In this document: positions 1 through 64,000 of the stretch, piece after piece
How the letters are laid out: each line of letters starts with the position of its first letter
Position numbering within the stretch: position 1 is the first letter of the stretch
DNA from: Escherichia coli
GTDB taxonomy: Bacteria > Pseudomonadota > Gammaproteobacteria > Enterobacterales > Enterobacteriaceae
Assembly (NCBI RefSeq): GCF_045037415.1
Contig: NZ_CP173438.1
Length of the DNA stretch: 64,000 nt
Direction: 5' to 3' (one strand)
The notes under the pieces: model-generated
Database searches by the model: none
What the model was told of the DNA's origin: nothing
What the model saw: the letters and a program-made list of their open reading frames with translations, nothing else
Translations under genes and position numbers: made by a program

Positions 1-1105
1 GACTGTAACGCACGGCGTTATCCAGCAAATTTCGCACCAACAAACTTAGCAATAGCGGTTGTCCGGTGCGTTTGATGCCGTTGGCATTGAGTGTCAGTCG
101 CACGTCAATGTTCGCCTGCTGCGCCGTGTGGTAAATATCCATCACCGACGATTGCAGGAGATCTTCAAGCGGGATCTCCGCGACGTCCTGAAGGTTATCC
201 AGTGAGTCCAGCCGCGATAGCGTGAGCAGTTGATCAACCAGACGAGTAGCGCGATCGATCCCGGAATGTAATTGGAGCAGCGCTTTTTTCCGCGCCTGCG
301 GATCATCGTCAGAGAGCTGAGCAACTTCGGTTTGCACTTTCAGCGCCGTTAACGGGCTACGAAGTTCGTGAGCTGCGTCGGAGGTAAAGCGTCGTTCACG
401 AACCATCATCGCATGTGTGCGGGCGAACAGTTGATTTAGCGACTCAACCAGTGGGCGCACTTCGCTGGGTACGCCCGTCGCGTTTAGTGGTTTTTCCGAG
501 TCTGGGTCACGCATACGTAGTGCCAGCGCCAGTTTGTTCAGCGGCGCGAGTTCACGACCCAGTAGCACCATCATGATGATTAACATAATCGGCAGTGCGA
601 CCAGCCACGGGATCAATTGTCCGGCAACAATCGCCAGCGCCATGTCTTCACGGTATTCCCATTCCTGACCCACAACGATGCGATATTTGCCATCAGGTGA
701 GGTCATCCAGACAAAACGCCAGGGATCGTCTTCACCGACCAGTTGCCCGTCAGCAAAACCTTCCCGCTGATAGCTATAGGGAATATCTTCTCCGTTATCG
801 CCATCGTTAAGGACCATTCTGCCGTCGTGGGTAAAGATGGCAAAAGTCAGCGCATCGTCATCAACATGACCGTGTTTTAATTTATTTGGCGTCTGTGCCA
901 TGCGATCCGCCGCGTTGATTTCGTTGAGATCGAGCGTACTTAACCGTTTGGCAAACAGCATCAGTTGGGTGTCGAACAACTCATCGACGTTATCCGTTGT
1001 TTGTTTCCAGGCGACAAAGCTGGAAAGCAGCCAGGTCACCGAGGCCAGAATTAAAAAGATTAGCGTCAGCCTGACTCGCAGACTAAGACGTTGGGTAAAT
1101 TTCAT
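1..1105 (-). CDS. qseC: Sensor histidine kinase QseC, N-terminal ~368 codons; the 3' end lies beyond the window start
   Basis: Minus-strand translation from ATG at 1105 reads [17 protein letters not shown]...; the H-box ...[13 protein letters not shown]... is readable around 340-400. Start overlaps the qseB stop (ATGA). Absent from the ORF track because no stop codon falls inside the window. Confidence 0.9.
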
Positions 1106-1761
1106 TTCTCACCTAATGTGTAGCCAATACCATGCACGGTACGAATAAAATCACTACCGAGTTTGCGTCGCAGATGATGCACATGCACTTCAACGGCATT
1201 ACTGGTGACCTCTTCGTCCCAGGTATACAGTTTCTCTTCAATCAGTTTGCGCGGCAGTACCCGACCAGCGTTACGCATCAGTAATTCCAGCAGGGCAAAT
1301 TCTTTTGGTTTCAGCGTTAAGGGTTCGCCAGCCAGCGTGGCGATACGTTTGCCGGGGTCGAGCATGACGTTGCCGTGGCGCAGCTCGTTGCTGGCCTGGC
1401 CGTTGGTTCGGCGCATCAGAGCTTCCAGCCTGGCGGCGACTTCTATCAACGCAAAAGGTTTACACAGATAATCGTCAGCTCCCAGACGCAGCCCTTCTAC
1501 ACGTTCCGCCAGCGCATCGCGCGCAGTCAGGATCAATACAGGCTCACGCTGACCTTTTTCTCGCCATTCGCGCAAAATATCGCGACCATCCATGCCTGGT
1601 AAGGTTAAATCCAGGATCACCGCATCATAAGGTGCGCTATATAGCGCCTCTTTTCCCTGACGACCTTGTGTAAACCAGTCGACGCTAAAACCCATTTTAC
1701 TAAGGCCCGTTTTGATGCCGTCGCCAATCAGCATGTCATCTTCTATCAGTAAAATTCGCAT
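1102..1761 (-). CDS. qseB: OmpR-family response regulator QseB
   Basis: 219-aa [23 protein letters not shown]... with receiver domain (DLTLPGMDG) and winged-helix C-terminus; stop overlaps the qseC start. Confidence 0.93.
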
Positions 1762-1912
1762 TTTTTCATCCCTGCGATAACCGTATTTGCTGCCAGTAAA
1801 CCGTGTTGTAACGCGCTCTGTACAGCATTAAATTTTATTTTTTTCCCTTAAGAAGTTGTTAAGGACTATCTTGTTAAATGCTCGGAAACAGACATTAAAG
1901 GGAGTAATAAAC
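1762..1912. promoter_or_regulatory. Divergent intergenic/promoter region between qseBC and ygiW
   Basis: Non-coding gap between divergently oriented qseB and ygiW; AGGGAG Shine-Dalgarno ahead of the ygiW ATG at 1913. No operator sites were mapped. Confidence 0.5.
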
Positions 1913-2305
1913 ATGAAAAAATTCGCAGCAGTAATCGCAGTAATGGCCCTGTGCAGTGCACCGGTTATGGCAGCAGAGCAGGGAGGTTTTTCTGGCCCAT
2001 CGGCAACGCAAAGTCAGGCCGGAGGATTCCAGGGGCCGAACGGCAGCGTAACGACTGTAGAAAGCGCAAAATCCCTGCGTGACGACACCTGGGTAACCCT
2101 ACGCGGCAATATCGTTGAACGCATCTCTGACGATCTCTACGTGTTCAAAGATGCCAGCGGTACTATCAATGTTGATATCGACCATAAACGCTGGAACGGC
2201 GTGACGGTGACGCCGAAAGATACGGTTGAGATTCAGGGTGAAGTCGATAAAGACTGGAACTCTGTTGAAATTGACGTCAAACAGATCCGCAAAGTAAATC
2301 CGTAA
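1913..2305 (+). CDS. ygiW: BOF/YgiW-family periplasmic OB-fold protein
   Basis: Track ORF 1856..2305; preferred start is the internal ATG at 1913 (MKKFAAVIAVMALCSAPVMA signal peptide) preceded by AGGGAG. Confidence 0.88.
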   Translation: MKKFAAVIAVMALCSAPVMAAEQGGFSGPSATQSQAGGFQGPNGSVTTVESAKSLRDDTWVTLRGNIVERISDDLYVFKDASGTINVDIDHKRWNGVTVTPKDTVEIQGEVDKDWNSVEIDVKQIRKVNP

Positions 2306-2357
2306 TTGTTACCGCTCCCGGGACGCGTTCCCGGGAATAATTTCGCAGGGAGGCAAA

Positions 2358-2840
2358 ATGACAAACCTGACACTGGATGTAAATATTATCGATTTCCCAT
2401 CAATCCCTGTGGCGATGTTGCCGCACCGCTGTAGCCCTGAGTTGCTCAACTACAGCGTGGCGAAATTTATCATGTGGCGTAAAGAGACGGGGCTTTCTCC
2501 TGTTAACCAAAGCCAGACTTTTGGCGTCGCCTGGGACGACCCTGCCACCACCGCACCAGATGCGTTTCGCTTTGATATCTGCGGCAGCGTTAGCGAACCG
2601 ATCCCCGATAATCGTTATGGCGTAAGTAATGGTGAACTTACCGGTGGACGTTATGCTGTGGCCCGCCATGTTGGCGAGCTGGACGATATTTCACACACGA
2701 TATGGGGCATCATTCGCCACTGGCTGCCTGCAAGCGGCGAGAAAATGCGTAAAGCACCGATTCTGTTTCACTACACCAATCTTGCCGAAGGGATGACAGA
2801 GCAGCGACTGGAAATGGATGTTTATGTACCGTTAGCGTGA
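2358..2840 (+). CDS. ygiV: GyrI-like domain protein YgiV
   Basis: 160-aa ORF MTNLTLDVNIIDFPSIPVAM..., matching my recollection of the YgiV sequence and length. Confidence 0.85.
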   Translation: MTNLTLDVNIIDFPSIPVAMLPHRCSPELLNYSVAKFIMWRKETGLSPVNQSQTFGVAWDDPATTAPDAFRFDICGSVSEPIPDNRYGVSNGELTGGRYAVARHVGELDDISHTIWGIIRHWLPASGEKMRKAPILFHYTNLAEGMTEQRLEMDVYVPLA

Positions 2841-2948
2841 TGGGGAATCTTTACCGGAGTGTGAGCCAAATCACTCGCGATAAGTTTGAGCAAACAATGC
2901 CACAGGCGTATTGTTGTCGGGCTTATAATTTCTCCGGTAAGGAATACC

Positions 2949-4556
2949 ATGTATACGCGAAATTTATTATGGCTGGTCAGCCTGGTAAGTGCGGCTCCTC
3001 TCTACGCTGCTGACGTTCCCGCCAACACACCGCTCGCCCCGCAACAAGTCTTTCGTTACAACAATCATAGCGACCCAGGCACGCTCGACCCGCAAAAGGT
3101 AGAGGAGAATACCGCCGCGCAGATTGTGCTGGATCTGTTTGAAGGTCTGGTATGGATGGACGGTGAAGGCCAGGTGCAGCCCGCTCAGGCTGAACGCTGG
3201 GAGATACTTGACGGCGGCAAGCGCTATATTTTCCATCTGCGTAGCGGTTTGCAGTGGTCAGACGGTCAGCCTCTGACGGCAGAGGATTTTGTCCTCGGCT
3301 GGCAGCGCGCGGTTGACCCGAAAACGGCAAGCCCTTTTGCTGGCTATCTGGCACAGGCGCACATTAACAATGCCGCGGCTATTGTTGCGGGTAAAGCAGA
3401 TGTTACATCGCTGGGTGTCAAAGCGATGGATGATCGTACTCTTGAAGTTACGCTTGAGCAGCCGGTTCCTTGGTTCACGACGATGCTCGCCTGGCCGACG
3501 CTGTTCCCGGTTCCTCATCATGTCATCGCTAAACATGGCGATAGCTGGAGTAAGCCAGAGAACATGGTTTACAACGGTGCCTTTGTGCTTGATAAATGGG
3601 TAGTTAACGAAAAGATTACTGCACGCAAAAATCCAAAGTACCGCGATGCGCAACATACAGTATTGCAACAGGTTGAGTATCTGGCGCTGGATAATTCGGT
3701 CACCGGCTATAACCGCTATCGCGCGGGAGAGGTCGATCTCACCTGGGTTCCGGCGCAGCAAATTCCCGCCATTGAAAAATCACTGCCTGGCGAGCTACGA
3801 ATTATCCCGCGTCTGAACAGCGAATATTACAACTTTAACCTTGAGAAACCGCCATTTAACGATGTGCGGGTGCGTCGGGCGCTATATCTTACGGTTGATC
3901 GACAGCTTATTGCGCAAAAGGTACTGGGGTTGAGAACGCCCGCAACCACGCTGACGCCGCCAGAGGTAAAAGGCTTTAGCGCGACGACGTTCGATGAACT
4001 GCAAAAGCCAATGAGTGAGCGCGTCGCGATGGCAAAAGTCTTGCTGAAACAGGCGGGATACGACGCCTCTCATCCGCTACGCTTTGAGCTGTTCTACAAC
4101 AAGTACGATCTGCATGAAAAGACCGCGATAGCGTTGTCTTCCGAATGGAAAAAATGGCTGGGTGCACAGGTGACGCTGCGCACAATGGAGTGGAAAACCT
4201 ATCTTGATGCCCGACGAGCCGGTGATTTTATGCTGTCTCGGCAGTCGTGGGATGCGACGTACAATGATGCCTCCAGCTTCCTGAACACGCTCAAAAGCGA
4301 TAGTGAAGAAAACGTCGGCCACTGGAAAAACGCGCAGTATGACGCCTTACTAAACCAGGCGGCACAAACGGCTGATGCAACAAAGCGTAATGCGCTGTAT
4401 CAGCAGGCAGAAGTGATCATCAACCAGCAGGCACCGCTGATTCCCATCTACTATCAGCCGTTAATCAAACTGCTTAAACCCTACGTTGGCGGTTTTCCGC
4501 TGCATAATCCCCAGGATTATGTCTACAGCAAAGAGTTGTATATCAAGGCACATTGA
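2949..4556 (+). CDS. ygiS: Periplasmic solute-binding protein (ABC family 5) YgiS
   Basis: Track ORF 2886..4556; preferred start ATG at 2949 (MYTRNLLWLVSLVSAAPLYA signal peptide). Oligopeptide-binding-protein-like sequence. Confidence 0.88.
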   Translation: MYTRNLLWLVSLVSAAPLYAADVPANTPLAPQQVFRYNNHSDPGTLDPQKVEENTAAQIVLDLFEGLVWMDGEGQVQPAQAERWEILDGGKRYIFHLRSGLQWSDGQPLTAEDFVLGWQRAVDPKTASPFAGYLAQAHINNAAAIVAGKADVTSLGVKAMDDRTLEVTLEQPVPWFTTMLAWPTLFPVPHHVIAKHGDSWSKPENMVYNGAFVLDKWVVNEKITARKNPKYRDAQHTVLQQVEYLALDNSVTGYNRYRAGEVDLTWVPAQQIPAIEKSLPGELRIIPRLNSEYYNFNLEKPPFNDVRVRRALYLTVDRQLIAQKVLGLRTPATTLTPPEVKGFSATTFDELQKPMSERVAMAKVLLKQAGYDASHPLRFELFYNKYDLHEKTAIALSSEWKKWLGAQVTLRTMEWKTYLDARRAGDFMLSRQSWDATYNDASSFLNTLKSDSEENVGHWKNAQYDALLNQAAQTADATKRNALYQQAEVIINQQAPLIPIYYQPLIKLLKPYVGGFPLHNPQDYVYSKELYIKAH

Positions 4557-4693
4557 TGCCTTTATCGCCGCCGGAGCACGTCCGGCGGCGCTATTCACGC
4601 TGATCTCCTGTGACTCGACGCGGCAGATAATGTAGTATCTCCGGCAATATTGCCCCTTTGAAGGCTGGCGAATAAGTTGAGGAATCAGAATTA

Positions 4694-6952
4694 ATGAGCG
4701 ATATGGCAGAGCGCCTTGCGCTACATGAATTTACGGAAAACGCCTACTTAAACTACTCCATGTACGTGATCATGGACCGTGCGTTGCCGTTTATTGGTGA
4801 TGGTCTGAAACCTGTTCAGCGCCGCATTGTGTATGCGATGTCTGAGCTGGGCCTGAATGCCAGCGCCAAATTTAAAAAATCGGCCCGTACCGTCGGTGAC
4901 GTACTGGGTAAATACCATCCGCACGGCGATATTGCCTGTTATGTAGCGATGGTCCTGATGGCGCAGCCGTTCTCTTACCGTTATCCGCTGGTTGATGGTC
5001 AGGGGAACTGGGGGGCGCCGGACGATCCGAAATCGTTCGCGGCAATGCGTTACACCGAATCCCGGTTGTCGAAATATTCCGAGCTGCTATTGAGCGAGCT
5101 GGGGCAGGGGACGGCTGACTGGGTGCCAAACTTCGACGGCACTTTGCAGGAGCCGAAAATGCTGCCTGCCCGTCTGCCAAACATTTTGCTTAACGGCACC
5201 ACCGGTATTGCCGTCGGCATGGCGACCGATATTCCACCGCATAACCTGCGTGAAGTGGCTCAGGCGGTAATTGCCTTAATCGACCAGCCGAAAACCACGC
5301 TCGATCAGCTGCTGGATATCGTGCAGGGGCCGGATTATCCGACTGAAGCGGAAATTATCACTTCGCGCGCCGAGATTCGTAAAATCTACGAGAACGGACG
5401 TGGTTCAGTGCGTATGCGCGCGGTTTGGAAGAAGGAAGATGGCGCGGTGGTTATCAGCGCATTGCCGCATCAGGTTTCAGGTGCGCGCGTACTGGAGCAA
5501 ATTGCTGCGCAAATGCGCAACAAAAAGCTGCCGATGGTTGACGATCTGCGCGATGAATCTGACCACGAGAACCCGACCCGTCTGGTGATTGTGCCGCGTT
5601 CCAACCGCGTGGATATGGATCAGGTGATGAACCACCTCTTTGCTACCACCGATCTGGAAAAGAGCTATCGCATTAACCTCAATATGATCGGTCTGGATGG
5701 TCGTCCGGCGGTGAAAAACCTGCTGGAAATCCTCTCCGAATGGCTGGTGTTCCGCCGCGATACCGTGCGCCGCCGACTGAACTATCGTCTGGAGAAAGTT
5801 CTCAAGCGCCTGCATATCCTCGAAGGTTTGCTGGTGGCGTTTCTCAATATCGACGAAGTGATTGAGATCATTCGTAATGAAGATGAACCGAAACCGGCGC
5901 TGATGTCGCGGTTTGGCCTTACGGAAACCCAGGCGGAAGCGATCCTCGAACTGAAACTGCGTCATCTTGCCAAACTGGAAGAGATGAAGATTCGCGGTGA
6001 GCAGAGTGAGCTGGAAAAAGAGCGCGACCAGTTGCAGGGCATTTTGGCTTCCGAGCGTAAAATGAATAACCTGCTGAAGAAAGAACTGCAGGCAGACGCG
6101 CAAGGCTACGGTGACGAACGTCGTTCGCCGTTGCATGAACGCGAAGAAGCGAAAGCGATGAGCGAGCACGACATGCTGCCGTCTGAACCTGTCACCATTG
6201 TGCTGTCGCAGATGGGCTGGGTACGCAGCGCTAAAGGCCATGATATCGACGCGCCGGGCCTGAATTATAAAGCGGGTGATAGCTTCAAAGCGGCGGTGAA
6301 AGGTAAGAGCAACCAACCGGTAGTGTTTGTTGATTCCACCGGTCGTAGCTATGCCATCGACCCGATTACGCTGCCGTCGGCGCGTGGTCAGGGCGAGCCG
6401 CTCACCGGCAAATTAACGTTGCCGCCTGGAGCGACCGTTGACCATATGCTGATGGAAAGCGACGATCAGAAACTGCTGATGGCTTCCGATGCGGGTTACG
6501 GTTTCGTCTGCACCTTTAACGATCTGGTGGCGCGTAACCGTGCAGGTAAGGCTTTGATCACCTTACCGGAAAATGCCCATGTTATGCCGCCGGTGGTGAT
6601 TGAAGATGCTTCCGATATGCTGCTGGCAATCACTCAGGCAGGCCGTATGTTGATGTTCCCGGTAAGCGATCTGCCGCAGCTGTCGAAGGGCAAAGGCAAC
6701 AAGATTATCAACATTCCATCGGCAGAAGCCGCGCGTGGCGAGGATGGCCTGGCGCAACTGTACGTTCTGCCGCCGCAAAGCACGCTGACCATTCATGTTG
6801 GGAAACGCAAAATTAAACTGCGTCCGGAAGAGCTACAGAAAGTCACTGGCGAACGTGGACGCCGCGGTACGTTGATGCGCGGTTTGCAGCGTATCGATCG
6901 TGTTGAGATCGACTCTCCTCGCCGTGCCAGCAGCGGTGATAGCGAAGAGTAA
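4694..6952 (+). CDS. parC: DNA topoisomerase IV subunit A
   Basis: 752-aa [35 protein letters not shown]... with the GyrA/ParC N-terminal motifs. Confidence 0.97.
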
Positions 6953-6993
6953 TATGCCGGGGAGGGCGCTGTTTCCTCCCGCTTGCAAGGAAC

Positions 6994-7023
6994 GCCGGAT
7001 GAAACGTTAAGTCGTCATCCGGC
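6994..7023. repeat. REP-like palindromic element downstream of parC
   Basis: GCCGGATGAAACGTTAAGTCGTCATCCGGC; the GCCGGATG...CATCCGGC arms resemble the REP consensus. Confidence 0.4.
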
Positions 7024-7186
7024 AGCGTATTCAATCCCCGGAAACGATAAAAATTCCCTTGAAACCGTTGTTTATTCATGCGTTGCGATTAACAATACGC
7101 TTTTCCAGAGAGCGGCTTTTAACAATGCCCTAACCTGATTTTCAGGTGACGTACAATGCCAGTCTCTCAGACCTTCAGAGGGTGTT

Positions 7187-7924
7187 ATGCTATATATCTT
7201 TCGTCTTATTATTACCGTGATTTACAGCATCTTAGTCTGTGTATTCGGCTCCATTTACTGCCTTTTCAGCCCGCGTAATCCGAAACATGTGGCCACCTTT
7301 GGGCATATGTTTGGTCGTCTTGCGCCGCTTTTCGGCCTGAAAGTGGAGTGCCGCAAACCTGCAGACGCTGAAAACTACGGCAATGCTATCTATATTGCTA
7401 ACCACCAGAACAATTATGACATGGTGACGGCATCGAACATTGTGCAGCCGCCGACAGTGACGGTAGGTAAAAAGAGTTTGCTGTGGATCCCCTTCTTCGG
7501 GCAGTTGTATTGGTTAACCGGCAACTTATTGATCGACAGAAACAATCGCACTAAAGCTCACGGCACTATTGCGGAAGTAGTGAATCACTTCAAAAAACGC
7601 CGTATTTCCATCTGGATGTTCCCGGAAGGAACCCGCAGCCGTGGTCGCGGCCTGCTGCCGTTCAAGACCGGGGCATTTCACGCGGCAATTGCGGCGGGCG
7701 TCCCGATTATACCCGTGTGCGTCTCTACAACTTCGAATAAGATTAATCTTAATCGGCTACACAACGGTCTGGTGATTGTCGAAATGCTGCCGCCAATTGA
7801 CGTCAGTCAGTATGGCAAAGATCAGGTTCGCGAGTTGGCTGCCCATTGTCGTTCGATAATGGAACAAAAAATCGCCGAGCTCGATAAAGAAGTCGCAGAA
7901 CGCGAAGCCGCCGGAAAAGTTTAA
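7187..7924 (+). CDS. plsC: 1-acyl-sn-glycerol-3-phosphate acyltransferase
   Basis: 245-aa ORF MLYIFRLIITVIYSILVCVF... with the acyltransferase HX4D motif (NHQNNYD) and FPEGTRS. Confidence 0.95.
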   Translation: MLYIFRLIITVIYSILVCVFGSIYCLFSPRNPKHVATFGHMFGRLAPLFGLKVECRKPADAENYGNAIYIANHQNNYDMVTASNIVQPPTVTVGKKSLLWIPFFGQLYWLTGNLLIDRNNRTKAHGTIAEVVNHFKKRRISIWMFPEGTRSRGRGLLPFKTGAFHAAIAAGVPIIPVCVSTTSNKINLNRLHNGLVIVEMLPPIDVSQYGKDQVRELAAHCRSIMEQKIAELDKEVAEREAAGKV

Positions 7925-7998
7925 GTCGGCAATCTGTATTTTTGCGGGGAACACTTTCCTGCACGGTATTACTTTAGCCAGTTTTACATGGAGCAAAT

Positions 7999-9411
7999 AT
8001 GTCACTCAGTCGGCGTCAGTTCATTCAGGCATCGGGGATTGCACTTTGTGCAGGCGCTGTTCCCCTGAAGGCCAGCGCAGCCGGGCAACAGCAACCGCTA
8101 CCCGTTCCGCCGCTGCTTGAATCTCGCCGTGGGCAACCGCTGTTTATGACTGTACAACGTGCGCACTGGTCATTTACGCCAGGGACACGCGCGTCGGTTT
8201 GGGGAATCAATGGTCGTTACCTGGGGCCGACTATCCGCGTCTGGAAGGGCGACGATGTTAAGCTTATTTACAGCAACCGCCTGACAGAAAATGTCTCAAT
8301 GACGGTGGCCGGGCTACAGGTACCTGGCCCGCTGATGGGCGGTCCGGCACGGATGATGTCGCCAAACGCTGACTGGGCACCCGTACTGCCCATTCGCCAG
8401 AACGCAGCTACTCTGTGGTATCACGCCAATACTCCCAACCGCACGGCTCAGCAGGTCTATAACGGCCTTGCCGGAATGTGGCTGGTGGAAGATGAAGTCA
8501 GTAAATCGCTGCCTATCCCCAACCATTATGGTGTGGATGATTTTCCTGTCATTATTCAGGATAAACGGCTGGATAACTTTGGTACGCCAGAATATAACGA
8601 ACCTGGAAGCGGCGGCTTTGTTGGCGATACGCTACTGGTTAACGGTGTACAAAGCCCGTACGTTGAAGTCTCGCGTGGCTGGGTGCGCTTGCGTCTGTTG
8701 AACGCGTCGAACTCTCGTCGCTATCAACTACAGATGAGCGATGGTCGCCCGTTACATGTGATTTCTGGCGATCAGGGATTCCTGCCCGCTCCTGTATCGG
8801 TGAAGCAACTTTCGCTGGCACCGGGCGAGCGTCGTGAGATTCTGGTGGATATGAGCAACGGTGATGAAGTGTCGATTACCTGTGGCGAAGCGGCGAGCAT
8901 TGTTGATCGTATTCGTGGCTTCTTTGAGCCATCCAGCATTCTGGTTTCTACGCTGGTGCTAACGCTGCGCCCAACCGGCCTTCTGCCGCTGGTCACAGAC
9001 AGTCTTCCGATGCGCTTGCTGCCAACTGAAATCATGGCCGGTTCGCCGATTCGAAGTCGTGATATCAGTCTGGGTGATGACCCGGGGATTAATGGGCAGT
9101 TGTGGGACGTCAACCGTATTGATGTTACTGCGCAGCAAGGAACGTGGGAACGCTGGACGGTGCGCGCGGACGAGCCGCAAGCGTTCCATATTGAAGGCGT
9201 GATGTTCCAGATCCGTAACGTGAATGGCGCGATGCCGTTCCCGGAAGACAGAGGCTGGAAAGATACCGTTTGGGTTGACGGACAAGTGGAGCTGCTTGTT
9301 TATTTCGGTCAGCCTTCCTGGGCGCACTTCCCGTTCTACTTCAACAGTCAGACGCTGGAAATGGCGGACCGTGGCTCGATTGGGCAACTGTTGGTCAATC
9401 CGGTACCGTAA
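7999..9411 (+). CDS. ftsP: Cell division protein FtsP (SufI), multicopper-oxidase fold, Tat-exported
   Basis: 470-aa ORF with twin-arginine signal MSLSRRQFIQASGIALCAGAVPLKASA. Confidence 0.95.
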   Translation: MSLSRRQFIQASGIALCAGAVPLKASAAGQQQPLPVPPLLESRRGQPLFMTVQRAHWSFTPGTRASVWGINGRYLGPTIRVWKGDDVKLIYSNRLTENVSMTVAGLQVPGPLMGGPARMMSPNADWAPVLPIRQNAATLWYHANTPNRTAQQVYNGLAGMWLVEDEVSKSLPIPNHYGVDDFPVIIQDKRLDNFGTPEYNEPGSGGFVGDTLLVNGVQSPYVEVSRGWVRLRLLNASNSRRYQLQMSDGRPLHVISGDQGFLPAPVSVKQLSLAPGERREILVDMSNGDEVSITCGEAASIVDRIRGFFEPSSILVSTLVLTLRPTGLLPLVTDSLPMRLLPTEIMAGSPIRSRDISLGDDPGINGQLWDVNRIDVTAQQGTWERWTVRADEPQAFHIEGVMFQIRNVNGAMPFPEDRGWKDTVWVDGQVELLVYFGQPSWAHFPFYFNSQTLEMADRGSIGQLLVNPVP

Positions 9412-9422
9412 TGGACCAATTC

Positions 9423-9448
9423 AATGCCCCACAGAGTGGTGGGGCATT
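9423..9448 (+). terminator. Stem-loop immediately downstream of ftsP (putative terminator)
   Basis: AATGCCCCAC-AGAGTG-GTGGGGCATT, perfect 10-bp inverted repeat 12 nt after the ftsP stop; no strong T-run follows. Confidence 0.5.
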
Positions 9449-9481
9449 GAAAATTACTCAGTATGCAGTCTTCATTGTGTA

Positions 9482-10786
9482 TCAGGTCGAAAATAATCCT
9501 GGCAGCATCAGACTAAGCTGCGGGAAATAACAAATAATTGCCATTACTACAAACAATGCCAGAAACATCGGCAGTAATGGTTTTATTGCCCTGTCGATAC
9601 TGACCTTACCAATGCTGCATCCCACAAACAGAATGGTGCCGACAGGTGGTGTGCAAAGGCCAATGGTTAAGTTGAAAACCATAATGATGCCGAAGTGAAT
9701 CGGATCAATCCCCAGATGCTGGGCGATCGGCAGGAAAATAGGTGTAAATATCAGGATCGCCGGCGTGATATCCATAAAGGTACCAACGATCAACAGAATG
9801 ATATTGATAATAAACAGAATGACCCATTTGTTATCCGAAACGCGGGTAATCAGTTCGTTGATCAACTCAGGAACATCAGCATTCGTCATGGCCCATGACA
9901 TCCCCATCGAGCAGCCTACCAGTAACAGAACAATTGAACTGGTTACTACCGAATCTAACAGAATATCATTGAGCTTCTTAAGAGTGATTTCCCGGTAAAT
10001 CATCGCCAGGGCTAAACTATAAATTACCGCAATTGCCGATGCTTCTGTAGGCGTAAATACCCCCGCGATAATACCGCCAATAATGATAAAAATAAGCATC
10101 AGGCTAGGAATTGATTCGCGGAATACCTGTAAAAACTGACGGTAATTAATGCGCTCGGCCACCGGATAATGGTGACGTCGGGCATAAAGTGCAGCTACAA
10201 ACATTAAGGCAACAGCGGTGAGGATGCCCGGCAGATATCCAGCTAAGAACAACGCAGCGACAGAAGTCCCGCCACTGGCAAGGGAATAAACAATCAACAC
10301 ATTGCTCGGTGGGATCATCAGGCCAATGGGGGCAGAGGCAATATTAACCGCTGCTGAAAACGCCGGATCATATCCCTCTTTTTCTTGCAGTGGTGACATA
10401 ATCCCACCTACCGCGGCGGCTGACGCAACGGCTGAACCTGAAATCGCACCAAACAGTGTATTCGCGAGGATATTACAATGAGCCAGTGAGCCAGGAAGAC
10501 GCCCAACTAATGCTTGCGCCAGGTTAACCAGTCGTCTGGCTATACCACCGGTATTCATAATGTTTCCGGCTAACACGAAGAAGGGAATGGCTAATAGCGT
10601 AAAGCCATCCAGCCCCACAGTCATCTTTTGCGAAATCACAGAAATGGCGGCATCGGGTGGTAAGGCAGTAATAATAGATAACAGCGAAGAAAGACCAATC
10701 GCAAAAGTAATTGGCACACCTATTGCCAGCATGACGGCAAAACTGCCAAATAAAATTAAGACGGGGTAGATATATTCAAAGTCCAT
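9482..10786 (-). CDS. TRAP transporter large permease (DctM family)
   Basis: Track ORF 9482..10828 starts at TTG; preferred start is ATG at 10786 (MDFEYIYPVLILFG...), preceded by GAGGG. Polytopic hydrophobic protein typical of DctM. Confidence 0.85.
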   Translation of the reverse strand: MDFEYIYPVLILFGSFAVMLAIGVPITFAIGLSSLLSIITALPPDAAISVISQKMTVGLDGFTLLAIPFFVLAGNIMNTGGIARRLVNLAQALVGRLPGSLAHCNILANTLFGAISGSAVASAAAVGGIMSPLQEKEGYDPAFSAAVNIASAPIGLMIPPSNVLIVYSLASGGTSVAALFLAGYLPGILTAVALMFVAALYARRHHYPVAERINYRQFLQVFRESIPSLMLIFIIIGGIIAGVFTPTEASAIAVIYSLALAMIYREITLKKLNDILLDSVVTSSIVLLLVGCSMGMSWAMTNADVPELINELITRVSDNKWVILFIINIILLIVGTFMDITPAILIFTPIFLPIAQHLGIDPIHFGIIMVFNLTIGLCTPPVGTILFVGCSIGKVSIDRAIKPLLPMFLALFVVMAIICYFPQLSLMLPGLFST

Positions 10787-10796
10787 ATTTCCCTCG

Positions 10797-11279
10797 TTAA
10801 TGAAAATTCCGTTTACGATAGTTGTCAATAATATTCATTACTGAATACCAGACCAGAATAAGCCCACTGACAGGCATAACCCAATATACTTTATCCATTG
10901 GCCATTTTAATACTGGAGAGATTTGTCCAACATGTTGTGCTTTTTCAACAACAATATTCCCGCCATAGATCATGAAAATAACCGCAAAGACCGTAATAAT
11001 AATTTGGATAAAACTGTCAAGCGTCAGAACAGATGCAGCCGGAAGTTTTTGAGCCAACAAATCAATGGCCAGATGTTTTTTTAACCCCGCAGTATATACA
11101 CCGCCAAGTAAAATCATCCACATAAATAAAATCTGGGTGAACTCATCAAGCACAGTGCTGGGAGCGTTAAAAATAAAACGTGCAATAACTTGCCAGGTTA
11201 CGCAGAACACCATAATGGCGAGAATAATGCAGCAACATCCGGCAAGGATCTTATTAAGAATATGAGTGAGTGTTCGCAT
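10797..11279 (-). CDS. TRAP transporter small permease (DctQ family)
   Basis: 160-aa, 4-TM-like protein immediately upstream of the large permease, the canonical Q-M order. Confidence 0.8.
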   Translation of the reverse strand: MRTLTHILNKILAGCCCIILAIMVFCVTWQVIARFIFNAPSTVLDEFTQILFMWMILLGGVYTAGLKKHLAIDLLAQKLPAASVLTLDSFIQIIITVFAVIFMIYGGNIVVEKAQHVGQISPVLKWPMDKVYWVMPVSGLILVWYSVMNIIDNYRKRNFH

Positions 11280-11320
11280 AAGTCTTCCATGAAAAGGCAG
11301 GAATTACCTGCCCATTAGGG

Positions 11321-12304
11321 TTACATACTTTCTACTAGCTCAAGGTTTTTGGCTGATTGTGCATCTTTCGCCTTGAATTCATCGTATAACGGTTTGACGC
11401 GTTCTTTGAAAGCGGATTTATCAACATCAACAACTGTTGCGTTCATCCCTTTCATTTTGTCGTAGGCTTCTTTTTCAGCCGCAGGCCAGATGACGTCCTT
11501 CATCTGCATCATTGACTCATCGGCTGCTTTTAATAATGCCGTGCGCTCTTTATCACCAAGTTTATTTAACACGTCGGTGCTGATAATTAACACATCAGGT
11601 ACCATGGTGTGTTCATCACGTGAATAGACTTTTGCGACTTCGGCGTGACGCATATCGGCATAGACAACGGTATTGTTCTCTCCGCCATCAACCACTCCTT
11701 GCTGAAGTGCGGTGTAGAGTTCGCCTTGCGCCATCGGGGTAGCGACACCACCGAGTGCTTTCATCATTGCAATGGCGCTGGGGCTTTGTTGAACCCTGAT
11801 TTTCATTCCCGCTAAATCTTCAGGTTTTGTAATCGGTTTATTGGAATAAAAACTTCTCGCACCGCCGTCATAGTACGTAATACCAACAAAACCTTTGCTT
11901 TCTGATGAATTAAGTATTTTTTTACCTAAATCACTTTGCAGAACACGATAATAGTGATCACGGTCGCGGAATAAGAACGGCAGACTGAAAAGGCTGTAAT
12001 CCGGAGCAAATGATTCTAGTGATGCAGCATTAACCTTAACCATCTGTAATGCACCGGAGTTCATTAATTCCAGTGATTCACGCTCATTACCTAATGTCGC
12101 ATTTGGGTAAATGCGAATAACTAATTCACCATTAGAATACTCTTTGGTTTTATCCGCTAAATAGCTTAATGCTTTATGGACAGCATGGCTTTTATCCTGA
12201 TTATGACTCAGTTTTAATGTTGTTTTTGCCAGTGTGGTATTAGATATTAATAAACAACTGGTTAACAGCATAAGCGATGCCGTCAGAGGACGAAGTGCTT
12301 TCAT
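11321..12304 (-). CDS. TRAP transporter substrate-binding protein (DctP family)
   Basis: 327-aa ORF with signal peptide MKALRPLTASLMLLTSCLLISNTTLA; DctP-like size and position ahead of the Q and M genes. Confidence 0.82.
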   Translation of the reverse strand: MKALRPLTASLMLLTSCLLISNTTLAKTTLKLSHNQDKSHAVHKALSYLADKTKEYSNGELVIRIYPNATLGNERESLELMNSGALQMVKVNAASLESFAPDYSLFSLPFLFRDRDHYYRVLQSDLGKKILNSSESKGFVGITYYDGGARSFYSNKPITKPEDLAGMKIRVQQSPSAIAMMKALGGVATPMAQGELYTALQQGVVDGGENNTVVYADMRHAEVAKVYSRDEHTMVPDVLIISTDVLNKLGDKERTALLKAADESMMQMKDVIWPAAEKEAYDKMKGMNATVVDVDKSAFKERVKPLYDEFKAKDAQSAKNLELVESM

Positions 12305-12376
12305 ATCCTGCTCCTGGTTAATATAACAGAAACGATAAATACAGCGCTTTTCTATCGTTATAATAAAAAATAGTGA

Positions 12377-13387
12377 TTAATTCTCTGCCAGATAATGGAA
12401 TATTCCTGCCGGAACCGGAATACCTTCCTGTTGGCATTTTTCTTTGTAGTGCATTTGCGGATCGTTCGGCGCTAACACTTTTTCGACACCAGGAGCCGGT
12501 TTAACGGCATGCAGCTCCGTGACCATTTTCGCCATAGTTTTTGCAAAAACAGGATTGCCGAGCTTTTTCGGATCGATGGCAATAACCAAACTTGCCAGCT
12601 TACGCATCTTGTCATAATCACCATACATGCGAACAATATGGTTGCCAAAATTCGCATTCATCAGCACGCCAGTCAGTGCATCAATAGCCAGTGCAATGCC
12701 TGAACCTTTGTGTTGGCCGAAAGGTAGCAGGTTTTCAATCTTATACGGATCAGTGGTGCCATAACCGTTTTTATCTATCGCCAGTCCTTCACCAATATGT
12801 TTTCCGGTTTCCTTTGCATGAAGTATTTTGCCGAAAGCCGTGGCACTGGTCGCCATATCAACAATCATCGGATGGCTGTTTTCCACCGGGAAACCAAAGG
12901 CGATGGGGTTAGTTCCCAAAAAGCGCTCGGCGCCGCCATGGGGAGCCACACAGGTATCGGTTTGCGTCATTACGATAGCAACCAACCCTTTGTTGGTGAT
13001 CATCTCTGCAAAATAAGATAACGCACCACAGTGAGACGTGTTTTTAACGCTAACAAAACCGAGACCCTCTTGCTGGGCCAGTTTAATAGCGTGCTCAGTG
13101 GCGCTAATTAATGCGGAATGCCCCATTCCGTCGTCAGAGTCGAGAATGGCCACTGACGGTGAAATTTGCTCAATGCTAAACTGCGGGGCTTTATTTAACC
13201 CTCCGGCAGCAAGGCGGGTGCAATAATGTTCGACACGCATAACACCATGTGAATGCACACCGGTAATATCGGCATGTACTAAAACATCTGTCACCTGTTG
13301 TGTGGTGTCGGTATCCAGCCCGGCGGTATGTAATTTGTGGTGCACCAGTGATTTTAAATTTTCTTCACTGACATAAACAGTTGTCAT
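12377..13387 (-). CDS. Ldh_2 family (malate/L-lactate/2,3-diketogulonate-type) NAD(P)H-dependent oxidoreductase
   Basis: 336-aa ORF with the Ldh_2 motifs SHGV.R, GTNPIAFG, VDMATSA, HKGSG; resembles YiaK/AllD-type enzymes. Confidence 0.75.
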   Translation of the reverse strand: MTTVYVSEENLKSLVHHKLHTAGLDTDTTQQVTDVLVHADITGVHSHGVMRVEHYCTRLAAGGLNKAPQFSIEQISPSVAILDSDDGMGHSALISATEHAIKLAQQEGLGFVSVKNTSHCGALSYFAEMITNKGLVAIVMTQTDTCVAPHGGAERFLGTNPIAFGFPVENSHPMIVDMATSATAFGKILHAKETGKHIGEGLAIDKNGYGTTDPYKIENLLPFGQHKGSGIALAIDALTGVLMNANFGNHIVRMYGDYDKMRKLASLVIAIDPKKLGNPVFAKTMAKMVTELHAVKPAPGVEKVLAPNDPQMHYKEKCQQEGIPVPAGIFHYLAEN

Positions 13388-13397
13388 ATTTGTTCCC

Positions 13398-14414
13398 TTA
13401 AAAAGTGATCACACCCTTGACCATATTTTTATTTTCTACAACGTTACGCTGGTAATCTTCGCCAACACTAAAGAAATTGAACGCCTGGTTTTTCATTAAA
13501 TTTTCGTGAATTTTATTGCTGCGCATCAGTTCAATCACCAACGCAAAATCTTCCCGTGTGGCATTGCGGCTGCTGAGTAACGTTGTCTCTTTTTTATGGA
13601 AGGTCGGATCGTCAATAACAAGTTCACCAATGTACAAACCGATGAAAACAATTTTGCCGCCATGACGAATAAGATTGACATCATGACTCATTGAAGCTTT
13701 ATTTCCCGTCGCATCCAGTACTACGCAAGCCAGTTCGCCTCCAAAGGCCTCACGAAGCGCGGCAATAAAATCTTCCTGTGTGGGATTGAAGGCATTAATC
13801 GCCAGATGATCCACAACGTGCTGGCGACGTTGACAGTCAATATCAGCAACAACAACATGTGCCCCTTTAGCCCGGGCGATGGCTGCGGTAGCCAGACCGA
13901 TTGGCCCAGCGCCAATCACCAGTACGTTTTGTTCAGCCTTGATCTCTGCCCGACGAACGGCATGTGCACCAATGGCGAAACATTCAACCAATGCTCCGGC
14001 ACTGTCGCTGACCTCGTCAGGGAGAGGCACAAGGTTGTCTTCACGTACCGCAAGGTACTCACTAAAACCCCCATCCTGATGCACGCCATACAGCGAAACA
14101 CGTTCGCAGCAGTTCGTTTTCTCTTCCCGACAGGCTGCGCACTCGCCACACGGAATGCATGGGATGACGGAATAGCGCTGGCCTGATTGTGCTGTTTGGC
14201 ACTGGCTGCCTCGCGAAACCGCTTCGGCGCATATTTCATGACCTAATACACGTGGGTAGCTAAAAAAAGGCTGTCTGCCGGCAAAAGCGTGAATATCAGT
14301 ACCACAAATACCCACAGCTTTTATTTTTAACAGCACTTCATTATCTGCTGGTGTGGGAATATCCTTTTCCACATATTCCATAACGCCAGGCTGCTGACAA
14401 ATTAATGTTTTCAT
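13398..14414 (-). CDS. Zinc-dependent medium-chain alcohol/polyol dehydrogenase
   Basis: 338-aa ORF with GHE and cysteine-cluster zinc motifs (CGTDIH, ...CGECAAC...) and Rossmann GAGPIG; start ATG overlaps the upstream stop (ATGA). Confidence 0.8.
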   Translation of the reverse strand: MKTLICQQPGVMEYVEKDIPTPADNEVLLKIKAVGICGTDIHAFAGRQPFFSYPRVLGHEICAEAVSRGSQCQTAQSGQRYSVIPCIPCGECAACREEKTNCCERVSLYGVHQDGGFSEYLAVREDNLVPLPDEVSDSAGALVECFAIGAHAVRRAEIKAEQNVLVIGAGPIGLATAAIARAKGAHVVVADIDCQRRQHVVDHLAINAFNPTQEDFIAALREAFGGELACVVLDATGNKASMSHDVNLIRHGGKIVFIGLYIGELVIDDPTFHKKETTLLSSRNATREDFALVIELMRSNKIHENLMKNQAFNFFSVGEDYQRNVVENKNMVKGVITF

Positions 14415-15883
14415 TTCTGCTCATCCGATAATAATTGGCTGATGGTGGCCTTGATGCCTTTGTTTTTTATATTTGCAAAGGCGATTTTTATTTCATTTAT
14501 AAATGGCTGATGGTTGCTTAAATCACCAAATATGGCGCTAAGGTGCAGTAATGCGAGCGCCTGTTGCCATGCGTCTTGTTGTTCCTTTATTAGCGCCTGA
14601 AATTGTTCATTCATTGGATCCGCGACAGACTGGCTTTTCTCAACAGCTTCAATGACATAATGCAACCAACCAGCAACGAGCAGTGACAGAACAGCATTGT
14701 TTTGTTTTTGCTGATGCAATTTCAGCCAGGGCGTCAGCGCACGCTGGGGAAGCTTTTGTGAACCGTCCATAGCGATTTGCCCGGTACGGTGTGCAACATT
14801 ACGGTTGCTAAAGCGTTCAATTAACAGGTCGGCGTATTCCTGGGCGTCGATATTTAAGTCTGGATTAAGTGTTCGGGCTTGTTCATTAATCATCAGTTGG
14901 CGGGTAATGGAACGAAAATCAGCGTCTTCCATGCATTGCCAGATAAATTCATAGCCAGCCAGTGAGCCGTTATAGGCCAGAAATGAATGGCCACCGTTTA
15001 ACATGCGTAACTTCATCTCTTCATAAGGCTGAACATTGCTGACAAACATCGCGCCTGCTTTATCCCATTGTGGTCGCCCATGCACAAAATTATCTTCAAT
15101 CACCCACTGACGAAATGATTCGCAGACGATCCCGCAGGGATCGGCATAACCGGTTTTAGTTTCCAGTAAGGCGAATTGCGATTCGGTCATTGCCGGAACA
15201 ATGCGATCGACCATCGTGCCTGGAAATGAGACATTTTCTTCGATCCACTGAGCCAGGGGCTGGTCCAGTTGTCGGGCAAAACCGAGAACGGCATTTCGCG
15301 TCAGATGCCCATTGTCTGGCAAGTTGTCGCAGGAGAGCACGCTAAAAGCGGCGAGCCCTGCCGCTTTACGTTGTTGCAAAGCACAGACGATCAAGCCAAT
15401 AGCCGACTGAGGCGCATCCGGGTTTTGTAGATCGTGTTTGATTAATCCATTGGTGAGATCAAGCGATCGCGTTTGCGAATCGAGACAATAGCCTTTCTCG
15501 GTGATGGTTAATGAAACGATTTTTACCTGAGGTTCAGTCAATTTCTGGATTGCTGCGGCAATGCCATCCACGGGGGTATGAATACCGCCAGTTACCGAAC
15601 GCACAAGGCGTGAGGTAGATTGCGATGCAGATGTTTCCACAACCGAAAACAGCCCATTTTGCGCATTTAAGTTTTCGATCAGTTGAGCATCACCAAACAG
15701 GTTGATCTCAAAGATCCCCCAGTGGGTGTCAGAAAGCTGATTAGTGAGATCCGTGTAGACAGCCTGGTGTCCGCGATGAAAAGCGCCAAAACCAATATGG
15801 ACAATATCTGCCTGTAACCCGCCCCGAGGCCAGGTGGTTACCTGATCATAGTGGGCGGCATCGATACTTTCGTTCCCTGACAT
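14411..15883 (-). CDS. Mannitol-dehydrogenase-family oxidoreductase (UxuB/UxaB-like mannonate/fructuronate-type)
   Basis: Track ORF 14411..15919 starts at TTG; preferred start is ATG at 15883 (MSGNES...) preceded by AGGAG. Strongly UxuB-like blocks: GFGAFHRGHQ, SLTITEKGY, SCDNLPDNG, TMVDRIVP, KLRMLNGGHS, QIAMDGSQKLPQR. Confidence 0.85.
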   Translation of the reverse strand: MSGNESIDAAHYDQVTTWPRGGLQADIVHIGFGAFHRGHQAVYTDLTNQLSDTHWGIFEINLFGDAQLIENLNAQNGLFSVVETSASQSTSRLVRSVTGGIHTPVDGIAAAIQKLTEPQVKIVSLTITEKGYCLDSQTRSLDLTNGLIKHDLQNPDAPQSAIGLIVCALQQRKAAGLAAFSVLSCDNLPDNGHLTRNAVLGFARQLDQPLAQWIEENVSFPGTMVDRIVPAMTESQFALLETKTGYADPCGIVCESFRQWVIEDNFVHGRPQWDKAGAMFVSNVQPYEEMKLRMLNGGHSFLAYNGSLAGYEFIWQCMEDADFRSITRQLMINEQARTLNPDLNIDAQEYADLLIERFSNRNVAHRTGQIAMDGSQKLPQRALTPWLKLHQQKQNNAVLSLLVAGWLHYVIEAVEKSQSVADPMNEQFQALIKEQQDAWQQALALLHLSAIFGDLSNHQPFINEIKIAFANIKNKGIKATISQLLSDEQK

Positions 15884-16205
15884 TATGCTCTTACTCCTGG
15901 TGGCTTGTGTGTATACCAATTTACATAATTCATTAGACCAAAAACAGAGAGATGCATCACGCTTGCAGAGAAAGGTAAAAGTACGAAACAGAACAACAAG
16001 GCGTTATTTATATCTGTATCAATGAGTTATATGAATAAAATGAAAGGAAAGTTTTTTAGAGGTCAGTTTTTAGGATAATTGCCGCTAATCTAAGATATCT
16101 GATGATAGTCGATTTATTAGACCAATTAAAAAGAGAGCGTGTACCAGTGGAGGGCGGAAGGCAGAGCCGGCGTTATTTTTTCCGCCAGCTCTGGACTAAT
16201 GAAGG

Positions 16206-16955
16206 TTAACGAGCGAAGAAAAAGTCATCAAAATCGCTGATGGAAGCGTCTTGTTTGAAGATTTTGATCAGTTCATTTTTGCTGTTTTCCAGATGTCTCC
16301 AGGACGCTTCCCTGGCGAGCTCTGAATCTTTCTGTTGCAGAGCCAGGAAAATAGCCCGGTGATCTTCCAGCCATTGCAGACGCAAATGCTTTTCATGCAG
16401 GTACTTGTAGTTAAGTTTCTTCCAGCGGGGGTTTTCTGTACGAACTGCCCGCCATAATTCAGCAGCTTGTTTGATGAGTACCCGATTTTGCGTCGCTTCG
16501 GCAATAATGCTATGAAATCGGTGATCCAGGTCTTCAAATTTATCACTTTCCGCAGCGATGGCTTTTTCCTGTAATCCAATGATTTTCTTCAACTCTTGTA
16601 ACTCGTTAAAGCTGATCTGGCTGGCAGCAAAACCGGTAATATTGCTCTCAATTACCTGACGTGCCTGTAACAGTTCAAACGGGCCAATTTCTGAATAGGG
16701 CATTAATGATTTCTGGTTGAGCTTATCGGTGGAGTCGACAAAGAAAATCCCTGACCCTTGCTTCACATTCAATACGCCTTTCAGTTCCAGCATAATGATG
16801 GCTTCACGAATGGTAGTTCGGCTGGTATTAAACCGCTCGCTCAGTTCACGTTCTGAAGGTAAGCGTTCTCCGGCCTTAAATACGCCTGAATACAGCAGCT
16901 CTTCAATCTGTAGACCAATATCGTAATAGCGGCGCTTTGTAATAACCTGTTCCAT
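16206..16955 (-). CDS. GntR/FadR-family transcriptional regulator
   Basis: 249-aa ORF with N-terminal GntR helix-turn-helix (LPSERELSERFNTSRTTIREAI) and an FCD-like C-terminal domain; sits upstream of the TRAP/dehydrogenase operon on the same strand. Confidence 0.8.
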   Translation of the reverse strand: MEQVITKRRYYDIGLQIEELLYSGVFKAGERLPSERELSERFNTSRTTIREAIIMLELKGVLNVKQGSGIFFVDSTDKLNQKSLMPYSEIGPFELLQARQVIESNITGFAASQISFNELQELKKIIGLQEKAIAAESDKFEDLDHRFHSIIAEATQNRVLIKQAAELWRAVRTENPRWKKLNYKYLHEKHLRLQWLEDHRAIFLALQQKDSELAREASWRHLENSKNELIKIFKQDASISDFDDFFFAR

Positions 16956-17206
16956 ACCTTGCCTTACTGTGGGTGTCCTCGGATAGCCGATCGACGTGCA
17001 ATATGATTTGAACGTTGCTGAGCGGCATAAATAGTAGCGGCAGTTGCCACGATACCGCCAGCCTTAAATGTGCTTGCCCAAGTCGGGCAGTGAAAAACCT
17101 CACCAGGGTATTTCGCCACCGTTCATCAACATCACTTCATTTCCGCGCGTGATACAGCGTATAATCCCCGGCCTTTGATTATTTTTTTACCATTTCTGGA
17201 AGCAAA

Positions 17207-19426
17207 ATGAGCTCTATCTCCCTGATCCAACCGGATCGCGACCTGTTCTCCTGGCCGCAGTACTGGGCCGCCTGTTTTGGACCGGCACCGTTTTTGCCGA
17301 TGTCACGTGAAGAGATGGATCAACTAGGCTGGGATAGCTGCGACATCATTTTGGTTACTGGCGACGCGTATGTCGATCACCCAAGCTTCGGGATGGCGAT
17401 TTGCGGTCGTATGCTGGAAGCGCAGGGCTTTCGCGTCGGGATCATCGCCCAGCCAGACTGGAGCAGTAAAGACGACTTTATGCGTCTGGGTAAACCGAAT
17501 CTGTTTTTCGGTGTTACTGCTGGCAACATGGACTCGATGATCAACCGCTATACCGCCGATCGCCGTTTACGTCATGACGATGCCTACACGCCAGATAATG
17601 TCGCGGGTAAGCGTCCGGATCGCGCCACACTGGTTTATACCCAACGTTGTAAAGAGGCGTGGAAAGATGTGCCGGTGATCCTCGGCGGTATTGAGGCCAG
17701 CCTGCGCCGTACCGCGCACTATGATTACTGGTCGGATACCGTGCGCCGTTCCGTGCTGGTGGATTCGAAAGCCGACATGCTGATGTTTGGTAACGGTGAG
17801 CGTCCGCTGGTGGAAGTGGCGCACCGTCTGGCGATGGGCGAGCCGATTAGTGAAATCCGCGATGTGCGTAATACCGCGATTATCGTAAAAGAGGCGTTGC
17901 CAGGCTGGAGCGGTGTGGATTCCACCCGTCTTGATACCCCTGGGAAAATCGACCCAATCCCGCATCCGTATGGCGAAGATTTGCCGTGCGCGGATAACAA
18001 ACCGGTAGCTCCGAAAAAGCAGGAAGCCAAATCTGTAACCGTGCAGCCACCACGCCCGAAACCGTGGGAAAAAACCTACGTGTTGCTGCCTTCTTTCGAG
18101 AAAGTGAAGGGCGATAAAGTGCTGTACGCCCATGCTTCGCGCATTCTGCACCACGAAACTAACCCAGGCTGCGCCCGCGCATTGATGCAAAAACATGGCG
18201 ACCGCTATGTATGGATCAACCCGCCTGCTATTCCGCTTTCTACCGAAGAGATGGATAGCGTCTTTGCGCTGCCGTACAAGCGCGTGCCGCATCCGGCTTA
18301 CGGTAATGCCCGAATTCCGGCTTACGAAATGATTCGTTTCTCGGTCAACATTATGCGTGGCTGCTTTGGCGGCTGCTCTTTCTGTTCTATTACCGAGCAC
18401 GAAGGGCGCATTATTCAGAGCCGTTCCGAAGATTCGATTATTAATGAGATCGAAGCGATCCGCGACACTGTTCCAGGTTTTACGGGCGTGATTTCCGATC
18501 TCGGTGGGCCTACTGCCAACATGTATATGTTGCGCTGCAAATCGCCACGCGCTGAGCAAACCTGCCGTCGTTTGTCGTGCGTTTATCCGGATATTTGTTC
18601 GCACATGGACACTAATCATGAACCGACCATCAATCTCTATCGCCGTGCGCGTGATCTGAAAGGCATTAAAAAGATCCTGATTGCCTCTGGTGTGCGTTAT
18701 GACATCGCTGTAGAAGATCCGCGCTATATCAAAGAGCTGGCGACCCATCACGTTGGCGGTTATCTGAAGATTGCCCCGGAACATACCGAAGAAGGGCCGT
18801 TATCGAAGATGATGAAGCCGGGCATGGGCAGCTATGACCGCTTTAAAGAGCTGTTCGATACTTACTCGAAACAGGCAGGTAAAGAACAGTATCTGATCCC
18901 GTATTTCATCTCCGCGCACCCGGGTACGCGTGATGAAGATATGGTGAATCTGGCGCTATGGCTGAAAAAGCATCGCTTCCGCCTCGACCAGGTGCAGAAC
19001 TTCTATCCGTCGCCGCTGGCTAACTCGACCACCATGTATTACACCGGCAAAAACCCGCTGGCGAAGATTGGTTATAAGAGTGAAGACGTCTTCGTGCCGA
19101 AGGGCGACAAACAGCGTCGTTTGCATAAAGCGTTGTTGCGTTACCACGATCCGGCAAACTGGCCGTTAATCCGCCAGGCGCTGGAAGCGATGGGCAAAAA
19201 GCATCTGATTGGCAGCCGTCGCGATTGCTTAGTGCCTGCGCCAACTATTGAAGAGATGCGTGAGGCTCGTCGCCAGAACCGCAATACCCGTCCGGCGTTG
19301 ACTAAACATACGCCGATGGCGACCCAGCGTCAGACGCCTGCTACGGCAAAAAAAGCGTCGTCTACGCAATCTCGCCTGCAGAATGCTGGTGCGAAGAAAC
19401 GCCCTAAAGCGGCGGTTGGACGTTAA
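17207..19426 (+). CDS. ygiQ: YgiQ-family radical SAM protein (UPF0313)
   Basis: 739-aa [23 protein letters not shown]... with radical-SAM cysteine motif (CFGGCSFC) and a basic C-terminal tail. Confidence 0.92.
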
Positions 19427-19431
19427 AAAAT

Positions 19432-19466
19432 ATCCCCGGTAACAGAATGCTGCCGGGGATTTTTTT
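19432..19466. terminator. Bidirectional rho-independent terminator between convergent ygiQ and yqhH
   Basis: ATCCCCGGTAACAGAATGCTGCCGGGGAT followed by TTTTTTT on the + strand and preceded by an A-run, so it also serves the minus-strand yqhH. Confidence 0.8.
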
Positions 19467-19467
19467 A

Positions 19468-19725
19468 TCATTCTGCGTACATACGCAAGCAGCGCAGGCA
19501 GTCGAAATAGTCCTGTGCATCAAGACGCGTATTGGCTCTGTTAGCTTCGGATTTGGCAGCATAGATTTGTGGGCGTAATGCTTTCATATCCTGCTCAAGC
19601 CGGGCGATTTTGGCATTTAATGTTTGCACATTGCTCGCCAGCTGATTGATCTTTTGCTCATTGACGCAGCCACTGAGCAAGCAGGTTGCCAGAACAACAG
19701 CTCCCACGGTGAAAATCGTTTTCAT
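19468..19725 (-). CDS. yqhH: Lpp-like outer-membrane lipoprotein YqhH
   Basis: 85-aa ORF with lipobox (LLSGC) and coiled-coil Lpp-like body. Confidence 0.85.
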
Positions 19726-19775
19726 ATAGTGTTCCCTTTTATTTATTGTTCCGGCTAATTGTTATTTAATTCAGC

Positions 19776-20702
19776 TCATTGTTTTAATCTGGCGGCGGTT
19801 TTTGCCTCAATCTGCTTAAGTAGGCTGCCGCTGTTCGGGCGGATAAAATCAGCGATTTCCCACTTACCTTCGCGCCGCTGTAAAATCAGTTCTTGCTCTT
19901 CGTTGTTGCCATTGGTCAGCGTAAAGCGAACATGAATGCGGGCGGAATCGGTGGTTTTCTCCAGGACTCGAATTTCATCAACGCGTGAAAATAACGACTC
20001 TTCGCCAAAACAGATCGGATTGTCGTAAATAAATTGCCGTTCTATTGGCATATCTTCATCGGGATTGTTGGCCGTCTTGAAGGTGGTTTTATAGAAGGCA
20101 TTGACCGCCTGGCGGTAAGAGTCGGAAACCACCCACGTCCACGGCCAGCTATAATCAGCAATATGTTCAAAGAGTTCGGCAACAAAGGCTTCCGGCTGTT
20201 CTTTTTGCAACGAAGCTATAGCGGCCAGTGTTTTTTCATTCTCGCTATTAACCGCTTGTAAGACGCTGCCATGATTGCTGACAATATCGTCAATGACCCA
20301 ACGACCATTTTCCGCCACCATTTTCAGTGTCTGCGAGGTCTTTTCTTTATCGTCTTGAAAGATACGAAAGCGCACAATGGCATCGGCATGATCGGCGTCA
20401 GTTTGGGTTATCGCTACGCTTTCTAACACCAGATCGCCAAAATCCTGACAATCACAAACCGGATCATAATCCAGCCAGCCAATATTGCCCGGCAGCGTAA
20501 GATTGTCGTTCAGGGTAAGCGCCTGTTGAATACGCGCAGAAGTTATCGCTCGCTCTCCGGTTTCACCAAAATAAGGGGCAGTGGCATCTGATTTATAGTT
20601 CTGATAAATATGCCGGACTGTTTGTTCTACGGTCTGTGAGGGGGGCTGTGCGTGTACGGTAAAACTTGCCAGGGCTGCTAAAAACAGAAGTATTATTTTC
20701 AT
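19776..20702 (-). CDS. yqhG: Periplasmic DUF3828-type protein YqhG
   Basis: 308-aa ORF with signal peptide MKIILLFLAALASFTVHA; matches my recollection of YqhG. Confidence 0.82.
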   Translation of the reverse strand: MKIILLFLAALASFTVHAQPPSQTVEQTVRHIYQNYKSDATAPYFGETGERAITSARIQQALTLNDNLTLPGNIGWLDYDPVCDCQDFGDLVLESVAITQTDADHADAIVRFRIFQDDKEKTSQTLKMVAENGRWVIDDIVSNHGSVLQAVNSENEKTLAAIASLQKEQPEAFVAELFEHIADYSWPWTWVVSDSYRQAVNAFYKTTFKTANNPDEDMPIERQFIYDNPICFGEESLFSRVDEIRVLEKTTDSARIHVRFTLTNGNNEEQELILQRREGKWEIADFIRPNSGSLLKQIEAKTAARLKQ

Positions 20703-20901
20703 CTGTTTTTCACCTCTCCGTTGCGTTTATCCCGGATATAGATGAGTTGTTCTTTTAAGAGCTTCCGGCTCTGCATGATGATGTCCTTATATTTGGCATT
20801 CCTGAACAAGGAAGAGTAGCAACGGGCGGGACGCGAGGGGAATAAATGATTTCTGAAAAGTCCGGTAGCGGAACATTACCGCCACCGGGAGAATTTGCAC
20901 G

Positions 20902-21729
20902 TTAGCCGCCGAACTGGTCAGGATCGGGACCGAGACGCTTGCCCTGATCGAGTTTTGCAATTTCGCCAAGTTCGTCTTTGTCGAGACGGAAATCCCAGAC
21001 ATCAAAGTTTTCGACAATGCGTGAAGGTGTGACCGATTTTGGGATCACCACCAGGCCGCTATCCAGATGCCAGCGGATAACAATCTGCGCAGGGGTTTTG
21101 CCGTATTTATCTGCCAGATCGCGAATGACTTTCTGATCGAAAACGCCTTTCCCTCCTTGCGCTAATGGGCTCCAGGATTCGGTCTGGATTTTGTGTGTCG
21201 CGTTCCAGGCATGTAGCTGGCGTTGTTGCATCAGCGGGTGAAGTTCGATCTGGTTTATCACAGGCGTCACGCCAGTTTCATCAATCAGGCGTTGCAGGTG
21301 ATGGATCTGGAAGTTGCACACGCCGATGCTTTTGATTAATCCCTCTTTTTGCAATTCGATCATGCCTTTCCATGCTTTGACATAATGGTCGATAGCGGGA
21401 ACGGGCCAGTGCATTAAATAGAGGTCGATATAATCAAGCTGGAGTTTTTTCAGGCTGTCGAGCAGGGCTTCGCGGGGGCGCTTGTGGTCGTCGTTCCACA
21501 GCTTAGTGGTGATGAACAGTTCTTCTCTGTTGACTGAGGCATTTTTCAGGGCTTTGCCGACACCTTCTTCGTTCTTGTAGGCCGCGGCGGTATCAATCGA
21601 GCGATAACCCACTTCTAACGCTTTTTGAATGGCGGTGATTACTTCCTCATTACTTGCTTGCCAGACGCCCAGTCCCAGCTGGGGCATGACATTGCCATCC
21701 TGTAGCTTAATAACGGTTGGATTAGCCAT
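20902..21729 (-). CDS. dkgA: 2,5-diketo-D-gluconate reductase A / methylglyoxal reductase (aldo-keto reductase)
   Basis: 275-aa ORF MANPTVIKLQDGNVMPQLGLGVWQ... with AKR catalytic tetrad context. Confidence 0.95.
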   Translation of the reverse strand: MANPTVIKLQDGNVMPQLGLGVWQASNEEVITAIQKALEVGYRSIDTAAAYKNEEGVGKALKNASVNREELFITTKLWNDDHKRPREALLDSLKKLQLDYIDLYLMHWPVPAIDHYVKAWKGMIELQKEGLIKSIGVCNFQIHHLQRLIDETGVTPVINQIELHPLMQQRQLHAWNATHKIQTESWSPLAQGGKGVFDQKVIRDLADKYGKTPAQIVIRWHLDSGLVVIPKSVTPSRIVENFDVWDFRLDKDELGEIAKLDQGKRLGPDPDQFGG

Positions 21730-21749
21730 ACGTTCCTCCTTTATATGAA

Positions 21750-21773
21750 CTCACCGGAGCAGGCTCCGGTGAG
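21750..21773 (-). other. Intercistronic stem-loop between yqhD and dkgA
   Basis: CTCACCGGAG-CAGG-CTCCGGTGAG, perfect 10-bp stem, directly upstream of the dkgA Shine-Dalgarno on the minus strand; possible partial terminator or processing site. Confidence 0.5.
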
Positions 21774-21833
21774 GTGTTGTGAACTTAAGTCTGGACGAAA
21801 TGCCCGAAAACGAAAGTTTGAGGCGTAAAAAGC

Positions 21834-22997
21834 TTAGCGGGCGGCTTCGTATATACGGCGGCTGACATCCAGCGTAATGTCATGATTTTCGCCCAGTTGG
21901 GTCATGCCGTGCTCTTCCAGTTTTTTCAGCAAAGCCGGGATGGAGCTGCCGTCCAGACCGTAGTCGGAGAGGTGGGTCAGCACGCCTAATTGCTCAAAGA
22001 AATTGCGGGTTGCGGCAATCGCGGCGTCAATACGCTCATCGTCTGAACCTTCAGTGATGTTCCAGACGCGTTCAGCATATTGCAGCAGCTTAGCGCGCTT
22101 GGTATCGCGTTTTTCATTCCACAGTGCAGGCAGGACGATAGCCAGTGTTTGCGCGTGATCCAGACCGTGCATCGCAGTCAGTTCGTGGCCCAGCATATGC
22201 GTTGCCCAGTCCTGCGGTACGCCAGCGCCGATCAAACCGTTCAGCGCCTGAGTCGCCGCCCACATGACGTTGGCGCGCACATCGTAGTTTTCTGGCTCTT
22301 TCAGGGCTTTCGGACCATCTTCGATCAGCGTCAGCAAAATGCCTTCTGCGAAACGGTCCTGAATTTTGGCATCAACCGGTTTGGTAACATACTGTTCCAC
22401 GGTGTGTACAAAGGCGTCCACTACGCCGTTAGCCACCTGACGCGGCGGCAGGGTGTAGGTATAAACCGGATCGAGCACGGCAAATACGGGCTGAACATGG
22501 GCAGAATGGAACGCCTGCTTGTCGCCTGTGGTTTTACGGGAGATCACCGCGCCTGCGTTGGATTCTGAACCGGTTGCTGGCAGCGTCAGCACACAGCCCA
22601 TCGGGATGGCGCTTTTAATCTCTTTACCGCCCGTTTGCAGAATGTGCCACGGATCGATATTTTCCGGATAGTTAGCCGCTGCGGCGATAAATTTGGTGCC
22701 GTCCAGTACAGAACCGCCGCCAACCGCCAGCAGGAACGTCACTTTCTGTTCGCGAACCAGTTTCACGGCGTTCATCAGCGTTTCATAAGCCGGGTTTGGT
22801 TCAATACCGCCAAATTCCAGTACGTCCATGCCTTTCAGGGCATCCAGAACTTGATCGAGAACGCCGGTTTTTTTCACGCTGCCGCCGCCGTAGGTAATCA
22901 ATACGCGAGCATCGTGAGGAATTTGTTCGCGTAAACCAGCGATTGCGCCTTTACCAAACAGAATGCGGGTTGGGGTGTGCAGATTAAAGTTGTTCAT
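21834..22997 (-). CDS. yqhD: NADPH-dependent aldehyde reductase (iron-containing ADH family)
   Basis: Track ORF 21834..23021; preferred start is ATG at 22997 ([22 protein letters not shown]...), giving 387 aa. Confidence 0.95.
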
Positions 22998-23133
22998 TAC
23001 TTGCTCCCTTTGCTGGGTCAATATGAGGGCAGAGATCGGTCTGCCTGATGTTTTTCATTGTGGTCGCCAGCGCCGTACCTCTCAATGCTCATTTCTGCCA
23101 ATGTCTTGCCTATTTCTCCAGAGTGCTGGAGAA
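22998..23133. promoter_or_regulatory. Divergent yqhD / yqhC promoter region
   Basis: Intergenic gap between divergent genes; contains inverted repeats (GGCAGA-N6-TCTGCC at ~23025-23042, TCTCCAG-AGTG-CTGGAGA at 23115-23132). No binding sites verified. Confidence 0.5.
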
Positions 23134-24090
23134 ATGCTACAAAATTGCGCACAATCAAATTGCCGCATTATTCCTAAGAAATTACGCGATATGAAACGTG
23201 AAGAGATTTGCCGCTTGCTGGCGGATAAAGTTAATAAACTGAAAAATAAAGAAAATAGTTTGTCAGAGCTGTTGCCCGATGTGCGTTTGTTGTATGGCGA
23301 GACGCCTTTCGCACGCACACCGGTGATGTACGAGCCTGGCATCATAATTCTCTTTTCCGGGCATAAAATCGGTTATATCAATGAACGCGTGTTTCGTTAT
23401 GATGCCAATGAATACCTGCTGCTGACGGTGCCGTTGCCGTTTGAGTGCGAAACCTATGCCACGTCAGAGGTGCCGCTGGCAGGGTTGCGTCTCAATGTCG
23501 ATATTTTGCAGTTACAGGAACTGTTGATGGACATTGGCGAAGATGAGCATTTCCAGCCGTCGATGGCAGCCAGCGGGATTAACTCTGCCACGTTATCAGA
23601 AGAGATTTTATGCGTGGCGGAGCGGTTACTCGACGTGATGGAGCGACCGCTGGATGCGCGTATTCTCGGCAAACAGATCATCCGCGAAATTCTGTACTAC
23701 GTGCTGACCGGACCTTGCGGCGGCGCGTTACTGGCACTGGTCAGCCGCCAGACTCACTTCAGCCTGATTAGTCGCGTGCTGAAACGGATTGAGAATAAAT
23801 ACACCGAAAACCTGAGCGTCGAGCAACTGGCGGCAGAAGCCAACATGAGCGTATCGGCGTTCCACCATAATTTTAAGTCTGTCACCAGCACCTCGCCGTT
23901 GCAGTATTTGAAGAATTACCGTCTGCATAAGGCGCGGATGATGATCATCCACGACGGCATGAAGGCCAGCGCGGCGGCGATGCGCGTCGGCTATGAAAGC
24001 GCATCGCAATTTAGCCGTGAGTTTAAACGTTACTTCGGTGTGACGCCGGGGGAAGATGCGGCAAGAATGCGGGCGATGCAGGGGAATTAA
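23134..24090 (+). CDS. yqhC: AraC-family transcriptional activator of yqhD-dkgA
   Basis: Track ORF 22963..24090; preferred start ATG at 23134 (MLQNCAQSN...), 318 aa with a C-terminal AraC HTH. Confidence 0.9.
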
Positions 24091-24129
24091 ATACGTTCCC
24101 GGTACAGCAACCGGGAACGGGGAAAATCG

Positions 24130-24789
24130 TCAGGCGTTACAGTATTTTTTTTTAATCACCACAAACAGCGTGCCCAACAAGCCAGCGGTTAACAAGGCAA
24201 TTGGCAGGATCATCAGGAACGTCATTACCTGATCTTCATGTCGTTTAACGAACGGAATCATACTTAAGGCATAGCCGAAACTGGTTACCACGCTGACCCA
24301 CAGCAATCCGCTTAACCAGTTGAAAAACTGGAAGCGGCGGTTTGGCAGACCGGAAATTCCCGCCATGGTTGGCAGCAGCGTACGGACAAATGCAAGAAAA
24401 CGTCCAGCCAGCAGCGCCAGCAGACCGTGGCGGTCAAACATGCAGGTGGCGCGCTGGTGATATTTAGCAGGAAGCTGTGCCAGCCAGCCTTTCACCGTTT
24501 TGGTATTCCCTAACCAGCGCCCCTGAATATAACTTAGCCAGCAGCCCAGACTTGCTGCGGCGGTCAGAATCGCAATCGTAGGCAGAAAATCCATAACCCC
24601 CTGGGCAATCAATGCGCCTGCCAGTATCAACAAGCTGTCGCCTGGCAAAAATGAGGCGGGCAGCAAGCCGTTTTCTAAAAACAGCGTGGCAAACATAACA
24701 AAGTAAACAACGCTAACAATATGAGGGTCCGCCAGCGCGGCAAAGTCGTGTTGCCAGAGCGCAGCGATGATATCTTGAATAACAGCCAT
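24130..24789 (-). CDS. yghB: DedA-family inner membrane protein YghB
   Basis: 219-aa [26 protein letters not shown]... typical of DedA/YghB. Confidence 0.9.
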
Positions 24790-24928
24790 GGACTTTCCTG
24801 TGGAACAGCGTTTAAGCCTTTATCTGCCTATTGTACTCCTGAATCGTCCGGGACGCCTTGATCCCGGACGCAACAATTTAAGACTTTTCACAATAAAATG
24901 TCTGCAAAATTGTCCAAAAGTGGCAATG

Positions 24929-26116
24929 TTATACAATTCGCGCAAAACCGGCGTCCAGATCGGCAATCAGATCGTCGACATCTTCCAGACCAATATGCAG
25001 GCGAATCAAGGTCCCGCTAAAATCGATCTTGCCTTGTGGGCGAATGGCGGCGATATGTTCTGGTTGATTTGCCAGGATCAACGATTCATACCCGCCCCAC
25101 GAGTAGGCCATGCTGAATAAACTGAAGTTATCCAGATAGTTCGCCAGCTCTTCATCATTGAGTTTTTTCTTAAGCACAAAGGAAAATAGCCCGCTGCTGC
25201 CTGTAAAGTCTCGTTTCCAGAATTCGTGGCCTTTACTGCCAGGCAGAGCAGGGTGGTTAACTCGCGCTACTTGGGGATGTTCTGCCAGCCATTCAGCCAC
25301 TTTCAGACTGCTTTCATGATGTTGGCGCAAACGCACACCTAATGTGCGCAGGCCACGGCTGGTTATATAGGCGGTATCGGCATCGACCATCTGGCCCATC
25401 AGATAGGCATTCTCTCGCAGCTGCTCCCAGCAACGGGCATTGCACACCGCAGTGCCAATCATCGCATCTGAATGCCCAACCAGATATTTGGTGGCGGCCT
25501 GAATAGAAACATCGATGCCAAAATCCAGCGCCTTAAACAGCACACCGGCTGCCCAGGTGTTGTCGATCATAATGATGGCATCCGGGACCACACTGCGTAC
25601 GGCGGCAACAATCGCCGGAACATCGTGGACTTCCATGGTGATGGAACCTGGCGATTCCAGAAACACGATTTTAGTGTTTGGCTGCAGATGCTTAACGATA
25701 TCGGCACCAATCAGCGGATCAAACCACGATGTCGTTACGCCCAGTTTGCTGAGGATTTTGCTACAGAAATCCTGACTCGGTTCATAGGCGGTGTTGGTCA
25801 TCAACACATGATCGCCCTGTTCGACAAAAGCAAGAATGGAATTAGCAACCGCTGCCGCCCCGCAGGGAAATAGCACACAGCCTGCGCCACCTTCCAGTTC
25901 ACACATCGCTTGTTGTAAGGAGAAATGGGTTAACGTTCCACGCCGTCCATAGAACAACTCGCCATTGGCGCGATTACGTGTCGCGTGTTTTTTGGCTTCT
26001 ACACTGTCAAAGACCAGCGAAGACGCGCGCTGAATCACGCTATTTACCGCACCGAGCGTGTATTTTTTGCTGCGTCCTGCATTCACCAGTTGAGTATCAA
26101 GCTTTTTGTCCGCCAT
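24929..26116 (-). CDS. metC: Cystathionine beta-lyase (PLP-dependent)
   Basis: Track ORF 24929..26251; preferred start ATG at 26116 ([19 protein letters not shown]...), 395 aa. Confidence 0.95.
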
Positions 26117-26367
26117 GTCGGGATTCCTGTTTTTATACGTCTGGATGTCTAAACTAGCATGAATATTCGCGGGCGCATCCTGAAGAATTGGCATAAAGCA
26201 GAAAATTTTCGCAAATGGCGTGCTGGTTACTTTTTTACTGCGTAAACGCAAGGAAAAGAAAGCAAAGGTACGGCAGTATGCAAATAGTAATGAGAACGAC
26301 TATCAATTCGACGTCGTTTTGATATTATTATGCACAGATTTTGTGACTTGCGTCCTGGAGATACACA

Positions 26368-27102
26368 GTGGGTAATAATTTAATGCAGACGGACCTCTCC
26401 GTCTGGGGTATGTATCAGCACGCCGATATTGTCGTTAAGTGCGTGATGATTGGGCTTATTTTGGCCTCCGTAGTCACCTGGGCAATCTTCTTCAGTAAGA
26501 GCGTGGAGTTCTTCAATCAGAAGCGTCGTCTTAAGCGCGAGCAGCAACTGCTGGCTGAAGCGCGTTCCTTAAACCAGGCCAACGATATCGCCGCTGATTT
26601 TGGTAGCAAAAGCTTGAGCCTGCATTTGCTCAATGAAGCGCAGAATGAGCTGGAACTGTCAGAAGGCAGCGACGATAACGAAGGTATTAAAGAACGTACC
26701 AGCTTCCGTCTGGAGCGTCGGGTCGCCGCAGTAGGTCGTCAAATGGGCCGTGGTAACGGCTATCTGGCAACCATCGGCGCGATTTCGCCGTTCGTTGGTC
26801 TGTTTGGTACGGTCTGGGGCATCATGAACAGCTTTATTGGTATCGCGCAAACGCAGACCACTAACCTGGCAGTCGTTGCGCCGGGTATTGCAGAAGCTCT
26901 GTTAGCAACGGCAATCGGCCTCGTGGCAGCGATTCCTGCGGTCGTTATCTATAACGTATTTGCACGCCAGATTGGCGGCTTTAAAGCGATGCTGGGTGAT
27001 GTTGCAGCGCAGGTATTGTTGCTGCAAAGCCGTGACCTGGATCTGGAAGCCAGCGCCGCTGCGCATCCGGTTCGTGTCGCACAAAAATTACGTGCAGGAT
27101 AA
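26368..27102 (+). CDS. exbB: Ton system proton-motive-force component ExbB
   Basis: 244-aa ORF MGNNLMQTDLSVWGMYQHADIVVK..., MotA/TolQ/ExbB family. Confidence 0.96.
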   Translation: MGNNLMQTDLSVWGMYQHADIVVKCVMIGLILASVVTWAIFFSKSVEFFNQKRRLKREQQLLAEARSLNQANDIAADFGSKSLSLHLLNEAQNELELSEGSDDNEGIKERTSFRLERRVAAVGRQMGRGNGYLATIGAISPFVGLFGTVWGIMNSFIGIAQTQTTNLAVVAPGIAEALLATAIGLVAAIPAVVIYNVFARQIGGFKAMLGDVAAQVLLLQSRDLDLEASAAAHPVRVAQKLRAG

Positions 27103-27108
27103 TGTCCG

Positions 27109-27534
27109 ATGGCGATGCATCTTAACGAAAACCTCGACGATAACGGCGAAATGCATGATATCAACGTGACGCCGTTTATCGACGTGATGTTGGTTTTGCT
27201 GATTATCTTTATGGTGGCGGCACCGTTAGCGACGGTAGATGTGAAGGTGAATTTGCCTGCTTCTACCAGCACGCCGCAGCCGCGCCCGGAAAAACCGGTT
27301 TATCTGTCGGTGAAAGCAGACAACTCGATGTTTATTGGTAACGATCCGGTCACCGATGAAACAATGATTACGGCGTTGAATGCGTTAACCGAAGGCAAGA
27401 AAGACACCACCATCTTCTTCCGTGCGGATAAAACTGTCGATTACGAGACGTTGATGAAGGTAATGGATACGCTGCATCAGGCGGGTTACCTGAAAATAGG
27501 TCTGGTCGGCGAAGAAACTGCGAAAGCGAAATAA
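27109..27534 (+). CDS. exbD: Ton system component ExbD
   Basis: 141-aa ORF MAMHLNENLDDNGEMHDINVTPFIDVMLVLLIIFMVAAP... Confidence 0.96.
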   Translation: MAMHLNENLDDNGEMHDINVTPFIDVMLVLLIIFMVAAPLATVDVKVNLPASTSTPQPRPEKPVYLSVKADNSMFIGNDPVTDETMITALNALTEGKKDTTIFFRADKTVDYETLMKVMDTLHQAGYLKIGLVGEETAKAK

Positions 27535-27539
27535 AAATG

Positions 27540-27574
27540 ATGCCCGGTTGCTTTTCACAACCGGGCATTTTTTT
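27540..27574. terminator. Bidirectional rho-independent terminator between exbD and yghA
   Basis: GCCCGGTTG-CTTTTCA-CAACCGGGC followed by a T-run; the minus-strand yghA stop abuts it. Confidence 0.8.
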
Positions 27575-28457
27575 AACCTAAATGCTCGCCGCCGCAGACA
27601 CCGTGCACTTCTGCGGTGACGTAGCTCGACTCCTGACTTGCCAGGTAAACATATACAGGGGCCAGCTCCGCCGGTTGCCCCGCACGCTTCATCGGCGTTT
27701 TCTGACCAAACTGCGGGATCTTATCCTGCGTTTGTCCGCCAGAAATTTGCAGTGCTGTCCAGATCGGGCCTGGCGCGACAATATTCACCCGAATACCTTT
27801 CTCCGCGACCTGTTTTGCCAGGCCACGGCTGTAGTTCAGAATTGCCGCCTTCGTAGCCGCATAGTCCAGTAAATGCGGGCTTGGCTGGTATGCCTGGATT
27901 GAGGAAGTGGTGATGATACTTGCACCTTTCGGTAGCAGGGGGATCGCTTCCTGGGTTAGCCAGAACAACGCGAAAACGTTAATGGCAAAGGTCTTTTGAA
28001 ACTGTTCGCTGGTGAGGTCTGCAATATCAGGAATGGCAACCTGTTTCCCGGCTACCAGCGCCATAATATCCAGCCCGCCTAACGCCTTGTGTGCTTCGTG
28101 AACCAGCGAACGGGCGAATTTCTCATCGCTTAAATCGCCTGGCAGCAGAACGGCTTTGCGTCCGCATTCTTCAATGATCTTTTTCACATCCTGAGCGTCT
28201 TCTTCTTCCACGGGAAGATAACTGATCGCCACGTCAGCCCCTTCACGCGCGTAAGCAATGGCGGCAGCGCGACCGATTCCGGAATCGCCCCCTGTCACCA
28301 GTGCTTTACGATCTTTCAGGCGACCGCTACCAACATAGGTTTTCTCGCCGCAATCCGGTACCGGTGTCATCTTCGCCTGGATGCCTGGCGTCGGTTGTTT
28401 CTGTTTGGGATATTCACCAGTGTAATACTGCGTGGTCGGGTCTTTTAAATGAGACAT
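27573..28457 (-). CDS. yghA: SDR-family NADP-dependent oxidoreductase YghA
   Basis: 294-aa ORF with Rossmann TGGDSGIGR and the SDR catalytic region. Confidence 0.9.
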
Positions 28458-28578
28458 CGTTTTTCTCCCTTCAGGTTCAACGTCCTTTAAGGGTAGACGC
28501 TCTCGATGCGTTGATAAGGGAACCAGGAAGATCCCTAACCCTCAGAATTATGCGACAAAGGTTTAACGTATATGTTGA

Positions 28579-29142
<564 letters not shown>

Positions 29143-29181
29143 TCTGATTCGGGCGCGGTTCTCGCGCCCGTTATTAACAGG

Positions 29182-30222
29182 TCATTTATCGGAAGACGCC
29201 TGCCACAAATTCAGCTCTCCATCGGCGATATGCTGATCAATCTGCGCCAGCTCCTCGGTGCTAAATGTCAGATTATTCAGCGCCTGCACGTTCTCCTCAA
29301 GTTGCTCCGCGCGGCTGGCACCAATCAATACCGACGTCACGCGATCATCTTTCAGCAACCAGCTTAACGCCATTTGCGCCATTGATTGTCCACGCTGCTG
29401 TGCCATTTCATTCAATAACCGCAGGCTGTTGAGGTTGGCTTCGGTGAGCATTTTCGGCGTCAGACCACGAACTTTATTCCCTTCACGATGCATCCGTGAA
29501 TCTTGCGGAATACCGTTGAGATATTTTCCGGTCAGCAATCCCTGTGCCAGTGGAGTAAAGGCAATGCAGCCCACGCCGTTATTTTGCAGGGTATCCAGCA
29601 GGCCGCTTTTATCCACCCAGCGGTTCAGTAAATTGTACGAAGGTTGATGAATTAACAGCGGAATTTTCCACTCGCGCAGCAACTCGACCATTTTTTGCGT
29701 CCGCTCTGGCGAGTAAGAGGAGATCCCGACATACAGCGCCTTACCGCTTTGTACAGCATGAGCCAGCGCAGAGGCGGTTTCTTCCATCGGCGTATTTTCA
29801 TCGACGCGATGAGAGTAAAAGATATCGACATACTCAAGCCCCATACGCTTCAGGCTTTGGTCGAGGCTGGCGAGCAGGTATTTACGTGAGCCGCCAGAGC
29901 CGTATGGGCCGGGCCACATATCGTATCCGGCTTTGGTAGAGATAATCAGTTCATCGCGATAAGCGGCAAAATCCTCGCGCAGCAGGCGACCAAAGTTCTC
30001 TTCTGCGCTTCCTGGAGGCGGCCCGTAGTTGTTGGCTAAATCAAAGTGCGTAATGCCTAAATCAAACGCTTTACGCAGGATCGCACGCTGTGATTCCAGC
30101 GCGTTAACGTGACCGAAATTGTGCCATAAACCGAGCGATAACGCGGGCAGGCGTAAACCACTTTTTCCGCAATAGCGGTACTGCATCTGCCCGTAACGTT
30201 CGGGATTCGCTAACCAGACCAT
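29182..30222 (-). CDS. gpr: L-glyceraldehyde 3-phosphate reductase (aldo-keto reductase, YghZ)
   Basis: 346-aa ORF MVWLANPERYGQMQYRYCGKSGLRLPALSLGLW... Confidence 0.93.
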   Translation of the reverse strand: MVWLANPERYGQMQYRYCGKSGLRLPALSLGLWHNFGHVNALESQRAILRKAFDLGITHFDLANNYGPPPGSAEENFGRLLREDFAAYRDELIISTKAGYDMWPGPYGSGGSRKYLLASLDQSLKRMGLEYVDIFYSHRVDENTPMEETASALAHAVQSGKALYVGISSYSPERTQKMVELLREWKIPLLIHQPSYNLLNRWVDKSGLLDTLQNNGVGCIAFTPLAQGLLTGKYLNGIPQDSRMHREGNKVRGLTPKMLTEANLNSLRLLNEMAQQRGQSMAQMALSWLLKDDRVTSVLIGASRAEQLEENVQALNNLTFSTEELAQIDQHIADGELNLWQASSDK

Positions 30223-30378
30223 GACCTCTCCTTTCCATCGTTCAATTTCGAAACAATGTTTCTAGTTTAGCGATTCGCCAGCGCGTATCCCGTAGTCTGG
30301 CTCACAGAGTGACGAAAAACTGGGCAAAAACACGCGCTTATGCTTTGCTTAAAAAAACACCAGTTGAGGAGTGCAACG

Positions 30379-31266
30379 ATGCCGCGTTTAACCGCCAAAG
30401 ATTTCCCACAAGAGTTGCTGGATTACTACGACTATTACGCTCACGGGAAAATCTCGAAACGTGAGTTCCTCAACCTTGCGGCGAAGTATGCGGTGGGCGG
30501 GATGACGGCATTAGCGCTGTTTGATTTGCTCAAGTCAAATTATGCGTTGGCGACTCAGGTAGAGTTTACCGACCCGGAAATTGTTGCTGAGTACATCACG
30601 TATCCCTCGCCAAATGGTCACGGCGAGGTACGGGGTTATCTGGTGAAGCCCGCAAAAATGAGCGGCAAAACGCCAGCCGTGGTAGTGGTGCATGAGAATC
30701 GAGGGCTGAATCCGTATATCGAAGATGTGACGCGGCGAGTGGCGAAGGCTGGGTACATCGCCCTGGCGCCAGACGGTTTAAGCTCAGTAGGTGGCTATCC
30801 TGGTAACGATGATAAAGGCCGCGAACTGCAACAGCAGGTTGATCCAACCAAACTGATGAATGATTTCTTTGCCGCAATTGAGTTTATGCAACGCTATCCG
30901 CAAGCGACAGGCAAAGTGGGTATTAGCGGATTTTGCTATGGCGGGGGCGTATCGAACGCGGCAGCAGTCGCGTATCCGGAACTGGCCTGCGCGGTGCCGT
31001 TTTATGGGCGTCAGGCACCCACTGCCGATGTGGCGAAGATTGAAGCGCCTTTACTGCTCCACTACGCTGAACTGGATAGCCGAATCAACGAGGGCTGGCC
31101 CGCTTACGAGGCGGCGTTGAAAGCCAATAATAAGGTCTATGAGGCGTATATATATCCGGGGGTTAATCACGGATTCCATAATGATTCCACGCCCCGTTAT
31201 GACAAATCTGCCGCCGATCTTGCCTGGCAAAGGACGCTGAAATGGTTCGATAAATATCTCTCCTGA
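30379..31266 (+). CDS. yghX: Dienelactone-hydrolase-family protein YghX, apparently intact
   Basis: Track ORF 30340..31266; preferred start ATG at 30379 (MPRLTAKDF...) preceded by GAGGA. Continuous ~295-aa alpha/beta hydrolase with nucleophile elbow GFCYGG. Confidence 0.8.
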   Translation: MPRLTAKDFPQELLDYYDYYAHGKISKREFLNLAAKYAVGGMTALALFDLLKSNYALATQVEFTDPEIVAEYITYPSPNGHGEVRGYLVKPAKMSGKTPAVVVVHENRGLNPYIEDVTRRVAKAGYIALAPDGLSSVGGYPGNDDKGRELQQQVDPTKLMNDFFAAIEFMQRYPQATGKVGISGFCYGGGVSNAAAVAYPELACAVPFYGRQAPTADVAKIEAPLLLHYAELDSRINEGWPAYEAALKANNKVYEAYIYPGVNHGFHNDSTPRYDKSAADLAWQRTLKWFDKYLS

Positions 31267-31384
31267 TGGGTTTATCTCTTACAGGATTACGTCTTAAACA
31301 AGCATGAAAAAATAGCGTGCGCAAATGTCGTTCTTTGCCTAAAATATCGCTATATATGACAATATATAGCGAATGAGGTGAACG

Positions 31385-31672
31385 ATGAATAACCATTTTG
31401 GTAAAGGCTTAATGGCGGGATTAAAAGCAACGCATGCCGACAGTGCGGTTAATGTGACAAAATTCTGTGCCGATTATAAACGCGGTTTTGTATTAGGCTA
31501 CTCACACCGGATGTACGAAAAGACCGGAGATCGCCAGCTTAGCGCCTGGGAAGCGGGTATTCTGACGCGCCGTTATGGACTGGATAAAGAGATGGTAATG
31601 GATTTCTTTCGTGAGAATAATTCCTGTTCTACGTTGCGCTTTTTTATGGCCGGTTATCGCCTAGAAAATTGA
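31385..31672 (+). CDS. yghW: DUF2623 protein YghW
   Basis: 95-aa [30 protein letters not shown]... Confidence 0.8.
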
Positions 31673-31860
31673 TCAAACATACGTATTATCTTGCTTTAAT
31701 TAATTACACTAATGCTTCTTCCCTTCGTTTTAGTGCCCCGCCGCAGTATCATGATATCGATAACCATAATAAATGTGTGGTAAATGGCGCATCGATCGCA
31801 TTATTGATTTTGCGATTGAGGCAAAATATATGCCAGGTCTTCGCAACGGAATAACTATAA
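31673..31860 (+). promoter_or_regulatory. Region upstream of hybO (hyb operon promoter/leader)
   Basis: AT-rich non-coding stretch directly upstream of the first hyb gene; no individual sites mapped. Confidence 0.45.
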
Positions 31861-32979
31861 ATGACTGGAGATAACACCCTCATCCATTCTCACGGCATTA
31901 ACCGTCGTGATTTCATGAAGCTTTGTGCAGCATTAGCCGCCACCATGGGGTTAAGTAGCAAAGCCGCTGCAGAGATGGTCGAATCGGTTACTAACCCGCA
32001 GCGTCCGCCAGTTATCTGGATTGGCGCGCAGGAGTGCACCGGTTGTACGGAATCTCTGCTTCGTGCAACGCATCCAACGGTAGAAAACCTCGTGCTGGAG
32101 ACTATCTCTCTGGAGTATCACGAAGTGCTTTCCGCCGCCTTCGGTCATCAGGTCGAAGAGAACAAACATAACGCTCTCGAGAAGTACAAAGGGCAGTATG
32201 TGTTAGTGGTGGATGGTTCCATCCCATTAAAAGATAACGGTATTTATTGCATGGTTGCCGGTGAGCCGATTGTGGATCACATCCGCAAAGCGGCGGAAGG
32301 CGCAGCAGCCATTATCGCTATCGGTTCCTGCTCTGCGTGGGGCGGTGTTGCCGCAGCTGGAGTTAACCCAACTGGCGCAGTCAGCCTGCAAGAAGTTCTA
32401 CCGGGCAAAACCGTTATCAATATTCCTGGCTGCCCGCCGAACCCGCACAACTTCCTGGCGACCGTTGCGCACATCATCACTTACGGCAAACCGCCGAAAC
32501 TGGATGACAAAAACCGTCCGACTTTCGCCTATGGTCGTCTGATTCACGAACACTGTGAACGTCGCCCGCACTTCGATGCTGGTCGTTTTGCCAAAGAGTT
32601 CGGTGATGAAGGCCACCGCGAAGGCTGGTGCCTGTACCACCTCGGCTGTAAAGGGCCAGAAACTTACGGCAACTGCTCAACGCTGCAATTCTGCGATGTT
32701 GGCGGCGTGTGGCCGGTAGCGATTGGTCACCCGTGCTATGGCTGTAACGAAGAAGGTATCGGCTTCCATAAAGGCATCCATCAGCTTGCCAACGTCGAAA
32801 ACCAGACTCCGCGTTCACAGAAACCGGACGTTAACGCTAAAGAAGGCGGCAACGTCTCGGCAGGCGCTATTGGTTTGCTCGGCGGAGTGGTTGGGCTGGT
32901 TGCCGGTGTCAGCGTGATGGCGGTGCGTGAACTGGGTCGTCAGCAAAAGAAAGATAACGCTGACTCACGGGGAGAATAA
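31861..32979 (+). CDS. hybO: Hydrogenase 2 small subunit, Tat-exported
   Basis: 372-aa ORF with twin-arginine signal ([18 protein letters not shown]) and [NiFe]-hydrogenase small-subunit cysteine clusters. Confidence 0.96.
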
Positions 32980-32981
32980 CC

Positions 32982-33968
32982 GTGAACAGACGTAATTTTA
33001 TTAAAGCAGCCTCCTGCGGGGCATTGCTGACGGGCGCGCTGCCGTCTGTCAGTCATGCGGCTGCTGAAAACCGCCCGCCAATTCCGGGATCGCTGGGGAT
33101 GTTGTACGACTCGACCTTGTGCGTAGGCTGTCAGGCTTGCGTCACCAAGTGTCAGGATATCAACTCCCCTGAACGTAACCCGCAAGGGGAACAGACCTGG
33201 TCGAACAACGACAAACTGTCGCCGTATACCAATAACATCATTCAGGTGTGGACCAGCGGCACAGGGGTCAACAAAGACCAGGAGGAGAATGGCTACGCGT
33301 ACATTAAGAAACAGTGTATGCACTGCGTCGATCCGAACTGTGTCTCTGTGTGCCCGGTCTCTGCGCTGAAAAAAGATCCGAAAACCGGCATTGTCCATTA
33401 CGACAAAGATGTGTGCACCGGCTGCCGTTACTGCATGGTCGCCTGCCCATACAACGTGCCGAAGTACGACTACAACAACCCGTTTGGTGCGCTGCATAAG
33501 TGCGAGTTGTGCAACCAGAAAGGTGTGGAACGTCTCGATAAAGGCGGTCTGCCTGGCTGCGTAGAAGTGTGCCCGGCGGGCGCGGTGATTTTTGGTACGC
33601 GTGAAGAGCTGATGGCGGAGGCGAAAAAACGTCTGGCGCTGAAGCCTGGCAGCGAATACCACTATCCGCGTCAGACGCTGAAATCTGGCGACACTTACCT
33701 GCATACGGTGCCGAAATATTATCCGCATCTGTACGGCGAGAAAGAGGGCGGCGGTACTCAGGTTCTGGTACTGACGGGTGTGCCTTATGAAAATCTCGAC
33801 CTGCCGAAACTGGACGATCTTTCTACCGGTGCGCGTTCCGAAAATATTCAACACACCCTGTATAAAGGCATGATGCTACCACTGGCTGTGCTGGCGGGCT
33901 TAACCGTGCTGGTTCGTCGCAACACCAAAAACGACCATCACGACGGAGGAGACGATCATGAGTCATGA
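32982..33968 (+). CDS. hybA: Hydrogenase 2 4Fe-4S ferredoxin-type subunit
   Basis: 328-aa ORF with Tat-like N-terminus and multiple CxxCxxCxxxCP ferredoxin motifs. Confidence 0.95.
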
Positions 33969-35136
33969 TCCACAACCGCTGGGCGGCAAAATCATCAGTA
34001 AACCGGTCATGATTTTTGGACCGTTAATCGTCATCTGTATGCTCCTGATTGTGAAGCGTCTGGTGTTCGGTCTGGGCTCTGTCTCTGACCTGAACGGCGG
34101 CTTCCCGTGGGGCGTGTGGATCGCGTTTGACCTGTTGATCGGCACCGGCTTTGCCTGTGGCGGCTGGGCGCTGGCGTGGGCGGTATACGTCTTTAACCGT
34201 GGGCAATACCATCCGCTGGTGCGTCCGGCGCTGTTGGCGAGTCTGTTTGGTTACTCACTAGGTGGCTTGTCGATCACTATCGACGTGGGTCGCTACTGGA
34301 ACCTGCCGTACTTCTACATTCCGGGTCACTTCAACGTGAACTCGGTACTGTTCGAGACGGCGGTCTGTATGACCATCTATATCGGCGTGATGGCACTGGA
34401 GTTTGCTCCGGCACTGTTTGAACGTCTGGGCTGGAAGGTGTCGCTACAGCGTCTGAACAAGGTGATGTTCTTCATCATCGCGCTCGGTGCGCTGCTGCCG
34501 ACCATGCACCAGTCTTCAATGGGGTCGCTGATGATCTCGGCGGGCTACAAGGTGCATCCGCTGTGGCAGAGCTATGAAATGTTGCCGCTGTTCTCGCTGC
34601 TGACGGCGTTCATCATGGGCTTCTCGATTGTCATCTTTGAAGGTTCACTGGTGCAGGCGGGTCTGCGTGGCAACGGTCCGGATGAAAAGAGCCTGTTCGT
34701 CAAGCTGACCAACACCATCAGTGTGTTGCTGGCGATTTTCATCGTGCTGCGCTTTGGCGAGCTTATCTATCGCGACAAGCTGTCGTTAGCGTTTGCCGGT
34801 GACTTCTACTCCGTGATGTTCTGGATTGAAGTCCTGCTGATGCTCTTCCCGCTGGTCGTTCTGCGTGTGGCGAAGCTGCGTAATGATTCCCGCATGCTGT
34901 TCCTGTCAGCACTGAGCGCACTGTTAGGTTGTGCAACCTGGCGTCTGACCTATTCGCTGGTGGCATTCAACCCGGGCGGCGGTTACGCCTACTTCCCGAC
35001 CTGGGAAGAACTGTTGATTTCTATTGGTTTTGTGGCTATTGAGATTTGCGCTTACATCGTACTCATTCGTCTACTGCCGATACTTCCTCCTTTAAAACAA
35101 AACGATCATAATCGTCATGAGGCGAGCAAAGCATGA
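33958..35136 (+). CDS. hybB: Hydrogenase 2 integral membrane subunit
   Basis: 392-aa polytopic membrane protein; start overlaps the hybA 3' end. Confidence 0.95.
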
Positions 35137-36836
35137 GCCAGAGAATTACTATTGATCCGGTAACCCGTATTGAGGGGCATTTACGCATCGATTGCGAAAT
35201 CGAAAATGGCGTCGTTTCGAAAGCATGGGCTTCCGGTACCATGTGGCGCGGCATGGAAGAGATCGTGAAAAACCGCGATCCGCGCGATGCATGGATGATT
35301 GTGCAACGTATCTGTGGCGTATGTACTACCACTCACGCGCTGTCTTCCGTTCGTGCGGCAGAAAGTGCGCTGAATATCGACGTTCCGGTTAACGCGCAAT
35401 ACATCCGTAACATCATTCTGGCTGCGCACACCACGCATGACCATATCGTTCATTTCTATCAGCTTTCGGCGCTGGACTGGGTGGACATCACTTCTGCACT
35501 GCAAGCTGACCCAACCAAAGCCTCTGAAATGCTGAAAGGCGTTTCGACCTGGCATCTGAACAGTCCGGAAGAGTTCACCAAAGTTCAGAACAAGATTAAA
35601 GATCTGGTTGCCAGCGGTCAGTTGGGTATTTTCGCCAATGGCTACTGGGGTCACCCGGCGATGAAACTGCCGCCGGAAGTGAACCTGATTGCGGTAGCGC
35701 ACTACCTGCAGGCGCTGGAGTGCCAGCGTGACGCTAACCGCGTCGTGGCGCTGCTGGGCGGTAAAACGCCGCACATTCAGAACCTGGCGGTAGGCGGGGT
35801 CGCTAACCCAATCAACCTCGACGGTTTGGGCGTGCTGAACCTTGAGCGCCTGATGTACATCAAGTCTTTCATCGACAAGCTGAGCGACTTTGTTGAACAG
35901 GTTTATAAGGTTGATACCGCAGTTATCGCCGCGTTCTACCCGGAATGGCTGACGCGCGGTAAAGGTGCGGTGAACTACCTGAGCGTGCCGGAATTCCCGA
36001 CCGACAGCAAAAACGGCAGCTTCCTGTTCCCGGGCGGCTACATTGAGAATGCGGATCTGTCCTCGTATCGTCCGATCACTTCTCATTCCGATGAATACCT
36101 GATCAAAGGCATTCAGGAAAGCGCGAAGCACTCCTGGTATAAAGACGAAGCGCCGCAGGCACCGTGGGAAGGTACCACCATTCCGGCTTACGACGGTTGG
36201 TCTGATGACGGTAAATATTCCTGGGTGAAATCGCCGACTTTCTACGGCAAAACGGTAGAAGTGGGTCCGCTGGCTAATATGCTGGTGAAACTGGCGGCAG
36301 GTCGCGAATCTACCCAGAACAAACTGAATGAAATCGTTGCGATTTATCAGAAACTGACTGGCAACACGCTGGAAGTGGCACAGCTGCACTCCACGCTGGG
36401 CCGTATTATTGGTCGTACCGTTCACTGCTGTGAATTGCAGGATATCCTGCAAAACCAATACAGTGCACTGATCACCAATATCGGCAAAGGCGATCACACC
36501 ACCTTTGTGAAGCCGAACATTCCGGCAACGGGTGAGTTCAAAGGTGTTGGCTTCCTCGAAGCGCCGCGCGGTATGCTCTCTCACTGGATGGTTATTAAAG
36601 ACGGTATCATCAGCAACTACCAGGCGGTTGTTCCATCAACCTGGAACTCTGGTCCGCGTAACTTCAATGATGACGTCGGTCCTTACGAGCAGTCGCTGGT
36701 GGGTACACCGGTTGCCGATCCGAATAAACCGCTGGAAGTGGTGCGTACCATTCACTCCTTCGACCCGTGCATGGCCTGTGCGGTACACGTAGTGGATGCC
36801 GACGGCAACGAAGTGGTTTCAGTGAAGGTTCTGTAA
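35133..36836 (+). CDS. hybC: Hydrogenase 2 large ([NiFe]) subunit
   Basis: 567-aa ORF with N-terminal RICGVCTTTH and C-terminal DPCMACAVH nickel-binding motifs. Confidence 0.97.
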   Translation: MSQRITIDPVTRIEGHLRIDCEIENGVVSKAWASGTMWRGMEEIVKNRDPRDAWMIVQRICGVCTTTHALSSVRAAESALNIDVPVNAQYIRNIILAAHTTHDHIVHFYQLSALDWVDITSALQADPTKASEMLKGVSTWHLNSPEEFTKVQNKIKDLVASGQLGIFANGYWGHPAMKLPPEVNLIAVAHYLQALECQRDANRVVALLGGKTPHIQNLAVGGVANPINLDGLGVLNLERLMYIKSFIDKLSDFVEQVYKVDTAVIAAFYPEWLTRGKGAVNYLSVPEFPTDSKNGSFLFPGGYIENADLSSYRPITSHSDEYLIKGIQESAKHSWYKDEAPQAPWEGTTIPAYDGWSDDGKYSWVKSPTFYGKTVEVGPLANMLVKLAAGRESTQNKLNEIVAIYQKLTGNTLEVAQLHSTLGRIIGRTVHCCELQDILQNQYSALITNIGKGDHTTFVKPNIPATGEFKGVGFLEAPRGMLSHWMVIKDGIISNYQAVVPSTWNSGPRNFNDDVGPYEQSLVGTPVADPNKPLEVVRTIHSFDPCMACAVHVVDADGNEVVSVKVL

Positions 36837-37330
36837 TGCGTATTTTAGTCTTAGGGGTCGGCAATATTTTGCTGACCGATGAAGCCATCGGTGTGCGGAT
36901 TGTTGAAGCGTTAGAGCAACGATACATTCTGCCGGATTATGTTGAGATCCTCGATGGCGGCACGGCGGGAATGGAGCTGCTTGGCGACATGGCAAATCGC
37001 GATCATCTGATTATTGCGGATGCCATTGTGTCGAAAAAGAACGCGCCGGGAACGATGATGATCCTGCGGGATGAAGAAGTTCCGGCGTTGTTTACCAACA
37101 AAATCTCTCCGCATCAGCTTGGCCTGGCCGACGTATTGTCGGCCCTGCGCTTCACCGGCGAGTTTCCGAAAAAGCTGACGCTGGTCGGTGTGATCCCGGA
37201 ATCGCTGGAGCCGCACATCGGCTTAACGCCGACGGTTGAAGCAATGATTGAACCTGCGCTTGAGCAGGTTCTGGCTGCGCTGCGCGAATCAGGCGTGGAA
37301 GCTATCCCACGGGAGGCGACTCATGACTGA
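36836..37330 (+). CDS. hybD: Hydrogenase 2 maturation endopeptidase
   Basis: Track ORF 36767..37330; preferred start ATG at 36836 overlapping the hybC stop (TAATG); MRILVLGVGNILLTDEAIG..., 164 aa. Confidence 0.93.
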   Translation: MRILVLGVGNILLTDEAIGVRIVEALEQRYILPDYVEILDGGTAGMELLGDMANRDHLIIADAIVSKKNAPGTMMILRDEEVPALFTNKISPHQLGLADVLSALRFTGEFPKKLTLVGVIPESLEPHIGLTPTVEAMIEPALEQVLAALRESGVEAIPREATHD

Positions 37331-37811
37331 AGAGATAGCAGGTTTCCAGACCTCCCCGAAGGCGCAAGTACAGGCAGCGTTTGAAGAAATTGCCCGGCGT
37401 TCGATGCACGATCTCTCTTTTCTGCATCCCTCAATGCCGGTGTATGTTTCTGACTTTACGCTGTTCGAAGGTCAGTGGACGGGGTGTGTGATCACCCCGT
37501 GGATGCTGAGTGCAGTTATCTTCCCCGGCCCGGATCAACTCTGGCCGCTGCGCAAAGTGAGTGAAAAAATTGGTCTGCAACTGCCGTATGGCACTATGAC
37601 CTTTACCGTTGGCGAACTGGACAGTGTTTCTCAATATCTCTCCTGTTCGCTGATGTCACCGCTTTCGCATAGCATGTCGATTGAAGAGGGCCAACGCCTG
37701 ACGGATGACTGCGCGCGGATGATCCTTTCGCTACCGGTCGCTAATCCGGATGTACCACACGCAGGGCGTCGCGCCCTGCTGTTTGGTCGCAGGAGTGGCG
37801 AAAATGCATGA
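37323..37811 (+). CDS. hybE: Hydrogenase 2-specific chaperone
   Basis: Track ORF 37248..37811; preferred start ATG at 37323 (MTEEIAGFQTSP...), 162 aa. Confidence 0.9.
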   Translation: MTEEIAGFQTSPKAQVQAAFEEIARRSMHDLSFLHPSMPVYVSDFTLFEGQWTGCVITPWMLSAVIFPGPDQLWPLRKVSEKIGLQLPYGTMTFTVGELDSVSQYLSCSLMSPLSHSMSIEEGQRLTDDCARMILSLPVANPDVPHAGRRALLFGRRSGENA

Positions 37812-38145
37812 GTTGTCGCTTTGCCAGAGCGCCGTTGAAATTATCCAACGGCAGGCGGAGCAGCACGATGTTAAGCGCGTCACCGCCGTGTGGCTGGAAA
37901 TTGGCGCGCTCTCCTGCGTTGAGGAGAGCGCCGTCCGTTTTAGTTTTGAAATTGTCTGCCACGGAACGGTGGCGCAAGGGTGCGATTTACATATCGTCTA
38001 TAAACCCGCCCAGGCCTGGTGCTGGGATTGCAGCCAGGTGGTGGAGATTCATCAGCACGATGCGCAGTGTCCGCTCTGTCATGGCGAGCGGTTGCGTGTC
38101 GATACCGGCGATTCGCTGATCGTCAAAAGTATTGAAGTTGAATAA
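37804..38145 (+). CDS. hybF: Hydrogenase nickel-incorporation protein (HypA paralog)
   Basis: Track ORF 37750..38145; preferred start ATG at 37804 (MHELSLCQSAVEII...), 113 aa with the C-terminal CxxC...CxxC zinc motif. Confidence 0.92.
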   Translation: MHELSLCQSAVEIIQRQAEQHDVKRVTAVWLEIGALSCVEESAVRFSFEIVCHGTVAQGCDLHIVYKPAQAWCWDCSQVVEIHQHDAQCPLCHGERLRVDTGDSLIVKSIEVE

Positions 38146-38157
38146 CTGGAGTTAACA

Positions 38158-38406
38158 ATGTGTATTGGCGTTCCAGGCCAGGTGCTGGCTGTCGGTGAAG
38201 ATATTCACCAGCTTGCGCAGGTTGAAGTATGTGGTATCAAGCGCGACGTGAATATCGCCCTGATTTGTGAAGGTAACCCTGCCGATCTGCTGGGCCAGTG
38301 GGTGCTGGTACACGTCGGATTTGCCATGAGCATCATCGACGAAGATGAAGCCAAAGCCACATTAGACGCACTGCGCCAAATGGATTACGACATTACCAGC
38401 GCGTGA
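38158..38406 (+). CDS. hybG: Hydrogenase maturation factor (HypC paralog)
   Basis: 82-aa ORF starting MCIGVPGQV..., the HypC-family N-terminal Cys signature. Confidence 0.93.
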
Positions 38407-38414
38407 TGATTAAA

Positions 38415-38447
38415 GCCGGATGCGGCGTAAATGCTTTATCCGGCTAC
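38415..38447. repeat. REP (repetitive extragenic palindrome) element downstream of hybG
   Basis: GCCGGATGCGGCGTAAATGCTTTATCCGGCTAC closely matches the enterobacterial REP consensus. Confidence 0.75.
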
Positions 38448-38475
38448 ATAGCGATAAGCCTGCCAATGTTGCGAC

Positions 38476-39342
38476 TTACCCCTGACGCTTATCTTCCGTA
38501 TTCGTCTCGAAATCACTGGCGTCATGGCGCTCATGCAACTGCTCGTTCAGCGGCCCGTTGGTGCGGTTAACAATACGCCCACGCTTCACCGCCGGACGTT
38601 CGCCCACTTCTTTCGCCCAGCGTTGCACGTGCTTATAACTGCCCGCATCCAGAAACTCTGCGGCATCATACACGCCGCCTAACACCACGTTGCCAAACCA
38701 CGGCCAGATCGCCATATCCGCAATGGTGTACTCATCGCCCGCAACAAACTTGTGCTGCGCCAGTTGCTTATCCAGCACGTCGAGCAGGCGCTTGGCTTCC
38801 ATGGTAAAGCGGTTGATGGCGTACTCAATTTTCACCGGCGCGTAATGGTAAAAGTGACCAAAACCACCGCCGAGGAACGGTGCCGCGCCCTGTAACCAGA
38901 ACAGCCAGTTCATCGTTTCAGTACGCTTTGCCAAATCCTGCGGCAGGAAGTAGCCAAATTTCTCCGCCAGATAAAGCAGAATCGATCCAGACTCAAACAC
39001 GCGGATCGGTGGATTATGGGTATGGTCGCGCAGCGCCGGGATCTTCGAGTTTGGGTTCACTTCGACAAAGCCGCTGGAGAATTGATCGCCATCGCCAATA
39101 CGAATCAGCCAGGCGTCGTACTCTGCACCAGTAACGCCCAGTGCCAGCAGCTCCTCAAGCATAATCGTTACTTTCTGACCGTTCGGCGTTCCCAGCGAAT
39201 AAAGTTGCAATGGATGTTTGCCCACCGGCAGCGTTTTTTCATGCGTCGGACCAGAAACCGGGCGATTGATACTGGCGAACGCGCCGCCAGCGGATTTATC
39301 CCACGTCCAGACTTTCGCGGGCTGATAAGTATTGTCTGTCAT
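38476..39342 (-). CDS. yghU: Nu-class glutathione S-transferase-like disulfide reductase YghU
   Basis: Track ORF 38476..39390; preferred start ATG at 39342 (MTDNTYQPAKVWTWDKSAGG...), 288 aa. Confidence 0.9.
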   Translation of the reverse strand: MTDNTYQPAKVWTWDKSAGGAFASINRPVSGPTHEKTLPVGKHPLQLYSLGTPNGQKVTIMLEELLALGVTGAEYDAWLIRIGDGDQFSSGFVEVNPNSKIPALRDHTHNPPIRVFESGSILLYLAEKFGYFLPQDLAKRTETMNWLFWLQGAAPFLGGGFGHFYHYAPVKIEYAINRFTMEAKRLLDVLDKQLAQHKFVAGDEYTIADMAIWPWFGNVVLGGVYDAAEFLDAGSYKHVQRWAKEVGERPAVKRGRIVNRTNGPLNEQLHERHDASDFETNTEDKRQG

Positions 39343-39546
39343 AGTGAGTTGCCTTCTGAGTGGTAGTGTTGAAGCAGTGTAGCAGGTCACTTGCTGTACA
39401 GAATGTGAATTTTTTAACCCTTTGCGCCAGCCGCTGCGATGAGGTGTATGATTAGTCTGACCTCTGTCCGGTTAATGTCGCTGAGCAGGTAATCAGAGCA
39501 CAACAATTACGCCAACTGCTTAGGTTGTATTGTTAAAGGTAAAGTG

Positions 39547-41406
39547 ATGAGCAAAGGAACGACCAGCCAGGATGCCCCGTTCGGGACATTATTGGGCTAC
39601 GCCCCAGGTGGGGTAGCAATCTACTCTTCAGATTACAGTTCTCTCGATCCGCAGGAATACGAAGATGACGCCGTATTCCGTAGCTATATCGACGATGAAT
39701 ATATGGGCCACAAATGGCAATGCGTTGAATTTGCTCGCCGTTTTCTCTTTCTGAACTACGGTGTAGTCTTCACTGACGTGGGTATGGCATGGGAGATTTT
39801 CTCACTGCGCTTCCTGCGTGAAGTGGTCAATGACAACATCCTGCCATTGCAGGCATTTCCTAACGGTTCGCCGCGTGCACCGGTAGCGGGGGCGCTTCTT
39901 ATCTGGGATAAAGGCGGTGAATTTAAAGACACTGGCCATGTCGCCATCATTACCCAATTGCATGGCAACAAAGTCCGTATTGCGGAACAGAACGTGATTC
40001 ATACCCCGTTGCCGCAAGGGCAACAGTGGACACGCGAGCTGGAGATGGTGGTCGAAAACGGCGGCTATACCCTGAAAGACACCTTCGATGACACCACTAT
40101 TCTGGGCTGGATGATCCAGACGGAAGATACCGAATACAGCTTGCCACAGCCGGAAATTGCAGGCGAACTGCTGAAAATCAGCGGGGCGCGTCTGGAAAAC
40201 AAAGGCCAGTTTGACGGTAAATGGCTGGATGAAAAAGATCCGCTGCAAAACGCCTATGTACAGGCCAACGGCCAGGTGATCAATCAGGATCCGTATCATT
40301 ACTACACCATTACCGAGAGTGCCGAGCAGGAGCTGATTAAAGCCACCAACGAGCTGCACCTGATGTATCTTCACGCCACCGACAAGGTGCTGAAAGATGA
40401 CAACCTGCTGGCGCTGTTTGACATTCCGAAAATCCTCTGGCCACGTTTGCGTCTCTCCTGGCAGCGTCGCCGTCATCATATGATCACTGGTCGTATGGAT
40501 TTCTGCATGGATGAACGTGGCCTGAAAGTCTACGAATACAACGCCGATTCTGCCTCCTGTCATACCGAAGCGGGCTTGATCCTCGAACGTTGGGCGGAGC
40601 AGGGCTATAAAGGCAACGGCTTCAATCCTGCGGAAGGACTGATTAACGAACTGGCTGGCGCGTGGAAACACAGTCGTGCACGTCCGTTTGTCCATATCAT
40701 GCAGGACAAAGATATCGAGGAAAACTATCACGCGCAGTTTATGGAGCAGGCGCTGCACCAGGCGGGCTTTGAAACGCGTATCTTGCGTGGGTTGGATGAA
40801 CTGGGCTGGGATGCTGCCGGGCAACTGATTGATGGGGAAGGGCGACTGGTTAACTGCGTATGGAAAACCTGGGCGTGGGAAACGGCATTTGATCAAATCC
40901 GCGAAGTGAGCGACCGTGAATTTGCCGCAGTGCCGATCCGTACCGGGCATCCACAAAATGAAGTGCGTCTTATCGACGTATTGCTGCGCCCGGAAGTGTT
41001 GGTTTTTGAGCCGCTATGGACGGTGATCCCCGGTAACAAAGCGATTCTGCCGATCCTCTGGTCTCTGTTCCCGCACCATCGTTATCTGTTGGATACTGAC
41101 TTCACCGTGAATGATGAGCTGGTGAAAACCGGTTATGCCGTTAAACCGATTGCCGGGCGCTGTGGTAGCAACATTGACCTGGTCAGCCATCATGAAGAGG
41201 TGCTTGATCAGACCAGTGGTAAATTTGCCGAACAGAAAAATATTTACCAGCAACTGTGGTGTTTGCCGAAAGTGGACGGTAAATACATTCAGGTATGTAC
41301 CTTCACCGTTGGCGGCAACTACGGTGGGACGTGTTTGCGCGGTGATGAATCACTGGTCATCAAAAAAGAGAGTGATATTGAACCGTTAATTGTGGTGAAA
41401 AAGTAA
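39547..41406 (+). CDS. gss: Bifunctional glutathionylspermidine synthetase/amidase
   Basis: Track ORF 39544 starts at GTG; ATG at 39547 gives MSKGTTSQDAPFGTLLGY..., 619 aa, N-terminal CHAP amidase plus C-terminal ATP-grasp synthetase. Confidence 0.95.
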   Translation: MSKGTTSQDAPFGTLLGYAPGGVAIYSSDYSSLDPQEYEDDAVFRSYIDDEYMGHKWQCVEFARRFLFLNYGVVFTDVGMAWEIFSLRFLREVVNDNILPLQAFPNGSPRAPVAGALLIWDKGGEFKDTGHVAIITQLHGNKVRIAEQNVIHTPLPQGQQWTRELEMVVENGGYTLKDTFDDTTILGWMIQTEDTEYSLPQPEIAGELLKISGARLENKGQFDGKWLDEKDPLQNAYVQANGQVINQDPYHYYTITESAEQELIKATNELHLMYLHATDKVLKDDNLLALFDIPKILWPRLRLSWQRRRHHMITGRMDFCMDERGLKVYEYNADSASCHTEAGLILERWAEQGYKGNGFNPAEGLINELAGAWKHSRARPFVHIMQDKDIEENYHAQFMEQALHQAGFETRILRGLDELGWDAAGQLIDGEGRLVNCVWKTWAWETAFDQIREVSDREFAAVPIRTGHPQNEVRLIDVLLRPEVLVFEPLWTVIPGNKAILPILWSLFPHHRYLLDTDFTVNDELVKTGYAVKPIAGRCGSNIDLVSHHEEVLDQTSGKFAEQKNIYQQLWCLPKVDGKYIQVCTFTVGGNYGGTCLRGDESLVIKKESDIEPLIVVKK

Positions 41407-41697
41407 TACATGTTGTAGCAACCCCGTACTGATTATGAAGAATAATCAGTACGGGGATTAATCAAAACATTCAATATTTATATATTCCAATATTTATTCA
41501 TTTTATATGTGAATATATTAACCAGCAGAATACCTGTGTTTTGATTATTTCTAAAGGTTTTGAATGAATGCTTATTGTCTGATACACAAGAAATAACACG
41601 CTTTTTATCGTTAAAAAATGATATTTCACTTTGCCCATGCCGTTAAAGTCACTGATAATGCGTCCGTTCGTAAATTCAAAATGGCGTAATCTAATAT

Positions 41698-43197
41698 ATG
41701 CTAAATTTATTTGTTGGCCTTGATATATACACAGGGCTTTTGTTATTACTTGCTCTGGCATTTGTGTTGTTCTACGAAGCAATCAATGGTTTTCATGACA
41801 CGGCGAATGCGGTGGCAACCGTTATTTATACTCGTGCCATGCAACCACAACTTGCTGTGGTGATGGCGGCATTTTTTAATTTTTTTGGCGTGTTATTGGG
41901 CGGACTTAGCGTTGCCTATGCCATTGTCCATATGTTACCAACCGATTTGTTGCTGAATATGGGGTCAACTCACGGCCTGGCGATGGTCTTTTCCATGCTG
42001 CTGGCGGCGATTATCTGGAACCTGGGAACGTGGTTCTTTGGTTTACCGGCCTCCAGTTCGCACACCTTGATTGGTGCGATTATCGGCATCGGTTTAACCA
42101 ACGCGCTGTTAACCGGCTCATCGGTGATGGATGCGTTAAACCTGCGTGAAGTGACCAAAATTTTCTCCTCGCTGATTGTTTCCCCTATCGTCGGCCTGGT
42201 CATTGCGGGTGGTCTGATTTTCCTGCTGCGCCGTTTCTGGAGCGGGACGAAAAAGCGTGACCGTATTCACCGCATTCCGGAAGATCGCAAAAAGAAAAAA
42301 GGCAAACGTAAGCCGCCATTCTGGACGCGTATTGCGCTGATTGTTTCCGCTGCGGGCGTGGCGTTTTCGCACGGCGCTAACGACGGGCAGAAAGGGATCG
42401 GCCTGGTAATGCTGGTACTGGTGGGGATTGCCCCTGCTGGCTTCGTCGTCAATATGAACGCGTCCGGCTATGAAATTACCCGTACCCGCGATGCCGTCAC
42501 CAACTTCGAACACTACCTGCAACAGCATCCTGAACTGCCGCAGAAGTTGATTGCGATGGAACCTCCATTGCCTGCGGCATCGACTGATGGCGCGCAAGTG
42601 ACGGAGTTTCACTGTCATCCGGCAAATACCTTTGATGCGATTGCGCGCGTTAAAACGATGCTGCCAGGCAATATGGAAAGCTACGAGCCGTTAAGCGTGA
42701 GTCAGCGCAGCCAGCTGCGCCGCATTATGCTGTGCATCTCTGATACTTCCGCGAAGCTGGCGAAACTGCCAGGCGTCAGTAAAGAAGACCAGAACCTGCT
42801 GAAAAAACTGCGCAGCGATATGTTAAGCACCATTGAGTACGCACCGGTATGGATCATCATGGCAGTAGCACTGGCGCTCGGCATTGGCACCATGATTGGC
42901 TGGCGTCGTGTAGCGATGACCATCGGTGAGAAGATTGGTAAGCGCGGCATGACGTATGCGCAAGGCATGGCGGCACAAATGACGGCGGCAGTGTCTATCG
43001 GCCTTGCCAGTTATATTGGGATGCCCGTCTCCACAACACACGTACTCTCATCTGCCGTAGCAGGAACGATGGTGGTGGACGGCGGTGGGTTACAGCGTAA
43101 AACGGTAACCAGCATCCTGATGGCGTGGGTGTTTACTTTACCGGCGGCGATTTTTCTTTCTGGTGGGTTGTACTGGATAGCATTGCAGTTGATTTAA
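41698..43197 (+). CDS. pitB: Low-affinity inorganic phosphate transporter (PiT family)
   Basis: 499-aa [44 protein letters not shown]... with the PiT GANDGQK signature. Confidence 0.95.
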
Positions 43198-43245
43198 CCT
43201 TCCTGAAAATGCCCGGTCCTGGCGATCGGGCATTTCCATTTTTGA

Positions 43246-43938
43246 CTAGTGATAACCACGCGCGGTCATAAAATCCGTAATCGCTTTTTCTGCATCAATC
43301 AGCACCTTTTCCAGTGGCTGATTAGCATCGATATCAACCAGTTGTGCACCGCCAAAGGTTAACTGTGGCGTTATGGCAATCTTCCTCGCCAGCGATTCCC
43401 GTTTATGGTCGGGTTTACGCGCGCAGGCAACTTCAAGGTCAACATTGAGTTTGATGACCAGATCAGGTTTATGGCTCGCCATCCAGTGAAACGCTTTACG
43501 TTCCTGGCTTGCCAGCCATGAGACAAAACGACCACCTTCAATGTTAGGTGGGAACACTGTACCATCGTAAGCGCCAGGAATTTGGTCCTGAGGATAACGG
43601 TCGGTTAGAACAATTAACCCGCGACGACGACAGGCAAGCATATGACGAAAGCGCAGTAAGCGACGGGCGACAAACGCTGTAATTACCAGCGCCGGAACTG
43701 GTCCTGGCAATTTTTTTGCTGTTTTCACCTGATTTCGTTCAATTGTTTTATGTAAGGATTTTCCCATCAACGGTAATTTTGTCACTGAACGACCGACATT
43801 TCCGGCCTGTTTTCCTAAATGAACTCTTTCGGCAGCACCATATTTTTCGACAACGGTAATGAGATGTTCACACACCGTTGACTTGCCTGAACCATCGCTA
43901 CCAATAACGGCAATTAATGGAGGTGTTATTGACTGCAT
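43246..43938 (-). CDS. yghT: P-loop nucleotide/nucleoside-kinase-like protein YghT
   Basis: 230-aa ORF with Walker [10 protein letters not shown], a TDRYPQ motif and a lid-like ARKPDH block; paralogous to the two following genes. Confidence 0.85.
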
Positions 43939-44111
43939 GAATATATCCTTTAATTTAAATATCCATTAAAAATATTTATTTGGTTAATATGTTTTTATGA
44001 AAGCGTAATTCAGGTCAATGTCACAATTAACCATTGTCACAATAAGGTTGAACGGATATTCTGAGCACGGACCACGTAATATTCAATACATTATTTGCTG
44101 CCGGGTTTTTC

Positions 44112-44825
44112 GTGAATCAACGTAATATGTCAATAATTAATTCCACGCCAGTGCGTGTTATTGCCATTGTAGGATGTGATGGTTCAGGTAAATCGACCCT
44201 CACGGCAAGCCTGGTAAATGAACTGGCAGCAACAATGCCAACAGAACACATTTATCTCGGGCAATCGTCCGGGCGAATTGGCGAATGGATTTCACAGCTC
44301 CCTGTTATTGGCGCACCTTTTGGGCGTTATCTGCGAAGTAAAGCGGCACATGTGCACGAAAAGCCCTCCACACCGCCTGGCAATATGACTGCGCTGGTTA
44401 TCTATCTGCTTTCCTGCTGGCGGGCGTATAAGTTTCGCAAAATGTTGTGTAAAAGCCAGCAAGGCTATCTGCTCATCACCGACCGCTACCCGCAGGTTGA
44501 AGTGCCGGGTTTTCGCTTTGATGGCCCGCAATTGGCAAAAACCACGGGCGGTAACGGTTGGATAAAAATGTTAAGGCAGCGCGAGCTGAAGCTGTACCAA
44601 TGGATGGCATCTTATTTGCCCGTATTGTTGATTCGTCTTGGCATTGATGAACAAACCGCGTTTGCGCGTAAACCTGACCACCAACTGGCGGCGTTACAGG
44701 AAAAAATCGCCGTTACGCCGCAACTGACATTTAATGGCGCCAGGATCCTTGAACTGGATGGTCGGCAACCAGCCGATGAAATTCTGCAAGCGTCACTACG
44801 CGCAATTCAAGCTGCGCTTTCCTGA
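44112..44825 (+). CDS. yghS: P-loop kinase-like protein YghS
   Basis: 237-aa ORF starting at GTG (44112); Walker A GCDGSGKST, TDRYPQ, ARKPDH. Confidence 0.85.
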   Translation: MNQRNMSIINSTPVRVIAIVGCDGSGKSTLTASLVNELAATMPTEHIYLGQSSGRIGEWISQLPVIGAPFGRYLRSKAAHVHEKPSTPPGNMTALVIYLLSCWRAYKFRKMLCKSQQGYLLITDRYPQVEVPGFRFDGPQLAKTTGGNGWIKMLRQRELKLYQWMASYLPVLLIRLGIDEQTAFARKPDHQLAALQEKIAVTPQLTFNGARILELDGRQPADEILQASLRAIQAALS

Positions 44826-44856
44826 TCACCAAAATGGATAGGGGATGATTTAACGA

Positions 44857-45630
44857 ATGGACGCACTACAAACACAAACTGTTAATAGTACAACCGCGCC
44901 GCAGCCCAACTACATTCCGGGGCTGATTGCGGTGGTCGGGTGTGATGGCACCGGTAAATCCACACTGACCACCGACCTCGTGAAATCGCTGCAACAACAC
45001 TGGCAAACCGAGCGGCGCTATCTGGGGCTGCTCTCGGGCGAAGACGGCGACAAAATCAAACGATTGCCGTTGGTTGGCGTCTGGCTCGAAAGGCGACTGG
45101 CGGCCAAATCATCGAAAACCCAAAGCATGAAAACCCAAAGCATGAAAACCAAATCTCCAGCGCTATGGGCGGCGGTGATTATGTACTGCTTCTCGCTGCG
45201 AAGAATGGCGAATCTACGCAAGGTTCAGCGACTGGCGCAAAGTGGCGTTCTGGTGGTCAGCGATCGCTTCCCGCAGGCTGAAATTTCGGGCTTTTATTAT
45301 GACGGACCGGGGATCGGCGTCGAACGTGCGACCGGGAAAATCAGCATGTTTCTGGCGCAGCGCGAACGGCGTTTATACCAAAAAATGGCGCAATACCGTC
45401 CTGAATTAATCATTCGTTTGGGGATTGATATTGATACTGCCATCTCCCGCAAGCCTGACCATGACTATGCCGAGCTGCAGGACAAAATCGGCGTCATGTC
45501 GACGATTGGCTATAACGGCACAAAAATTCTTGAGATTGATTCCAGAGCGCCCTACAGCGAAGTGCTGGAACAGGCACAGAAGGCGGTTTCTCTGGTTGCC
45601 ATCGTTTCTGACCGCCGAAGTTTAACTTAA
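44857..45630 (+). CDS. yghR: P-loop kinase-like protein YghR (carries an internal 5-aa tandem repeat)
   Basis: 257-aa ORF MDALQTQTVNSTTAPQPNYIPGLIAVVGCDGTGKST...; SDRFPQ and SRKPDH motifs. Confidence 0.85.
   Translation: MDALQTQTVNSTTAPQPNYIPGLIAVVGCDGTGKSTLTTDLVKSLQQHWQTERRYLGLLSGEDGDKIKRLPLVGVWLERRLAAKSSKTQSMKTQSMKTKSPALWAAVIMYCFSLRRMANLRKVQRLAQSGVLVVSDRFPQAEISGFYYDGPGIGVERATGKISMFLAQRERRLYQKMAQYRPELIIRLGIDIDTAISRKPDHDYAELQDKIGVMSTIGYNGTKILEIDSRAPYSEVLEQAQKAVSLVAIVSDRRSLT
45115..45150 (+). repeat. In-frame 15-bp tandem duplication inside yghR
   Basis: AAAACCCAAAGCATG occurs twice in tandem, followed by a partial third copy (AAAACC), encoding ...KTQSMKTQSMKTKS... Confidence 0.9.
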
Positions 45631-45675
45631 GGCTGGCGGGATACTTTTTACTATCAACGATAAGGTCAGGCTGAA

Positions 45676-47025
45676 TTGGCGGGTTTTAACATCAAACATT
45701 GGTTTGCAGATGGCGCGTTTCGCACCATTATTCGCAATAGCGCCTGGTTAGGCTCCAGTAATGTCGTGAGCGCTTTACTGGGTCTGTTGGCGCTCTCGTG
45801 TGCCGGTAAAGGGATGACGCCCGCCATGTTTGGCGTACTGGTGATTGTACAATCGTACGCCAAGTCGATCAGCGATTTTATTAAGTTTCAGATATGGCAG
45901 CTGGTGGTTCAGTACGGAACACCAGCATTAACCAACAATAATCCGCAGCAATTCCGCAATGTCGTCTCATTTTCCTTCTCGCTGGATATCGTCAGCGGCG
46001 CGGTGGCGATTGTCGGCGGCATTGCCTTACTCCCTTTTCTTTCCCATTCATTAGGTCTGGATGACCAAAGCTTTTGGCTGGCAGCGCTGTATTGCACGCT
46101 CATTCCTTCAATGGCTTCCTCCACGCCGACCGGCATTCTGCGTGCGGTAGATCGCTTCGATCTAATTGCTGTACAGCAAGCGACGAAACCTTTTCTGCGC
46201 GCAGCGGGGAGCGTCGTAGCCTGGTATTTTGACTTTGGTTTTGCGGGTTTTGTTATTGCCTGGTACGTGTCGAATCTGGTTGGCGGCACCATGTACTGGT
46301 GGTTTGCCGCGCGCGAATTACGCCGCAGAAATATCCATAACGCCTTCAAATTGAATCTGTTTGAGTCTGCCCGACACATTAAAGGCGCGTGGAGTTTTGT
46401 CTGGTCAACCAACATTGCCCACTCCATCTGGTCGGCGCGTAACTCGTGCAGCACAGTGCTGGTGGGGATCGTGTTAGGACCCGCTGCCGCCGGGTTATTT
46501 AAAATCGCCATGACATTCTTCGACGCCGCCGGAACGCCAGCGGGTTTACTGGGCAAAAGTTTTTACCCAGAGGTGATGCGTTTAGATCCGCGCACCACCA
46601 GACCGTGGTTGTTAGGCGTGAAGTCAGGTTTACTGGCGGGCGGAATTGGTATTCTGGTGGCGCTCGCGGTGTTGATCGTCGGCAAGCCGCTTATTTCGCT
46701 GGTGTTTGGCGTTAAGTATCTCGAAGCGTATGACCTGATTCAGGTGATGCTGGGCGCAATTGTGATTTCGATGCTGGGCTTCCCACAGGAGTCATTGCTA
46801 TTGATGGCGGGAAAACAGCGCGCTTTTCTCGTGGCGCAAACCATCGCCTCAATCGGCTACATCGTATTGCTGTTCATGTTCTGTCATCTGTTTGGCGTGC
46901 TGGGAGCAGCGTTTGCTTATTTCGGTGGGCAATGTCTGGATGTGGTGCTCTCGTTAATTCCGACCTTAAAGGCATTTTTTCAGCGCCATTCCTTGCTTTA
47001 TAACGCAGCCGGAGAGAAATCCTGA
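45676..47025 (+). CDS. yghQ: MOP-superfamily (Wzx-like) polytopic membrane protein YghQ; start uncertain
   Basis: 449-aa track ORF beginning at TTG 45676 with AAGG 9 nt upstream; highly hydrophobic multi-TM protein. Stop overlaps the start of the next gene (TGATG). Confidence 0.75.
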   Translation: MAGFNIKHWFADGAFRTIIRNSAWLGSSNVVSALLGLLALSCAGKGMTPAMFGVLVIVQSYAKSISDFIKFQIWQLVVQYGTPALTNNNPQQFRNVVSFSFSLDIVSGAVAIVGGIALLPFLSHSLGLDDQSFWLAALYCTLIPSMASSTPTGILRAVDRFDLIAVQQATKPFLRAAGSVVAWYFDFGFAGFVIAWYVSNLVGGTMYWWFAARELRRRNIHNAFKLNLFESARHIKGAWSFVWSTNIAHSIWSARNSCSTVLVGIVLGPAAAGLFKIAMTFFDAAGTPAGLLGKSFYPEVMRLDPRTTRPWLLGVKSGLLAGGIGILVALAVLIVGKPLISLVFGVKYLEAYDLIQVMLGAIVISMLGFPQESLLLMAGKQRAFLVAQTIASIGYIVLLFMFCHLFGVLGAAFAYFGGQCLDVVLSLIPTLKAFFQRHSLLYNAAGEKS

Positions 47026-47849
47026 TGATGAGAAAATATTTCCCGCTTGAGGCGAGCGAGCGTTTATTTGTTGCAGTTGAAGAAGATGATGTCGTTGATG
47101 CACAGGTCAGTTTGCCGCCGACTATCGCACTAAGTTGTACCACCGAAATCATCCATGATAATTACGCGTTATGCCTGCAATTCTGGCTCAATGGCGTCAA
47201 TCGCCAGGAGTTACTGCGTTTAATATGCAAACAGGCCAAAGGCGATGAGCTGACTGCTGATGAGCGCAAACAATTTAAATACATGCGAGCGCGCTACAAG
47301 CACCTGCGTTTTGCGCAACGGCTGTATTTAAAGAAGCATCAGGCCGGATTTTTATTCGGCAAAACGACCGTTTTTTTGGGGCGTTTTCAGGACGGTTTTC
47401 GTAACGGTAAGAAAAATATTGTGTCGTATTACGGCAACTTGTTACGGGTTTATTTAAGCTCTCCGGTCTGGTCGTTGGTGAACTATTCATTACGCCATAG
47501 CCAGTTAGAAAGCGTAAGCGGTTTTATTGCCTATCGGCAAAAGCAAATGCATACCCTGAAAGAGATAATTGCCAAACCGCGACTCACCGGCAGGGAATTT
47601 CATGATGTGCGAAAAATCATCAGCCAGCAGGTTTCTTATTACGACACCTTAAGATCGCTTGATCCTGAAAATAAAGAGGCGTTACAGATTTCCCGCTTCC
47701 TCGCCGCCATTAATGGCCTGATGGGGGATAAACACGACGACATGGTGGCGGATGATATGGAAAACCGCCAGTCGTATGATGCACCGGTGGCGCTGGATAG
47801 CGATATTCGCCAGCGCTTAGAGCTGCTGATTTCGCGTTTTCCGCTATAA
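47025..47849 (+). CDS. Hypothetical soluble protein, no recognisable family
   Basis: 274-aa ORF MMRKYFPLEASERLFVAVEEDD...; coding assignment rests on length, coupling to yghQ (1-nt overlap) and operon context. Confidence 0.6.
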   Translation: MMRKYFPLEASERLFVAVEEDDVVDAQVSLPPTIALSCTTEIIHDNYALCLQFWLNGVNRQELLRLICKQAKGDELTADERKQFKYMRARYKHLRFAQRLYLKKHQAGFLFGKTTVFLGRFQDGFRNGKKNIVSYYGNLLRVYLSSPVWSLVNYSLRHSQLESVSGFIAYRQKQMHTLKEIIAKPRLTGREFHDVRKIISQQVSYYDTLRSLDPENKEALQISRFLAAINGLMGDKHDDMVADDMENRQSYDAPVALDSDIRQRLELLISRFPL

Positions 47850-47857
47850 CCGGAGCA

Positions 47858-48421
47858 ATGATGTCATCTCGTTTGATTATTGCGCTGATTATCATGCTCT
47901 TAGCCCAGGGTGTGCAGGCACACAATTTTGTCACTGGCAAAACGGTTACCCCCGTTTATATCCAGGAAGGCGGCGAGCTGCTTCTGAATAGCGACGACGA
48001 AATTCACTACCAAAAGTGGAACAGCACACAGCTGGCGGGAAAAGTCCGCATTATCCAGTATATCGCCGGGCGTAAGTCGGCGAAGAAAAAGAACTCACTG
48101 TTAATTAAAGCGGTTGAAGCGGCAAACTTTCCGCAGGATCGTTTTCAGCCCACCACCATTGTGAACACCGATGATGCCATCTTTGGTACTGGCTATTTTG
48201 TCGTTGGCAAAATCGAAAAAAATAAACGCCGCTATCCGTGGGCGCAATTCGTTATTGACGGCAATGGACTGGGACGCGTTGCCTGGCGGTTGCCGGAGCA
48301 GAGTTCAACCATTCTGGTGCTGAATAAAGACGGGCAAATTCAGTGGGCAAAGGACGGCAGCCTGACGCCGGAAGAGGTAGATCATGTCATTGCGCTGGCG
48401 CAGAAACTGATCAATGAATAA
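47858..48421 (+). CDS. YtfJ-family periplasmic protein
   Basis: 187-aa ORF with signal peptide MMSSRLIIALIIMLLAQGVQA and GGAG Shine-Dalgarno; body resembles my recollection of YtfJ (QKWNS..LAGKVR..QYIAGR, TTIVNTDDAI, LNKDG..QWAKDG.LTPEEV). Confidence 0.65.
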   Translation: MMSSRLIIALIIMLLAQGVQAHNFVTGKTVTPVYIQEGGELLLNSDDEIHYQKWNSTQLAGKVRIIQYIAGRKSAKKKNSLLIKAVEAANFPQDRFQPTTIVNTDDAIFGTGYFVVGKIEKNKRRYPWAQFVIDGNGLGRVAWRLPEQSSTILVLNKDGQIQWAKDGSLTPEEVDHVIALAQKLINE

Positions 48422-48451
48422 AAAATTCAAAGGATTGAGGGTGTTAGTGAG

Positions 48452-49522
48452 ATGAAGCTGGTTGAACACTACATCATGCGTGGTACGCGCCGTCTGGTGC
48501 TGATTATCGTCGGTTTTCTGATCTTTATTTTCGCCAGCTACTCCGCACAGCGTTATCTGACCGAAGCGGCAAATGGGACCTTAGCTCTTGATGTTGTGCT
48601 GGATATCGTTTTCTACAAAGTGCTGATTGCACTGGAGATGTTGTTACCTGTTGGTCTGTATGTGTCAGTTGGCGTGACGCTAGGGCAGATGTATACCGAC
48701 TCGGAAATTACCGCTATCTCTGCGGCGGGGGGCAATCCGGGACGCTTGTACAAAGCCGTTCTTTATCTGGCGATACCGCTAAGTATTTTTGTCACCCTTC
48801 TGTCGATGTATGGTCGGCCGTGGGCTTATGCGCAGATTTATCAACTGGAGCAACAGTCGCAGTCGGAGCTGGATGTTCGCCAGTTGCGGGCAAAGAAATT
48901 TAACACTAACGATAACGGACGAATGATCCTTTCGCAGACGGTTGATCAGGATAATAATCGCCTGACTGACGCGCTGATTTATACTTCTACTGCCAATCGA
49001 ACCCGCATTTTCCGCGCCCGTTCGGTTGATGTGGTTGACCCATCACCTGAGAAACCGACCGTTATGTTGCATAACGGGACCGCCTATCTTCTCGATCATC
49101 AGGGGCGTGACGACAACGAACAGATCTACCGTAATCTGCAATTACATCTGAATCCGCTGGATCAAAGCCCTAACGTCAAACGCAAAGCAAAATCGGTCAC
49201 GGAGCTGGCGCGCTCAGCCTTTCCTGCCGATCATGCCGAACTGCAATGGCGACAAAGCCGTGGCCTGACAGCATTGTTGATGGCGCTGCTGGCCATTTCA
49301 TTAAGTCGGGTAAAACCGCGGCAAGGGCGATTTTCAACGTTATTGCCACTGACATTGCTGTTTGTTGCCATTTTTTATGGCGGCGACGTCTGCCGTACGC
49401 TGGTGGCTAACGGTGCGATTCCCCTCATTCCTGGTTTGTGGTTAGTACCCGGACTCATGCTAATGGGCCTGCTGATGCTGGTCGCACGCGACTTCTCTTT
49501 GCTGCAGAAATTTTCCCGATGA
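48452..49522 (+). CDS. LptF/LptG-family (YjgP/YjgQ) permease paralog
   Basis: 356-aa ORF: three N-terminal TM segments, a central soluble domain and C-terminal TM segments, the architecture of LPS-export permeases. Confidence 0.75.
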   Translation: MKLVEHYIMRGTRRLVLIIVGFLIFIFASYSAQRYLTEAANGTLALDVVLDIVFYKVLIALEMLLPVGLYVSVGVTLGQMYTDSEITAISAAGGNPGRLYKAVLYLAIPLSIFVTLLSMYGRPWAYAQIYQLEQQSQSELDVRQLRAKKFNTNDNGRMILSQTVDQDNNRLTDALIYTSTANRTRIFRARSVDVVDPSPEKPTVMLHNGTAYLLDHQGRDDNEQIYRNLQLHLNPLDQSPNVKRKAKSVTELARSAFPADHAELQWRQSRGLTALLMALLAISLSRVKPRQGRFSTLLPLTLLFVAIFYGGDVCRTLVANGAIPLIPGLWLVPGLMLMGLLMLVARDFSLLQKFSR

Positions 49523-50598
49523 ATGTTTTCAGTCGCTATTTAATCCGTCATCTCTTTCTCGGTTTTGCCGCCGCCGCAGGGCTATTGCTGCCGCTTTTTA
49601 CCACCTTCAACCTGATTAACGAACTGGATGATGTCAGCCCGGGCGGTTATCGCTGGACTCAGGCGGTGCTGGTGGTGCTGATGACCTTACCGCGTACACT
49701 GGTCGAACTTTCGCCGTTTATCGCATTATTGGGAGGGATTGTTGGCCTGGGGCAGTTATCGAAAAACAGTGAGCTTACCGCCATTCGCAGCACTGGGTTT
49801 TCTATCTTCCGTATTGCACTGGTGGCGCTGGTTGCCGGGATATTGTGGACTGTTTCGTTAGGCGCGATAGATGAGTGGGTGGCGTCGCCATTGCAGCAAC
49901 AGGCGCTGCAAATCAAATCGACTGCCACCGCGTTGGGGGAGGACGATGACATTACCGGCAATATGCTTTGGGCCAGGCGCGGTAATGAATTTGTGACGGT
50001 GAAATCGCTGAACGAGCAGGGCCAGCCTGTGGGCGTGGAGATATTTCATTATCGCGACGATCTCTCGCTCGAATCCTACATTTTTGCACGCAGTGCCTCC
50101 ATTGAAGACGACAAAACGTGGATCCTGCATGGTGTGAATCATAAAAAATGGTTGAATGGCAAAGAAACGCTGGAAACATCAGATAATCTTGCCTGGCAAT
50201 CGGCCTTCACCAGTATGGATCTTGAAGAGTTATCGATGCCGGGGAATACTTTTTCTGTCCGTCAGCTTAATCATTACATCCATTATTTGCAGGAAACCGG
50301 ACAACCCAGCAGCGAATACCGCCTTGCACTGTGGGAAAAACTGGGGCAACCGATCCTGACCCTGGCGATGATTTTGCTGGCTGTGCCGTTCACCTTTAGC
50401 GCCCCGCGCTCGCCAGGGATGGGTAGCCGTCTCGCTGTAGGCGTCATCGTTGGCTTACTCACCTGGATCAGCTATCAAATCATGGTCAATCTGGGATTGT
50501 TATTTGCGTTGAGCGCACCTGTTACCGCGCTCGGTTTACCGGTAGCGTTTGTGTTGGTGGCGTTGAGCCTGGTGTATTGGTATGACAGACAACATTAA
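49519..50598 (+). CDS. LptF/LptG-family (YjgP/YjgQ) permease paralog, LptG-like
   Basis: Track ORF 49438..50598; preferred start ATG at 49519 (MNVFSRYLIRHLFLGFAAAAGLLLPLFTTFNLINELDDV...) overlapping the upstream stop (ATGA). The N-terminus and LSKNSELTAIRSTGFS block parallel E. coli LptG. Confidence 0.78.
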   Translation: MNVFSRYLIRHLFLGFAAAAGLLLPLFTTFNLINELDDVSPGGYRWTQAVLVVLMTLPRTLVELSPFIALLGGIVGLGQLSKNSELTAIRSTGFSIFRIALVALVAGILWTVSLGAIDEWVASPLQQQALQIKSTATALGEDDDITGNMLWARRGNEFVTVKSLNEQGQPVGVEIFHYRDDLSLESYIFARSASIEDDKTWILHGVNHKKWLNGKETLETSDNLAWQSAFTSMDLEELSMPGNTFSVRQLNHYIHYLQETGQPSSEYRLALWEKLGQPILTLAMILLAVPFTFSAPRSPGMGSRLAVGVIVGLLTWISYQIMVNLGLLFALSAPVTALGLPVAFVLVALSLVYWYDRQH

Positions 50599-50632
50599 AC
50601 CCGCCGTGGCGCAACACCACAGCGGGCTCACA
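50599..50632. terminator. Stem-loop between the convergent LptG-like gene and the AOS-like gene
   Basis: CCCGCCGTGG-CGCAACA-CCACAGCGGG, imperfect 10-bp inverted repeat filling the 34-bp gap between two convergent stop codons. Confidence 0.45.
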
Positions 50633-51805
50633 TTACTGCTTCAGAGTAGCAAATGCCTGAATGATGGCATCGATTTGCTCACGACTGTGGGCAGCGTTTA
50701 CGCTACAGCGCAGCAGAGTGATGCCTGCAGGCGCGGCAGGTGGCAGGATAAGATTCACATAAACGCCCAGCGAAATAAGCTCGCGCCAGATGCGTAAACC
50801 TTCCTCTTTCGAACCGATTATTACTGGCACTACCGGGCTAATATGTGAACTTAACTCATAACCCAGTTTTTGCAGACCGTCATACAGATGGTTGGCGTTA
50901 TCCATCAGTTTTTGCCGCAGCTCTGGTTGTGTGGCAATGGTTCTTAACGACGAGCGCACGGTCGCAATGCAGGACGGAGAAGGAGAGGCGGTAAAAATAT
51001 ACGGGCGGCTGCCGTAGCGCAGCACTTCCATCGCTTCCGAACCGACAGCAAAACCGCCAATCGAGGCCAGACTTTTACTGAAAGTACCAACGATAATATC
51101 CACATCATCTTCAACGCCAACGGCTTCAGCCAGTCCGCGCCCCGTTGCGCCTAACACGCCAAACGAATGCGCTTCATCGACAATCAAATAACCACCGAGA
51201 CGACGTTTGATATCAACAATTTCCGCTAACGGCGCAACGTCACCGAGCATGCTGTAGATGCCCTCAACGATGATAATCGCCTCTTTCGCCCGTTCACCGA
51301 GGCGAACCATGCGCCGTTCCAGATCTTTAGCATCGTTATGGCGGAAACGAATAATTTCTGCGCCACCGAGAGAACAGGCGTCATAAATACTGGCGTGGCT
51401 GTCGGCATCCAGTAACACCACGGCGTTATGGTCGGCAAGTGCGCTGATGACGCCTAAATTAGCGGTATAACCGGTTGAAAAAACGATAGCGGTAGGGCGA
51501 TTGAAAAACTCGGCAATCTCTTTCTCTAACGCCAGGTGCGGCGCATAACTGCCGTTTGCCATACGAGAACCGGTGGTGCCGGTGCCTTGGGCCGCTAACG
51601 CTGCCTGACCTTCGGCGATGGCATCATGATTAAAGGTTAAACCGAGATAATTATTGGTCCCGGCCAGAATCACTTTTTTATTGCCGATCCGACCTTCGGT
51701 GGCGGAATACACTTCATCAATACAGGTGCCAAACGGTGTTAACCCGTTGTCACTAAATTGCAGTCGCTCGCCAGCAAGGCGCGCATATTTATCGTATAGC
51801 CCCAT
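50633..51805 (-). CDS. PLP-dependent alpha-oxoamine synthase (serine palmitoyltransferase / BioF / Kbl family)
   Basis: 390-aa ORF with VDEAHSFG and the PLP-lysine block GTFSKS; start ATG overlaps the ACP stop (TAATG). Confidence 0.85.
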   Translation of the reverse strand: MGLYDKYARLAGERLQFSDNGLTPFGTCIDEVYSATEGRIGNKKVILAGTNNYLGLTFNHDAIAEGQAALAAQGTGTTGSRMANGSYAPHLALEKEIAEFFNRPTAIVFSTGYTANLGVISALADHNAVVLLDADSHASIYDACSLGGAEIIRFRHNDAKDLERRMVRLGERAKEAIIIVEGIYSMLGDVAPLAEIVDIKRRLGGYLIVDEAHSFGVLGATGRGLAEAVGVEDDVDIIVGTFSKSLASIGGFAVGSEAMEVLRYGSRPYIFTASPSPSCIATVRSSLRTIATQPELRQKLMDNANHLYDGLQKLGYELSSHISPVVPVIIGSKEEGLRIWRELISLGVYVNLILPPAAPAGITLLRCSVNAAHSREQIDAIIQAFATLKQ

Positions 51806-52053
51806 TATTTATTCTCCAGCCATGGAAGTAGAGTTTCCATTAATTGCGCAGGGGTTTTGACATCCAGCAGAATATTAATAGGAATGGAAATATCGAATCT
51901 GTCTTCCAGCATCATTAAGAGATCCATCACTTTGATCGACTCCAGGCCAAGATCGTTGACGAGATCGCTGTCGGGCTTAATTTCCACACCGTTTTCGACC
52001 AAATCCTGTAAACAGGAAAGGATGTAATCCATTACTATTTCACGATTTACCAT
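51805..52053 (-). CDS. Acyl carrier protein
   Basis: 82-aa acidic protein with a phosphopantetheine-attachment-like DLGLESI motif. Confidence 0.75.
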   Translation of the reverse strand: MVNREIVMDYILSCLQDLVENGVEIKPDSDLVNDLGLESIKVMDLLMMLEDRFDISIPINILLDVKTPAQLMETLLPWLENK

Positions 52054-52084
52054 AGAAACGTTAACACACCTTTAAACAAGACAA

Positions 52085-52999
52085 TCAAAATAGCCCGTTG
52101 CGTAATGCGTGTTCCAGGCTAATCCCGGGAAACCAATTAATATCTTCAGAAATACGGTTATTACTTGCCGACCAGTCGGCATGGGTTAATTCACGGATTT
52201 TCGAACGAGTCAGCATCGGTTCTTTACCCGCCAGACGGCTCAACGCGGTACTGATATCCGCAAGGCAGGTGAGTAGCGGCAGAGGAATACCGACCATCCG
52301 CACGGAACCACAGCGGACATCGGCAACAAGCTGTTGGACACGTTGCCAGTCATAGCCTCCGGCGACGCCATCGCATAATTCATAGGTTTGCGTCTGTACA
52401 GTTTCGGCGCTTAACCACTGACCCACTGCTTGCGCAAAATCGGTGACGTGCAGGAAAGAGAGCTGTGTCTCTGGCGTGCCAAGTCGTGGCAGCAGACCGC
52501 GCAGCATCCAGTCAAACAGCGGTTTTAACTCTTTATCGCCGGGACCATACACGGCTGTCGGGCGAAAAACGCCCAACGTAATTGCGTCAGCCATTGCAGT
52601 CAGCTGTTGTTCGGCGACGTGTTTGGAATTTGCGTACCAGGAGAGTTCGGGATGGCGCGCCGCCAGCGAAGAGATAAACAGAAATCGTTGGCAAAAGCCG
52701 CTCTCTTTTGCCGCTTGCATCAGGCGCAGGCTGCCGTCAACGTTGCAGCGGGTAAAAATCTCTTCTTTGTGCCCGCGCACTTGCCCGGCGCAATGGACCA
52801 CCGCGCTGGCTCCGGTAACCAGTTCGCTAAGCGAATGTGTATCTTCCAGCGAACCGCGCACCCAAGTGAGATTATCATTGACGTGAGCGCGGGCAGTACG
52901 CGTCAATGCGCGAACGTGAAAGCCGCGGGCGAGCAGGTTATCAATAATATATTTACCGATAAACCCGGTAGCGCCCGTCACCGCGACAGTTTGATTCAT
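52085..52999 (-). CDS. NAD(P)-dependent epimerase/dehydratase-family (extended SDR) reductase
   Basis: 304-aa ORF with Rossmann VTGATGFIG and catalytic YxxxK (YANSK); start ATG overlaps the upstream stop (ATGA). Confidence 0.82.
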   Translation of the reverse strand: MNQTVAVTGATGFIGKYIIDNLLARGFHVRALTRTARAHVNDNLTWVRGSLEDTHSLSELVTGASAVVHCAGQVRGHKEEIFTRCNVDGSLRLMQAAKESGFCQRFLFISSLAARHPELSWYANSKHVAEQQLTAMADAITLGVFRPTAVYGPGDKELKPLFDWMLRGLLPRLGTPETQLSFLHVTDFAQAVGQWLSAETVQTQTYELCDGVAGGYDWQRVQQLVADVRCGSVRMVGIPLPLLTCLADISTALSRLAGKEPMLTRSKIRELTHADWSASNNRISEDINWFPGISLEHALRNGLF

Positions 53000-54744
53000 G
53001 CCAGGGACTCCTGCACATGAAGACTGGCAGCATAAGCCTTCTGATAACGTTTTTTCGCTTCCGCACGGGCAGGCTTGCCGGAGGATGTTCGGGGAATACT
53101 GTGGGGCGGCAACAGATCGATATCCGCGGTAACGCCAAATTCGCTTTGGATCCGTGCTGCCAGCGCGTGGATAAGCTGCCCGCGACGTTCTTCATCGCTG
53201 ATCCGACACTGGATCTGCAAAATGATTTTTTCCTGGGCGGTAACAAAAGCAATCGCATCGCCAGAATGAATTTCCGGTTCCTGTTCCGCAATATATTCAA
53301 TATCCTGCGGCCAGATATTACGGCCACGAATAATAATCAGATCTTTAATGCGTCCGGTGACATACAGATAACCGTCCAGCAGATAACCGAGGTCGCCGGT
53401 GTCTAACCAGCCCGTCGCGGCAATCTCGTCTTGTGAAATCTGGTCGCCAAAGTAACCGCTCATCAGGCTAGGGCCGGAGATGCAAATATGGCCTACCACA
53501 CGTTCCGCGACAGGTATACCTGCTTCATTGCGGATTTCAATGCCATGTTCCGGCAACGCTTTACCGCAGTTGACGAAAGTCGATACGGCGCGTGTTTCAG
53601 CACCCGGCGCGACGGCTTTACCCTGGTATTCGAGGATGTCGCGATCCACTTCGTTAACCACAACCCCGGAAGCTTCATCAGAGAAGCTGACAGCCAGCGC
53701 ATTTTCTGCCAGTCCGTAGCACGGCATGAAAGTTTTATCGTCAAAGTTGACCTGACGGAAACATTCAGCGAATTGATGGAGTTGTTCTGCGGAGATGGGT
53801 TCTGCACCAATACCAGCGACGCGCCAGCAGGAAAGATCCAGTTCAGCGAGATCTTTTTCATTCACGCGGCGCTGGCACAATTCATAGCCAAACGGCGGCG
53901 CAACGGAAACGGTGCCGCGATTTTTACTGATCAATTTAAGCCATTGCAGAGGACGCATGGCAAAATCCTGAGTGCGCAAATAATCTACTGAAAGCTGCGT
54001 GGCGACGGGGGTCAGGAGAAAGCCGACCAGTCCCATATCATGGTAGAAAGGCAGCCAGGAGACGCAGCGGTCGCCAGGGCGTAATTTAATCCCATCGTGG
54101 CTTATAGCACGTAGATTAGCCATCACTTCGCGGTGAGTAATGATAACGCCACGGGGAAAACGGGTGCTGCCGGAGGTGTACTGGAGGTAGGCGATATCGT
54201 TTGGAACTGGACGTTGAAGCGCAACATCGGCTTCCGGTAATGCCTTAAACCAGGCGTGGCTTAAAACATGTAATTCGGGATTGTTATGCGTCGCGGCATT
54301 GACCAGTGGCAACCACTCATCACCAGTGATAATGGCTGCGGGCTGGCAACTTGCCAGTAACCCCTGCAGTTTGGCGCTCCAGGAATCCCGCTGACCGACG
54401 CCCATTGGAATCGCCAACGGGACGGCGACTAAGCCGGCATACTGGCAGGCAAAAAAAGCCTCTACAAACCCGCTACTCGTTTCGGCAATCAGTGCCACGC
54501 GATCGCCTTTTTTCAGGTTCAGCGATAACAACCGCTTCGCACCAGCTTCGGCACGCGCTTTTAACGTCTGATATTCCAGTTGATCTTCAAGTTGGCAACG
54601 TCTGTCATAAAAATTCATTCCAGCGCTACTCAGAGCGGCATAGTCCAAAGCATCAACCAGCGTTGGAAAATCGGCATAGCGCATAGGTAGGGAATGCGTA
54701 AAGATTTTATTAGACATATACACCACGAAAAAATTGGATATCAA
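52996..54744 (-). CDS. Fatty acyl-AMP ligase / acyl-ACP synthetase (AMP-dependent synthetase family); start uncertain
   Basis: Track ORF starts at TTG 54744; an in-frame ATG at 54717 (MSNKIF...) is the alternative. AMP-binding core YTSGSTRFPRGV and a C-terminal ...SGKPAR... block. Confidence 0.82.
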   Translation of the reverse strand: MISNFFVVYMSNKIFTHSLPMRYADFPTLVDALDYAALSSAGMNFYDRRCQLEDQLEYQTLKARAEAGAKRLLSLNLKKGDRVALIAETSSGFVEAFFACQYAGLVAVPLAIPMGVGQRDSWSAKLQGLLASCQPAAIITGDEWLPLVNAATHNNPELHVLSHAWFKALPEADVALQRPVPNDIAYLQYTSGSTRFPRGVIITHREVMANLRAISHDGIKLRPGDRCVSWLPFYHDMGLVGFLLTPVATQLSVDYLRTQDFAMRPLQWLKLISKNRGTVSVAPPFGYELCQRRVNEKDLAELDLSCWRVAGIGAEPISAEQLHQFAECFRQVNFDDKTFMPCYGLAENALAVSFSDEASGVVVNEVDRDILEYQGKAVAPGAETRAVSTFVNCGKALPEHGIEIRNEAGIPVAERVVGHICISGPSLMSGYFGDQISQDEIAATGWLDTGDLGYLLDGYLYVTGRIKDLIIIRGRNIWPQDIEYIAEQEPEIHSGDAIAFVTAQEKIILQIQCRISDEERRGQLIHALAARIQSEFGVTADIDLLPPHSIPRTSSGKPARAEAKKRYQKAYAASLHVQESLA

Positions 54745-55087
54745 AAATAAAATGACAATAATGCGGTGGATTATATAGGCATAAAAGATAAATGAGATAG
54801 TATTTTCATCGGTGCGATATTGAACATTGATTTAAATAATAGGTTTTGTTTTGTTGTTTTTATTGTGAATGATATTTGATTTATGAATGTATTAAGAATG
54901 AACCTTGTCTGACCGCATTAAATCGCTAAAAGGCATTGTGGCGCTTCTTCGTTGGCTGTGATCTTATCGTAATCATTAATAAATAATATTTATTCTTATT
55001 TTGTATTCATGGTGTTGATTATTAAGATGCCGTTCGTTGCTGTTGCAACCTGTTTTTCATCGTTAATTATTTGTTATCCACAGAGAT
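54745..55087. promoter_or_regulatory. AT-rich divergent intergenic region between the lipid-synthesis operon and yghO
   Basis: ~340 bp of visibly AT-rich sequence with A/T tracts (e.g. TTTTGTTTTGTTGTTTTTATTGTGAATGATATTTGATTTATGAATG) between two divergent starts. Confidence 0.4.
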
Positions 55088-56230
55088 ATGGAATGCGATC
55101 TGCTGATGATTAAAATTGAAAAAGTAATTAATAAAAATGACCTTAAGGCATTTATCGCTTTTCCGTCATCACTTTATCCCGACGATCCAAACTGGATACC
55201 CCCTTTATTCATTGAACGCAACGAGCATTTGTCTGCGAAAAATCCGGGGACGGACCATATCATCTGGCAGGCGTGGGTGGCAAAAAAAGCGGGGCAGATA
55301 GTTGGGCGTATTACCGCGCAAATAGATACCTTGCACCGCGAGCGTTACGGCAAAGATACCGGTCATTTCGGCATGATTGACGCCATTGATGATCCGCAGG
55401 TTTTTGCCGCGTTGTTTGGCGCAGCGGAAGCGTGGTTGAAGTCACAAGGTGCAAGTAAGATCAGCGGTCCTTTCAGCCTGAATATCAATCAGGAAAGCGG
55501 ATTACTGATTGAAGGTTTCGATACACCACCCTGTGCGATGATGCCGCACGGTAAACCGTGGTATGCCGCGCATATTGAACAATTGGGTTATCACAAAGGC
55601 ATTGATTTACTGGCGTGGTGGATGCAGCGAACCGATCTCACTTTCTCTCCGGCGCTAAAAAAACTGATGGATCAGGTGCGTAAGAAGGTGACCATTCGCT
55701 GCATCAATCGCCAGCGGTTTGCCGAAGAGATGCAGATCCTGCGTGAGATTTTCAATTCTGGCTGGCAGCACAACTGGGGATTTGTGCCGTTTACCGAACA
55801 TGAATTCGCGACCATGGGCGACCAACTTAAATATCTGGTGCCGGACGATATGATCTACATCGCTGAGATTGATTCTGCACCCTGCGCGTTTATTGTCGGC
55901 TTGCCAAACATCAACGAGGCGATTGCCGATCTGAACGGATCGCTCTTTCCCTTCGGCTGGGCAAAATTGCTGTGGCGTTTAAAAGTCAGCGGTGTGCGAA
56001 CTGCGCGAGTACCGCTGATGGGCGTGCGGGACGAGTATCAGTTCAGCCGCATCGGCCCGGTGATTGCGTTGTTATTGATTGAAGCCTTACGCGATCCGTT
56101 TGCCCGCCGGAAGATCGATGCGCTGGAGATGTCATGGATCCTCGAAACCAATACAGGCATGAATAACATGCTGGAACGCATTGGGGCGGAGCCGTACAAG
56201 CGTTACCGATTGTATGAAAAGCAGATTTGA
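55088..56230 (+). CDS. yghO: GNAT-like acyltransferase-family protein YghO, apparently intact
   Basis: 380-aa continuous ORF MECDLLMIKIEKVINKNDLKAF... (alternative start ATG at 55106). I recall K-12 yghO being annotated as a pseudogene. Confidence 0.7.
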   Translation: MECDLLMIKIEKVINKNDLKAFIAFPSSLYPDDPNWIPPLFIERNEHLSAKNPGTDHIIWQAWVAKKAGQIVGRITAQIDTLHRERYGKDTGHFGMIDAIDDPQVFAALFGAAEAWLKSQGASKISGPFSLNINQESGLLIEGFDTPPCAMMPHGKPWYAAHIEQLGYHKGIDLLAWWMQRTDLTFSPALKKLMDQVRKKVTIRCINRQRFAEEMQILREIFNSGWQHNWGFVPFTEHEFATMGDQLKYLVPDDMIYIAEIDSAPCAFIVGLPNINEAIADLNGSLFPFGWAKLLWRLKVSGVRTARVPLMGVRDEYQFSRIGPVIALLLIEALRDPFARRKIDALEMSWILETNTGMNNMLERIGAEPYKRYRLYEKQI

Positions 56231-56236
56231 TGGCAG

Positions 56237-57001
56237 TCACCCCTGCTTCATCTCCAGCGGCACCGCCGAGCGAATCAAATGGTGGCCTTCCAGCTCGATA
56301 TCGTGGAGATTCTTTTTCACGGTCCGCACATGATCGCGTGCTGCGCGCTGGGCGACGTGCGGCAGCCGCTGCAACACCGCGTTGTAGATCCGCGCATGCT
56401 GGCGATCGATCTGCTTTTTTTGCTGTGGTCGATGGTAGAGATTATTTACGCTGGCAAACACCGAATTAAACATCAGGTCGGTCAATGATTGCAGCGTAAA
56501 CTCCAGCACCTGATTGTGAGAAGCCTGACAAATGGCGAGATGGAAAGCGTGATCCAACTGCGCATGTTCGATCAGCGAAATCTCTTTGTTGTTCTCACTG
56601 GCGGCGAGCATTTTTTCATAACAGCGGGTTATCACAACAAAATCAGCCTGGGTTCCCAGCGTTGCCGCCAGCCTTGCCGATTCGCCCTCCAGTAATGCGC
56701 GAACGTCGAGCAGATCGTACAGCGTTCGCGGCTGCGTACTGAACAGATGGATCAGCGGGCTGGTGTCCTGCACCCGATTAAGCCGTGCGACACGAGAATC
56801 GCGACCCTGCGCCGTTTCAATAATCCCGCGCCCGCGCAGCACGGTCAGCCCTTCACGCAGTGCGGAGCGTGAGAAGCCGAGCTTTTCACACAGTCGACGT
56901 TCCGAGGGAAGCGGCTGACCGACCTTCAGTACGCCGTCGATAATTAACCGTTCGATACTCTCTGCAACCACTTCGCAAATAGGGCGACGTTCATCTTTCA
57001 T
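56237..57001 (-). CDS. glcC: GntR/FadR-family glycolate-responsive activator
   Basis: Track ORF 56237..57061; preferred start ATG at 57001 (MKDERRPICEVVAESIERLI...), 254 aa. Confidence 0.93.
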   Translation of the reverse strand: MKDERRPICEVVAESIERLIIDGVLKVGQPLPSERRLCEKLGFSRSALREGLTVLRGRGIIETAQGRDSRVARLNRVQDTSPLIHLFSTQPRTLYDLLDVRALLEGESARLAATLGTQADFVVITRCYEKMLAASENNKEISLIEHAQLDHAFHLAICQASHNQVLEFTLQSLTDLMFNSVFASVNNLYHRPQQKKQIDRQHARIYNAVLQRLPHVAQRAARDHVRTVKKNLHDIELEGHHLIRSAVPLEMKQG

Positions 57002-57251
57002 TCCCGGACCTCGTGCACAGGTAGGACCAATTTTTCTGTTCTTAACTCGCAAAACACGCACATCACGTAAGTGATTATGTTACATCAATTTAACATTAAG
57101 TTAACCAAGACAAGGTCACAGAGCTGGAAAAAAAATGGTCTGACCGGTAGCTAAAGAGATAGACGAAAACGAAAAGCCCGCTTAATAACTGTTCACAGAA
57201 GCAGCGCGAAAAAATCAGCTGCCACACAACACAACAAAGCGAAGCCTACTC
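57002..57251. promoter_or_regulatory. Divergent glcC / glcD promoter region
   Basis: Intergenic gap between divergent glcC and glcD; individual sites not mapped. Confidence 0.5.
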
Positions 57252-58751
57252 ATGAGCATCTTGTACGAAGAGCGTCTTGATGGCGCTTTACCCGATGTCG
57301 ACCGCACATCGGTACTGATGGCACTGCGTGAGCATGTCCCTGGACTTGAGATCCTGCATACCGATGAGGAGATCATTCCTTACGAGTGTGACGGGTTGAG
57401 CGCGTATCGCACGCGTCCATTACTGGTTGTTCTGCCTAAGCAGATGGAACAGGTGACGGCGATTCTGGCTGTCTGCCACCGCCTGCGTGTACCGGTGGTG
57501 ACCCGTGGTGCAGGCACCGGGCTTTCTGGTGGCGCGCTGCCGCTGGAAAAAGGTGTGTTGTTGGTGATGGCGCGCTTTAAAGAGATCCTCGACATTAACC
57601 CCGTTGGTCGCCGTGCGCGCGTGCAGCCGGGCGTGCGTAACCTGGCGATCTCCCAGGCCGTTGCGCCGCATAATCTCTATTACGCGCCGGATCCGTCCTC
57701 ACAAATCGCCTGTTCGATTGGCGGCAATGTGGCGGAAAATGCCGGTGGCGTTCACTGCCTGAAATATGGTCTAACCGTACATAACCTGCTGAAAATTGAA
57801 GTGCAAACGCTGGATGGCGAGGCGCTGACGCTGGGATCGGACGCGCTGGATTCGCCTGGTTTTGACCTGCTGGCGCTGTTTACCGGATCGGAAGGTATGC
57901 TCGGCGTGACCACCGAAGTGACGTTAAAACTGCTGCCGAAGCCGCCCGTGGCGCGGGTGCTGTTAGCCAGCTTTGACTCGGTAGAAAAAGCCGGACTTGC
58001 GGTTGGTGACATCATCGCCAATGGCATTATCCCCGGCGGGCTGGAGATGATGGATAACCTGTCGATCCGCGCTGCGGAAGATTTTATACATGCCGGTTAT
58101 CCCGTCGATGCCGAAGCGATTTTATTGTGCGAGCTGGACGGCGTGGAGTCTGACGTACAGGAAGACTGCGAGCGGGTTAACGACATCTTGTTGAAAGCGG
58201 GCGCGACTGACGTCCGTCTGGCACAGGACGAAGCAGAGCGCGTACGTTTCTGGGCCGGCCGCAAGAACGCATTCCCGGCAGTGGGGCGCATTTCCCCGGA
58301 TTACTACTGTATGGATGGCACCATCCCACGCCGCGCGCTGCCTGGCGTACTGGAAGGCATTGCCCGTTTATCGCAGCAATATGATTTACGCGTTGCCAAC
58401 GTCTTTCATGCCGGAGACGGCAACATGCACCCGTTAATCCTTTTCGATGCCAACGAACCCGGTGAATTTGCCCGCGCGGAAGAGCTGGGCGGGAAGATCC
58501 TCGAACTCTGCGTTGAAGTTGGCGGCAGCATCAGTGGGGAACATGGCATTGGGCGCGAAAAAATCAATCAAATGTGCGCCCAGTTCAACAGCGATGAAAT
58601 CACGACCTTCCATGCGGTCAAGGCGGCGTTTGACCCCGATGGTTTGCTGAACCCTGGGAAAAACATTCCCACGCTACACCGCTGTGCTGAATTTGGTGCC
58701 ATGCATGTGCATCACGGTCATTTACCTTTCCCTGAACTGGAGCGTTTCTGA
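57252..58751 (+). CDS. glcD: Glycolate oxidase FAD-binding subunit
   Basis: 499-aa ORF MSILYEERLDGALPDVDRTSVLMALREHVPG... Confidence 0.96.
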   Translation: MSILYEERLDGALPDVDRTSVLMALREHVPGLEILHTDEEIIPYECDGLSAYRTRPLLVVLPKQMEQVTAILAVCHRLRVPVVTRGAGTGLSGGALPLEKGVLLVMARFKEILDINPVGRRARVQPGVRNLAISQAVAPHNLYYAPDPSSQIACSIGGNVAENAGGVHCLKYGLTVHNLLKIEVQTLDGEALTLGSDALDSPGFDLLALFTGSEGMLGVTTEVTLKLLPKPPVARVLLASFDSVEKAGLAVGDIIANGIIPGGLEMMDNLSIRAAEDFIHAGYPVDAEAILLCELDGVESDVQEDCERVNDILLKAGATDVRLAQDEAERVRFWAGRKNAFPAVGRISPDYYCMDGTIPRRALPGVLEGIARLSQQYDLRVANVFHAGDGNMHPLILFDANEPGEFARAEELGGKILELCVEVGGSISGEHGIGREKINQMCAQFNSDEITTFHAVKAAFDPDGLLNPGKNIPTLHRCAEFGAMHVHHGHLPFPELERF

Positions 58752-59803
58752 TGCTACGCGAGTGTGATTACAGCCAGGCGCTGCTGGAGCAGGTGAATCA
58801 GGCGATTAGCGATAAAACGCCGCTGGTGATTCAGGGCAGCAATAGCAAAGCCTTTTTAGGTCGTCCTGTCACCGGGCAAACGCTGGATGTGCGTTGTCAT
58901 CGCGGCATTGTTAATTACGACCCGACCGAGCTGGTGATAACCGCTCGTGCCGGAACGCCGCTGGTGGCGATTGAAGCGGCGCTGGAGAGCGCCGGGCAAA
59001 TGCTCCCCTGCGAGCCGCCACATTATGGTGAAGAAGCTACCTGGGGCGGGATGATCGCCTGCGGGCTGGCGGGGCCGCGTCGCCCGTGGAGTGGTTCGGT
59101 CCGCGATTTTGTCCTCGGCACGCGCATCATTACCGGCACTGGAAAACATCTGCGTTTTGGTGGTGAAGTGATGAAAAACGTTGCCGGATACGATCTCTCA
59201 CGGTTAATGGCCGGAAGCTACGGTTGTCTGGGTGTGCTCACTGAAATCTCGATGAAAGTGTTACCGCGACCACGCGCCACCCTGAGTCTGCGTCGGGAAA
59301 TCAGCCTGCAAGAAGCCATGAATGAAATCGCCCAGTGGCAACTCCAGCCATTACCCATTAGTGGCTTATGTTACTTCGACAATGCGTTGTGGATCCGCCT
59401 TGAGGGCGGCGAAGGATCGGTAAAAGCAGCGCGTGAACTGCTGGGGGGCGAAGAGGTTGCGGGTCAGTTCTGGCAGCAATTGCGTGAACAACAACTGCCG
59501 TTCTTCTCGTTACCAGGTACCTTATGGCGCATTTCCTTACCCAGCGATGCGCCGATGATGGATTTACCCGGCGAGCAACTGATCGACTGGGGCGGGGCGT
59601 TACGCTGGCTGAAATCGACAGCCGATGACAATCAAATCCATCGCATTGCCCGCAACGCTGGCGGTCATGCGACCCGCTTTAGTGCCGGAGATGGTGGTTT
59701 TGCCCCGCTACCGGCTCCTTTATTCCGCTATCACCAGCAGCTTAAACAGCAGCTCGACCCTTGCGGCGTGTTTAATCCCGGTCGCATGTACGCGGAGCTT
59801 TAA
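58751..59803 (+). CDS. glcE: Glycolate oxidase FAD-binding subunit GlcE
   Basis: 350-aa ORF MLRECDYSQALLEQVNQAISDKTPLVIQGSNSKAF...; start overlaps the glcD stop. Confidence 0.95.
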   Translation: MLRECDYSQALLEQVNQAISDKTPLVIQGSNSKAFLGRPVTGQTLDVRCHRGIVNYDPTELVITARAGTPLVAIEAALESAGQMLPCEPPHYGEEATWGGMIACGLAGPRRPWSGSVRDFVLGTRIITGTGKHLRFGGEVMKNVAGYDLSRLMAGSYGCLGVLTEISMKVLPRPRATLSLRREISLQEAMNEIAQWQLQPLPISGLCYFDNALWIRLEGGEGSVKAARELLGGEEVAGQFWQQLREQQLPFFSLPGTLWRISLPSDAPMMDLPGEQLIDWGGALRWLKSTADDNQIHRIARNAGGHATRFSAGDGGFAPLPAPLFRYHQQLKQQLDPCGVFNPGRMYAEL

Positions 59804-59813
59804 GGAGCAGGCT

Positions 59814-61037
59814 ATGCAAACCCAATTAACCGAAGAGATGCGGCAGAACGCGCGGGCGCTGGAAGCCGACAGCATCCTGCGCGCCTGTGTTCACTGCGGA
59901 TTTTGTACCGCAACCTGCCCAACCTATCAGCTCCTGGGCGATGAACTGGACGGGCCGCGCGGGCGCATCTATCTGATTAAACAGGTGCTGGAAGGCAACG
60001 ACGTCACGCTTAAAACACAGGAGCATCTCGATCGCTGTCTCACTTGCCGCAATTGTGAAACCACCTGTCCTTCTGGTGTGCGCTATCACAATTTGCTGGA
60101 TATCGGGCGTGATATTGTCGAGCAGAAAGTGAAACGCCCACTGCCGGAGCGAATGCTGCGCGAAGGATTGCGCCAGGTAGTGCCGCGTCCGGCGGTCTTC
60201 CGTGCGCTGACGCAGGTAGGGCTGGTGCTGCGACCGTTTTTACCGGAACAGGTCAGAGCAAAACTGCCTGCTGAAACGGTGAAAGCTAAACCGCGTCCAC
60301 CGCTGCGCCATAAGCGTCGGGTTTTAATGCTGGAAGGCTGCGCCCAGCCTACGCTTTCGCCCAACACCAACGCGGCAACTGCGCGAGTGCTGGATCGTCT
60401 GGGGATCAGCGTCATGCCAGCTAACGAAGCAGGCTGTTGTGGCGCGGTGGACTATCATCTTAATGCGCAAGAGAAAGGGTTAGCGCGGGCGCGCAATAAT
60501 ATTGATGCCTGGTGGCCCGCGATTGAAGCAGGTGCCGAGGCTATTTTGCAGACTGCCAGCGGCTGCGGCGCGTTTGTCAAAGAGTATGGGCAGATGCTGA
60601 AAAACGATGCGTTGTATGCCGATAAAGCGCGTCAGGTCAGTGAGCTGGCGGTCGATTTAGTCGAACTTCTGCGCGAGGAACCGCTGGAAAAACTGGCAAT
60701 TCGCGGCGATAAAAAACTGGCCTTCCACTGCCCGTGTACCCTACAACATGCGCAAAAGCTGAACGGCGAAGTGGAAAAAGTGTTGCTTCGTCTTGGATTT
60801 ACCTTAACGGACGTTCCCGACAGCCATCTGTGCTGCGGTTCAGCGGGAACATATGCGTTAACGCATCCCGATCTGGCGCGCCAGCTGCGGGATAACAAAA
60901 TGAATGCGCTGGAAAGCGGCAAACCGGAAATGATCGTCACCGCCAACATTGGTTGCCAGACGCATCTGGCGAGCGCCGGTCGTACCTCTGTGCGTCACTG
61001 GATTGAAATTGTAGAACAAGCCCTTGAAAAGGAATAA
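59814..61037 (+). CDS. glcF: Glycolate oxidase iron-sulfur subunit
   Basis: Track ORF 59625..61037; preferred start ATG at 59814 (MQTQLTEEMRQNARALEAD...), 407 aa with two CxxCxxCxxxCP clusters. Confidence 0.95.
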   Translation: MQTQLTEEMRQNARALEADSILRACVHCGFCTATCPTYQLLGDELDGPRGRIYLIKQVLEGNDVTLKTQEHLDRCLTCRNCETTCPSGVRYHNLLDIGRDIVEQKVKRPLPERMLREGLRQVVPRPAVFRALTQVGLVLRPFLPEQVRAKLPAETVKAKPRPPLRHKRRVLMLEGCAQPTLSPNTNAATARVLDRLGISVMPANEAGCCGAVDYHLNAQEKGLARARNNIDAWWPAIEAGAEAILQTASGCGAFVKEYGQMLKNDALYADKARQVSELAVDLVELLREEPLEKLAIRGDKKLAFHCPCTLQHAQKLNGEVEKVLLRLGFTLTDVPDSHLCCGSAGTYALTHPDLARQLRDNKMNALESGKPEMIVTANIGCQTHLASAGRTSVRHWIEIVEQALEKE

Positions 61038-61041
61038 CAAA

Positions 61042-61446
61042 ATGAAAACTAAAGTCATTCTTAGCCAGCAAATGGCGAGTGCAATTATTGCCGCAGGTCA
61101 GGAAGAGGCGCAGAAAAATAACTGGTCTGTTTCCATTGCTGTTGCCGATGACGGCGGTCATCTGCTGGCGTTAAGTCGCATGGACGATTGCGCGCCGATT
61201 GCGGCTTACATCGCCCAGGAGAAAGCGCGTACCGCCGCGCTGGGGCGTCGTGAAACTAAGGGCTATGAAGAGATGGTGAACAACGGACGTACCGCGTTCG
61301 TGACTGCGCCGTTACTGACGTCGCTGGAAGGCGGCGTACCGGTTGTTGTGGATGGGCAAATTATTGGTGCCGTGGGCGTTTCTGGTTTAACCGGAGCACA
61401 GGATGCGCAGGTCGCGAAAGCGGCAGCAGCGGTGTTGGCGAAATAA
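61042..61446 (+). CDS. glcG: GlcG (heme-binding-like, DUF336) protein
   Basis: Track ORF 61024..61446; preferred start ATG at 61042 (MKTKVILSQQMASAII...), 134 aa. Confidence 0.9.
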   Translation: MKTKVILSQQMASAIIAAGQEEAQKNNWSVSIAVADDGGHLLALSRMDDCAPIAAYIAQEKARTAALGRRETKGYEEMVNNGRTAFVTAPLLTSLEGGVPVVVDGQIIGAVGVSGLTGAQDAQVAKAAAAVLAK

Positions 61447-61467
61447 GCGAAAACGAGGAGATAAATA

Positions 61468-63639
61468 ATGAGTGAAACCATAACCCAGGGCCGTTTACGC
61501 ATTGACGCCAATTTTAAACGTTTTGTGGATGAAGAAGTTTTGCCGGGAACAGGGGTGGACGCTGCGGCGTTCTGGCGCAATTTTGATGAGATCGTTCACG
61601 ATCTGGCACCAGAAAATCGTCAGTTGCTGGCAGAACGCGATCGCATTCAGGCGGCGCTTGATGAGTGGCATCGCAGCAATCCGGGGCCGGTTAAAGATAA
61701 AGCGGCCTATAAATCTTTCCTGCGTGAACTGGGCTACCTGGTGCCACAACCGGATCGCGTGACGGTGGAAACCACGGGCATTGACAGCGAAATCACCAGC
61801 CAGGCGGGGCCACAGCTGGTGGTTCCGGCAATGAACGCCCGCTACGCGCTGAACGCGGCGAACGCTCGCTGGGGCTCACTGTACGATGCGTTATACGGCA
61901 GCGACATCATCCCGCAGGAAGGGGCGATGGTCAGCGGCTACGATCCGCAGCGCGGTGAGCAGGTTATCGCCTGGGTTCGGTGTTTCCTCGATGAATCACT
62001 ACCGCTGGAAAACGGCAGCTATCAGGATGTGGTGGCGTTTAAGGTGGTTGATAAACAATTACACATCCAGTTGAAAAATGGTAAAGAAACCACGTTACGC
62101 ACCCCGGCGCAGTTTGTCGGTTACCGTGGCAATGCCGCTGCGCCGTCCTGCATTTTGCTGAAAAATAACGGCCTGCATATTGAGCTGCAAATCGATGCCA
62201 ACGGGCGGATTGGCAAAGACGATCCGGCGCATATCAACGATGTTATCGTCGAAGCGGCCATCAGTACCATTCTCGACTGCGAAGATTCGGTCGCGGCGGT
62301 TGATGCGGAAGATAAAATCCTGCTGTACCGCAACCTGCTGGGCCTGATGCAGGGGACTCTGCAAGAGAAAATGGAAAAAAACGGTCGGCAAATCGTGCGT
62401 AAACTGAATGACGATCGTCATTACACCGCCGCCGATGGCTCTGAAATTTCTCTGCACGGACGCTCGCTGCTGTTTATCCGCAACGTGGGTCATTTGATGA
62501 CCATTCCTGTGATTTGGGACAGCGAAGGCAATGAAATCCCGGAAGGCATTCTTGATGGCGTCATGACTGGCGCTATTGCCCTCTATGATTTAAAAGTGCA
62601 GAAAAACTCGCGCACTGGCAGCGTCTATATTGTGAAACCGAAAATGCACGGTCCGCAGGAAGTGGCGTTCGCCAACAAACTGTTTACCCGCATTGAGACA
62701 ATGCTCGGTATGGCACCGAATACCCTGAAAATGGGCATTATGGATGAAGAACGCCGAACCTCGCTGAACTTGCGTAGCTGTATTGCTCAGGCGCGCAACC
62801 GCGTGGCGTTCATCAATACCGGTTTCCTCGACCGTACCGGCGATGAGATGCATTCGGTGATGGAAGCTGGCCCGATGCTGCGTAAAAACCAGATGAAATC
62901 GACGCCGTGGATCAAAGCCTACGAGCGTAATAATGTGCTTTCCGGTCTGTTCTGTGGGCTGCGCGGTAAAGCGCAAATCGGTAAAGGCATGTGGGCAATG
63001 CCGGACCTGATGGCAGACATGTACAGCCAGAAGGGCGACCAACTGCGTGCCGGGGCAAACACAGCCTGGGTTCCGTCACCAACCGCTGCTACGCTCCATG
63101 TGCTGCACTACCACCAAACCAACGTACAGAGCGTGCAGGCCAACATTGCCCAGAGCGAGTTCAATGCTGAATTTGAACCGCTGCTGGACGATCTGTTGAC
63201 CATTCCGGTTGCTGAAAACGCTAACTGGTCGGTGGAAGAGATCCAACAAGAGCTGGATAACAACGTGCAGGGGATTCTGGGGTACGTGGTGCGTTGGGTG
63301 GAGCAGGGGATTGGTTGTTCAAAAGTGCCGGATATTCACAACGTGGCGCTGATGGAAGACCGCGCAACGCTGCGTATCTCCAGCCAGCATATCGCCAATT
63401 GGTTACGTCACGGTATTCTGACCAAAGAACAGGTGCAGGCGTCGCTGGAGAATATGGCGAAAGTGGTTGATCAGCAAAACGCTGGCGATCCGGCTTATCG
63501 TCCGATGGCGGGGAATTTCGCTAACTCGTGTGCTTTTAAAGCTGCCAGCGATTTAATCTTCCTCGGCGTGAAACAGCCAAACGGCTATACCGAACCGTTA
63601 TTACACGCCTGGCGTTTACGCGAAAAAGAAAGTCATTAA
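61468..63639 (+). CDS. glcB: Malate synthase G
   Basis: 723-aa [34 protein letters not shown]... Confidence 0.97.
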
Positions 63640-63651
63640 TAGCGTCAAAAA

Positions 63652-63679
63652 AGCCCCGGCAAGTTTTATTGTCGGGGCT
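63652..63679 (+). terminator. Weak stem-loop downstream of glcB
   Basis: AGCCCCG-(14-nt loop)-CGGGGCT about 12 nt after the glcB stop; large loop and no T-run, so only a tentative terminator. Confidence 0.3.
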
Positions 63680-64000
63680 ATGATAGTAACTGCGGTAGTA
63701 CATTTATCCCGGAAATAACCGGAGCGATTATCAGGGTTTAACAATATTAAATACCCGTAGCGCATTACTAGCGGGCCTAAAACAACAATATGGACATCTT
63801 AACGATACTCTGCGCCTGCGTGTGCGGAACAGAAACCCTTACCCGATATACTTGTTATGCCAGAGGTAGCAATTGCGTTAGCAGCGTACTGTTGCTGTAA
63901 AGTATAACGCCTATATTTTACAGTTCAGTCCTCTTTTGCTTATTACAACCTTAAGTATATCAAGCATATAAAGATAATAAGAGACTGAACAATATGGTTA

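Follow-up and report, generated by a model that had tools for sequence, protein, structure and literature searches.

The 64-kb window analyzed here, a stretch of the Escherichia coli contig NZ_CP173438.1, carries ygiV and ygiS as direct neighbors, without the toxin-antitoxin genes mqsR and mqsA that lie between them in K-12. The site is very probably the ancestral, never-occupied form: the mqsRA cassette would have been inserted in an ancestor of K-12-type strains, and the lineage of the window would never have received it. This conclusion by parsimony draws on five outgroup loci.

The left flank of the site is ygiV (positions 2358-2840, plus strand), which according to the open reading frame (ORF) list encodes a GyrI-like/AraC-family regulator of 160 aa and ends with a TGA stop codon at 2838-2840. 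At the nucleotide level it is 96.7% identical to K-12 b3023, with four amino acid differences, and the name ygiV is also annotated in genomes that are 100% identical at this locus. The right flank is ygiS (2949-4556, plus strand), an intact gene for a periplasmic OppA-like substrate-binding protein of 535 aa. Its ATG at 2949 corresponds to the start of K-12 b3020, and the two proteins are of equal length and differ at six residues. No internal stop was present, the flank is 98.2% identical to K-12, and the protein aligns with the NCBIfam equivalog PRK09755 along its entire length (positions 1-535 of 535; 1285.6 bits). The first 9 kb of the window harbor qseC (partial) and qseB on the minus strand, followed on the plus strand by ygiW (1913-2305), ygiV, ygiS, parC (4694-6952), plsC, and ftsP. 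The initial annotation had estimated about 108 bp between the ygiV stop and the ygiS start and had reported that mqsR and mqsA are missing from this interval. Indeed, the spacer (2841-2948, plus strand) is exactly 108 bp long, and it contains neither of the two genes and no intervening ORF.

The MG1655 annotation gives the order ygiV (b3023), mqsR (b3022), mqsA (b3021), ygiS (b3020), and parC, with mqsRA between ygiV and ygiS as stated in the initial annotation. The K-12 mqsRA locus (mqsR-mqsA, also named ygiU-ygiT) has the same neighborhood as the window, with qseCB-ygiW-ygiV on one side, ygiS-parC-plsC on the other, and flanks that are 97 to 98% identical. Alignment of the two loci resulted in two collinear blocks, the first reaching to position 2842 of the window (ending with GCGTGATG) and the second starting at 2848 (with TCTTTACCGGAG). 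Between the blocks, K-12 has 927 bp, while the window has only the 5 bp GGGAA (2843-2847); this is the insertion point, at which the 5 bp are replaced by the mqsRA cassette in K-12-type genomes. The remaining part of the spacer (2848-2948, plus strand) is the presumed promoter/leader region of ygiS. It is intact in all allele classes, and the corresponding 101 bp upstream of the K-12 ygiS differ from it by two SNPs only.

The K-12 cassette has a G+C content of 41%, compared to approximately 52% in its surroundings. It comprises the mqsRA promoter with two MqsA palindromes (TAACCTTTTAGGT and TAACCTTTTAGGTTA), mqsR, mqsA, and a terminator; at its right end, a terminator hairpin and the following T-run adjoin TCTTTACC. 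Compared to the K-12 locus, the window thus lacks the toxin, the antitoxin, the MqsA palindromes, and the mqsA terminator. A GGCGC-N6-GCGCC hairpin with a T-rich run behind it was noticed at the left end of the K-12 cassette (K-12 locus positions 5546-5747), within the initial ~90 bp that precede the mqsR promoter palindromes. In cassette-bearing strains, this hairpin could act as a terminator of ygiV transcripts.

Both junctions of the K-12 cassette were inspected. No direct or inverted repeats were detected at the cassette ends, and no microhomology beyond the breakpoints. Furthermore, the K-12 cassette showed no target-site duplication, no terminal repeats, and no recombinase gene. Alignment of the spacer to the K-12 interval, which the initial annotation had proposed as a means to find deletion scars or target-site repeats, revealed neither of them. 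A blastn search with a word size of 7 detected no cassette remnant in the spacer of the window. The possibility that the spacer is a scar left behind when a mobile element was deleted or excised was rejected, since there were neither target-site repeats nor leftover cassette sequence.

The direction of the change was assessed with outgroup loci. Outside E. coli, a GTDB scan with YgiV, in which each species was represented by one genome, yielded five Escherichia loci, those of E. albertii, E. whittamii, Escherichia sp. MOD1-EC7003, Escherichia sp. E1V33, and a distinct species labeled E. coli SCPM-O-B-8794 (E. fergusonii was not among them). MqsR and MqsA were absent from the vicinity of ygiV in all five loci. 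In E. albertii, E. whittamii, and "E. coli SCPM-O-B-8794", an intact ygiS is located 108 to 110 bp from ygiV, and four outgroup species share the breakpoint TGA(n)GGGGA(A)TCTTTACCGGAG with the window. Moreover, the empty allele of E. coli O103:H2 combines the K-12 flanking SNPs on both sides with GGGAA, and judged by these SNPs it is precisely the form that the K-12 haplotype had before the insertion. Since scars and repeats are lacking and the outgroups share the breakpoint sequence, the site is best explained as an ancestral empty site and not as a deletion. The "empty site" of the initial annotation was therefore an apt description, in the sense of an ancestral, unoccupied site. The comparison of the O103:H2 empty allele with K-12 (5 bp versus 927 bp) provides a clean, nucleotide-exact example of a repeat-free insertion of a toxin-antitoxin cassette.

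A secondary loss, in which mqsRA was once present and was removed by precise deletion or, more plausibly, by scarless homologous recombination across ygiV/ygiS with empty-site DNA, is improbable. Recombination is frequent in E. coli, an allelic replacement would leave no trace at the junction, and the locus is plastic, with a 236-bp filler in place of ygiS sequence in 1357 genomes and with deletions involving IS1, IS5, and IS30. However, at least four of the five outgroup species have the same empty junction sequence, which makes a loss superfluous, and the spacer is free of cassette remnants. In addition, a toxin-antitoxin pair is resistant to simple deletion, and lineage-specific SNPs are present in both flanks (96.7% and 98.2% identity to K-12), with no foreign patch seen.

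Under the favored reading of an ancestral site, a single event in the ancestor of the K-12-type lineages would have placed the 927-bp, low-G+C cassette right after the ygiV stop codon. This insertion would have swapped out the 5 bp GGGAA and left the conserved element upstream of ygiS untouched. With the cassette would have come mqsR and mqsA, an autoregulated promoter that carries the two MqsA palindromes, and an intrinsic terminator. The ST131-like lineage of the window, never having obtained the cassette, would have neither the MqsR toxin nor the MqsA repressor, and its ygiS would have remained directly downstream of ygiV, behind the conserved leader. The near-identity of the cassette in 2296 genomes and its constant boundaries are consistent with a single insertion, and its low G+C content together with MqsR-family genes on plasmids of other genera points to a foreign origin.

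We also analyzed whether mqsRA is present elsewhere. Using tblastn with the K-12 proteins, as had been suggested in the initial annotation, no homologue was found in the 64-kb window: the best E value was 0.63 for MqsR (8e-66 in the K-12 control) and 2.5 for MqsA (3e-89 in the K-12 control). The window therefore has neither an ORF for an MqsR-family toxin, a RelE-like mRNA interferase of about 98 aa, nor one for an MqsA antitoxin, which is encoded directly behind the toxin and combines a Zn-binding N-domain with an HTH-XRE C-domain. In line with this, a regular-expression scan for the MqsA operator ACCT-N2-4-AGGT yielded no occurrence in the 64-kb window. These direct searches covered 64 kb of this genome, and the absence of mqsRA beyond them is judged from 5426 complete E. 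coli genomes. Sensitive blastn, plasmids and prophages included, detected the 927-bp cassette in 2299 of the latter. All copies were chromosomal, and they were at least 99% identical in 2296 of the 2299 genomes. Matches of less than 95% identity were not found among the 5426 genomes, in a blastn search that is blind to homologues below about 65 to 70% nucleotide identity.

A 200-bp probe detected the K-12 ygiV-cassette junction in intact form in 2292 genomes, compared to 2299 genomes with any mqsRA sequence. Essentially every mqsRA copy is thus attached to ygiV. Two of the seven genomes with mqsRA but without the intact junction were opened, and both contained IS-related deletions at the same locus. 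In the first, an IS1-mediated deletion had left a 63-bp remnant of the right end of the cassette adjoining ygiS; in the second, an IS5-mediated deletion had removed ygiW-ygiV, with mqsRA still located beside ygiS. At the protein level, MqsR was detected in two E. coli records only of a plasmid collection. One of these records, NZ_MG591698.1, is a 354-kb "plasmid" that carries the chromosomal block ygiZ-qseCB-ygiW-ygiV-mqsRA-ygiS-parC and probably represents a piece of a chromosome or a replicon assigned to the wrong class. The other, NZ_CP141089.1, is also listed as a plasmid but is chromosome-sized (4.9 Mb).

These data bear on the possibility that MqsR/MqsA function is kept in this strain by a relocated or replacing copy in the genome, on a plasmid, or in a prophage, maybe by a divergent member of the family. 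Plasmids of several genera do carry MqsR-family toxins, those of Rahnella, Rouxiella, Pectobacterium, Burkholderia, and others being 57 to 68% identical at the amino acid level, and the 64-kb span of the direct search and the blastn limit of about 65 to 70% nucleotide identity leave some room for such a copy. We nevertheless consider it very unlikely, because the 5426 complete genomes contained no plasmid copies and no matches below 95% identity, the ygiV junction was intact in 2292 of the 2299 genomes with both opened exceptions at the same locus, and genuine E. coli plasmids had no MqsR at the protein level. For the B2 strain NRG857c, too, a published search detected no homologue of MqsRA (PMC7232551). 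Thus, no relocated mqsRA was found in the window, in the 5426 complete genomes, by the junction probe, or among the plasmid proteins. A copy elsewhere in the genome had been named in the initial annotation as an observation that would contradict it, and in the complete E. coli genomes no off-locus copy was encountered. The ygiV-ygiS locus occurs once per genome, so an empty junction there means that a K-12-type mqsRA is lacking.

The same 5426 complete genomes served to determine the frequencies of the alleles. The cassette is present in 2299 genomes (about 42%; sensitive blastn). An uninterrupted empty junction was detected with a 100-bp probe in 3112 genomes (57%), while the window-junction probe of this length gave only a partial match in 2297 further genomes. 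In every occupied genome that was sampled, the right boundary of the cassette lay at the same point (query position 53). The empty junction falls into two classes: in 1357 genomes (25%), a 236-bp filler stands in for most of ygiS, and in roughly 1700 to 1750 genomes (about 32%, calculated by difference), ygiS is intact, as in the window. Rare further states of the locus include the IS30, IS1, and IS5 deletions. The empty site is therefore the majority state of the species (57%), and K-12 is the derived form. A misassembly that collapsed an mqsRA segment to a short spacer can practically be dismissed, because 3112 independently finished genomes show this junction too and the first 25 kb of the window are 100.0% identical to many finished genomes.

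The empty sites of other E. coli lineages (O157:H7 as well as B2 lineages other than that of the window) and of E. albertii and E. whittamii have the same spacer length (108 to 110 bp), the same breakpoint, and an intact ygiS, and differ from the window by point substitutions only. The allele of the window itself is an ST131-type variant, found with at least 99% identity in about 400 to 430 genomes. The filler allele (E. coli W, O103:H2, O111, and others) shares with the window the uninterrupted junction of ygiV and spacer and the first 22 bp of ygiS. It differs in that the sequence equivalent to window positions 2971-4514, corresponding to 1544 bp of ygiS, is replaced by 236 bp of unrelated sequence, whereas ygiS of the window is intact. 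The filler is a single-copy sequence, located at positions 4614-4849 of the E. coli O103:H2 locus. A filler-like sequence with 93% similarity is annotated in one genome as "group II intron maturase-specific domain". This hints at an intron remnant, although a search of the 236-bp filler against Rfam for group II intron domains produced only a chance-level match (E = 0.83).

Other lesions of ygiS were also observed. Independent internal deletions are present in the loci of Escherichia sp. MOD1-EC7003 (6481-7062) and Escherichia sp. E1V33 (3689-4280), E. coli 74-2 has an internal stop, and E. coli MB20 has an IS30-associated truncation. The ygiS gene is repeatedly decaying across the genus Escherichia.

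The part of the spacer downstream of the insertion point was found to be a conserved element that is predicted to be structured. When compared to three other Escherichia species, positions 2848-2948 are 92 to 94% identical, and the 3' 89 nt are 94 to 97% identical. The corresponding values are 87 to 89% for ygiV and ygiS and 70 to 75% for the third codon positions of ygiS. In an alignment of six Escherichia sequences, identity per column was 91%. The predicted RNA fold of positions 2838-2960 has a minimum free energy (MFE) of -43.7 kcal/mol, while the mean of shuffled sequences is -29.1 kcal/mol (z = -4.09), and none of 200 shuffles was as stable. In both the MFE and the centroid fold, an outer stem is formed by TCTTTACCGGAG (2848-2859, plus strand) as the 5' arm and CTCCGGTAAGGA (2932-2943, plus strand) as the 3' arm. 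The latter contains the Shine-Dalgarno sequence of ygiS, AAGGA (2939-2943), and is invariant in all six aligned sequences. The outer stem was predicted in all four Escherichia orthologues that were folded, and its 5' arm starts where the cassette was inserted: the insertion point coincides exactly with the 5' edge of the structured element.

A perfect TATAAT at 2924-2929 (plus strand), read from the sequence, is invariant in the alignment and has no recognizable -35 element; it is a possible -10 element of ygiS. A consensus promoter scan called no sigma-70 promoter in the spacer, and the same scan revealed only a weak terminator-like hairpin at 2897-2909, which occurs at chance frequency. A cmscan search of positions 2600-3200 against Rfam 15 gave no family match (E ≤ 1), and no feature is annotated in this spacer in K-12. 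We infer that the region 2848-2948 is the promoter/leader region of ygiS.

Tentatively, this region may be a conserved cis-regulatory leader. In such a model, which is doubtful at present, the predicted stem would hide the ygiS Shine-Dalgarno sequence on read-through transcripts from ygiW-ygiV, while transcripts starting internally near the TATAAT would lack the 5' arm and would be translated. The cassette with its own terminator would then have changed how ygiS is expressed in K-12-type strains, irrespective of mRNA cleavage by MqsR. If true, this could bear on the conflicting deoxycholate and ygiS phenotypes of mqsRA deletions. The structured element upstream of ygiS is a small, testable lead, and as a point of novelty it is only a mild one.

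The absence of mqsRA is a common and already known strain difference, since mqsRA was already described as accessory and as missing from a B2 strain and, more generally, from B2 and further lineages. Toxin-antitoxin modules are regarded as horizontally mobile by Ramisetty and Santhosh 2016 and as unevenly spread across phylogroups by Fiedoruk 2015 (both papers as cited in PMC7167474 and PMC5120126), and the presence or absence of mqsRA is routinely scored by PCR surveys. Like the accessory type II cassettes reviewed by Fraikin et al. 2020 (PMC7167474), mqsRA is present in some strains and absent from others at an intergenic position of the core genome, is low in G+C, and has no associated mobility genes. 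By having its own terminator, it is an exception to the "no terminator" rule (PMC5120126). The window differs from these cassettes in being the unoccupied counterpart and not a cassette. To this, our analysis adds breakpoints at nucleotide resolution, the polarity of the change (ancestral empty site), the frequencies of the alleles in the population, and evidence that the cassette is confined to one locus.

Without MqsR and MqsA, the functions that depend on them are absent as well, including the reported cleavage of ygiS mRNA by MqsR, which according to Kwan et al. 2015, as cited in PMC6918082, takes place under deoxycholate. The loss of MqsA-dependent regulation, which the initial annotation had deduced, follows logically from the missing mqsA, but its physiological weight is uncertain because the MqsA regulon is disputed (PMC6918082). 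Fraikin et al. 2019 observed no effect of the deletion or mild overexpression of mqsA on the disputed targets rpoS, csgD, and cspD, and suggested that earlier phenotypes may have been due to polar effects on ygiS (PMC6918082). In any case, MqsR/MqsA results from K-12 are not transferable to this strain or to other genomes with an empty site (57%). This concerns biofilm formation, persistence, the bile-salt response via ygiS mRNA cleavage, the control of ghoST, and the claimed repression of rpoS and csgD.

Finally, we considered the background of the strain. Many human clinical isolates match the window over 25 kb at 100.0% identity, and with a 943-bp locus probe the window was identical to genomes labeled O25b:H4-ST131. 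These closest matches suggest that the lineage is ST131-like and belongs to phylogroup B2. ParC, encoded at positions 4694-6952, differs from the K-12 protein by S80I, E84V, A192V, A471G, D475E, and Q481H. The pair S80I/E84V is the classic quinolone-resistance double substitution. Together with the ST131 matches, it fits the fluoroquinolone-resistant ST131 lineage.

Follow-up and report, generated by a model that had tools for sequence, protein, structure and literature searches.

What does the DNA between ftsP and ygiQ do in those Escherichia coli strains that carry extra genes there, and how long has it been in place? In K-12 MG1655, ygiQ and ftsP are adjacent, separated by a spacer of 110 bp. 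In the stretch of 64,000 nucleotides analysed here (the window), about 7.7 kb lies between the flanking core genes ftsP (7999-9411) and ygiQ (17207-19426). A sequence-only reading of the window had stated the K-12 adjacency correctly and had described the block as a horizontally acquired catabolic module for a sugar acid or polyol acid; the functional part of that description held, and the implied recent acquisition was not supported.

Extent, composition and regulatory elements of the block

BLAST against an island-free strain placed the junctions at 9412/9413 and 17156/17157, and these junctions, the K-12 spacer and population counts define a block on the minus strand at 9413..17156, in which 7744 bp stand in for 59 bp of the K-12 spacer. 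On the ygiQ side, a faint homology probably extends about 30 bp further into the island. All seven island ORFs lie on the minus strand and have the positions and content first described; K-12 has none of them at this position. As had been noticed for the transporter genes, the block is AT-rich, with a GC content of 45.3% compared with 51.8% for the rest of the window. Mean GC3 is 0.452 for the six largest island genes (dctQ fell under the ORF length cut-off used) and 0.574 (sd 0.052) for the 38 other genes of the window (Mann-Whitney p = 6e-6), and the most AT-rich genes are dctP (GC3 0.38) and dctQ (GC3 0.37). The annotation contains no integrase, transposase or IS element, a tRNA scan of the whole window found none, and a repeat search gave no relevant direct or inverted repeats at the island edges, in agreement with the initial impression that mobility functions are lacking. 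The block thus does not qualify as a mobile genomic island.

Between the convergent genes ftsP and dctM, a hairpin with a 13-bp stem (9420..9451; fold energy -25 kcal/mol, z = -3.6 relative to shuffles) probably serves as a bidirectional terminator; other taxa have a different hairpin at this place. An Rfam scan of positions 7000-20000 gave no match, and a scan for consensus promoters and terminators did no better than on shuffles.

At the ygiQ end, the block encodes a GntR/FadR-family (FCD) regulator (16206-16955, minus strand). This protein is 38% identical to UxuR and 79% identical to the regulators of triad clusters in Salmonella and Klebsiella (see below), and scores well under the UxuR/ExuR cut-offs (192.7 bits, cut-off 442; 184.6 bits, cut-off 396), as a paralogue of these regulators. 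Directly upstream of the first dehydrogenase gene, two tandem TTGGTMTA boxes 22 bp apart (15912..15941, minus strand) are unique in the window and had no matches in shuffles. They are conserved in register in all island-bearing taxa, upstream of Salmonella stm3169 and STM3083, and in a K. quasipneumoniae cluster. Upstream of K-12 uxuA, operator-like palindromes have a left half similar to these boxes. A second TTGGTCTAAT box (16112..16136, minus strand; repeat family D2) lies directly downstream of the regulator gene, and paired boxes occupy the same place after the regulator in E. albertii, E. whittamii and K. spallanzanii. The full UxuR/ExuR palindrome AAATTGGTATACCAATTT had no match in the window at up to three mismatches, the only resemblance being the half-site-like TTGGT boxes. 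We regard the tandem boxes as a candidate operator of the island regulator.

The TRAP transporter and its ligand

Three genes encode the components of a DctP-type TRAP transporter, all on the minus strand: the large permease dctM (9482-10786; 434 aa from the PGAP start; TIGR00786 513.9 bits, cut-off 268), which shares 88% identity with its Salmonella counterpart at this site, the small permease dctQ (10797-11279; assigned by PGAP and by Pfam DctQ in orthologous loci), and the periplasmic solute-binding protein dctP (11321-12304; NF037995 239.6 bits, cut-off 50; TIGR00787 220.1 bits, cut-off 175). The N-terminal signal sequence of DctP ends in TLA before KTT, and the carboxylate-binding arginine expected of a TRAP solute-binding protein is present as R170 (and R150), at the STM3169 positions.

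The closest known system is STM3169-STM3171 of Salmonella Typhimurium (Haneda 2010, PMC3022708; Herman 2020, PMC7660916), which comprises orthologous dctPQM genes between ygiQ and ftsP. DctP and STM3169 are equal in length and 83-84% identical, and the ends of the Salmonella protein compared here agree with the primers of PMC3022708. The seven ligand residues of STM3169 named, from a model, in PMC7660916 (N35, Q36, E74, R150, R170, N210 and D237) are all identical in DctP. STM3169 binds D-glucuronate with a KD of 0.17-0.25 µM, as determined among six compounds that did not include L-gulonate, L-galactonate, fructuronate or KDG-type ligands (PMC7660916). TRAP solute-binding proteins that share more than about 60% identity are, for the most part, isofunctional (PMC5788505), and DctP belongs with the STM3169-type proteins by identity, by its ligand-contact residues and by its orthologous genomic position. 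Its top PDB matches include the glucuronate binders 4N91, 4MHF and 4N15, the three entries named in PMC7660916 on which the ligands of most PDB matches rest. Matches to hexuronate binders reached E values of 1e-58 to 1e-67, compared with 2e-28 for the L-gulonate binder 4PBQ. Judged by sequence, the E. coli transporter is the counterpart of the Salmonella D-glucuronate transporter, the protein on which binding was measured. The hexuronates and L-gulonate suggested earlier as substrates were reasonable guesses, made without recognition of this orthology.

Loss of the STM3169 transporter impairs growth of Salmonella in macrophages, and the transporter has been linked to survival there. As the counterpart of a transporter needed for full growth in macrophages, the E. 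coli system is a plausible host-niche fitness factor for glucuronate scavenging. The two loci also differ. Salmonella has no regulator or dehydrogenases at the ygiQ-ftsP site and instead carries a paralogous regulator and triad between speA and speB, its dctPQM genes have a host-like GC3 of 0.58-0.62, and control by SsrB and ppGpp has been shown only for the Salmonella genes.

Three dehydrogenases and a possible route for sugar acids

Upstream of the transporter genes lie three dehydrogenase genes on the minus strand (the triad). The first encodes a long-chain mannitol-dehydrogenase-family enzyme (14411-15883; PDB 4im7, E = 2e-140), with an AGGAG ribosome-binding site just upstream of its ATG; it is 49% identical to UxuB and 50% to YdfI, and belongs to the family (PF01232) as a paralogue of fructuronate reductase UxuB (NF011611 510.1 bits, cut-off 603). 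The second product (13398-14414) is a Zn-dependent polyol/aldonate dehydrogenase, 56% identical to K-12 LgoD (YjjN) and 31% to RspB, and falls below every NCBIfam cut-off (best match NF007489, 199 bits, cut-off 376), again as an LgoD paralogue. The third is an AllD/YjmC-like oxidoreductase of the Ldh_2 family (12377-13387; AllD structure 4h8a, E = 4e-77), with homologues 74-82% identical in triad clusters of other taxa. Since all three enzymes lie under the curated equivalog cut-offs, their specificities are extrapolations. For the Ldh_2 enzyme, we rejected an AllD function, because its scores are too low (best NCBIfam match PRK15025 340.8 bits, cut-off 356; TIGR03175 318.8 bits, cut-off 496) and allantoin genes are missing from its surroundings. 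We also rejected a malate dehydrogenase function, given a score below cut-off, an unfitting context and the observation that duplicated STM3081 gave no better Salmonella growth on malate.

The order of the three genes is kept in Salmonella, Klebsiella, Leclercia, Budvicia, Vibrio, Agarivorans and Marinomonas. Six of these triad loci adjoin a 3,6-anhydro-L-galactonate cycloisomerase gene, whose product is 78-98% identical to VejACI, and in two marine agar-type loci (V. agarivorans, Agarivorans) genes for KDG kinase and KDPG aldolase are adjacent as well. The agar loci of the Vibrio sp. EJY3/Agarivorans type (AHG dehydrogenase, AHGA cycloisomerase, KDG kinase, KDPG aldolase) share the triad and its order with the island at 60-78% identity. 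The island, unlike them, has no cycloisomerase, aldehyde dehydrogenase or agarases, and has a glucuronate-type TRAP instead of an MFS transporter. The cycloisomerase product, L-KDGal, carries the L-threo tail of L-gulonate and L-galactonate; C5 is the only position at which it departs from KDG. A literature search found no functional data on STM3080-84 and the VEJY3 genes.

Because the triad elsewhere adjoins this cycloisomerase in agar-utilisation loci, our comparison suggests that it is a conserved module that inverts C5 of L-series sugar acids to yield D-mannonate or KDG, and that in agar loci it could carry out the inversion at C5 that converts L-KDGal into KDG. The cycloisomerase link is guilt by association. 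More tentatively, and with the odds rather against it, the triad may represent the enterobacterial form of a widespread module that turns L-KDGal and other L-threo acids into KDG or D-mannonate, and that in B2 E. coli and Salmonella shares a regulon with the high-affinity glucuronate TRAP transporter. The steps past the cycloisomerase in 3,6-anhydro-L-galactose catabolism were still called unresolved in a 2024 review; if this idea is true, the triad module would supply these steps of bacterial agar catabolism.

Other known systems share parts of the arrangement. The K-12 LgoR-LgoT-LgoD (YjjM, YjjL, YjjN) and RspAB/YdfI systems likewise channel L-series aldonates into the hexuronate pathway; the Lgo system differs in its MFS transporter and in having no Ldh_2 partner, and the island enzymes are paralogues, not orthologues, of the K-12 proteins. 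E. coli YiaK-YiaMNO also combines an Ldh_2-family oxidoreductase with a TRAP transporter, although the island enzyme is nearer to AllD (341 bits) than to YiaK (126 bits). An Ldh_2 and Zn-dependent dehydrogenase pair is presumably encoded in a hexuronate operon of B. subtilis too, as yjmC-yjmD, and we know of no function for either gene. E. coli, being genetically tractable, offers a direct way to give function to the three-dehydrogenase module and to the Ldh_2/Zn-dependent pair that recurs in hexuronate and agar-utilisation loci.

Based on these comparisons, we lean slightly towards the block being an ancient chromosomal operon that scavenges and converts a hexuronate-type sugar acid. Its six genes, in the order mannitol-dehydrogenase-family gene, Zn-dependent dehydrogenase gene, Ldh_2 gene, dctP, dctQ and dctM, would be transcribed together, and the UxuR-like GntR/FCD repressor would probably bind the tandem TTGGT boxes overlapping the promoter. 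DctP would capture D-glucuronate as STM3169 does, and DctQM would import the ligand on an ion gradient. The LgoD-like enzyme would oxidise an L-threo sugar acid at its L-configured C5 hydroxyl; L-gulonate, L-galactonate and 2-keto-3-deoxy-L-galactonate are candidates for this substrate. The UxuB-like enzyme would then reduce the 5-keto intermediate again, now to the D configuration, so that D-mannonate, D-altronate or KDG results, and core UxuA/UxaA, KdgK and Eda would complete the pathway. Ldh_2 presumably catalyses a redox reaction at the carbon adjacent to the carboxylate. As D-glucuronate has no terminal CH2OH, the Zn-dependent and UxuB-like pair cannot act on it directly; it may reach the triad via core UxaC and fructuronate, or via reduction to L-gulonate, and no glucuronate reductase that would make this link was identified. 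B2 strains already possess ExuT, UxaC, UxuB and UxuA, a point that counts against a scavenging operon of this kind.

Part of this chemistry has a precedent in GulPQM-GulD-UxuB of H. influenzae (Calhoun 2018, PMC5788505), where a TRAP transporter, a Zn-dependent L-aldonate 5-dehydrogenase, a fructuronate reductase and a UxuR-type regulator serve an L-gulonate pathway that feeds UxuA, KdgK and Eda; the island carries no uxuA, kdgK or eda. The block might accordingly be an L-gulonate (or L-galactonate) operon of this type, in which the TRAP transporter imports the L-aldonate, the Zn-dependent enzyme forms fructuronate or tagaturonate, and the UxuB-like enzyme forms D-mannonate or D-altronate. The same pair of enzymes operates in the proven H. 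influenzae pathway, the identity to LgoD fits, and the compounds tried on STM3169 did not include L-aldonates. Nevertheless, we consider such an operon rather unlikely, as the solute-binding proteins of the two systems belong to different clades and DctP is much closer to hexuronate binders than to 4PBQ, its orthologue binds D-glucuronate at 0.2 µM with the glucuronate-contact residues intact in DctP, and the additional Ldh_2 enzyme would be superfluous.

All three dehydrogenases and a glucuronate-binding protein would find a place in one linear pathway if glucuronate were processed independently of the isomerase, through C1 reduction to L-gulonate by Ldh_2 or a core aldo-keto reductase, C5 oxidation to D-fructuronate by the Zn-dependent enzyme and reduction to D-mannonate by the UxuB-like enzyme. 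The chemistry of the second and third steps suits the enzyme families, and a DUF386 (sugar-anomerase-like) gene is found with the triad in Salmonella and in a Rhodobacteraceae locus. The first step is harder to accept, since characterised Ldh_2 enzymes, to our knowledge, act at the carbon beside the carboxylate and not on a distal aldehyde. The route would also be redundant with UxaC and would leave the cycloisomerase neighbourhood of the triad in other taxa unexplained, and we regard it as doubtful.

Each enzyme would perform the chemistry typical of its family if the substrate were a 2-keto- or 2,3-diketo-L-gulonate-type product of ascorbate or ketogluconate breakdown, with Ldh_2 forming L-gulonate by reduction of the 2-keto group and the other two enzymes leading on to D-mannonate. 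The 2,3-diketo-L-gulonate reductase encoded in the YiaMNO TRAP operon, YiaK, belongs to the Ldh_2 family; yiaL of that operon is, as we take it, a DUF386-family gene like those found with the triad in the two other taxa; and dkgA, annotated as a 2,5-didehydrogluconate reductase gene, lies 1.5 kb from the island. We nevertheless find this route quite improbable: the island Ldh_2 resembles AllD and not YiaK, DctP is not YiaO-like (YiaN and YiaM gave weak scores only), and dkgA is a core gene present in island-free strains too.

Distribution and age of the block

Among 5426 complete E. coli genomes, at least 80% of the island is present in 1201 (~22%), and the remainder have the flanks only. Carriers of recognised lineage all belong to phylogroup B2, as judged on named strains recognised as B2 (UTI89, an ST131 strain, clone D i14 and an APEC O1:K1:H7 strain); CFT073 and LF82 are further B2 carriers (PMC12928451). 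The block sets B2-type (extraintestinal pathogenic, adherent-invasive) E. coli apart from K-12-type strains. It had already been catalogued, as "GR 21" in a 2026 paper that assigned no function.

An identical order of genes is found between ygiQ and ftsP in E. albertii, E. whittamii, a divergent E. coli, Klebsiella spallanzanii and Pseudocitrobacter, and Salmonella keeps dctPQM there. A single alignment with Salmonella, at 76% identity, runs from dctP into plsC, and one alignment of 5.2 kb to Salmonella continues without a break through the dctM-ftsP spacer. The ygiQ-dctP spacer of Salmonella gave no BLAST match to the island at word size 7, but Smith-Waterman alignment with a shuffle null matched this spacer, which holds the same TTGGT boxes, to the island gntR-mdh promoter region. 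As judged from these alignments, the Salmonella locus is a deletion derivative that has kept a relic of the island promoter. Within Escherichia, the island genes have dS values of 0.17-0.59 and the flanking core genes 0.26-0.54; between genera dS is saturated.

These findings bear on the reading, implied by the sequence-only description, that the B2 lineage recently gained a horizontal island in its ftsP-ygiQ spacer. The low GC and GC3, the presence/absence polymorphism within the species and the fact that the empty-site 59 bp are not simply the joined island flanks favour such an entry. When aligned to the island and to the spacers of other species, the left half of these 59 bp (a hairpin) has no counterpart and the right half is weakly homologous to the ygiQ-proximal spacer; the empty site alone therefore cannot tell deletion from insertion. 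A recent entry is nonetheless highly improbable in view of the shared locus and order in other taxa, the contiguity with Salmonella, island dS values equal to those of the flanks and the missing mobility genes, tRNA and repeats. Ancestral presence and loss in most phylogroups better explain the polymorphism, because site and order are shared with other taxa, Salmonella retains dctPQM and the promoter relic, and dS equals that of the core; we therefore view the island as an old resident of the ygiQ-ftsP site that most E. coli have since lost. All that the low GC indicates is a foreign origin at a much earlier date. An AT-rich, strain-variable block need not be a recent acquisition, and the variability of this one in E. 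coli is most simply explained by loss.

That the operon is a decaying, non-functional remnant can hardly be right, even though most E. coli have lost it and, in one genome, an IS1 element has replaced the Zn-dependent dehydrogenase gene, since the seven ORFs are intact and 97.8-100% conserved in genomes sampled across roughly 1200 carriers, dN/dS is about 0.04-0.16 for all seven genes (compared with E. whittamii and the GTDB E. coli representative), well below 1, and the operator boxes and ribosome-binding sites are conserved.

Organization and spread of the block between ftsP and ygiQ

In K-12 MG1655, ygiQ adjoins ftsP across a 110-bp spacer. Alignment of the window with an island-free strain placed junctions at 9412/9413 and 17156/17157, with 7744 bp standing in for 59 bp, which bears out the sequence-only reading that a block missing from K-12 separates the two genes. 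The PGAP annotation of E. coli Ecol_AZ146, which is identical to the window across the 10.9 kb compared, agrees with our ORF scan of the window. Between ftsP (7999-9411) and ygiQ (17207-19426), both on the plus strand, seven minus-strand genes encode a GntR/FCD regulator (16206-16955), a mannitol-dehydrogenase-family enzyme (mdh; 14411-15883), a zinc-dependent dehydrogenase (Zn-ADH; 13398-14414), an Ldh_2-family oxidoreductase (12377-13387) and the TRAP transporter components DctP (11321-12304), DctQ (10797-11279) and DctM (9482-10786). Because the intergenic gaps from mdh to dctM measure only -4 to 72 bp, these six genes are most simply read as one operon, with the regulator, set off from mdh by a 322-bp spacer, transcribed separately. 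A hairpin with a 13-bp stem lies between the convergent ftsP and dctM genes (9420-9451; -25 kcal/mol, z = -3.6).

About 30 bp of the 59-bp empty site retain similarity to the spacer next to ygiQ in island carriers, Klebsiella and Salmonella; the remainder is a different ftsP terminator hairpin; a simple cut-and-paste event is therefore not shown in either direction. In the ftsP-dctM spacer (9412-9481), the terminator hairpin of B2 E. coli (CAATGCCCCAC...) differs from that of all other taxa compared, which have a common GGGCCTGA...TCAGGCCC-type stem, and island-free E. coli carry a third hairpin (ACTCGCCC...) at the same junction. This junction has seen repeated turnover of terminators.

At least 80% of the block is carried by 1201 of 5426 complete E. 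coli genomes, at 97.8-100% identity; the others match in the flanks only. It has been published as "GR 21, ygiQ..ftsP", common to B2 APEC, NMEC, UPEC and AIEC reference strains, lacking in MG1655 and tabulated as functionally uncharacterised (PMC12928451). The block is thus a known B2-associated region, an association that among our carriers rests on recognised, named B2 strains, and its transporter is one with a characterised orthologue. E. coli AREA_505, one of the carriers, has an IS1B element where the Zn-ADH gene (equivalent to 13398-14414) should be and keeps the remaining six genes intact, a natural Zn-ADH knock-out usable for phenotyping.

The transporter, the enzymes and their control

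The solute-binding protein (SBP) DctP and the large permease pass curated TRAP models in a profile search. Identity between the SBP and a 327-aa protein of Salmonella is 83-84%; the primers with which Haneda et al. cloned stm3169 (PMC3022708) fit the N- and C-terminal ends of the Salmonella protein, which identifies it as STM3169. STM3169 binds D-glucuronate with a KD of 0.17-0.25 µM; in a fluorescence assay D-glucuronate alone gave a signal, with none from D-galacturonate, D-gluconate or D-galactose, and a thermal shift with D-galactonate was unconfirmed by fluorescence or thermophoresis (Herman et al., PMC7660916). All seven residues that modelling placed in contact with the ligand in that study (N35, Q36, E74, R150, R170, N210 and D237) are identical in the E. 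coli SBP. Its best solved relatives include 4N91, 4MHF and 4N15 (E about 1e-58), named there as glucuronate binders, whereas the L-gulonate binder 4PBQ is much farther away (E = 2e-28). As the identity to STM3169 exceeds the ~60% above which TRAP SBPs are mostly isofunctional by the EFI criterion (PMC5788505), the E. coli protein should bind D-glucuronate. Induction of stm3169 in Salmonella proceeds via ppGpp and SsrB, and bacteria that lack the gene grow less well in macrophage-like cells (PMC3022708).

All three dehydrogenases score below the curated equivalog cut-offs and are therefore paralogues of known enzymes. The Zn-ADH shares 56% identity with LgoD/YjjN (L-galactonate 5-dehydrogenase) and 31% with RspB; the mannitol-dehydrogenase-family enzyme is 49-50% identical to UxuB and to YdfI; and the Ldh_2 enzyme lies nearest to ureidoglycolate dehydrogenase (341 bits, cut-off 356; PDB 4h8a, E = 4e-77).

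The regulator shares 38% identity with UxuR. At 15912-15941, immediately upstream of mdh, the first of the dehydrogenase genes, stand two TTGGTMTA boxes 22 bp apart, a pair unique in the window and never seen in shuffles; a further TTGGT-type box lies at 16112-16136, near the regulator stop codon. The tandem boxes are in register in every island-bearing taxon, and recur upstream of Salmonella STM3083 and of the K. quasipneumoniae dehydrogenase genes described below, and twice upstream of Salmonella stm3169. They are similar to the left half of palindromes that precede uxuA in K-12 (AAATTGGTCAACCATT, TGGTTAACCAATTT), which we take to be UxuR/ExuR operators; the full UxuR/ExuR consensus had no match in the window. 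We infer that the boxes are a candidate repressor operator, and that the Salmonella TRAP operon and its distant dehydrogenase genes may form one regulon. Undermethylated GATC sites have been reported upstream of STM3083 (2026 preprint).

The dehydrogenase triad and a proposed sugar-acid pathway

Ldh_2 homologues at 67-82% identity are widespread, and in all triad loci inspected the gene is preceded by mdh and Zn-ADH in the same order. In Salmonella, this triad lies between speA and speB (STM3080-84), with a regulator 79% identical to that of the island and a DUF386 (YhcH-family) gene; an alpha/beta hydrolase gene is also present. In K. quasipneumoniae, Leclercia and a rare E. coli type (1/5426 complete genomes; strain RM9088, crow source) it sits next to gyrB, and in Budvicia at another site; its neighbours in all four are a regulator (79% identical to that of the island in K. 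quasipneumoniae, where the comparison was made), a DgoT-like MFS transporter and an enolase-superfamily gene. In Vibrio agarivorans and Agarivorans, the triad is divergent from this same enolase-superfamily gene and from genes for a 2-keto-3-deoxy-gluconate (KDG) kinase and a KDPG aldolase, in Agarivorans inside an agarase locus that also holds an aldehyde dehydrogenase gene. In Marinomonas algicola the triad has an aldehyde dehydrogenase as fusion partner; among solved structures, this partner comes closest to 6J75 (E = 1e-247), which we take to be a 3,6-anhydro-L-galactose dehydrogenase. One locus from the Rhodobacteraceae has the Zn-ADH and Ldh_2 genes only, alongside a TRAP system, DUF386, KduI and a PfkB kinase.

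The triad-linked enolase-superfamily proteins share 78-98% identity with the Vibrio sp. EJY3 3,6-anhydro-L-galactonate cycloisomerase (crystal 5XD7); the orthologue in the non-marine Enterobacterales (E. coli, K. quasipneumoniae, Leclercia, Budvicia) is 78-79% identical to the Vibrio enzyme. L-gulonate, L-galactonate and L-KDGal, a 2-keto-3-deoxy sugar acid, have a common C4/C5 (L-threo) tail, and D-mannonate, D-altronate and KDG a common D-erythro tail. L-KDGal is the product of the cycloisomerase; a 2014 scheme, as quoted in PMC5943477, converts it to KDG by oxidation then re-reduction at C5, and a 2024 review regards its fate in bacteria as still to be worked out (PMC11219438). From the two kinds of tail, the cycloisomerase linkage and this scheme, we infer that the LgoD-like and UxuB-like enzymes are a C5-inverting pair for L-series sugar acids, to which the Ldh_2 enzyme would contribute a redox step at C2. 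The linkage to anhydrogalactonate cycloisomerase loci makes this a concrete hypothesis that is cheap to test.

We consider it on balance probable that the block serves D-glucuronate capture and L-threo sugar-acid conversion. The SBP would capture D-glucuronate with high affinity in the periplasm, as shown for its orthologue STM3169, DctQM would import it, and a pathway intermediate would derepress the operon. The Zn-ADH and mdh-family pair would convert L-threo sugar acids to D-mannonate or KDG, and core UxuA/UxaA, KdgK and Eda would finish the pathway. Glucuronate might be linked to the triad in three ways: core UxaC could yield fructuronate, with the UxuB-like enzyme alone of the triad being used; glucuronate could be reduced to L-gulonate in a bypass route; or the transporter could carry another ligand as well.

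In H. influenzae, a Zn-ADH and UxuB pair converts L-gulonate via D-fructuronate to D-mannonate (PMC5788505), and the island pairing is the exact enzyme set of that pathway. We give a dedicated L-gulonate operon a small chance, the distance of the SBP from 4PBQ being set beside this match. The glucuronate bypass, which would accommodate the expected ligand, has a smaller chance still. A keto-L-gulonate route is improbable; the Ldh_2 enzyme is far from YiaK (126 bits).

History of the site and other accessory regions

In a scan with one genome per species, the seven genes occurred in the same order at the ygiQ-ftsP site in four further genomes: E. albertii, E. whittamii, SCPM-O-B-8794 (labelled E. 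coli as a GTDB representative) and Klebsiella spallanzanii. The arrangement recurs in Pseudocitrobacter cyperus, where two additional ORFs adjoin ygiQ. E. fergusonii, E. marmotae and E. ruysiae were not among the matches listed, and on that ground the block is presumed absent from them. In Salmonella enterica, the order is ygiQ, a 487-bp spacer, dctP, dctQ, dctM, ftsP, plsC and parC, and the alignment, at 76% identity, is unbroken from dctP via the dctM-ftsP spacer into plsC. Over its full length, the 487-bp spacer can be aligned with the one between the regulator and mdh in E. coli (Smith-Waterman 54; shuffles 25.5 ± 3.9, maximum 42). The Salmonella locus thus appears to derive from the seven-gene form by loss of the regulator and three dehydrogenase genes, with their promoter region retained.

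The block departs from its surroundings in composition, as the sequence-only reading had proposed for the transporter genes (GC 45.3% versus 51.8% elsewhere in the window; GC3 0.452 versus 0.574, sd 0.052, p = 6e-6). That reading saw no integrase, tRNA or IS element at either edge, and here too no tRNA was found by a scan of the window and no integrase or IS element in the annotation of the block; there was also no Rfam match around it and no flanking repeat at its edges. The interpretation given there, a horizontally acquired catabolic module, stands in part: a sugar-acid module is supported, and a recent insertion is opposed by the same locus and order in other taxa and by synonymous divergence like that of the flanks. 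Within Escherichia, dS is 0.17-0.59 for island genes versus 0.26-0.54 for parC, plsC, ftsP and ygiQ; synonymous sites are saturated between genera. Low GC3 marks the Escherichia and Klebsiella genes, whereas those of Salmonella stand at 0.58-0.62; it would fit a foreign origin of much greater age and gives no date. We regard recent horizontal transfer as highly improbable. The simplest history is presence in a common ancestor, then loss on the branch to most E. coli phylogroups, and the value of these comparisons is that they favour such loss over gain. A decaying remnant is scarcely credible, with dN/dS at ~0.04-0.16 across the seven genes versus E. whittamii and the GTDB E. coli representative.

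Another accessory TRAP island, unrelated to this one, lies between rplI and ytfB in E. coli EC96, beside an IS1 element, with genes for an FAD-dependent oxidoreductase, a CoA-transferase, an enoyl-CoA hydratase and a TetR regulator; its SBP is 56% identical to that of the present block, and about 1370/5426 genomes give a weak 79% match to its SBP gene. Elsewhere in the window, next to yghS/yghT (about 44857-54684), an accessory-looking cluster, followed by IS1A at about 54906-55603, holds genes for serine palmitoyltransferase (spt), an acyl carrier protein, a fatty acyl-AMP ligase, an NAD-dependent epimerase/dehydratase, extra LptF and LptG paralogues, a YtfJ-family protein, a 'lipopolysaccharide biosynthesis protein' and two hypothetical proteins; such sphingolipid-type genes are unusual for E. 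coli. Finally, ygiS and ygiV are only ~108 bp apart (spacer about 2950-2840) and the mqsR-mqsA pair is absent; in K-12, mqsA lies beyond ygiS, as presumably does mqsR, its toxin-antitoxin partner.

Follow-up and report, generated by a model that had tools for sequence, protein, structure and literature searches.

An accessory island with three dehydrogenases and a TRAP transporter

The window, the whole stretch of 64,000 nucleotides that was analysed, carries a 7.7-kb accessory island of pathogenic-type E. coli. The island encodes, in this order and all on the minus strand, a GntR/FCD regulator, three dehydrogenases (hereafter the trio) and a TRAP transporter.

9413 to 17156, no strand: accessory island, inserted between the stop codon of ftsP and the promoter of ygiQ
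16206 to 16955, minus strand: GntR/FCD transcriptional regulator, a UxuR/ExuR-like paralogue (Pfam GntR and FCD)
15884 to 16205, minus strand: intergenic control region with an inverted repeat, degenerate operator-like TTGGT boxes and the mannitol-DH gene's RBS
14411 to 15883, minus strand: mannitol-dehydrogenase-family oxidoreductase, UxuB/YdfI-like (mannitol-DH; Pfam PF01232 and PF08125; 490 aa)
13398 to 14414, minus strand: zinc medium-chain dehydrogenase (Zn-ADH; Pfam ADH_N and ADH_zinc_N; 338 aa)
12377 to 13387, minus strand: Ldh_2-family 2-hydroxy/2-oxo-acid dehydrogenase (Pfam Ldh_2, E = 6.5e-108; 336 aa)
11321 to 12304, minus strand: TRAP solute-binding protein of the DctP family (Pfam DctP, 9.5e-82)
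10797 to 11279, minus strand: TRAP small membrane subunit, DctQ (Pfam DctQ, 6.5e-27; annotated as TRAP small permease)
9482 to 10786, minus strand: TRAP large membrane subunit, DctM (Pfam DctM, 2.2e-125; annotated start)

Homology to E. coli genomes lacking the island ends at position 9412 and restarts at 17157, and these genomes have 59 bp in its place. Its GC content is 45.3%, versus 51 to 53% in the flanks. The complete island was found in 1,201 of 5,426 complete E. coli genomes (~22%), and it corresponds to "GR 21 ygiQ..ftsP" in a published survey (PMC12928451). Since ftsP and ygiQ directly bound the island, no dehydratase, kinase or aldolase is encoded locally (9413 to 17156), as the initial annotation had stated. 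We found no remnant of a 3,6-anhydro-L-galactonate cycloisomerase (ACI) in it, and AHG dehydrogenase (AHGD), KduI and DUF386 genes are also absent from the island.

The dehydrogenases belong to three different folds according to Pfam (E = 5e-58 for Mannitol_dh, 8e-49 for Mannitol_dh_C, 1e-25 for ADH_N and 2e-21 for ADH_zinc_N) and are tightly packed, both of which had been noticed initially. The mannitol-DH stop and the Zn-ADH start overlap in an ATGA (14411 to 14414), and 10 bp (13388 to 13397) separate Zn-ADH from Ldh_2. The mannitol-DH open reading frame was listed as 14411 to 15919; the annotation begins the gene at the ATG of 15883, with an AGGAG just ahead of it. A check for pseudogenisation found none: all three genes are full length and intact, with dN/dS values of 0.05 to 0.16 between Escherichia lineages. 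The usual catalytic motifs were matched by eye in all three proteins, those of Ldh_2 being among the columns invariant in the alignment.

The best PDB relative of the mannitol-DH was YdfI (4im7, E = 1.9e-140); it scored 510 bits on the NCBIfam fructuronate reductase model (cut-off 603) and 156 bits on that of tagaturonate reductase. Zn-ADH is 56% identical to P0220, an E. coli protein of 340 aa named "galactonate oxidoreductase," which we take to be LgoD/YjjN. In a neighbor-joining tree it falls in a sister clade of P0220, to which the Zn-ADHs of the trio are 52 to 56% identical, and by eye it has Zn-ligand-like motifs, a four-Cys cluster and a GxGxxG followed by Asp. Published identities are 49% between the mannitol-DH and UxuB and 55.3% between Zn-ADH and YjjN (PMC12928451). 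Ldh_2 matched AllD in the PDB (4e-77) and YiaK with just 8e-22; its NCBIfam scores do not reach the cut-offs of the AllD (341/356 and 319/496 bits) or YiaK (126/316) models. Its orthologues in Salmonella, Klebsiella, Vibrio, Agarivorans, Marinomonas and Pseudovibrio are 53 to 82% identical.

The regulator scored 193 bits on the NCBIfam UxuR model and 185 bits on that of ExuR, neither reaching the cut-off. Its identity is 79% to the regulator in Salmonella and 62 to 65% to those of Vibrio and Agarivorans agar clusters; judged by sequence, it is orthologous to the trio-adjacent regulators of other bacteria. The inverted repeat of the control region, read by eye, directly follows the regulator stop codon and is a possible terminator, while the TTGGT-box sites would be candidate operators. 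Many marine loci carry the palindrome TTGGTnnACCAA upstream of the trio; the E. coli control region holds only degenerate copies with two mismatches, TTGGTCTAATAA and TTGGTATACACA.

DctM scored 514 bits on the NCBIfam dctM model, above its cut-off, and 288 bits on the YiaN model (cut-off 800). The AF2 model of DctP (pLDDT 94.5) and its sequence gave as best matches the EFI TRAP binding proteins 4ovr, 4x8r, 4ln5 and 4mhf (30 to 38% identity), and the family alignment shows R150 and R170 as invariant. These best structural relatives are reported to be hexuronate binders (Vetting et al. 2015). The nearest sequence relatives of DctP adjoin UxuA, or GntK and Edd, so an aldonate or uronate ligand fits as well. 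The transporter would belong to a clade for C6 sugar acids. The E. coli DctP and the TRAP proteins in other trio loci are not orthologues (~33 to 35% identity).

The cassette in other bacteria

We surveyed 40 non-redundant loci from other bacteria, found via the Ldh_2 protein. Zn-ADH adjoins the Ldh_2 gene in all of them and mannitol-DH accompanies both in 39, mostly in identical order, and this synteny spans gamma- and alphaproteobacteria. Because the same three genes occur together in 39/40 loci, they are not chance neighbors, and the homologue context gave no indication of unrelated substrates, which lends support to the multistep redox route first suspected for the TRAP substrate. On these gene orders, the GntR/FCD regulator and the trio form a conserved, horizontally mobile cassette with the trio as its enzymatic core.

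Genes of agar degradation often accompany the cassette. ACI, AHGD or agarase genes accompany it in 29 loci: an ACI-like gene of the enolase superfamily lies within 10 kb in 25, an AHGD-like Aldedh gene occurs in 16 and agarase or GH117-like genes in 12. The ACI-like protein of V. agarivorans is nearly identical to the crystallised ACI 5XD7 (~12 differences in 362 aa, 828 bits), and the AHGD-like proteins reach 825 bits to 6J75, named AHG dehydrogenase in PMC10163077. A KdgK-like PfkB kinase (best NCBIfam match KDG/KDGal kinase, below cut-off) is present in 23 loci and an Eda KDPG aldolase in 17, the V. agarivorans copy passing the Eda/KDPG-aldolase cut-offs; E. coli encodes both enzymes outside the island, which supports the earlier proposal that its module is incomplete and feeds an existing pathway (hexuronate or Entner-Doudoroff). 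UxuA was found in just 3 loci, always with an additional mannitol-DH. Five loci are without an unassigned ORF of at least 340 aa within 8 kb, and three of these hold both PfkB kinase and Eda; there the product reaches the kinase without dehydration, implying that it is already 3-deoxy. A gene for KduI, the maker of the 2,5-diketone intermediate, is found with the trio in 8 loci, and the V. superstes protein scores above the KduI equivalog cut-off. In Salmonella and other bacteria, the gene after Ldh_2 encodes a DUF386 (YiaL family) protein.

The Maribacter agar cluster carries orthologous ACI (64 to 75% identity) and AHGD (47 to 70%), and beside them a Zn-ADH only 24 to 28% identical to those of the trio (24% for the E. 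coli copy) and a KduD-type SDR. This pair matches the published L-KDGal (2-keto-3-deoxy-L-galactonate) 5-dehydrogenase and 2,5-diketo-3-deoxy-L-galactonate 5-reductase, and the KduD-type SDR is missing from the trio loci, with one exception. By gene content, the trio of agarolytic loci is a non-orthologous displacement of the flavobacterial Zn-ADH and KduD pair, which converts L-KDGal to KDG.

Transporters vary along with these enzymes. Agarivorans-type loci, which also carry AHGD, have a sugar-porter MFS with homologues in Neiella and V. agarilyticus; the Budvicia locus, with ACI only, has an anion-type MFS resembling D-galactonate transporters, and Leclercia, Enterobacillus and Salmonella L044 have MFS genes placed much as in Budvicia. 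E. coli, with neither ACI nor AHGD, completes the series with TRAP.

A putative route from an L-galacto acid to KDG

We give an even chance to a route in which the trio takes a six-carbon acid of L-galacto configuration, probably 3-deoxy and imported ready-made, inverts it at C5 and delivers KDG to the core KdgK and Eda; each reaction, ligand and inducer is one that we infer. The likely entry point, which sharpens the earlier proposal, is KDG and neither mannonate nor altronate, since self-contained loci hold kinase and aldolase without any aldonate dehydratase. The substrate is probably an L-configured 3-deoxy acid, for example L-KDGal, and no classical hexuronate or aldonate. LgoD oxidises C5 of L-galactonate, with which L-KDGal shares the C4/C5 configuration. 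Because Zn-ADH is the sister of the presumed LgoD, it would oxidise the C5 hydroxyl of the L-form, and the UxuB/YdfI-like mannitol-DH would reduce the C5 ketone to the D-form. Ldh_2, the least certain step, may interconvert C2 keto and C2 hydroxy groups of the same skeleton. The two aldonate-type enzymes could then act on a 3-deoxy-2-hydroxy intermediate, in a redox-neutral sequence from L-KDGal through 3-deoxy-L-xylo-hexonate, its 5-keto form and 3-deoxy-D-arabino-hexonate to KDG. Otherwise, Ldh_2 may be accessory to a direct conversion of L-KDGal to 2,5-diketo-3-deoxygluconate and KDG. In agarolytic marine bacteria the cassette would take the ACI product, L-KDGal, whose fate a 2024 review calls unresolved for Vibrio sp. 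EJY3 and E. coli (PMC11219438). The E. coli island has a TRAP transporter and no cycloisomerase, suggesting that L-KDGal or a close relative is imported ready-made, converted and passed as KDG to the chromosomal kdgK and eda products. The repressor presumably senses a pathway intermediate.

The pathway of Lee et al. 2014, with L-KDGal 5-dehydrogenase (EC 1.1.1.389) and the 5-reductase KduD (EC 1.1.1.127), is of a type found in Pseudoalteromonas atlantica T6c, Paraglaciecola hydrolytica, Aquimarina and Maribacter. Its genes fill the corresponding genomic position, by orthologous cycloisomerase and AHGD and upstream of KDG kinase and KDPG aldolase, and its net chemistry is likewise C5 inversion by oxidation then reduction, with one Zn medium-chain dehydrogenase. 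In the cassette, however, the Zn-ADH is a non-orthologous LgoD sister, a mannitol-DH-family enzyme replaces the SDR and a third enzyme is always present; the E. coli copy has also lost the upstream enzymes and gained the importer. KduI and KduD, which convert 5-keto-4-deoxyuronate to KDG, have the same product and the same presumed intermediate, 2,5-diketo-3-deoxygluconate, but KduD is an SDR, absent from the 8 KduI-bearing trio loci.

Some observations run counter to this route. Function transfer from marine loci leans on the identity of the trio enzymes (69 to 76% between E. coli and marine copies, 60% for mannitol-DH) and on the orthologous regulator, while DctP is non-orthologous, with presumed hexuronate binders as its best structural relatives, and the operator palindrome is degenerate. 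Flavobacteria get from L-KDGal to KDG with two dehydrogenases, so only a hypothesis accounts for the need of a third. E. coli strains that lack the island consume L-KDGal as well (PMC11219438, PMC9706016), and it is therefore not required for this.

Alternative substrates

Unlikely, but the best of the alternatives, is a second L-galactonate/L-gulonate system. TRAP would import an L-aldonate, Zn-ADH would yield D-tagaturonate or D-fructuronate and the UxuB-like enzyme D-altronate or D-mannonate, to be finished by UxaA or UxuA, KdgK and Eda; Ldh_2 would first reduce a 2-keto-L-aldonate (e.g., 2-keto-L-gulonate) to the aldonate, or be a passenger. This fits the 56% identity of Zn-ADH to the presumed LgoD, the closeness of mannitol-DH to YdfI and UxuB and the UxuA neighbors of DctP relatives, and UxuA and UxaA are well established to be encoded elsewhere in E. 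coli. Such a function was predicted for this island (PMC12928451), and experiments in H. influenzae have proven the same two-enzyme logic with TRAP for L-gulonate (GulPQM TRAP, GulD Zn-dehydrogenase, UxuB, UxuA, KdgK and KdgA; PMC5788505). That system also has a UxuR-type regulator and turns an L-acid into a D-acid by C5 inversion, into the KDG route. Its locus, however, carries UxuA, KdgK and aldolase without Ldh_2, whereas the cassette usually has no dehydratase partner, and its binding protein (4PBQ) matches the E. coli DctP only distantly (E = 1.8e-28). Zn-ADH is the closest paralogue of the presumed LgoD, and LgoR-LgoT-LgoD (YjjM/L/N) with UxaB/UxaA also has a GntR/FCD regulator and passes its product to core hexuronate enzymes, but it uses an MFS instead of TRAP, the Zn-ADHs fall in different clades, and LgoD works alone and borrows UxaB while the island has its own reductase and Ldh_2. 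An L-aldonate system would repeat what LgoD/UxaB and the cryptic RspB/YdfI route already provide in E. coli, leaves no necessary role for Ldh_2, kept in every locus with Zn-ADH, and requires a dehydratase that orthologous cassettes with kinase and aldolase lack; cassettes also adjoin ACI, whose product is already 3-deoxy, and mannitol-DH and the AllD-like enzyme score under the family cut-offs.

Import of hexuronates with a redox bypass of uronate isomerase, from D-glucuronate or D-galacturonate through L-gulonate or L-galactonate and a 5-keto acid to D-mannonate or D-altronate, seems improbable. The UxuR/ExuR-like regulator, the KduI genes in 8 loci and the DctP relatives 4ovr, 4x8r, 4n8y, 4n91 and 4mhf, presumably glucuronate or galacturonate complexes, are compatible with it. 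Yet DctP is just 30 to 38% identical to those proteins, E. coli already has ExuT and UxaC, and the 29/40 loci with ACI, AHGD or agarase would be left unexplained. The bypass also requires reduction of an aldehyde, and no Ldh_2 enzyme is known to do this.

We give hardly any credence to three mere neighbors with unrelated substrates, or to a 2,3-diketo-L-gulonate (ascorbate breakdown) system: Ldh_2 with a TRAP importer for a keto sugar acid, and DUF386 genes in related cassettes, recall yiaK-yiaL-yiaMNO (2,3-diketo-L-gulonate reductase, DUF386 protein and TRAP), but the synteny and the co-translation indicated by the ATGA overlap and 10-bp gap oppose it, similarity to YiaK and YiaN is weak, the island has no kinase, decarboxylase, epimerase or DUF386 gene, and lyxK/sgb genes are not nearby.

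In agar-eating marine bacteria the cassette sits where a red-seaweed sugar acid has to become an ordinary intermediate, and E. coli has added an importer of its own; C5 inversion of an L-galacto acid is the chemistry that we favor for it.

An accessory island of seven genes

The three dehydrogenases (hereafter the trio), which together with a GntR/FCD regulator form the cassette studied here, lie in an island inserted between ftsP and ygiQ. It occupies positions 9413-17156, where island-less E. coli have 59 bp at the same site, and its GC content is 45.3%, versus 51-53% around it. The seven genes are arranged head to tail on one strand.

Genes of the island, with the basis of each assignment
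16206-16955, minus strand: GntR/FCD regulator (Pfam, annotation)
14411-15883, minus strand: mannitol-dehydrogenase-family gene (Pfam; ATG preceded by AGGAG)
13398-14414, minus strand: zinc medium-chain dehydrogenase, Zn-ADH (Pfam)
12377-13387, minus strand: Ldh_2-family dehydrogenase (Pfam)
11321-12304, minus strand: TRAP DctP (Pfam)
10797-11279, minus strand: TRAP DctQ (Pfam)
9482-10786, minus strand: TRAP DctM (Pfam)

The initial annotation had described three tightly packed dehydrogenases of different folds, and its description holds: the Pfam assignments to three families are all strong and full length, and the ATGA overlap at 14411-14414 and the 10-bp gap at 13388-13397 were read from the sequence exactly as claimed. 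Comparison of the E. coli, E. albertii and E. whittamii copies gave dN/dS values of 0.05-0.16, so the trio is under purifying selection; this rules out pseudogenes or decay, which that annotation had regarded as fatal to its proposal.

The window is E. coli chromosomal DNA. The region 9400-17100 is 100% identical in many human and animal isolates, and the whole island was found in 1201 of the 5426 complete genomes. It corresponds to "GR 21, ygiQ..ftsP," which is common to the ExPEC/AIEC strains BEN2908, APEC O1, IMT5155, RS218, IHE3034, 78-Pyelo, CFT073, and LF82 (PMC12928451). A few kilobases away lie dkgA (2,5-didehydrogluconate reductase; 20902-21729) and yqhD (21834-23021), whose closeness to a keto-sugar-acid cassette is probably coincidental, since both are core genes also present in island-less strains. 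A second accessory-looking cluster spans 44857-54684. The annotation of an identical strain record lists there hypothetical proteins, an LPS biosynthesis protein, a YtfJ-family protein, extra LptF/LptG paralogues, serine palmitoyltransferase, acyl carrier protein, an NAD-dependent epimerase, and a fatty acyl-AMP ligase, and the cluster may be an envelope module concerned with lipids or sphingolipid-like molecules.

Family assignment of the three dehydrogenases

The mannitol-dehydrogenase-family protein carries PF01232 (N-terminal Rossmann domain; E = 5.4e-58) and PF08125 (C-terminal domain; E = 8.1e-49), both full length. It scores below the NCBIfam cut-off for fructuronate reductase (510 versus 603 bits) and reaches 156 bits with the tagaturonate reductase model (cut-off, 359). 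Within the family of UxuB (EC 1.1.1.57) it is a paralogue, with YdfI as its closest match (PDB 4im7; E = 1.9e-140).

The Zn-ADH shows the ADH_N and ADH_zinc_N domains (Pfam) and, by eye, motifs like the usual zinc ligands (GICGTD, GHE, and a four-cysteine cluster), as well as a GxGxxG motif followed by Asp. It is 56% identical to P0220, a 340-aa E. coli "galactonate oxidoreductase" that we take to be LgoD/YjjN (L-galactonate 5-dehydrogenase), because the published identity of the island enzyme to YjjN is 55.3% (PMC12928451). In a neighbour-joining tree, all the cassette Zn-ADHs form a separate clade, sister to P0220. This position, together with a context of TRAP genes and two further dehydrogenases, indicates that the enzyme is not an LgoD orthologue.

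The Ldh_2 protein matches PF02615 over residues 6-333 (E = 6.5e-108), and its S46-H47-G48 and R51, which we take to be the catalytic His/Arg motif of the family, are invariant across orthologues. Its identity to AllD is about 40% (PMC12928451), with scores below both AllD cut-offs (340.8 versus 356 bits for NF011599; 318.8 versus 496.2 for TIGR03175). The annotation shows no all or gcl genes nearby, and a ureidoglycolate role was rejected on these cut-offs and the lack of an allantoin context. A YiaK-type 2,3-diketo-L-gulonate reductase was also rejected (126 bits versus a cut-off of 316; E = 8e-22 with the YiaK structure in the PDB). Since their nearest relatives are YdfI, P0220, and AllD, all three enzymes are paralogues of sugar-acid or 2-hydroxy-acid dehydrogenases, and none falls within a curated family definition.

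Three unusual products were seen among the proteins retrieved: P0115 (544 aa, E. coli) joins DctM and Ldh_2 domains, P0156 (482 aa, metagenomic) joins Zn-ADH and Ldh_2 domains, and P0005 (456 aa) is an Ldh_2 variant. They may be within-island deletions, frameshifts, or gene-calling artefacts; if the Zn-ADH-Ldh_2 fusion were true, it would support consecutive steps.

The cassette in other bacteria

The Ldh_2 orthologues, at 53-82% identity, fall in two groups. The enteric group comprises Salmonella, Klebsiella, Phytobacter, Budvicia, Leclercia, and Enterobacillus. The other, which was unexpected, consists of many marine bacteria that degrade agar and algae: Vibrio agarivorans, V. agarilyticus, V. 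algivorus, Agarivorans, Aliagarivorans, Neiella, Marinomonas agarivorans, M. algicola, Alginatibacterium, and Pseudovibrio. Pooling 36 loci from species-representative genomes with loci from individual look-ups, we counted 40 non-redundant loci, and classed their neighbours by BLAST against a panel with Pfam or NCBIfam labels.

Genes within 10 kb in the 40 loci
Zn-ADH: 40
Mannitol dehydrogenase: 39
GntR/FCD regulator: 31
Enolase-superfamily gene like 3,6-anhydro-L-galactonate cycloisomerase (ACI): 25
PfkB kinase: 23
TRAP transporter: 18
Eda aldolase: 17
Aldehyde dehydrogenase like 3,6-anhydro-L-galactose dehydrogenase (AHGD): 16
DUF386: 14
MFS transporter: 13
Agarase or GH117-like genes: 12
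KduI: 8

In these loci, found through the Ldh_2 protein, the Ldh_2 gene was always present beside the Zn-ADH gene, and the co-occurrence across the 40 loci rejects chance adjacency of the trio genes. Three genes from the trio, V. agarivorans encodes an enolase-superfamily protein near-identical to the crystallised cycloisomerase (PDB 5XD7; 828 bits), from which it differs at about a dozen positions over 362 aa. Directly after the trio, Marinomonas encodes an aldehyde dehydrogenase scoring 825 bits to PDB 6J75, the reference dehydrogenase for 3,6-anhydro-L-galactose (AHG) (PMC10163077). In two Vibrio strains (10N.286.49.B1 and B3), a second Ldh_2 paralogue, 66-67% identical to that of E. coli, lies apart from the trio as the last or third-from-last labelled ORF, adjoining a GH117-like neoagarobiose hydrolase gene and, in one of them (locus L019), a LacY-like permease gene. 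This arrangement suggests a direct link between Ldh_2 activity and the metabolism of anhydrogalactose.

Several trio loci look self-contained. In Agarivorans, AHGD, the regulator, a sugar porter, ACI, Eda, and PfkB genes stand opposite the trio and agarases, and in Vibrio sp. Hep-1b-8, Eda and PfkB genes stand opposite the trio, ACI, TRAP, and regulator genes; neither locus encodes an aldonate dehydratase. UxuA was found in only 3 of the 40 loci, always with an extra mannitol dehydrogenase. Five loci have no unassigned ORF of at least 340 aa within 8 kb. In the three of them that also hold PfkB and Eda, what the trio makes has to get to the kinase with no dehydration on the way, which agrees with a 3-deoxy substrate and speaks against an aldonate.

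A proposed different middle in the anhydrogalactose pathway

In the published route, AHG is oxidised to the acid, which the cycloisomerase opens to 2-keto-3-deoxy-L-galactonate (L-KDGal); L-KDGal is oxidised at C5 by a zinc medium-chain dehydrogenase (EC 1.1.1.389) and re-reduced to the C5-inverted product KDG by a KduD-type reductase (EC 1.1.1.127), and KDG kinase followed by KDPG aldolase completes the route (PMC5943477, PMC10163077). An agar locus of Maribacter holds this published set (GH117-like, IclR, Zn-ADH, KduD-like SDR, sulfatase, AHGD, and ACI genes). For ACI (64-75% identity) and AHGD (47-70%), this locus holds orthologues of the trio-locus enzymes, whereas its Zn-ADH, used as a stand-in for the characterised P. 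atlantica L-KDGal 5-dehydrogenase, is only 24% identical to the E. coli enzyme and 24-32% to trio Zn-ADHs overall. By sequence, the trio Zn-ADH is therefore not orthologous to the Lee 2014 type of EC 1.1.1.389. The KduD-like SDR is absent from the trio loci save that of Budvicia aquatica. An orthologous pathway frame thus has a different middle, trio in place of the Zn-ADH/KduD pair, which points to non-orthologous displacement.

L-KDGal shares C4 and C5 with L-galactonate, and only C5 inversion is needed to give KDG. The stereochemistry fits, as L-galactonate is the substrate of the closest characterised relative of the Zn-ADH. That the trio inverts C5 to turn L-KDGal into KDG is in our estimation an evenly balanced proposition. 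Flavobacteria manage this inversion with two dehydrogenases, whereas the trio loci always keep a third, Ldh_2. Relatives of the Zn-ADH and the mannitol dehydrogenase act on aldonates with an L-configured 2-hydroxyl (L-galactonate/L-gulonate and fructuronate/mannonate), and this ancestry leads us to explain the third enzyme by a shuttle at C2: in our preferred reading, Ldh_2 could be an L-specific 2-hydroxy-acid dehydrogenase that switches C2 of the 3-deoxy skeleton between keto and hydroxy forms. Ldh_2 would first reduce the 2-keto group of L-KDGal, the LgoD-like and UxuB-like enzymes would then invert C5 on the 3-deoxy-aldonate, and Ldh_2 would re-oxidise C2, sidestepping a reactive 2,5-diketone (L-KDGal to 3-deoxy-L-xylo-hexonate, to the 5-keto acid, to 3-deoxy-D-arabino-hexonate, to KDG). 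Such a route would be redox neutral and drawn forward by the kinase. This undescribed three-enzyme "reduce, epimerise, re-oxidise" route is a tentative proposal, and we consider it rather unlikely to be correct. Alternatively, the conversion could run directly via 2,5-diketo-3-deoxygluconate, which the KduI genes of 8 loci would fit.

These KduI-like genes lie beside the trio in loci L028, L031, L017, L023, L034-L036, and L039. That of V. superstes (L028) scores 401 bits against an equivalog cut-off of 250, and in L028 and L031 KduI adjoins DUF386 and TRAP genes without ACI. The cassette may also serve the catabolism of unsaturated uronates (from alginate, pectin, or glycosaminoglycans) in the place of KduD. 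DUF386 is the YhcH/YiaL family, related to N-acetylneuraminate anomerase, and its presence beside the cassette would make sense if a 2-keto-3-deoxy acid needs its ring opened. We also take B. subtilis yjmC/yjmD to be an Ldh_2 and Zn-ADH pair in a hexuronate operon.

A 2024 review says of both the Vibrio-type pathway and E. coli that how L-KDGal joins central metabolism "remains to be elucidated" (PMC11219438). Our searches found no literature linking the cycloisomerase with mannitol dehydrogenase or Ldh family enzymes and no assignment of the trio in work on KDGal, AHG, and Vibrio; searches with guessed Salmonella and CFT073 locus tags returned nothing functional. The island itself is already known, annotated only by similarity as "L-galactonate / fructuronate" enzymes. 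The link of the trio to the agar-sugar pathway and its proposed replacement of the Zn-ADH/KduD pair appear to be new.

Regulator and transporters

The regulator is orthologous throughout (E. coli versus Salmonella, 79% identity; versus Vibrio and Agarivorans, 62-65%). Marine loci (L002, L011, L020, L024, L028, L030, and L006) carry the perfect palindrome TTGGTnnACCAA upstream of the trio, once to several times, and its shape makes it a putative operator of the FadR/GntR type. In E. coli, the region 15884-16205 holds it only as 2-mismatch versions. Within this region, an inverted repeat, CAGAGCTGGCG...CGCCGGCTCTG, directly follows the regulator stop codon and by eye is a possible terminator.

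The DctP, DctQ, and DctM Pfam domains occur in consecutive genes, as expected of a three-component TRAP transporter, and the dctM model gives 514 bits (cut-off, 268). R150 and R170 of the binding protein are invariant in a 60-sequence alignment and are putative carboxylate-binding arginines. Its AF2 model (pLDDT 94.5) aligns well with the structures of TRAP binding proteins (TM 0.87-0.95), with only 30-38% identity to the solved relatives among the Foldseek matches; the nearest of these are presumably hexuronate binders, an assignment to which we give little weight. The genes of its nearest relatives, read mostly on short contigs (2.7-6 kb), adjoin UxuA (54%), a Fucose_iso_C protein (50%), or GntK and Edd (46%), and the protein is predicted to belong to a C6 sugar-acid clade.

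A TRAP importer needs a carboxylate on its ligand. TRAP genes occur in the loci of E. coli, E. whittamii, and K. spallanzanii, all lacking ACI and AHGD; the E. albertii contig ends inside the TRAP genes. Agarivorans-type loci, which also carry AHGD, encode a neutral sugar porter with homologues in Neiella and V. agarilyticus. The Budvicia locus, with ACI only, encodes a D-galactonate-transporter-like anion MFS protein, and MFS genes are similarly placed in Leclercia, Enterobacillus, and Salmonella. Transporter type would then seem to track the entry point into the pathway.

The E. coli version

The trio orthologues lie within 10 kb of ACI in 25 and of AHGD in 16 of the 40 loci; the E. coli copy has neither nearby. 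No cycloisomerase match or remnant was found in the window by tblastn, and the island, with seven genes only, lacks AHGD, kinase, aldolase, and DUF386. Because AHGD and ACI are absent, it is no AHG cluster in itself and derives only from the lower module of one. Related enteric loci seem to show stages of the reduction. At the speA-speB site, some Salmonella (L044) have the regulator, an intact ACI, the trio, DUF386, and an MFS transporter, and in an Enteritidis-type S. enterica (L003:6348-6930) ACI persists as three tblastn fragments (68-72% identity) between regulator and trio; the cassette is apparently being trimmed in some Salmonella serovars.

Between E. coli and Vibrio, the trio enzymes share 69-76% identity, the mannitol dehydrogenase 60%. 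Because enzymes and regulator are orthologous to those of Vibrio, we infer the same chemistry for E. coli, which would import the acid ready-made and pass KDG to the core kdgK and eda products. This agrees with the proposal of the initial annotation that the module is incomplete on its own and supplies an existing pathway, a proposal that the analysis supports and sharpens. Island-less E. coli already use L-KDGal (PMC11219438, PMC9706016). A serious and simpler reading is that the island is a second L-galactonate/L-gulonate system, as predicted for it in PMC12928451 and resembling the proven GulPQM-GulD-UxuB route of H. influenzae (PMC5788505); the loci with kinase and Eda and no dehydratase candidate fit a 3-deoxy substrate instead. 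If a second such system is the truth, the finding amounts to ordinary metabolic redundancy.

Implications

The trio is a testable candidate for the Vibrio-type step from L-KDGal to a phosphorylatable sugar acid, called unresolved in 2024, a step of importance for microbes engineered to ferment the sugars of red seaweed. If true, this would make a clear example of non-orthologous displacement within a pathway that is otherwise orthologous, and might give the widespread Ldh_2 and Zn-ADH gene pair its first physiological role. Should the "reduce, epimerise, re-oxidise" route be true, it would supply the missing lower half of the AHG pathway in Vibrio, Agarivorans, and Marinomonas, and B2/ExPEC E. 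coli, E. albertii, and some Klebsiella and Salmonella would carry a trimmed version scavenging 2-keto-3-deoxy-L-acids that other microbes set free, for instance from agar or pectin in the diet. The ExPEC-typical island GR 21 would be reinterpreted as a catabolic cassette that marine bacteria also have, here trimmed and re-plumbed, which points to a specific nutrient niche.

Follow-up and report, generated by a model that had tools for sequence, protein, structure and literature searches.

A covarying stem-loop between yqhD and dkgA is conserved across enteric bacteria

Stem-loops at the 5' end of a transcript, of the type known from the ompA 5' untranslated region, reportedly stabilise the RNA that carries them, and classical 5'-terminal stabilisers tolerate only about 2-4 unpaired nucleotides. 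The hairpins of the malE-malF REP sequence and of the Rhodobacter puf operon are intercistronic barriers to 3'-exonucleases. A further described element, the sRNA ES173 (Rfam RF02753), is said to have been catalogued from E. coli RNA-seq. In this study, we analysed a stem-loop in the spacer between the yqhD and dkgA genes of Escherichia coli, within a stretch of 64,000 nt (assembly GCF_045037415.1, contig NZ_CP173438.1), which is referred to here as the window. The hairpin is like the ompA-type stabilisers in being a stable stem-loop upstream of a ribosome-binding site, in having a conserved structure with a variable loop and in that it would lie near a 5' end, either the predicted or the published one; it differs from them in that the predicted transcription start leaves about 7 unpaired nt before the stem (1-4 nt with the published ACA end), and in that dkgA is also transcribed by read-through from an upstream promoter. 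With the malE-malF and puf barriers it shares its place between two genes of the same operon and a G+C-rich stem that lacks a U-tract; however, it is a single-copy hairpin outside the dispersed repeat families and has no Term-seq 3' end. Rho-independent terminators and attenuators resemble it in their G+C-rich stem, which here is 10 bp long and closed by a tetraloop, but the hairpin has neither a U-tract nor a 3' end in vivo and the gene downstream is fully co-induced, whereas the dkgA terminator 900 nt downstream has the stem, the U-tract and the 3' end. ES173 lies at the same locus and on the same strand, and its model includes the first 6 nt of the 5' arm, but the hairpin falls outside the structure modelled for that family.

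The yqhD-dkgA spacer is 104 nt long, counted from the yqhD stop codon at 21834 to the dkgA ATG (Table 1). A query of 251 bases around the hairpin matches 5,410 of 5,426 complete E. coli genomes (query coverage of 80% or more, identity of 95-100%), and in these matches, including those with 100% identity, the flanking genes are annotated in RefSeq as yqhD and dkgA; the gene order in MG1655, with yqhC on the opposite strand followed by yqhD and dkgA, is in agreement with this. The first-pass annotation of the window had placed a perfect 10 bp stem-loop between these genes on the minus strand, directly upstream of the AAGGAGG of dkgA, and this is borne out by sequence, fold and annotation, with the hairpin ending 8 nt before the Shine-Dalgarno sequence. 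The loop had been quoted as CAGG, which is correct for the plus strand (CTCACCGGAG-CAGG-CTCCGGTGAG) but not for the coding strand, where it reads CCUG; in the minus-strand RNA, the 3' arm is followed by UUCAUAUA and then by the Shine-Dalgarno sequence. Seven of the 10 bp are G-C pairs, and the isolated hairpin folds with -17.8 kcal/mol (z -5.8), a fold equalled by none of 200 shuffled sequences. In E. coli strain E69 (L003 4165..4272) the loop on the mRNA strand is CAGG instead of the CCUG seen elsewhere, which is an exact flip of the loop. A small ORF in the spacer was considered and rejected, as no ATG, GTG or TTG is present upstream of the hairpin.

Table 1. Window coordinates of the features of the yqhD-dkgA region
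Feature	Position	Strand	Basis or remark
yqhD	21834..22997	minus	ORF list, RefSeq annotation, MG1655 record
Rfam RF02753 (ES173 sRNA) match	21768..21831	minus	99 bits against a gathering score of 90
T-rich block A, CUUUCGUUUU	21807..21816	minus	At least 90% identity in these columns in 39 species; about -35 to -26 of the predicted start
Conserved block UCCAGACUUAA, read as a -10 element (hexamer CAGACT, 21793..21788)	21785..21795	minus	Column counts
Predicted dkgA-proximal transcription start, A of the conserved CA	21780..21780	minus	MG1655 about 3156572; predicted from column counts
ACA nearest the published dkgA 5' end	21775..21777	minus	Position from sequence; 1-4 nt upstream of the hairpin
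Stem-loop CUCACCGGAG-CCUG-CUCCGGUGAG, perfect 10 bp stem, 4 nt loop	21750..21773	minus	Sequence, fold, covariation
dkgA Shine-Dalgarno sequence AAGGAGG	21735..21741	minus	Sequence; begins 8 nt 3' of the hairpin
dkgA	20902..21729	minus	ORF list, RefSeq annotation, MG1655 record; ATG at 21729
True dkgA terminator, CCGGUGGCGG...CCGCUACCGG then ACUUUUC	20856..20888	minus	Sequence; contrast case

The hairpin pattern occurs once in the window, where no copy is expected by chance, and a search allowing 3 mismatches still returns one match. Across E. coli genomes it is found at a median of one place per genome (n=5,317), with at least 99% identity in 5,282 of them. It is therefore not a dispersed repeat, and a REP or similar palindromic element was ruled out on this ground. 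When stems of 10 bp or more and loops of 3-8 nt are considered, the window has nine distinct perfect hairpins, which make up 12 redundant entries because the scan counts some hairpins at more than one loop length; dinucleotide shuffling gave 0.38 entries per shuffle, so perfect hairpins as a class are non-random in the window. Others with stems of 10-15 bp are located at 4566..4590, 9420..9451, 24094..24119, 27540..27568, 31347..31372, 37906..37931 and 41422..41456, and the one at 24094..24119 lies just past a long plus-strand ORF (22963..24090) that contains yqhC.

A YqhD scan with one genome per species gave 80 loci. The yqhD-dkgA arrangement holds through the Enterobacteriaceae, with a spacer mostly of 99-109 nt, and a G+C-rich hairpin is present at the same place in loci of Escherichia, Salmonella, Citrobacter, Klebsiella, Raoultella, Enterobacter, Leclercia, Kosakonia, Phytobacter, Kluyvera, Pseudocitrobacter, Cedecea, Shimwellia and Entomohabitans and also in Buttiauxella noackiae. 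The arms vary by genus yet stay complementary (CUUACCGGG/CCCGGUAAG, CCACCAGAGG/CCUCUGGUGG and CUCAGCGGAA/UUCCGCUGAG). Covariation was assessed on an alignment of 39 distinct Enterobacteriaceae spacers, with column shuffles and a slid partner as controls. The proportion of paired cells in the hairpin is 90.4%, as against 78.7% in the column shuffles, none of 500 of which reached the observed value, and the slid partner pairs only 29-48% of cells. Compensatory double changes are found in nine of the ten stem pairs, and the covariation score is 0.414 compared with 0.204 for the control. When whole spacers with their flanks were given to RNAalifold, the hairpin was the sole helix predicted, with compensatory changes in 8 of 10 pairs. 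On the mRNA strand, 13 cells are G.U wobbles and 4 are A.C or C.A, and this excess of G.U favours an RNA of the sense strand over a DNA operator or an antisense RNA. The stem-loop is thus a real RNA structure that evolution has conserved across enteric bacteria, and its conservation with covariation in other genera speaks most strongly against a chance origin.

A covariance model built in this study finds the module in every Enterobacteriaceae locus searched, and solely between yqhD and dkgA; no genome was found in which the module is split from either gene, and at the apparent exception, L050, dkgA is present but broken by frameshifts. In Limnobaculum, Budvicia and Aeromonas, where yqhD is the last gene, a plain terminator follows yqhD and the module is missing. 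The stem starts 12-16 nt past an invariant T (T-7, see below) of the upstream block in nearly all species, and in spacers of about 100 nt it ends 17-25 nt before the ATG. In six loci, namely Citrobacter L011, L017, L018 and L056 together with L030 and L040, the hairpin and the ribosome-binding site are separated by an insert, which we take to be an ERIC element from its consensus. This insertion of about 120 nt between hairpin and Shine-Dalgarno sequence, found in six species, has left the hairpin beside the upstream block with its pairing intact. In another Citrobacter (L027) an ERIC element splits the upstream blocks, and its end supplies TTGAAG 16 nt before CAGACT. Kluyvera and Pseudocitrobacter have a terminator-like hairpin after yqhD and upstream of the module.

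Several side observations were made on rearranged relatives. The spacer has received ERIC-like elements in independent events, at several points, in Citrobacter, Pluralibacter, Serratia and Yersinia (L052 and L051 in addition to the loci above), and in Buttiauxella L032 and L035 a longer ERIC-like palindrome stands in place of the hairpin. At L041 (4165..4434) the hairpin ACACCGGGCTTGCCCGGTGT is present twice, flanking an insert of about 165 nt, and this duplication looks as if an element had inserted with duplication of its target. Some Serratia and Yersinia (L053, L059 and L066, with spacers of about 1,260-1,410 nt) contain an extra alcohol-dehydrogenase-like gene between yqhD and dkgA, of which other Serratia keep only a remnant (noted at L052, L054 and L057). 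Upstream of the Serratia dkgA we found an inverted repeat, GTTAGCAAAC-N14-GTTTGCCAAC, which abuts the -10-like ACTAGAATTTAT; its position at this element suggests that Serratia dkgA may have a different local regulator. In Yersinia similis (L055 5486..5592, minus strand) there is a match to Rfam Ysr224 (Yersinia sRNA 224) of 129.9 bits just downstream of dkgA.

The hairpin belongs to a well-known operon and adjoins, and lies partly inside, an existing Rfam family; a possible internal promoter and the unsupported structure of ES173 are by-products of its analysis. The RF02753 match begins 3 nt past the yqhD stop codon, takes in the first 6 nt of the 5' arm at its other end and exceeds the gathering score, so that membership applies to the spacer upstream, with only those 6 nt of the hairpin inside. 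At the gathering score, the family was found in Escherichia only, among 20 loci tested. We submitted the consensus stem-loop of ES173 (AACUU..GUUU..GGGC / GUCC AGAC..AAGUU) to the same kind of test, and it has 77.4% paired cells against 76.6% in the shuffles and a covariation score of 0.111 against 0.105; 125 of 500 shuffles score as high. Changes at the CCAGAC block, which forms part of this stem, are mostly uncompensated. The ES173 stem-loop shows no covariation and is missing from the RNAalifold consensus, and it was rejected as a conserved structure. Upstream of the hairpin, conservation of the spacer concerns the sequence and not a structure.

Upstream of the hairpin lies a conserved block with C at -13, A at -11 and T at -7 and -6, each in 39 of 39 spacers, when it is numbered as a -10 element; in this reading, it runs C(-13), C, A(-11), G, A, C, T(-7), followed by TAA at -6 to -4, and variation is seen at -10, -9 and -8. 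Counterparts are ACTAGACTTAA in Cedecea and, in Yersinia and Serratia, ACTAAACTTAC and ACTAGAATTTA before dkgA and TGCTAGGCTTTAG directly after yqhD, and each of these Yersinia and Serratia blocks is then followed by its own G+C-rich hairpin. The extended -10 consensus of sigma-S is TCTATACTTAA. The same string occurs in a paper on sigma-S promoter recognition. Going by its base sequence, the block reads as a -10 element of the sigma-70 family with sigma-S features, and hence as a candidate promoter: A-11 and T-7 of a -10 hexamer, and C-13 as for sigma-S, are all present in 39/39. A conserved CA dinucleotide further downstream, with C at -1 in 31 of 39 and A at +1 in 27 of 39 spacers, mostly lies 7 nt from T-7, the distance in E. 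coli being 8 nt, and a start at its A would put about 7 unpaired nt before the stem. Measured against the sigma-70 consensus TATAAT, CAGACT matches at 3 of 6 positions and has C at -12. No TTGACA-like hexamer is present 16-18 bp upstream of the block, promoter scans of E. coli, Cedecea and Serratia returned nothing at it, and a canonical sigma-70 promoter, which the scans do not report, was rejected as a candidate; sigma-E, sigma-54, sigma-32 and sigma-28 promoters do not fit by eye. Positions -12, -10, -9 and -8 do not follow the consensus and yet hardly vary, which suggests that something besides RNA polymerase constrains them. The T-rich block A (CTTTCGTTTT) has no match to TTGACA, and the Rfam stem in which it pairs with the CCAGAC block shows no covariation, so that in spite of its conservation it is neither a -35 hexamer nor part of a covarying stem. 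In Pseudocitrobacter, this T-rich block is the T-tail of the extra terminator-like hairpin (GCCAGAC..GTCTGGC), the 5' arm of which is like the CCAGACTTAAGTC block.

Published data bear on the 5' end of dkgA transcripts. From RNA-seq coverage profiles obtained under mazF overexpression, a dkgA 5' end has been reported at a cleaved ACA, 47 nt ahead of the start codon (Sauert et al. 2016; PMC5001579, Table 1). In E. coli O157:H7, yqhE, which is the old name of dkgA, was up by log2 2.86 at the transition to stationary phase and clustered with rpoS and its regulon, and yqhD is absent from the main text of that paper. After loss of a restriction-modification system, yqhE was up at the time point of the sigma-S regulon genes, and the paper in question lists it among oxidative-stress-inducible genes.

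We tentatively favour the view that dkgA transcripts have the hairpin near their 5' end, as a conserved stem-loop that stabilises them, although we infer the promoter as well as the exact position of the 5' end and the stabilisation. According to this model, dkgA transcripts would start just upstream of the hairpin, in addition to those arising by read-through from the YqhC-activated yqhD promoter. They might do so at an internal sigma-S-type promoter, with the conserved CCAGACTTAA block as its -10 element and a start about 7 nt upstream of the stem, or through endonucleolytic cleavage in the CA-rich linker, at the ACA 1-4 nt upstream of the stem. A stem-loop of -17.8 kcal/mol at or near the 5' end would then hinder decay that depends on the 5' end (RppH, or RNase E entry and scanning), and it would also keep upstream sequence from pairing with the Shine-Dalgarno sequence. 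RNA polymerase would pass the hairpin, and YqhC-driven co-expression of yqhD and dkgA would be unaffected. We lean towards the 5'-leader reading because the structure covaries on the sense strand and keeps a fixed distance to the upstream block, because hairpins separated from the gene by ERIC elements stay by the block and the module is missing where yqhD is last, and because of the promoter-like invariant positions, the data on dkgA expression (among them the 3' end of the dkgA terminator, listed solely at LB OD 2.0), the published ACA end and the leader fold, in which the hairpin forms independently and the Shine-Dalgarno sequence remains unpaired in a loop. The proposal of the first-pass annotation that the hairpin stabilises a processed dkgA transcript is in this sense plausible: a published ACA end just upstream, and a fixed distance to a promoter-like block and not to the ribosome-binding site, speak for it indirectly.

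Other findings point the opposite way. The putative -10 element is weak by the sigma-70 standard, there is no -35 element and the promoter scans are empty, which argues against the 5'-leader reading, as do the little-varying non-consensus positions and the origin of the ACA end in coverage profiles under mazF overexpression. The predicted 7 or so unpaired nucleotides, set against the tolerance of classical stabilisers, count against a 5'-terminal stabiliser, and the ES173 RNA covers the region upstream of the hairpin and is thus a better fit to RNAs that end at the hairpin than to RNAs that start there. A wider version of the same idea, to which we give somewhat guarded credence, is that the spacer would be a second control point and not a passive junction or an sRNA gene, with CCAGACTTAA as a sigma-S-type promoter that gives YqhC-independent dkgA expression in stationary phase and with the hairpin as its conserved leader.

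RNAs ending at the hairpin are the starting point of the main rival explanation, which we regard as rather unlikely. Here the hairpin would be a barrier to 3'-exonucleases: cleavage in the AU-rich UUCAUAUAAA and trimming by PNPase and RNase II up to the stem would protect the yqhD message and leave a stable fragment of its 3' untranslated region, the one catalogued as ES173. The ES173 match starts shortly after the stop codon of yqhD and reaches into the 5' arm, so that an RNA with its end at the stem, or near it, is already on record; however, the ES173 model ends inside the 5' arm and not at the 3' foot, where a trimmed end is expected. The module lies directly 3' of yqhD also in those Serratia and Yersinia in which a gene other than dkgA comes next, and such barriers usually take the form of a stable G+C-rich stem that lacks a U-tract; against this, yqhD as the last gene has a plain terminator without the module, and the Term-seq table for three conditions contains no 3' end in the spacer in spite of its detection of the dkgA terminator. 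The 5'-leader reading and the exonuclease barrier are not mutually exclusive.

It seems improbable that the hairpin merely insulates the ribosome-binding site, keeping the Shine-Dalgarno sequence of dkgA accessible in two-gene and one-gene transcripts alike with no effect on RNA stability. In the minimum-energy fold of the E. coli spacer, ACGCCUC, just 3' of the yqhD stop codon, pairs with the dkgA Shine-Dalgarno sequence, so alternative pairings exist that a local hairpin could limit, and the short distance of 17-25 nt between stem and ATG in spacers of about 100 nt, as well as the looped-out Shine-Dalgarno sequence of the leader fold, would suit such a role. However, this long-range pairing is absent from the RNAalifold consensus of the spacers and is not conserved, and on this ground anti-Shine-Dalgarno pairing as a means of translational coupling was ruled out too. 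Moreover, the hairpin is intact in the six species in which an ERIC element now holds it apart from the Shine-Dalgarno sequence.

The first-pass annotation had also proposed that the hairpin attenuates read-through from yqhD into dkgA, which would make it a weak intrinsic terminator or a pause site. We consider this distinctly doubtful. Of the features of a terminator, the G+C-rich stem is present, and a U run and 3' ends in vivo are lacking. The strong stem is followed by UU and then by CAUAU, and a few relatives have better tails (GUGUUUUUCGC in Cedecea and UUUCAUAU in Pseudescherichia); but the tail UUCAUAUA is not a U-tract, a terminator scan reports no site at the hairpin, and the 8 nt after the stem contain 0-5 T in the relatives, with no conservation. 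Adams et al. 2021 give a curated Term-seq table for LB OD 0.4, LB OD 2.0 and M63, which in its complete form lists no 3' end in the spacer, and with its thresholds applied it has no entry at MG1655 31565xx or 31566xx in any of the three conditions. The same table (Adams et al. 2021) lists an end at MG1655 3157494, which corresponds to about position 20858 of the window and is that of the dkgA terminator, and this end passes the threshold only in the LB OD 2.0 sheet. Furthermore, it has been reported that vanillin induces YqhD 35-fold and DkgA 41-fold, together, and that both the yqhD and the dkgA mRNA are up in yqhC gain-of-function mutants. Lacking a U-tract and a Term-seq end, and with the two genes co-induced, the hairpin is unlikely to have attenuation as its conserved function.

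That the palindrome acts as DNA, whether as an operator bound by a dimeric protein or by forming a cruciform, is highly improbable: it is a perfect repeat with a 4 bp spacer, the core CCGG..CCGG is its best-conserved part and the flipped loop of one E. coli lineage (CAGG for CCUG) is a DNA-level event typical of palindromes, but its arms change between genera and stay complementary (CCACCAGAGG, CUCAGCGGAA and AUCGUCGGAGG), unlike a sequence-specific operator, the sense strand shows an excess of G.U wobbles, and gSELEX finds a single YqhC site, in the yqhC-yqhD spacer.

A second YqhC site in the yqhD-dkgA spacer (ATTTCGTCCAG, which is like the half-site ATTTCTCCAG) was also considered, and was discarded in view of the one site reported elsewhere by gSELEX. 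The yqhC-yqhD spacer contains a second perfect palindrome, ATTTCTCCAG-AGTG-CTGGAGAAAT, at 23112..23135 of the window (-12.5 kcal/mol), and on the yqhC strand its 3' arm includes GGAG as well as the A of the ATG with which yqhC starts. The palindrome is conserved in sequence across the Enterobacteriaceae, and Serratia has the double changes TTCTACAA..TTGTAGGAA. This palindrome may serve as the operator for YqhC, or else as a hairpin in which the yqhC Shine-Dalgarno sequence is sequestered.

Among NADPH-consuming aldehyde reductases, YqhD and DkgA are the main targets of deletion or overexpression in metabolic engineering, for instance for tolerance of furfural and vanillin or for the production of diols and alcohols, and the two genes are normally handled as a single operon under the control of YqhC. 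The curated Rfam family ES173 models a stem that has no evolutionary support, and the only covarying helix sits just outside the model; if the spacer is a second control point, ES173 would represent promoter DNA together with debris of the yqhD 3' untranslated region. A conserved leader structure, possibly combined with a separate stress promoter, would account for the stationary-phase and stress responses of dkgA in studies that are silent on yqhD, and it would offer a defined target for tuning the DkgA:YqhD ratio.
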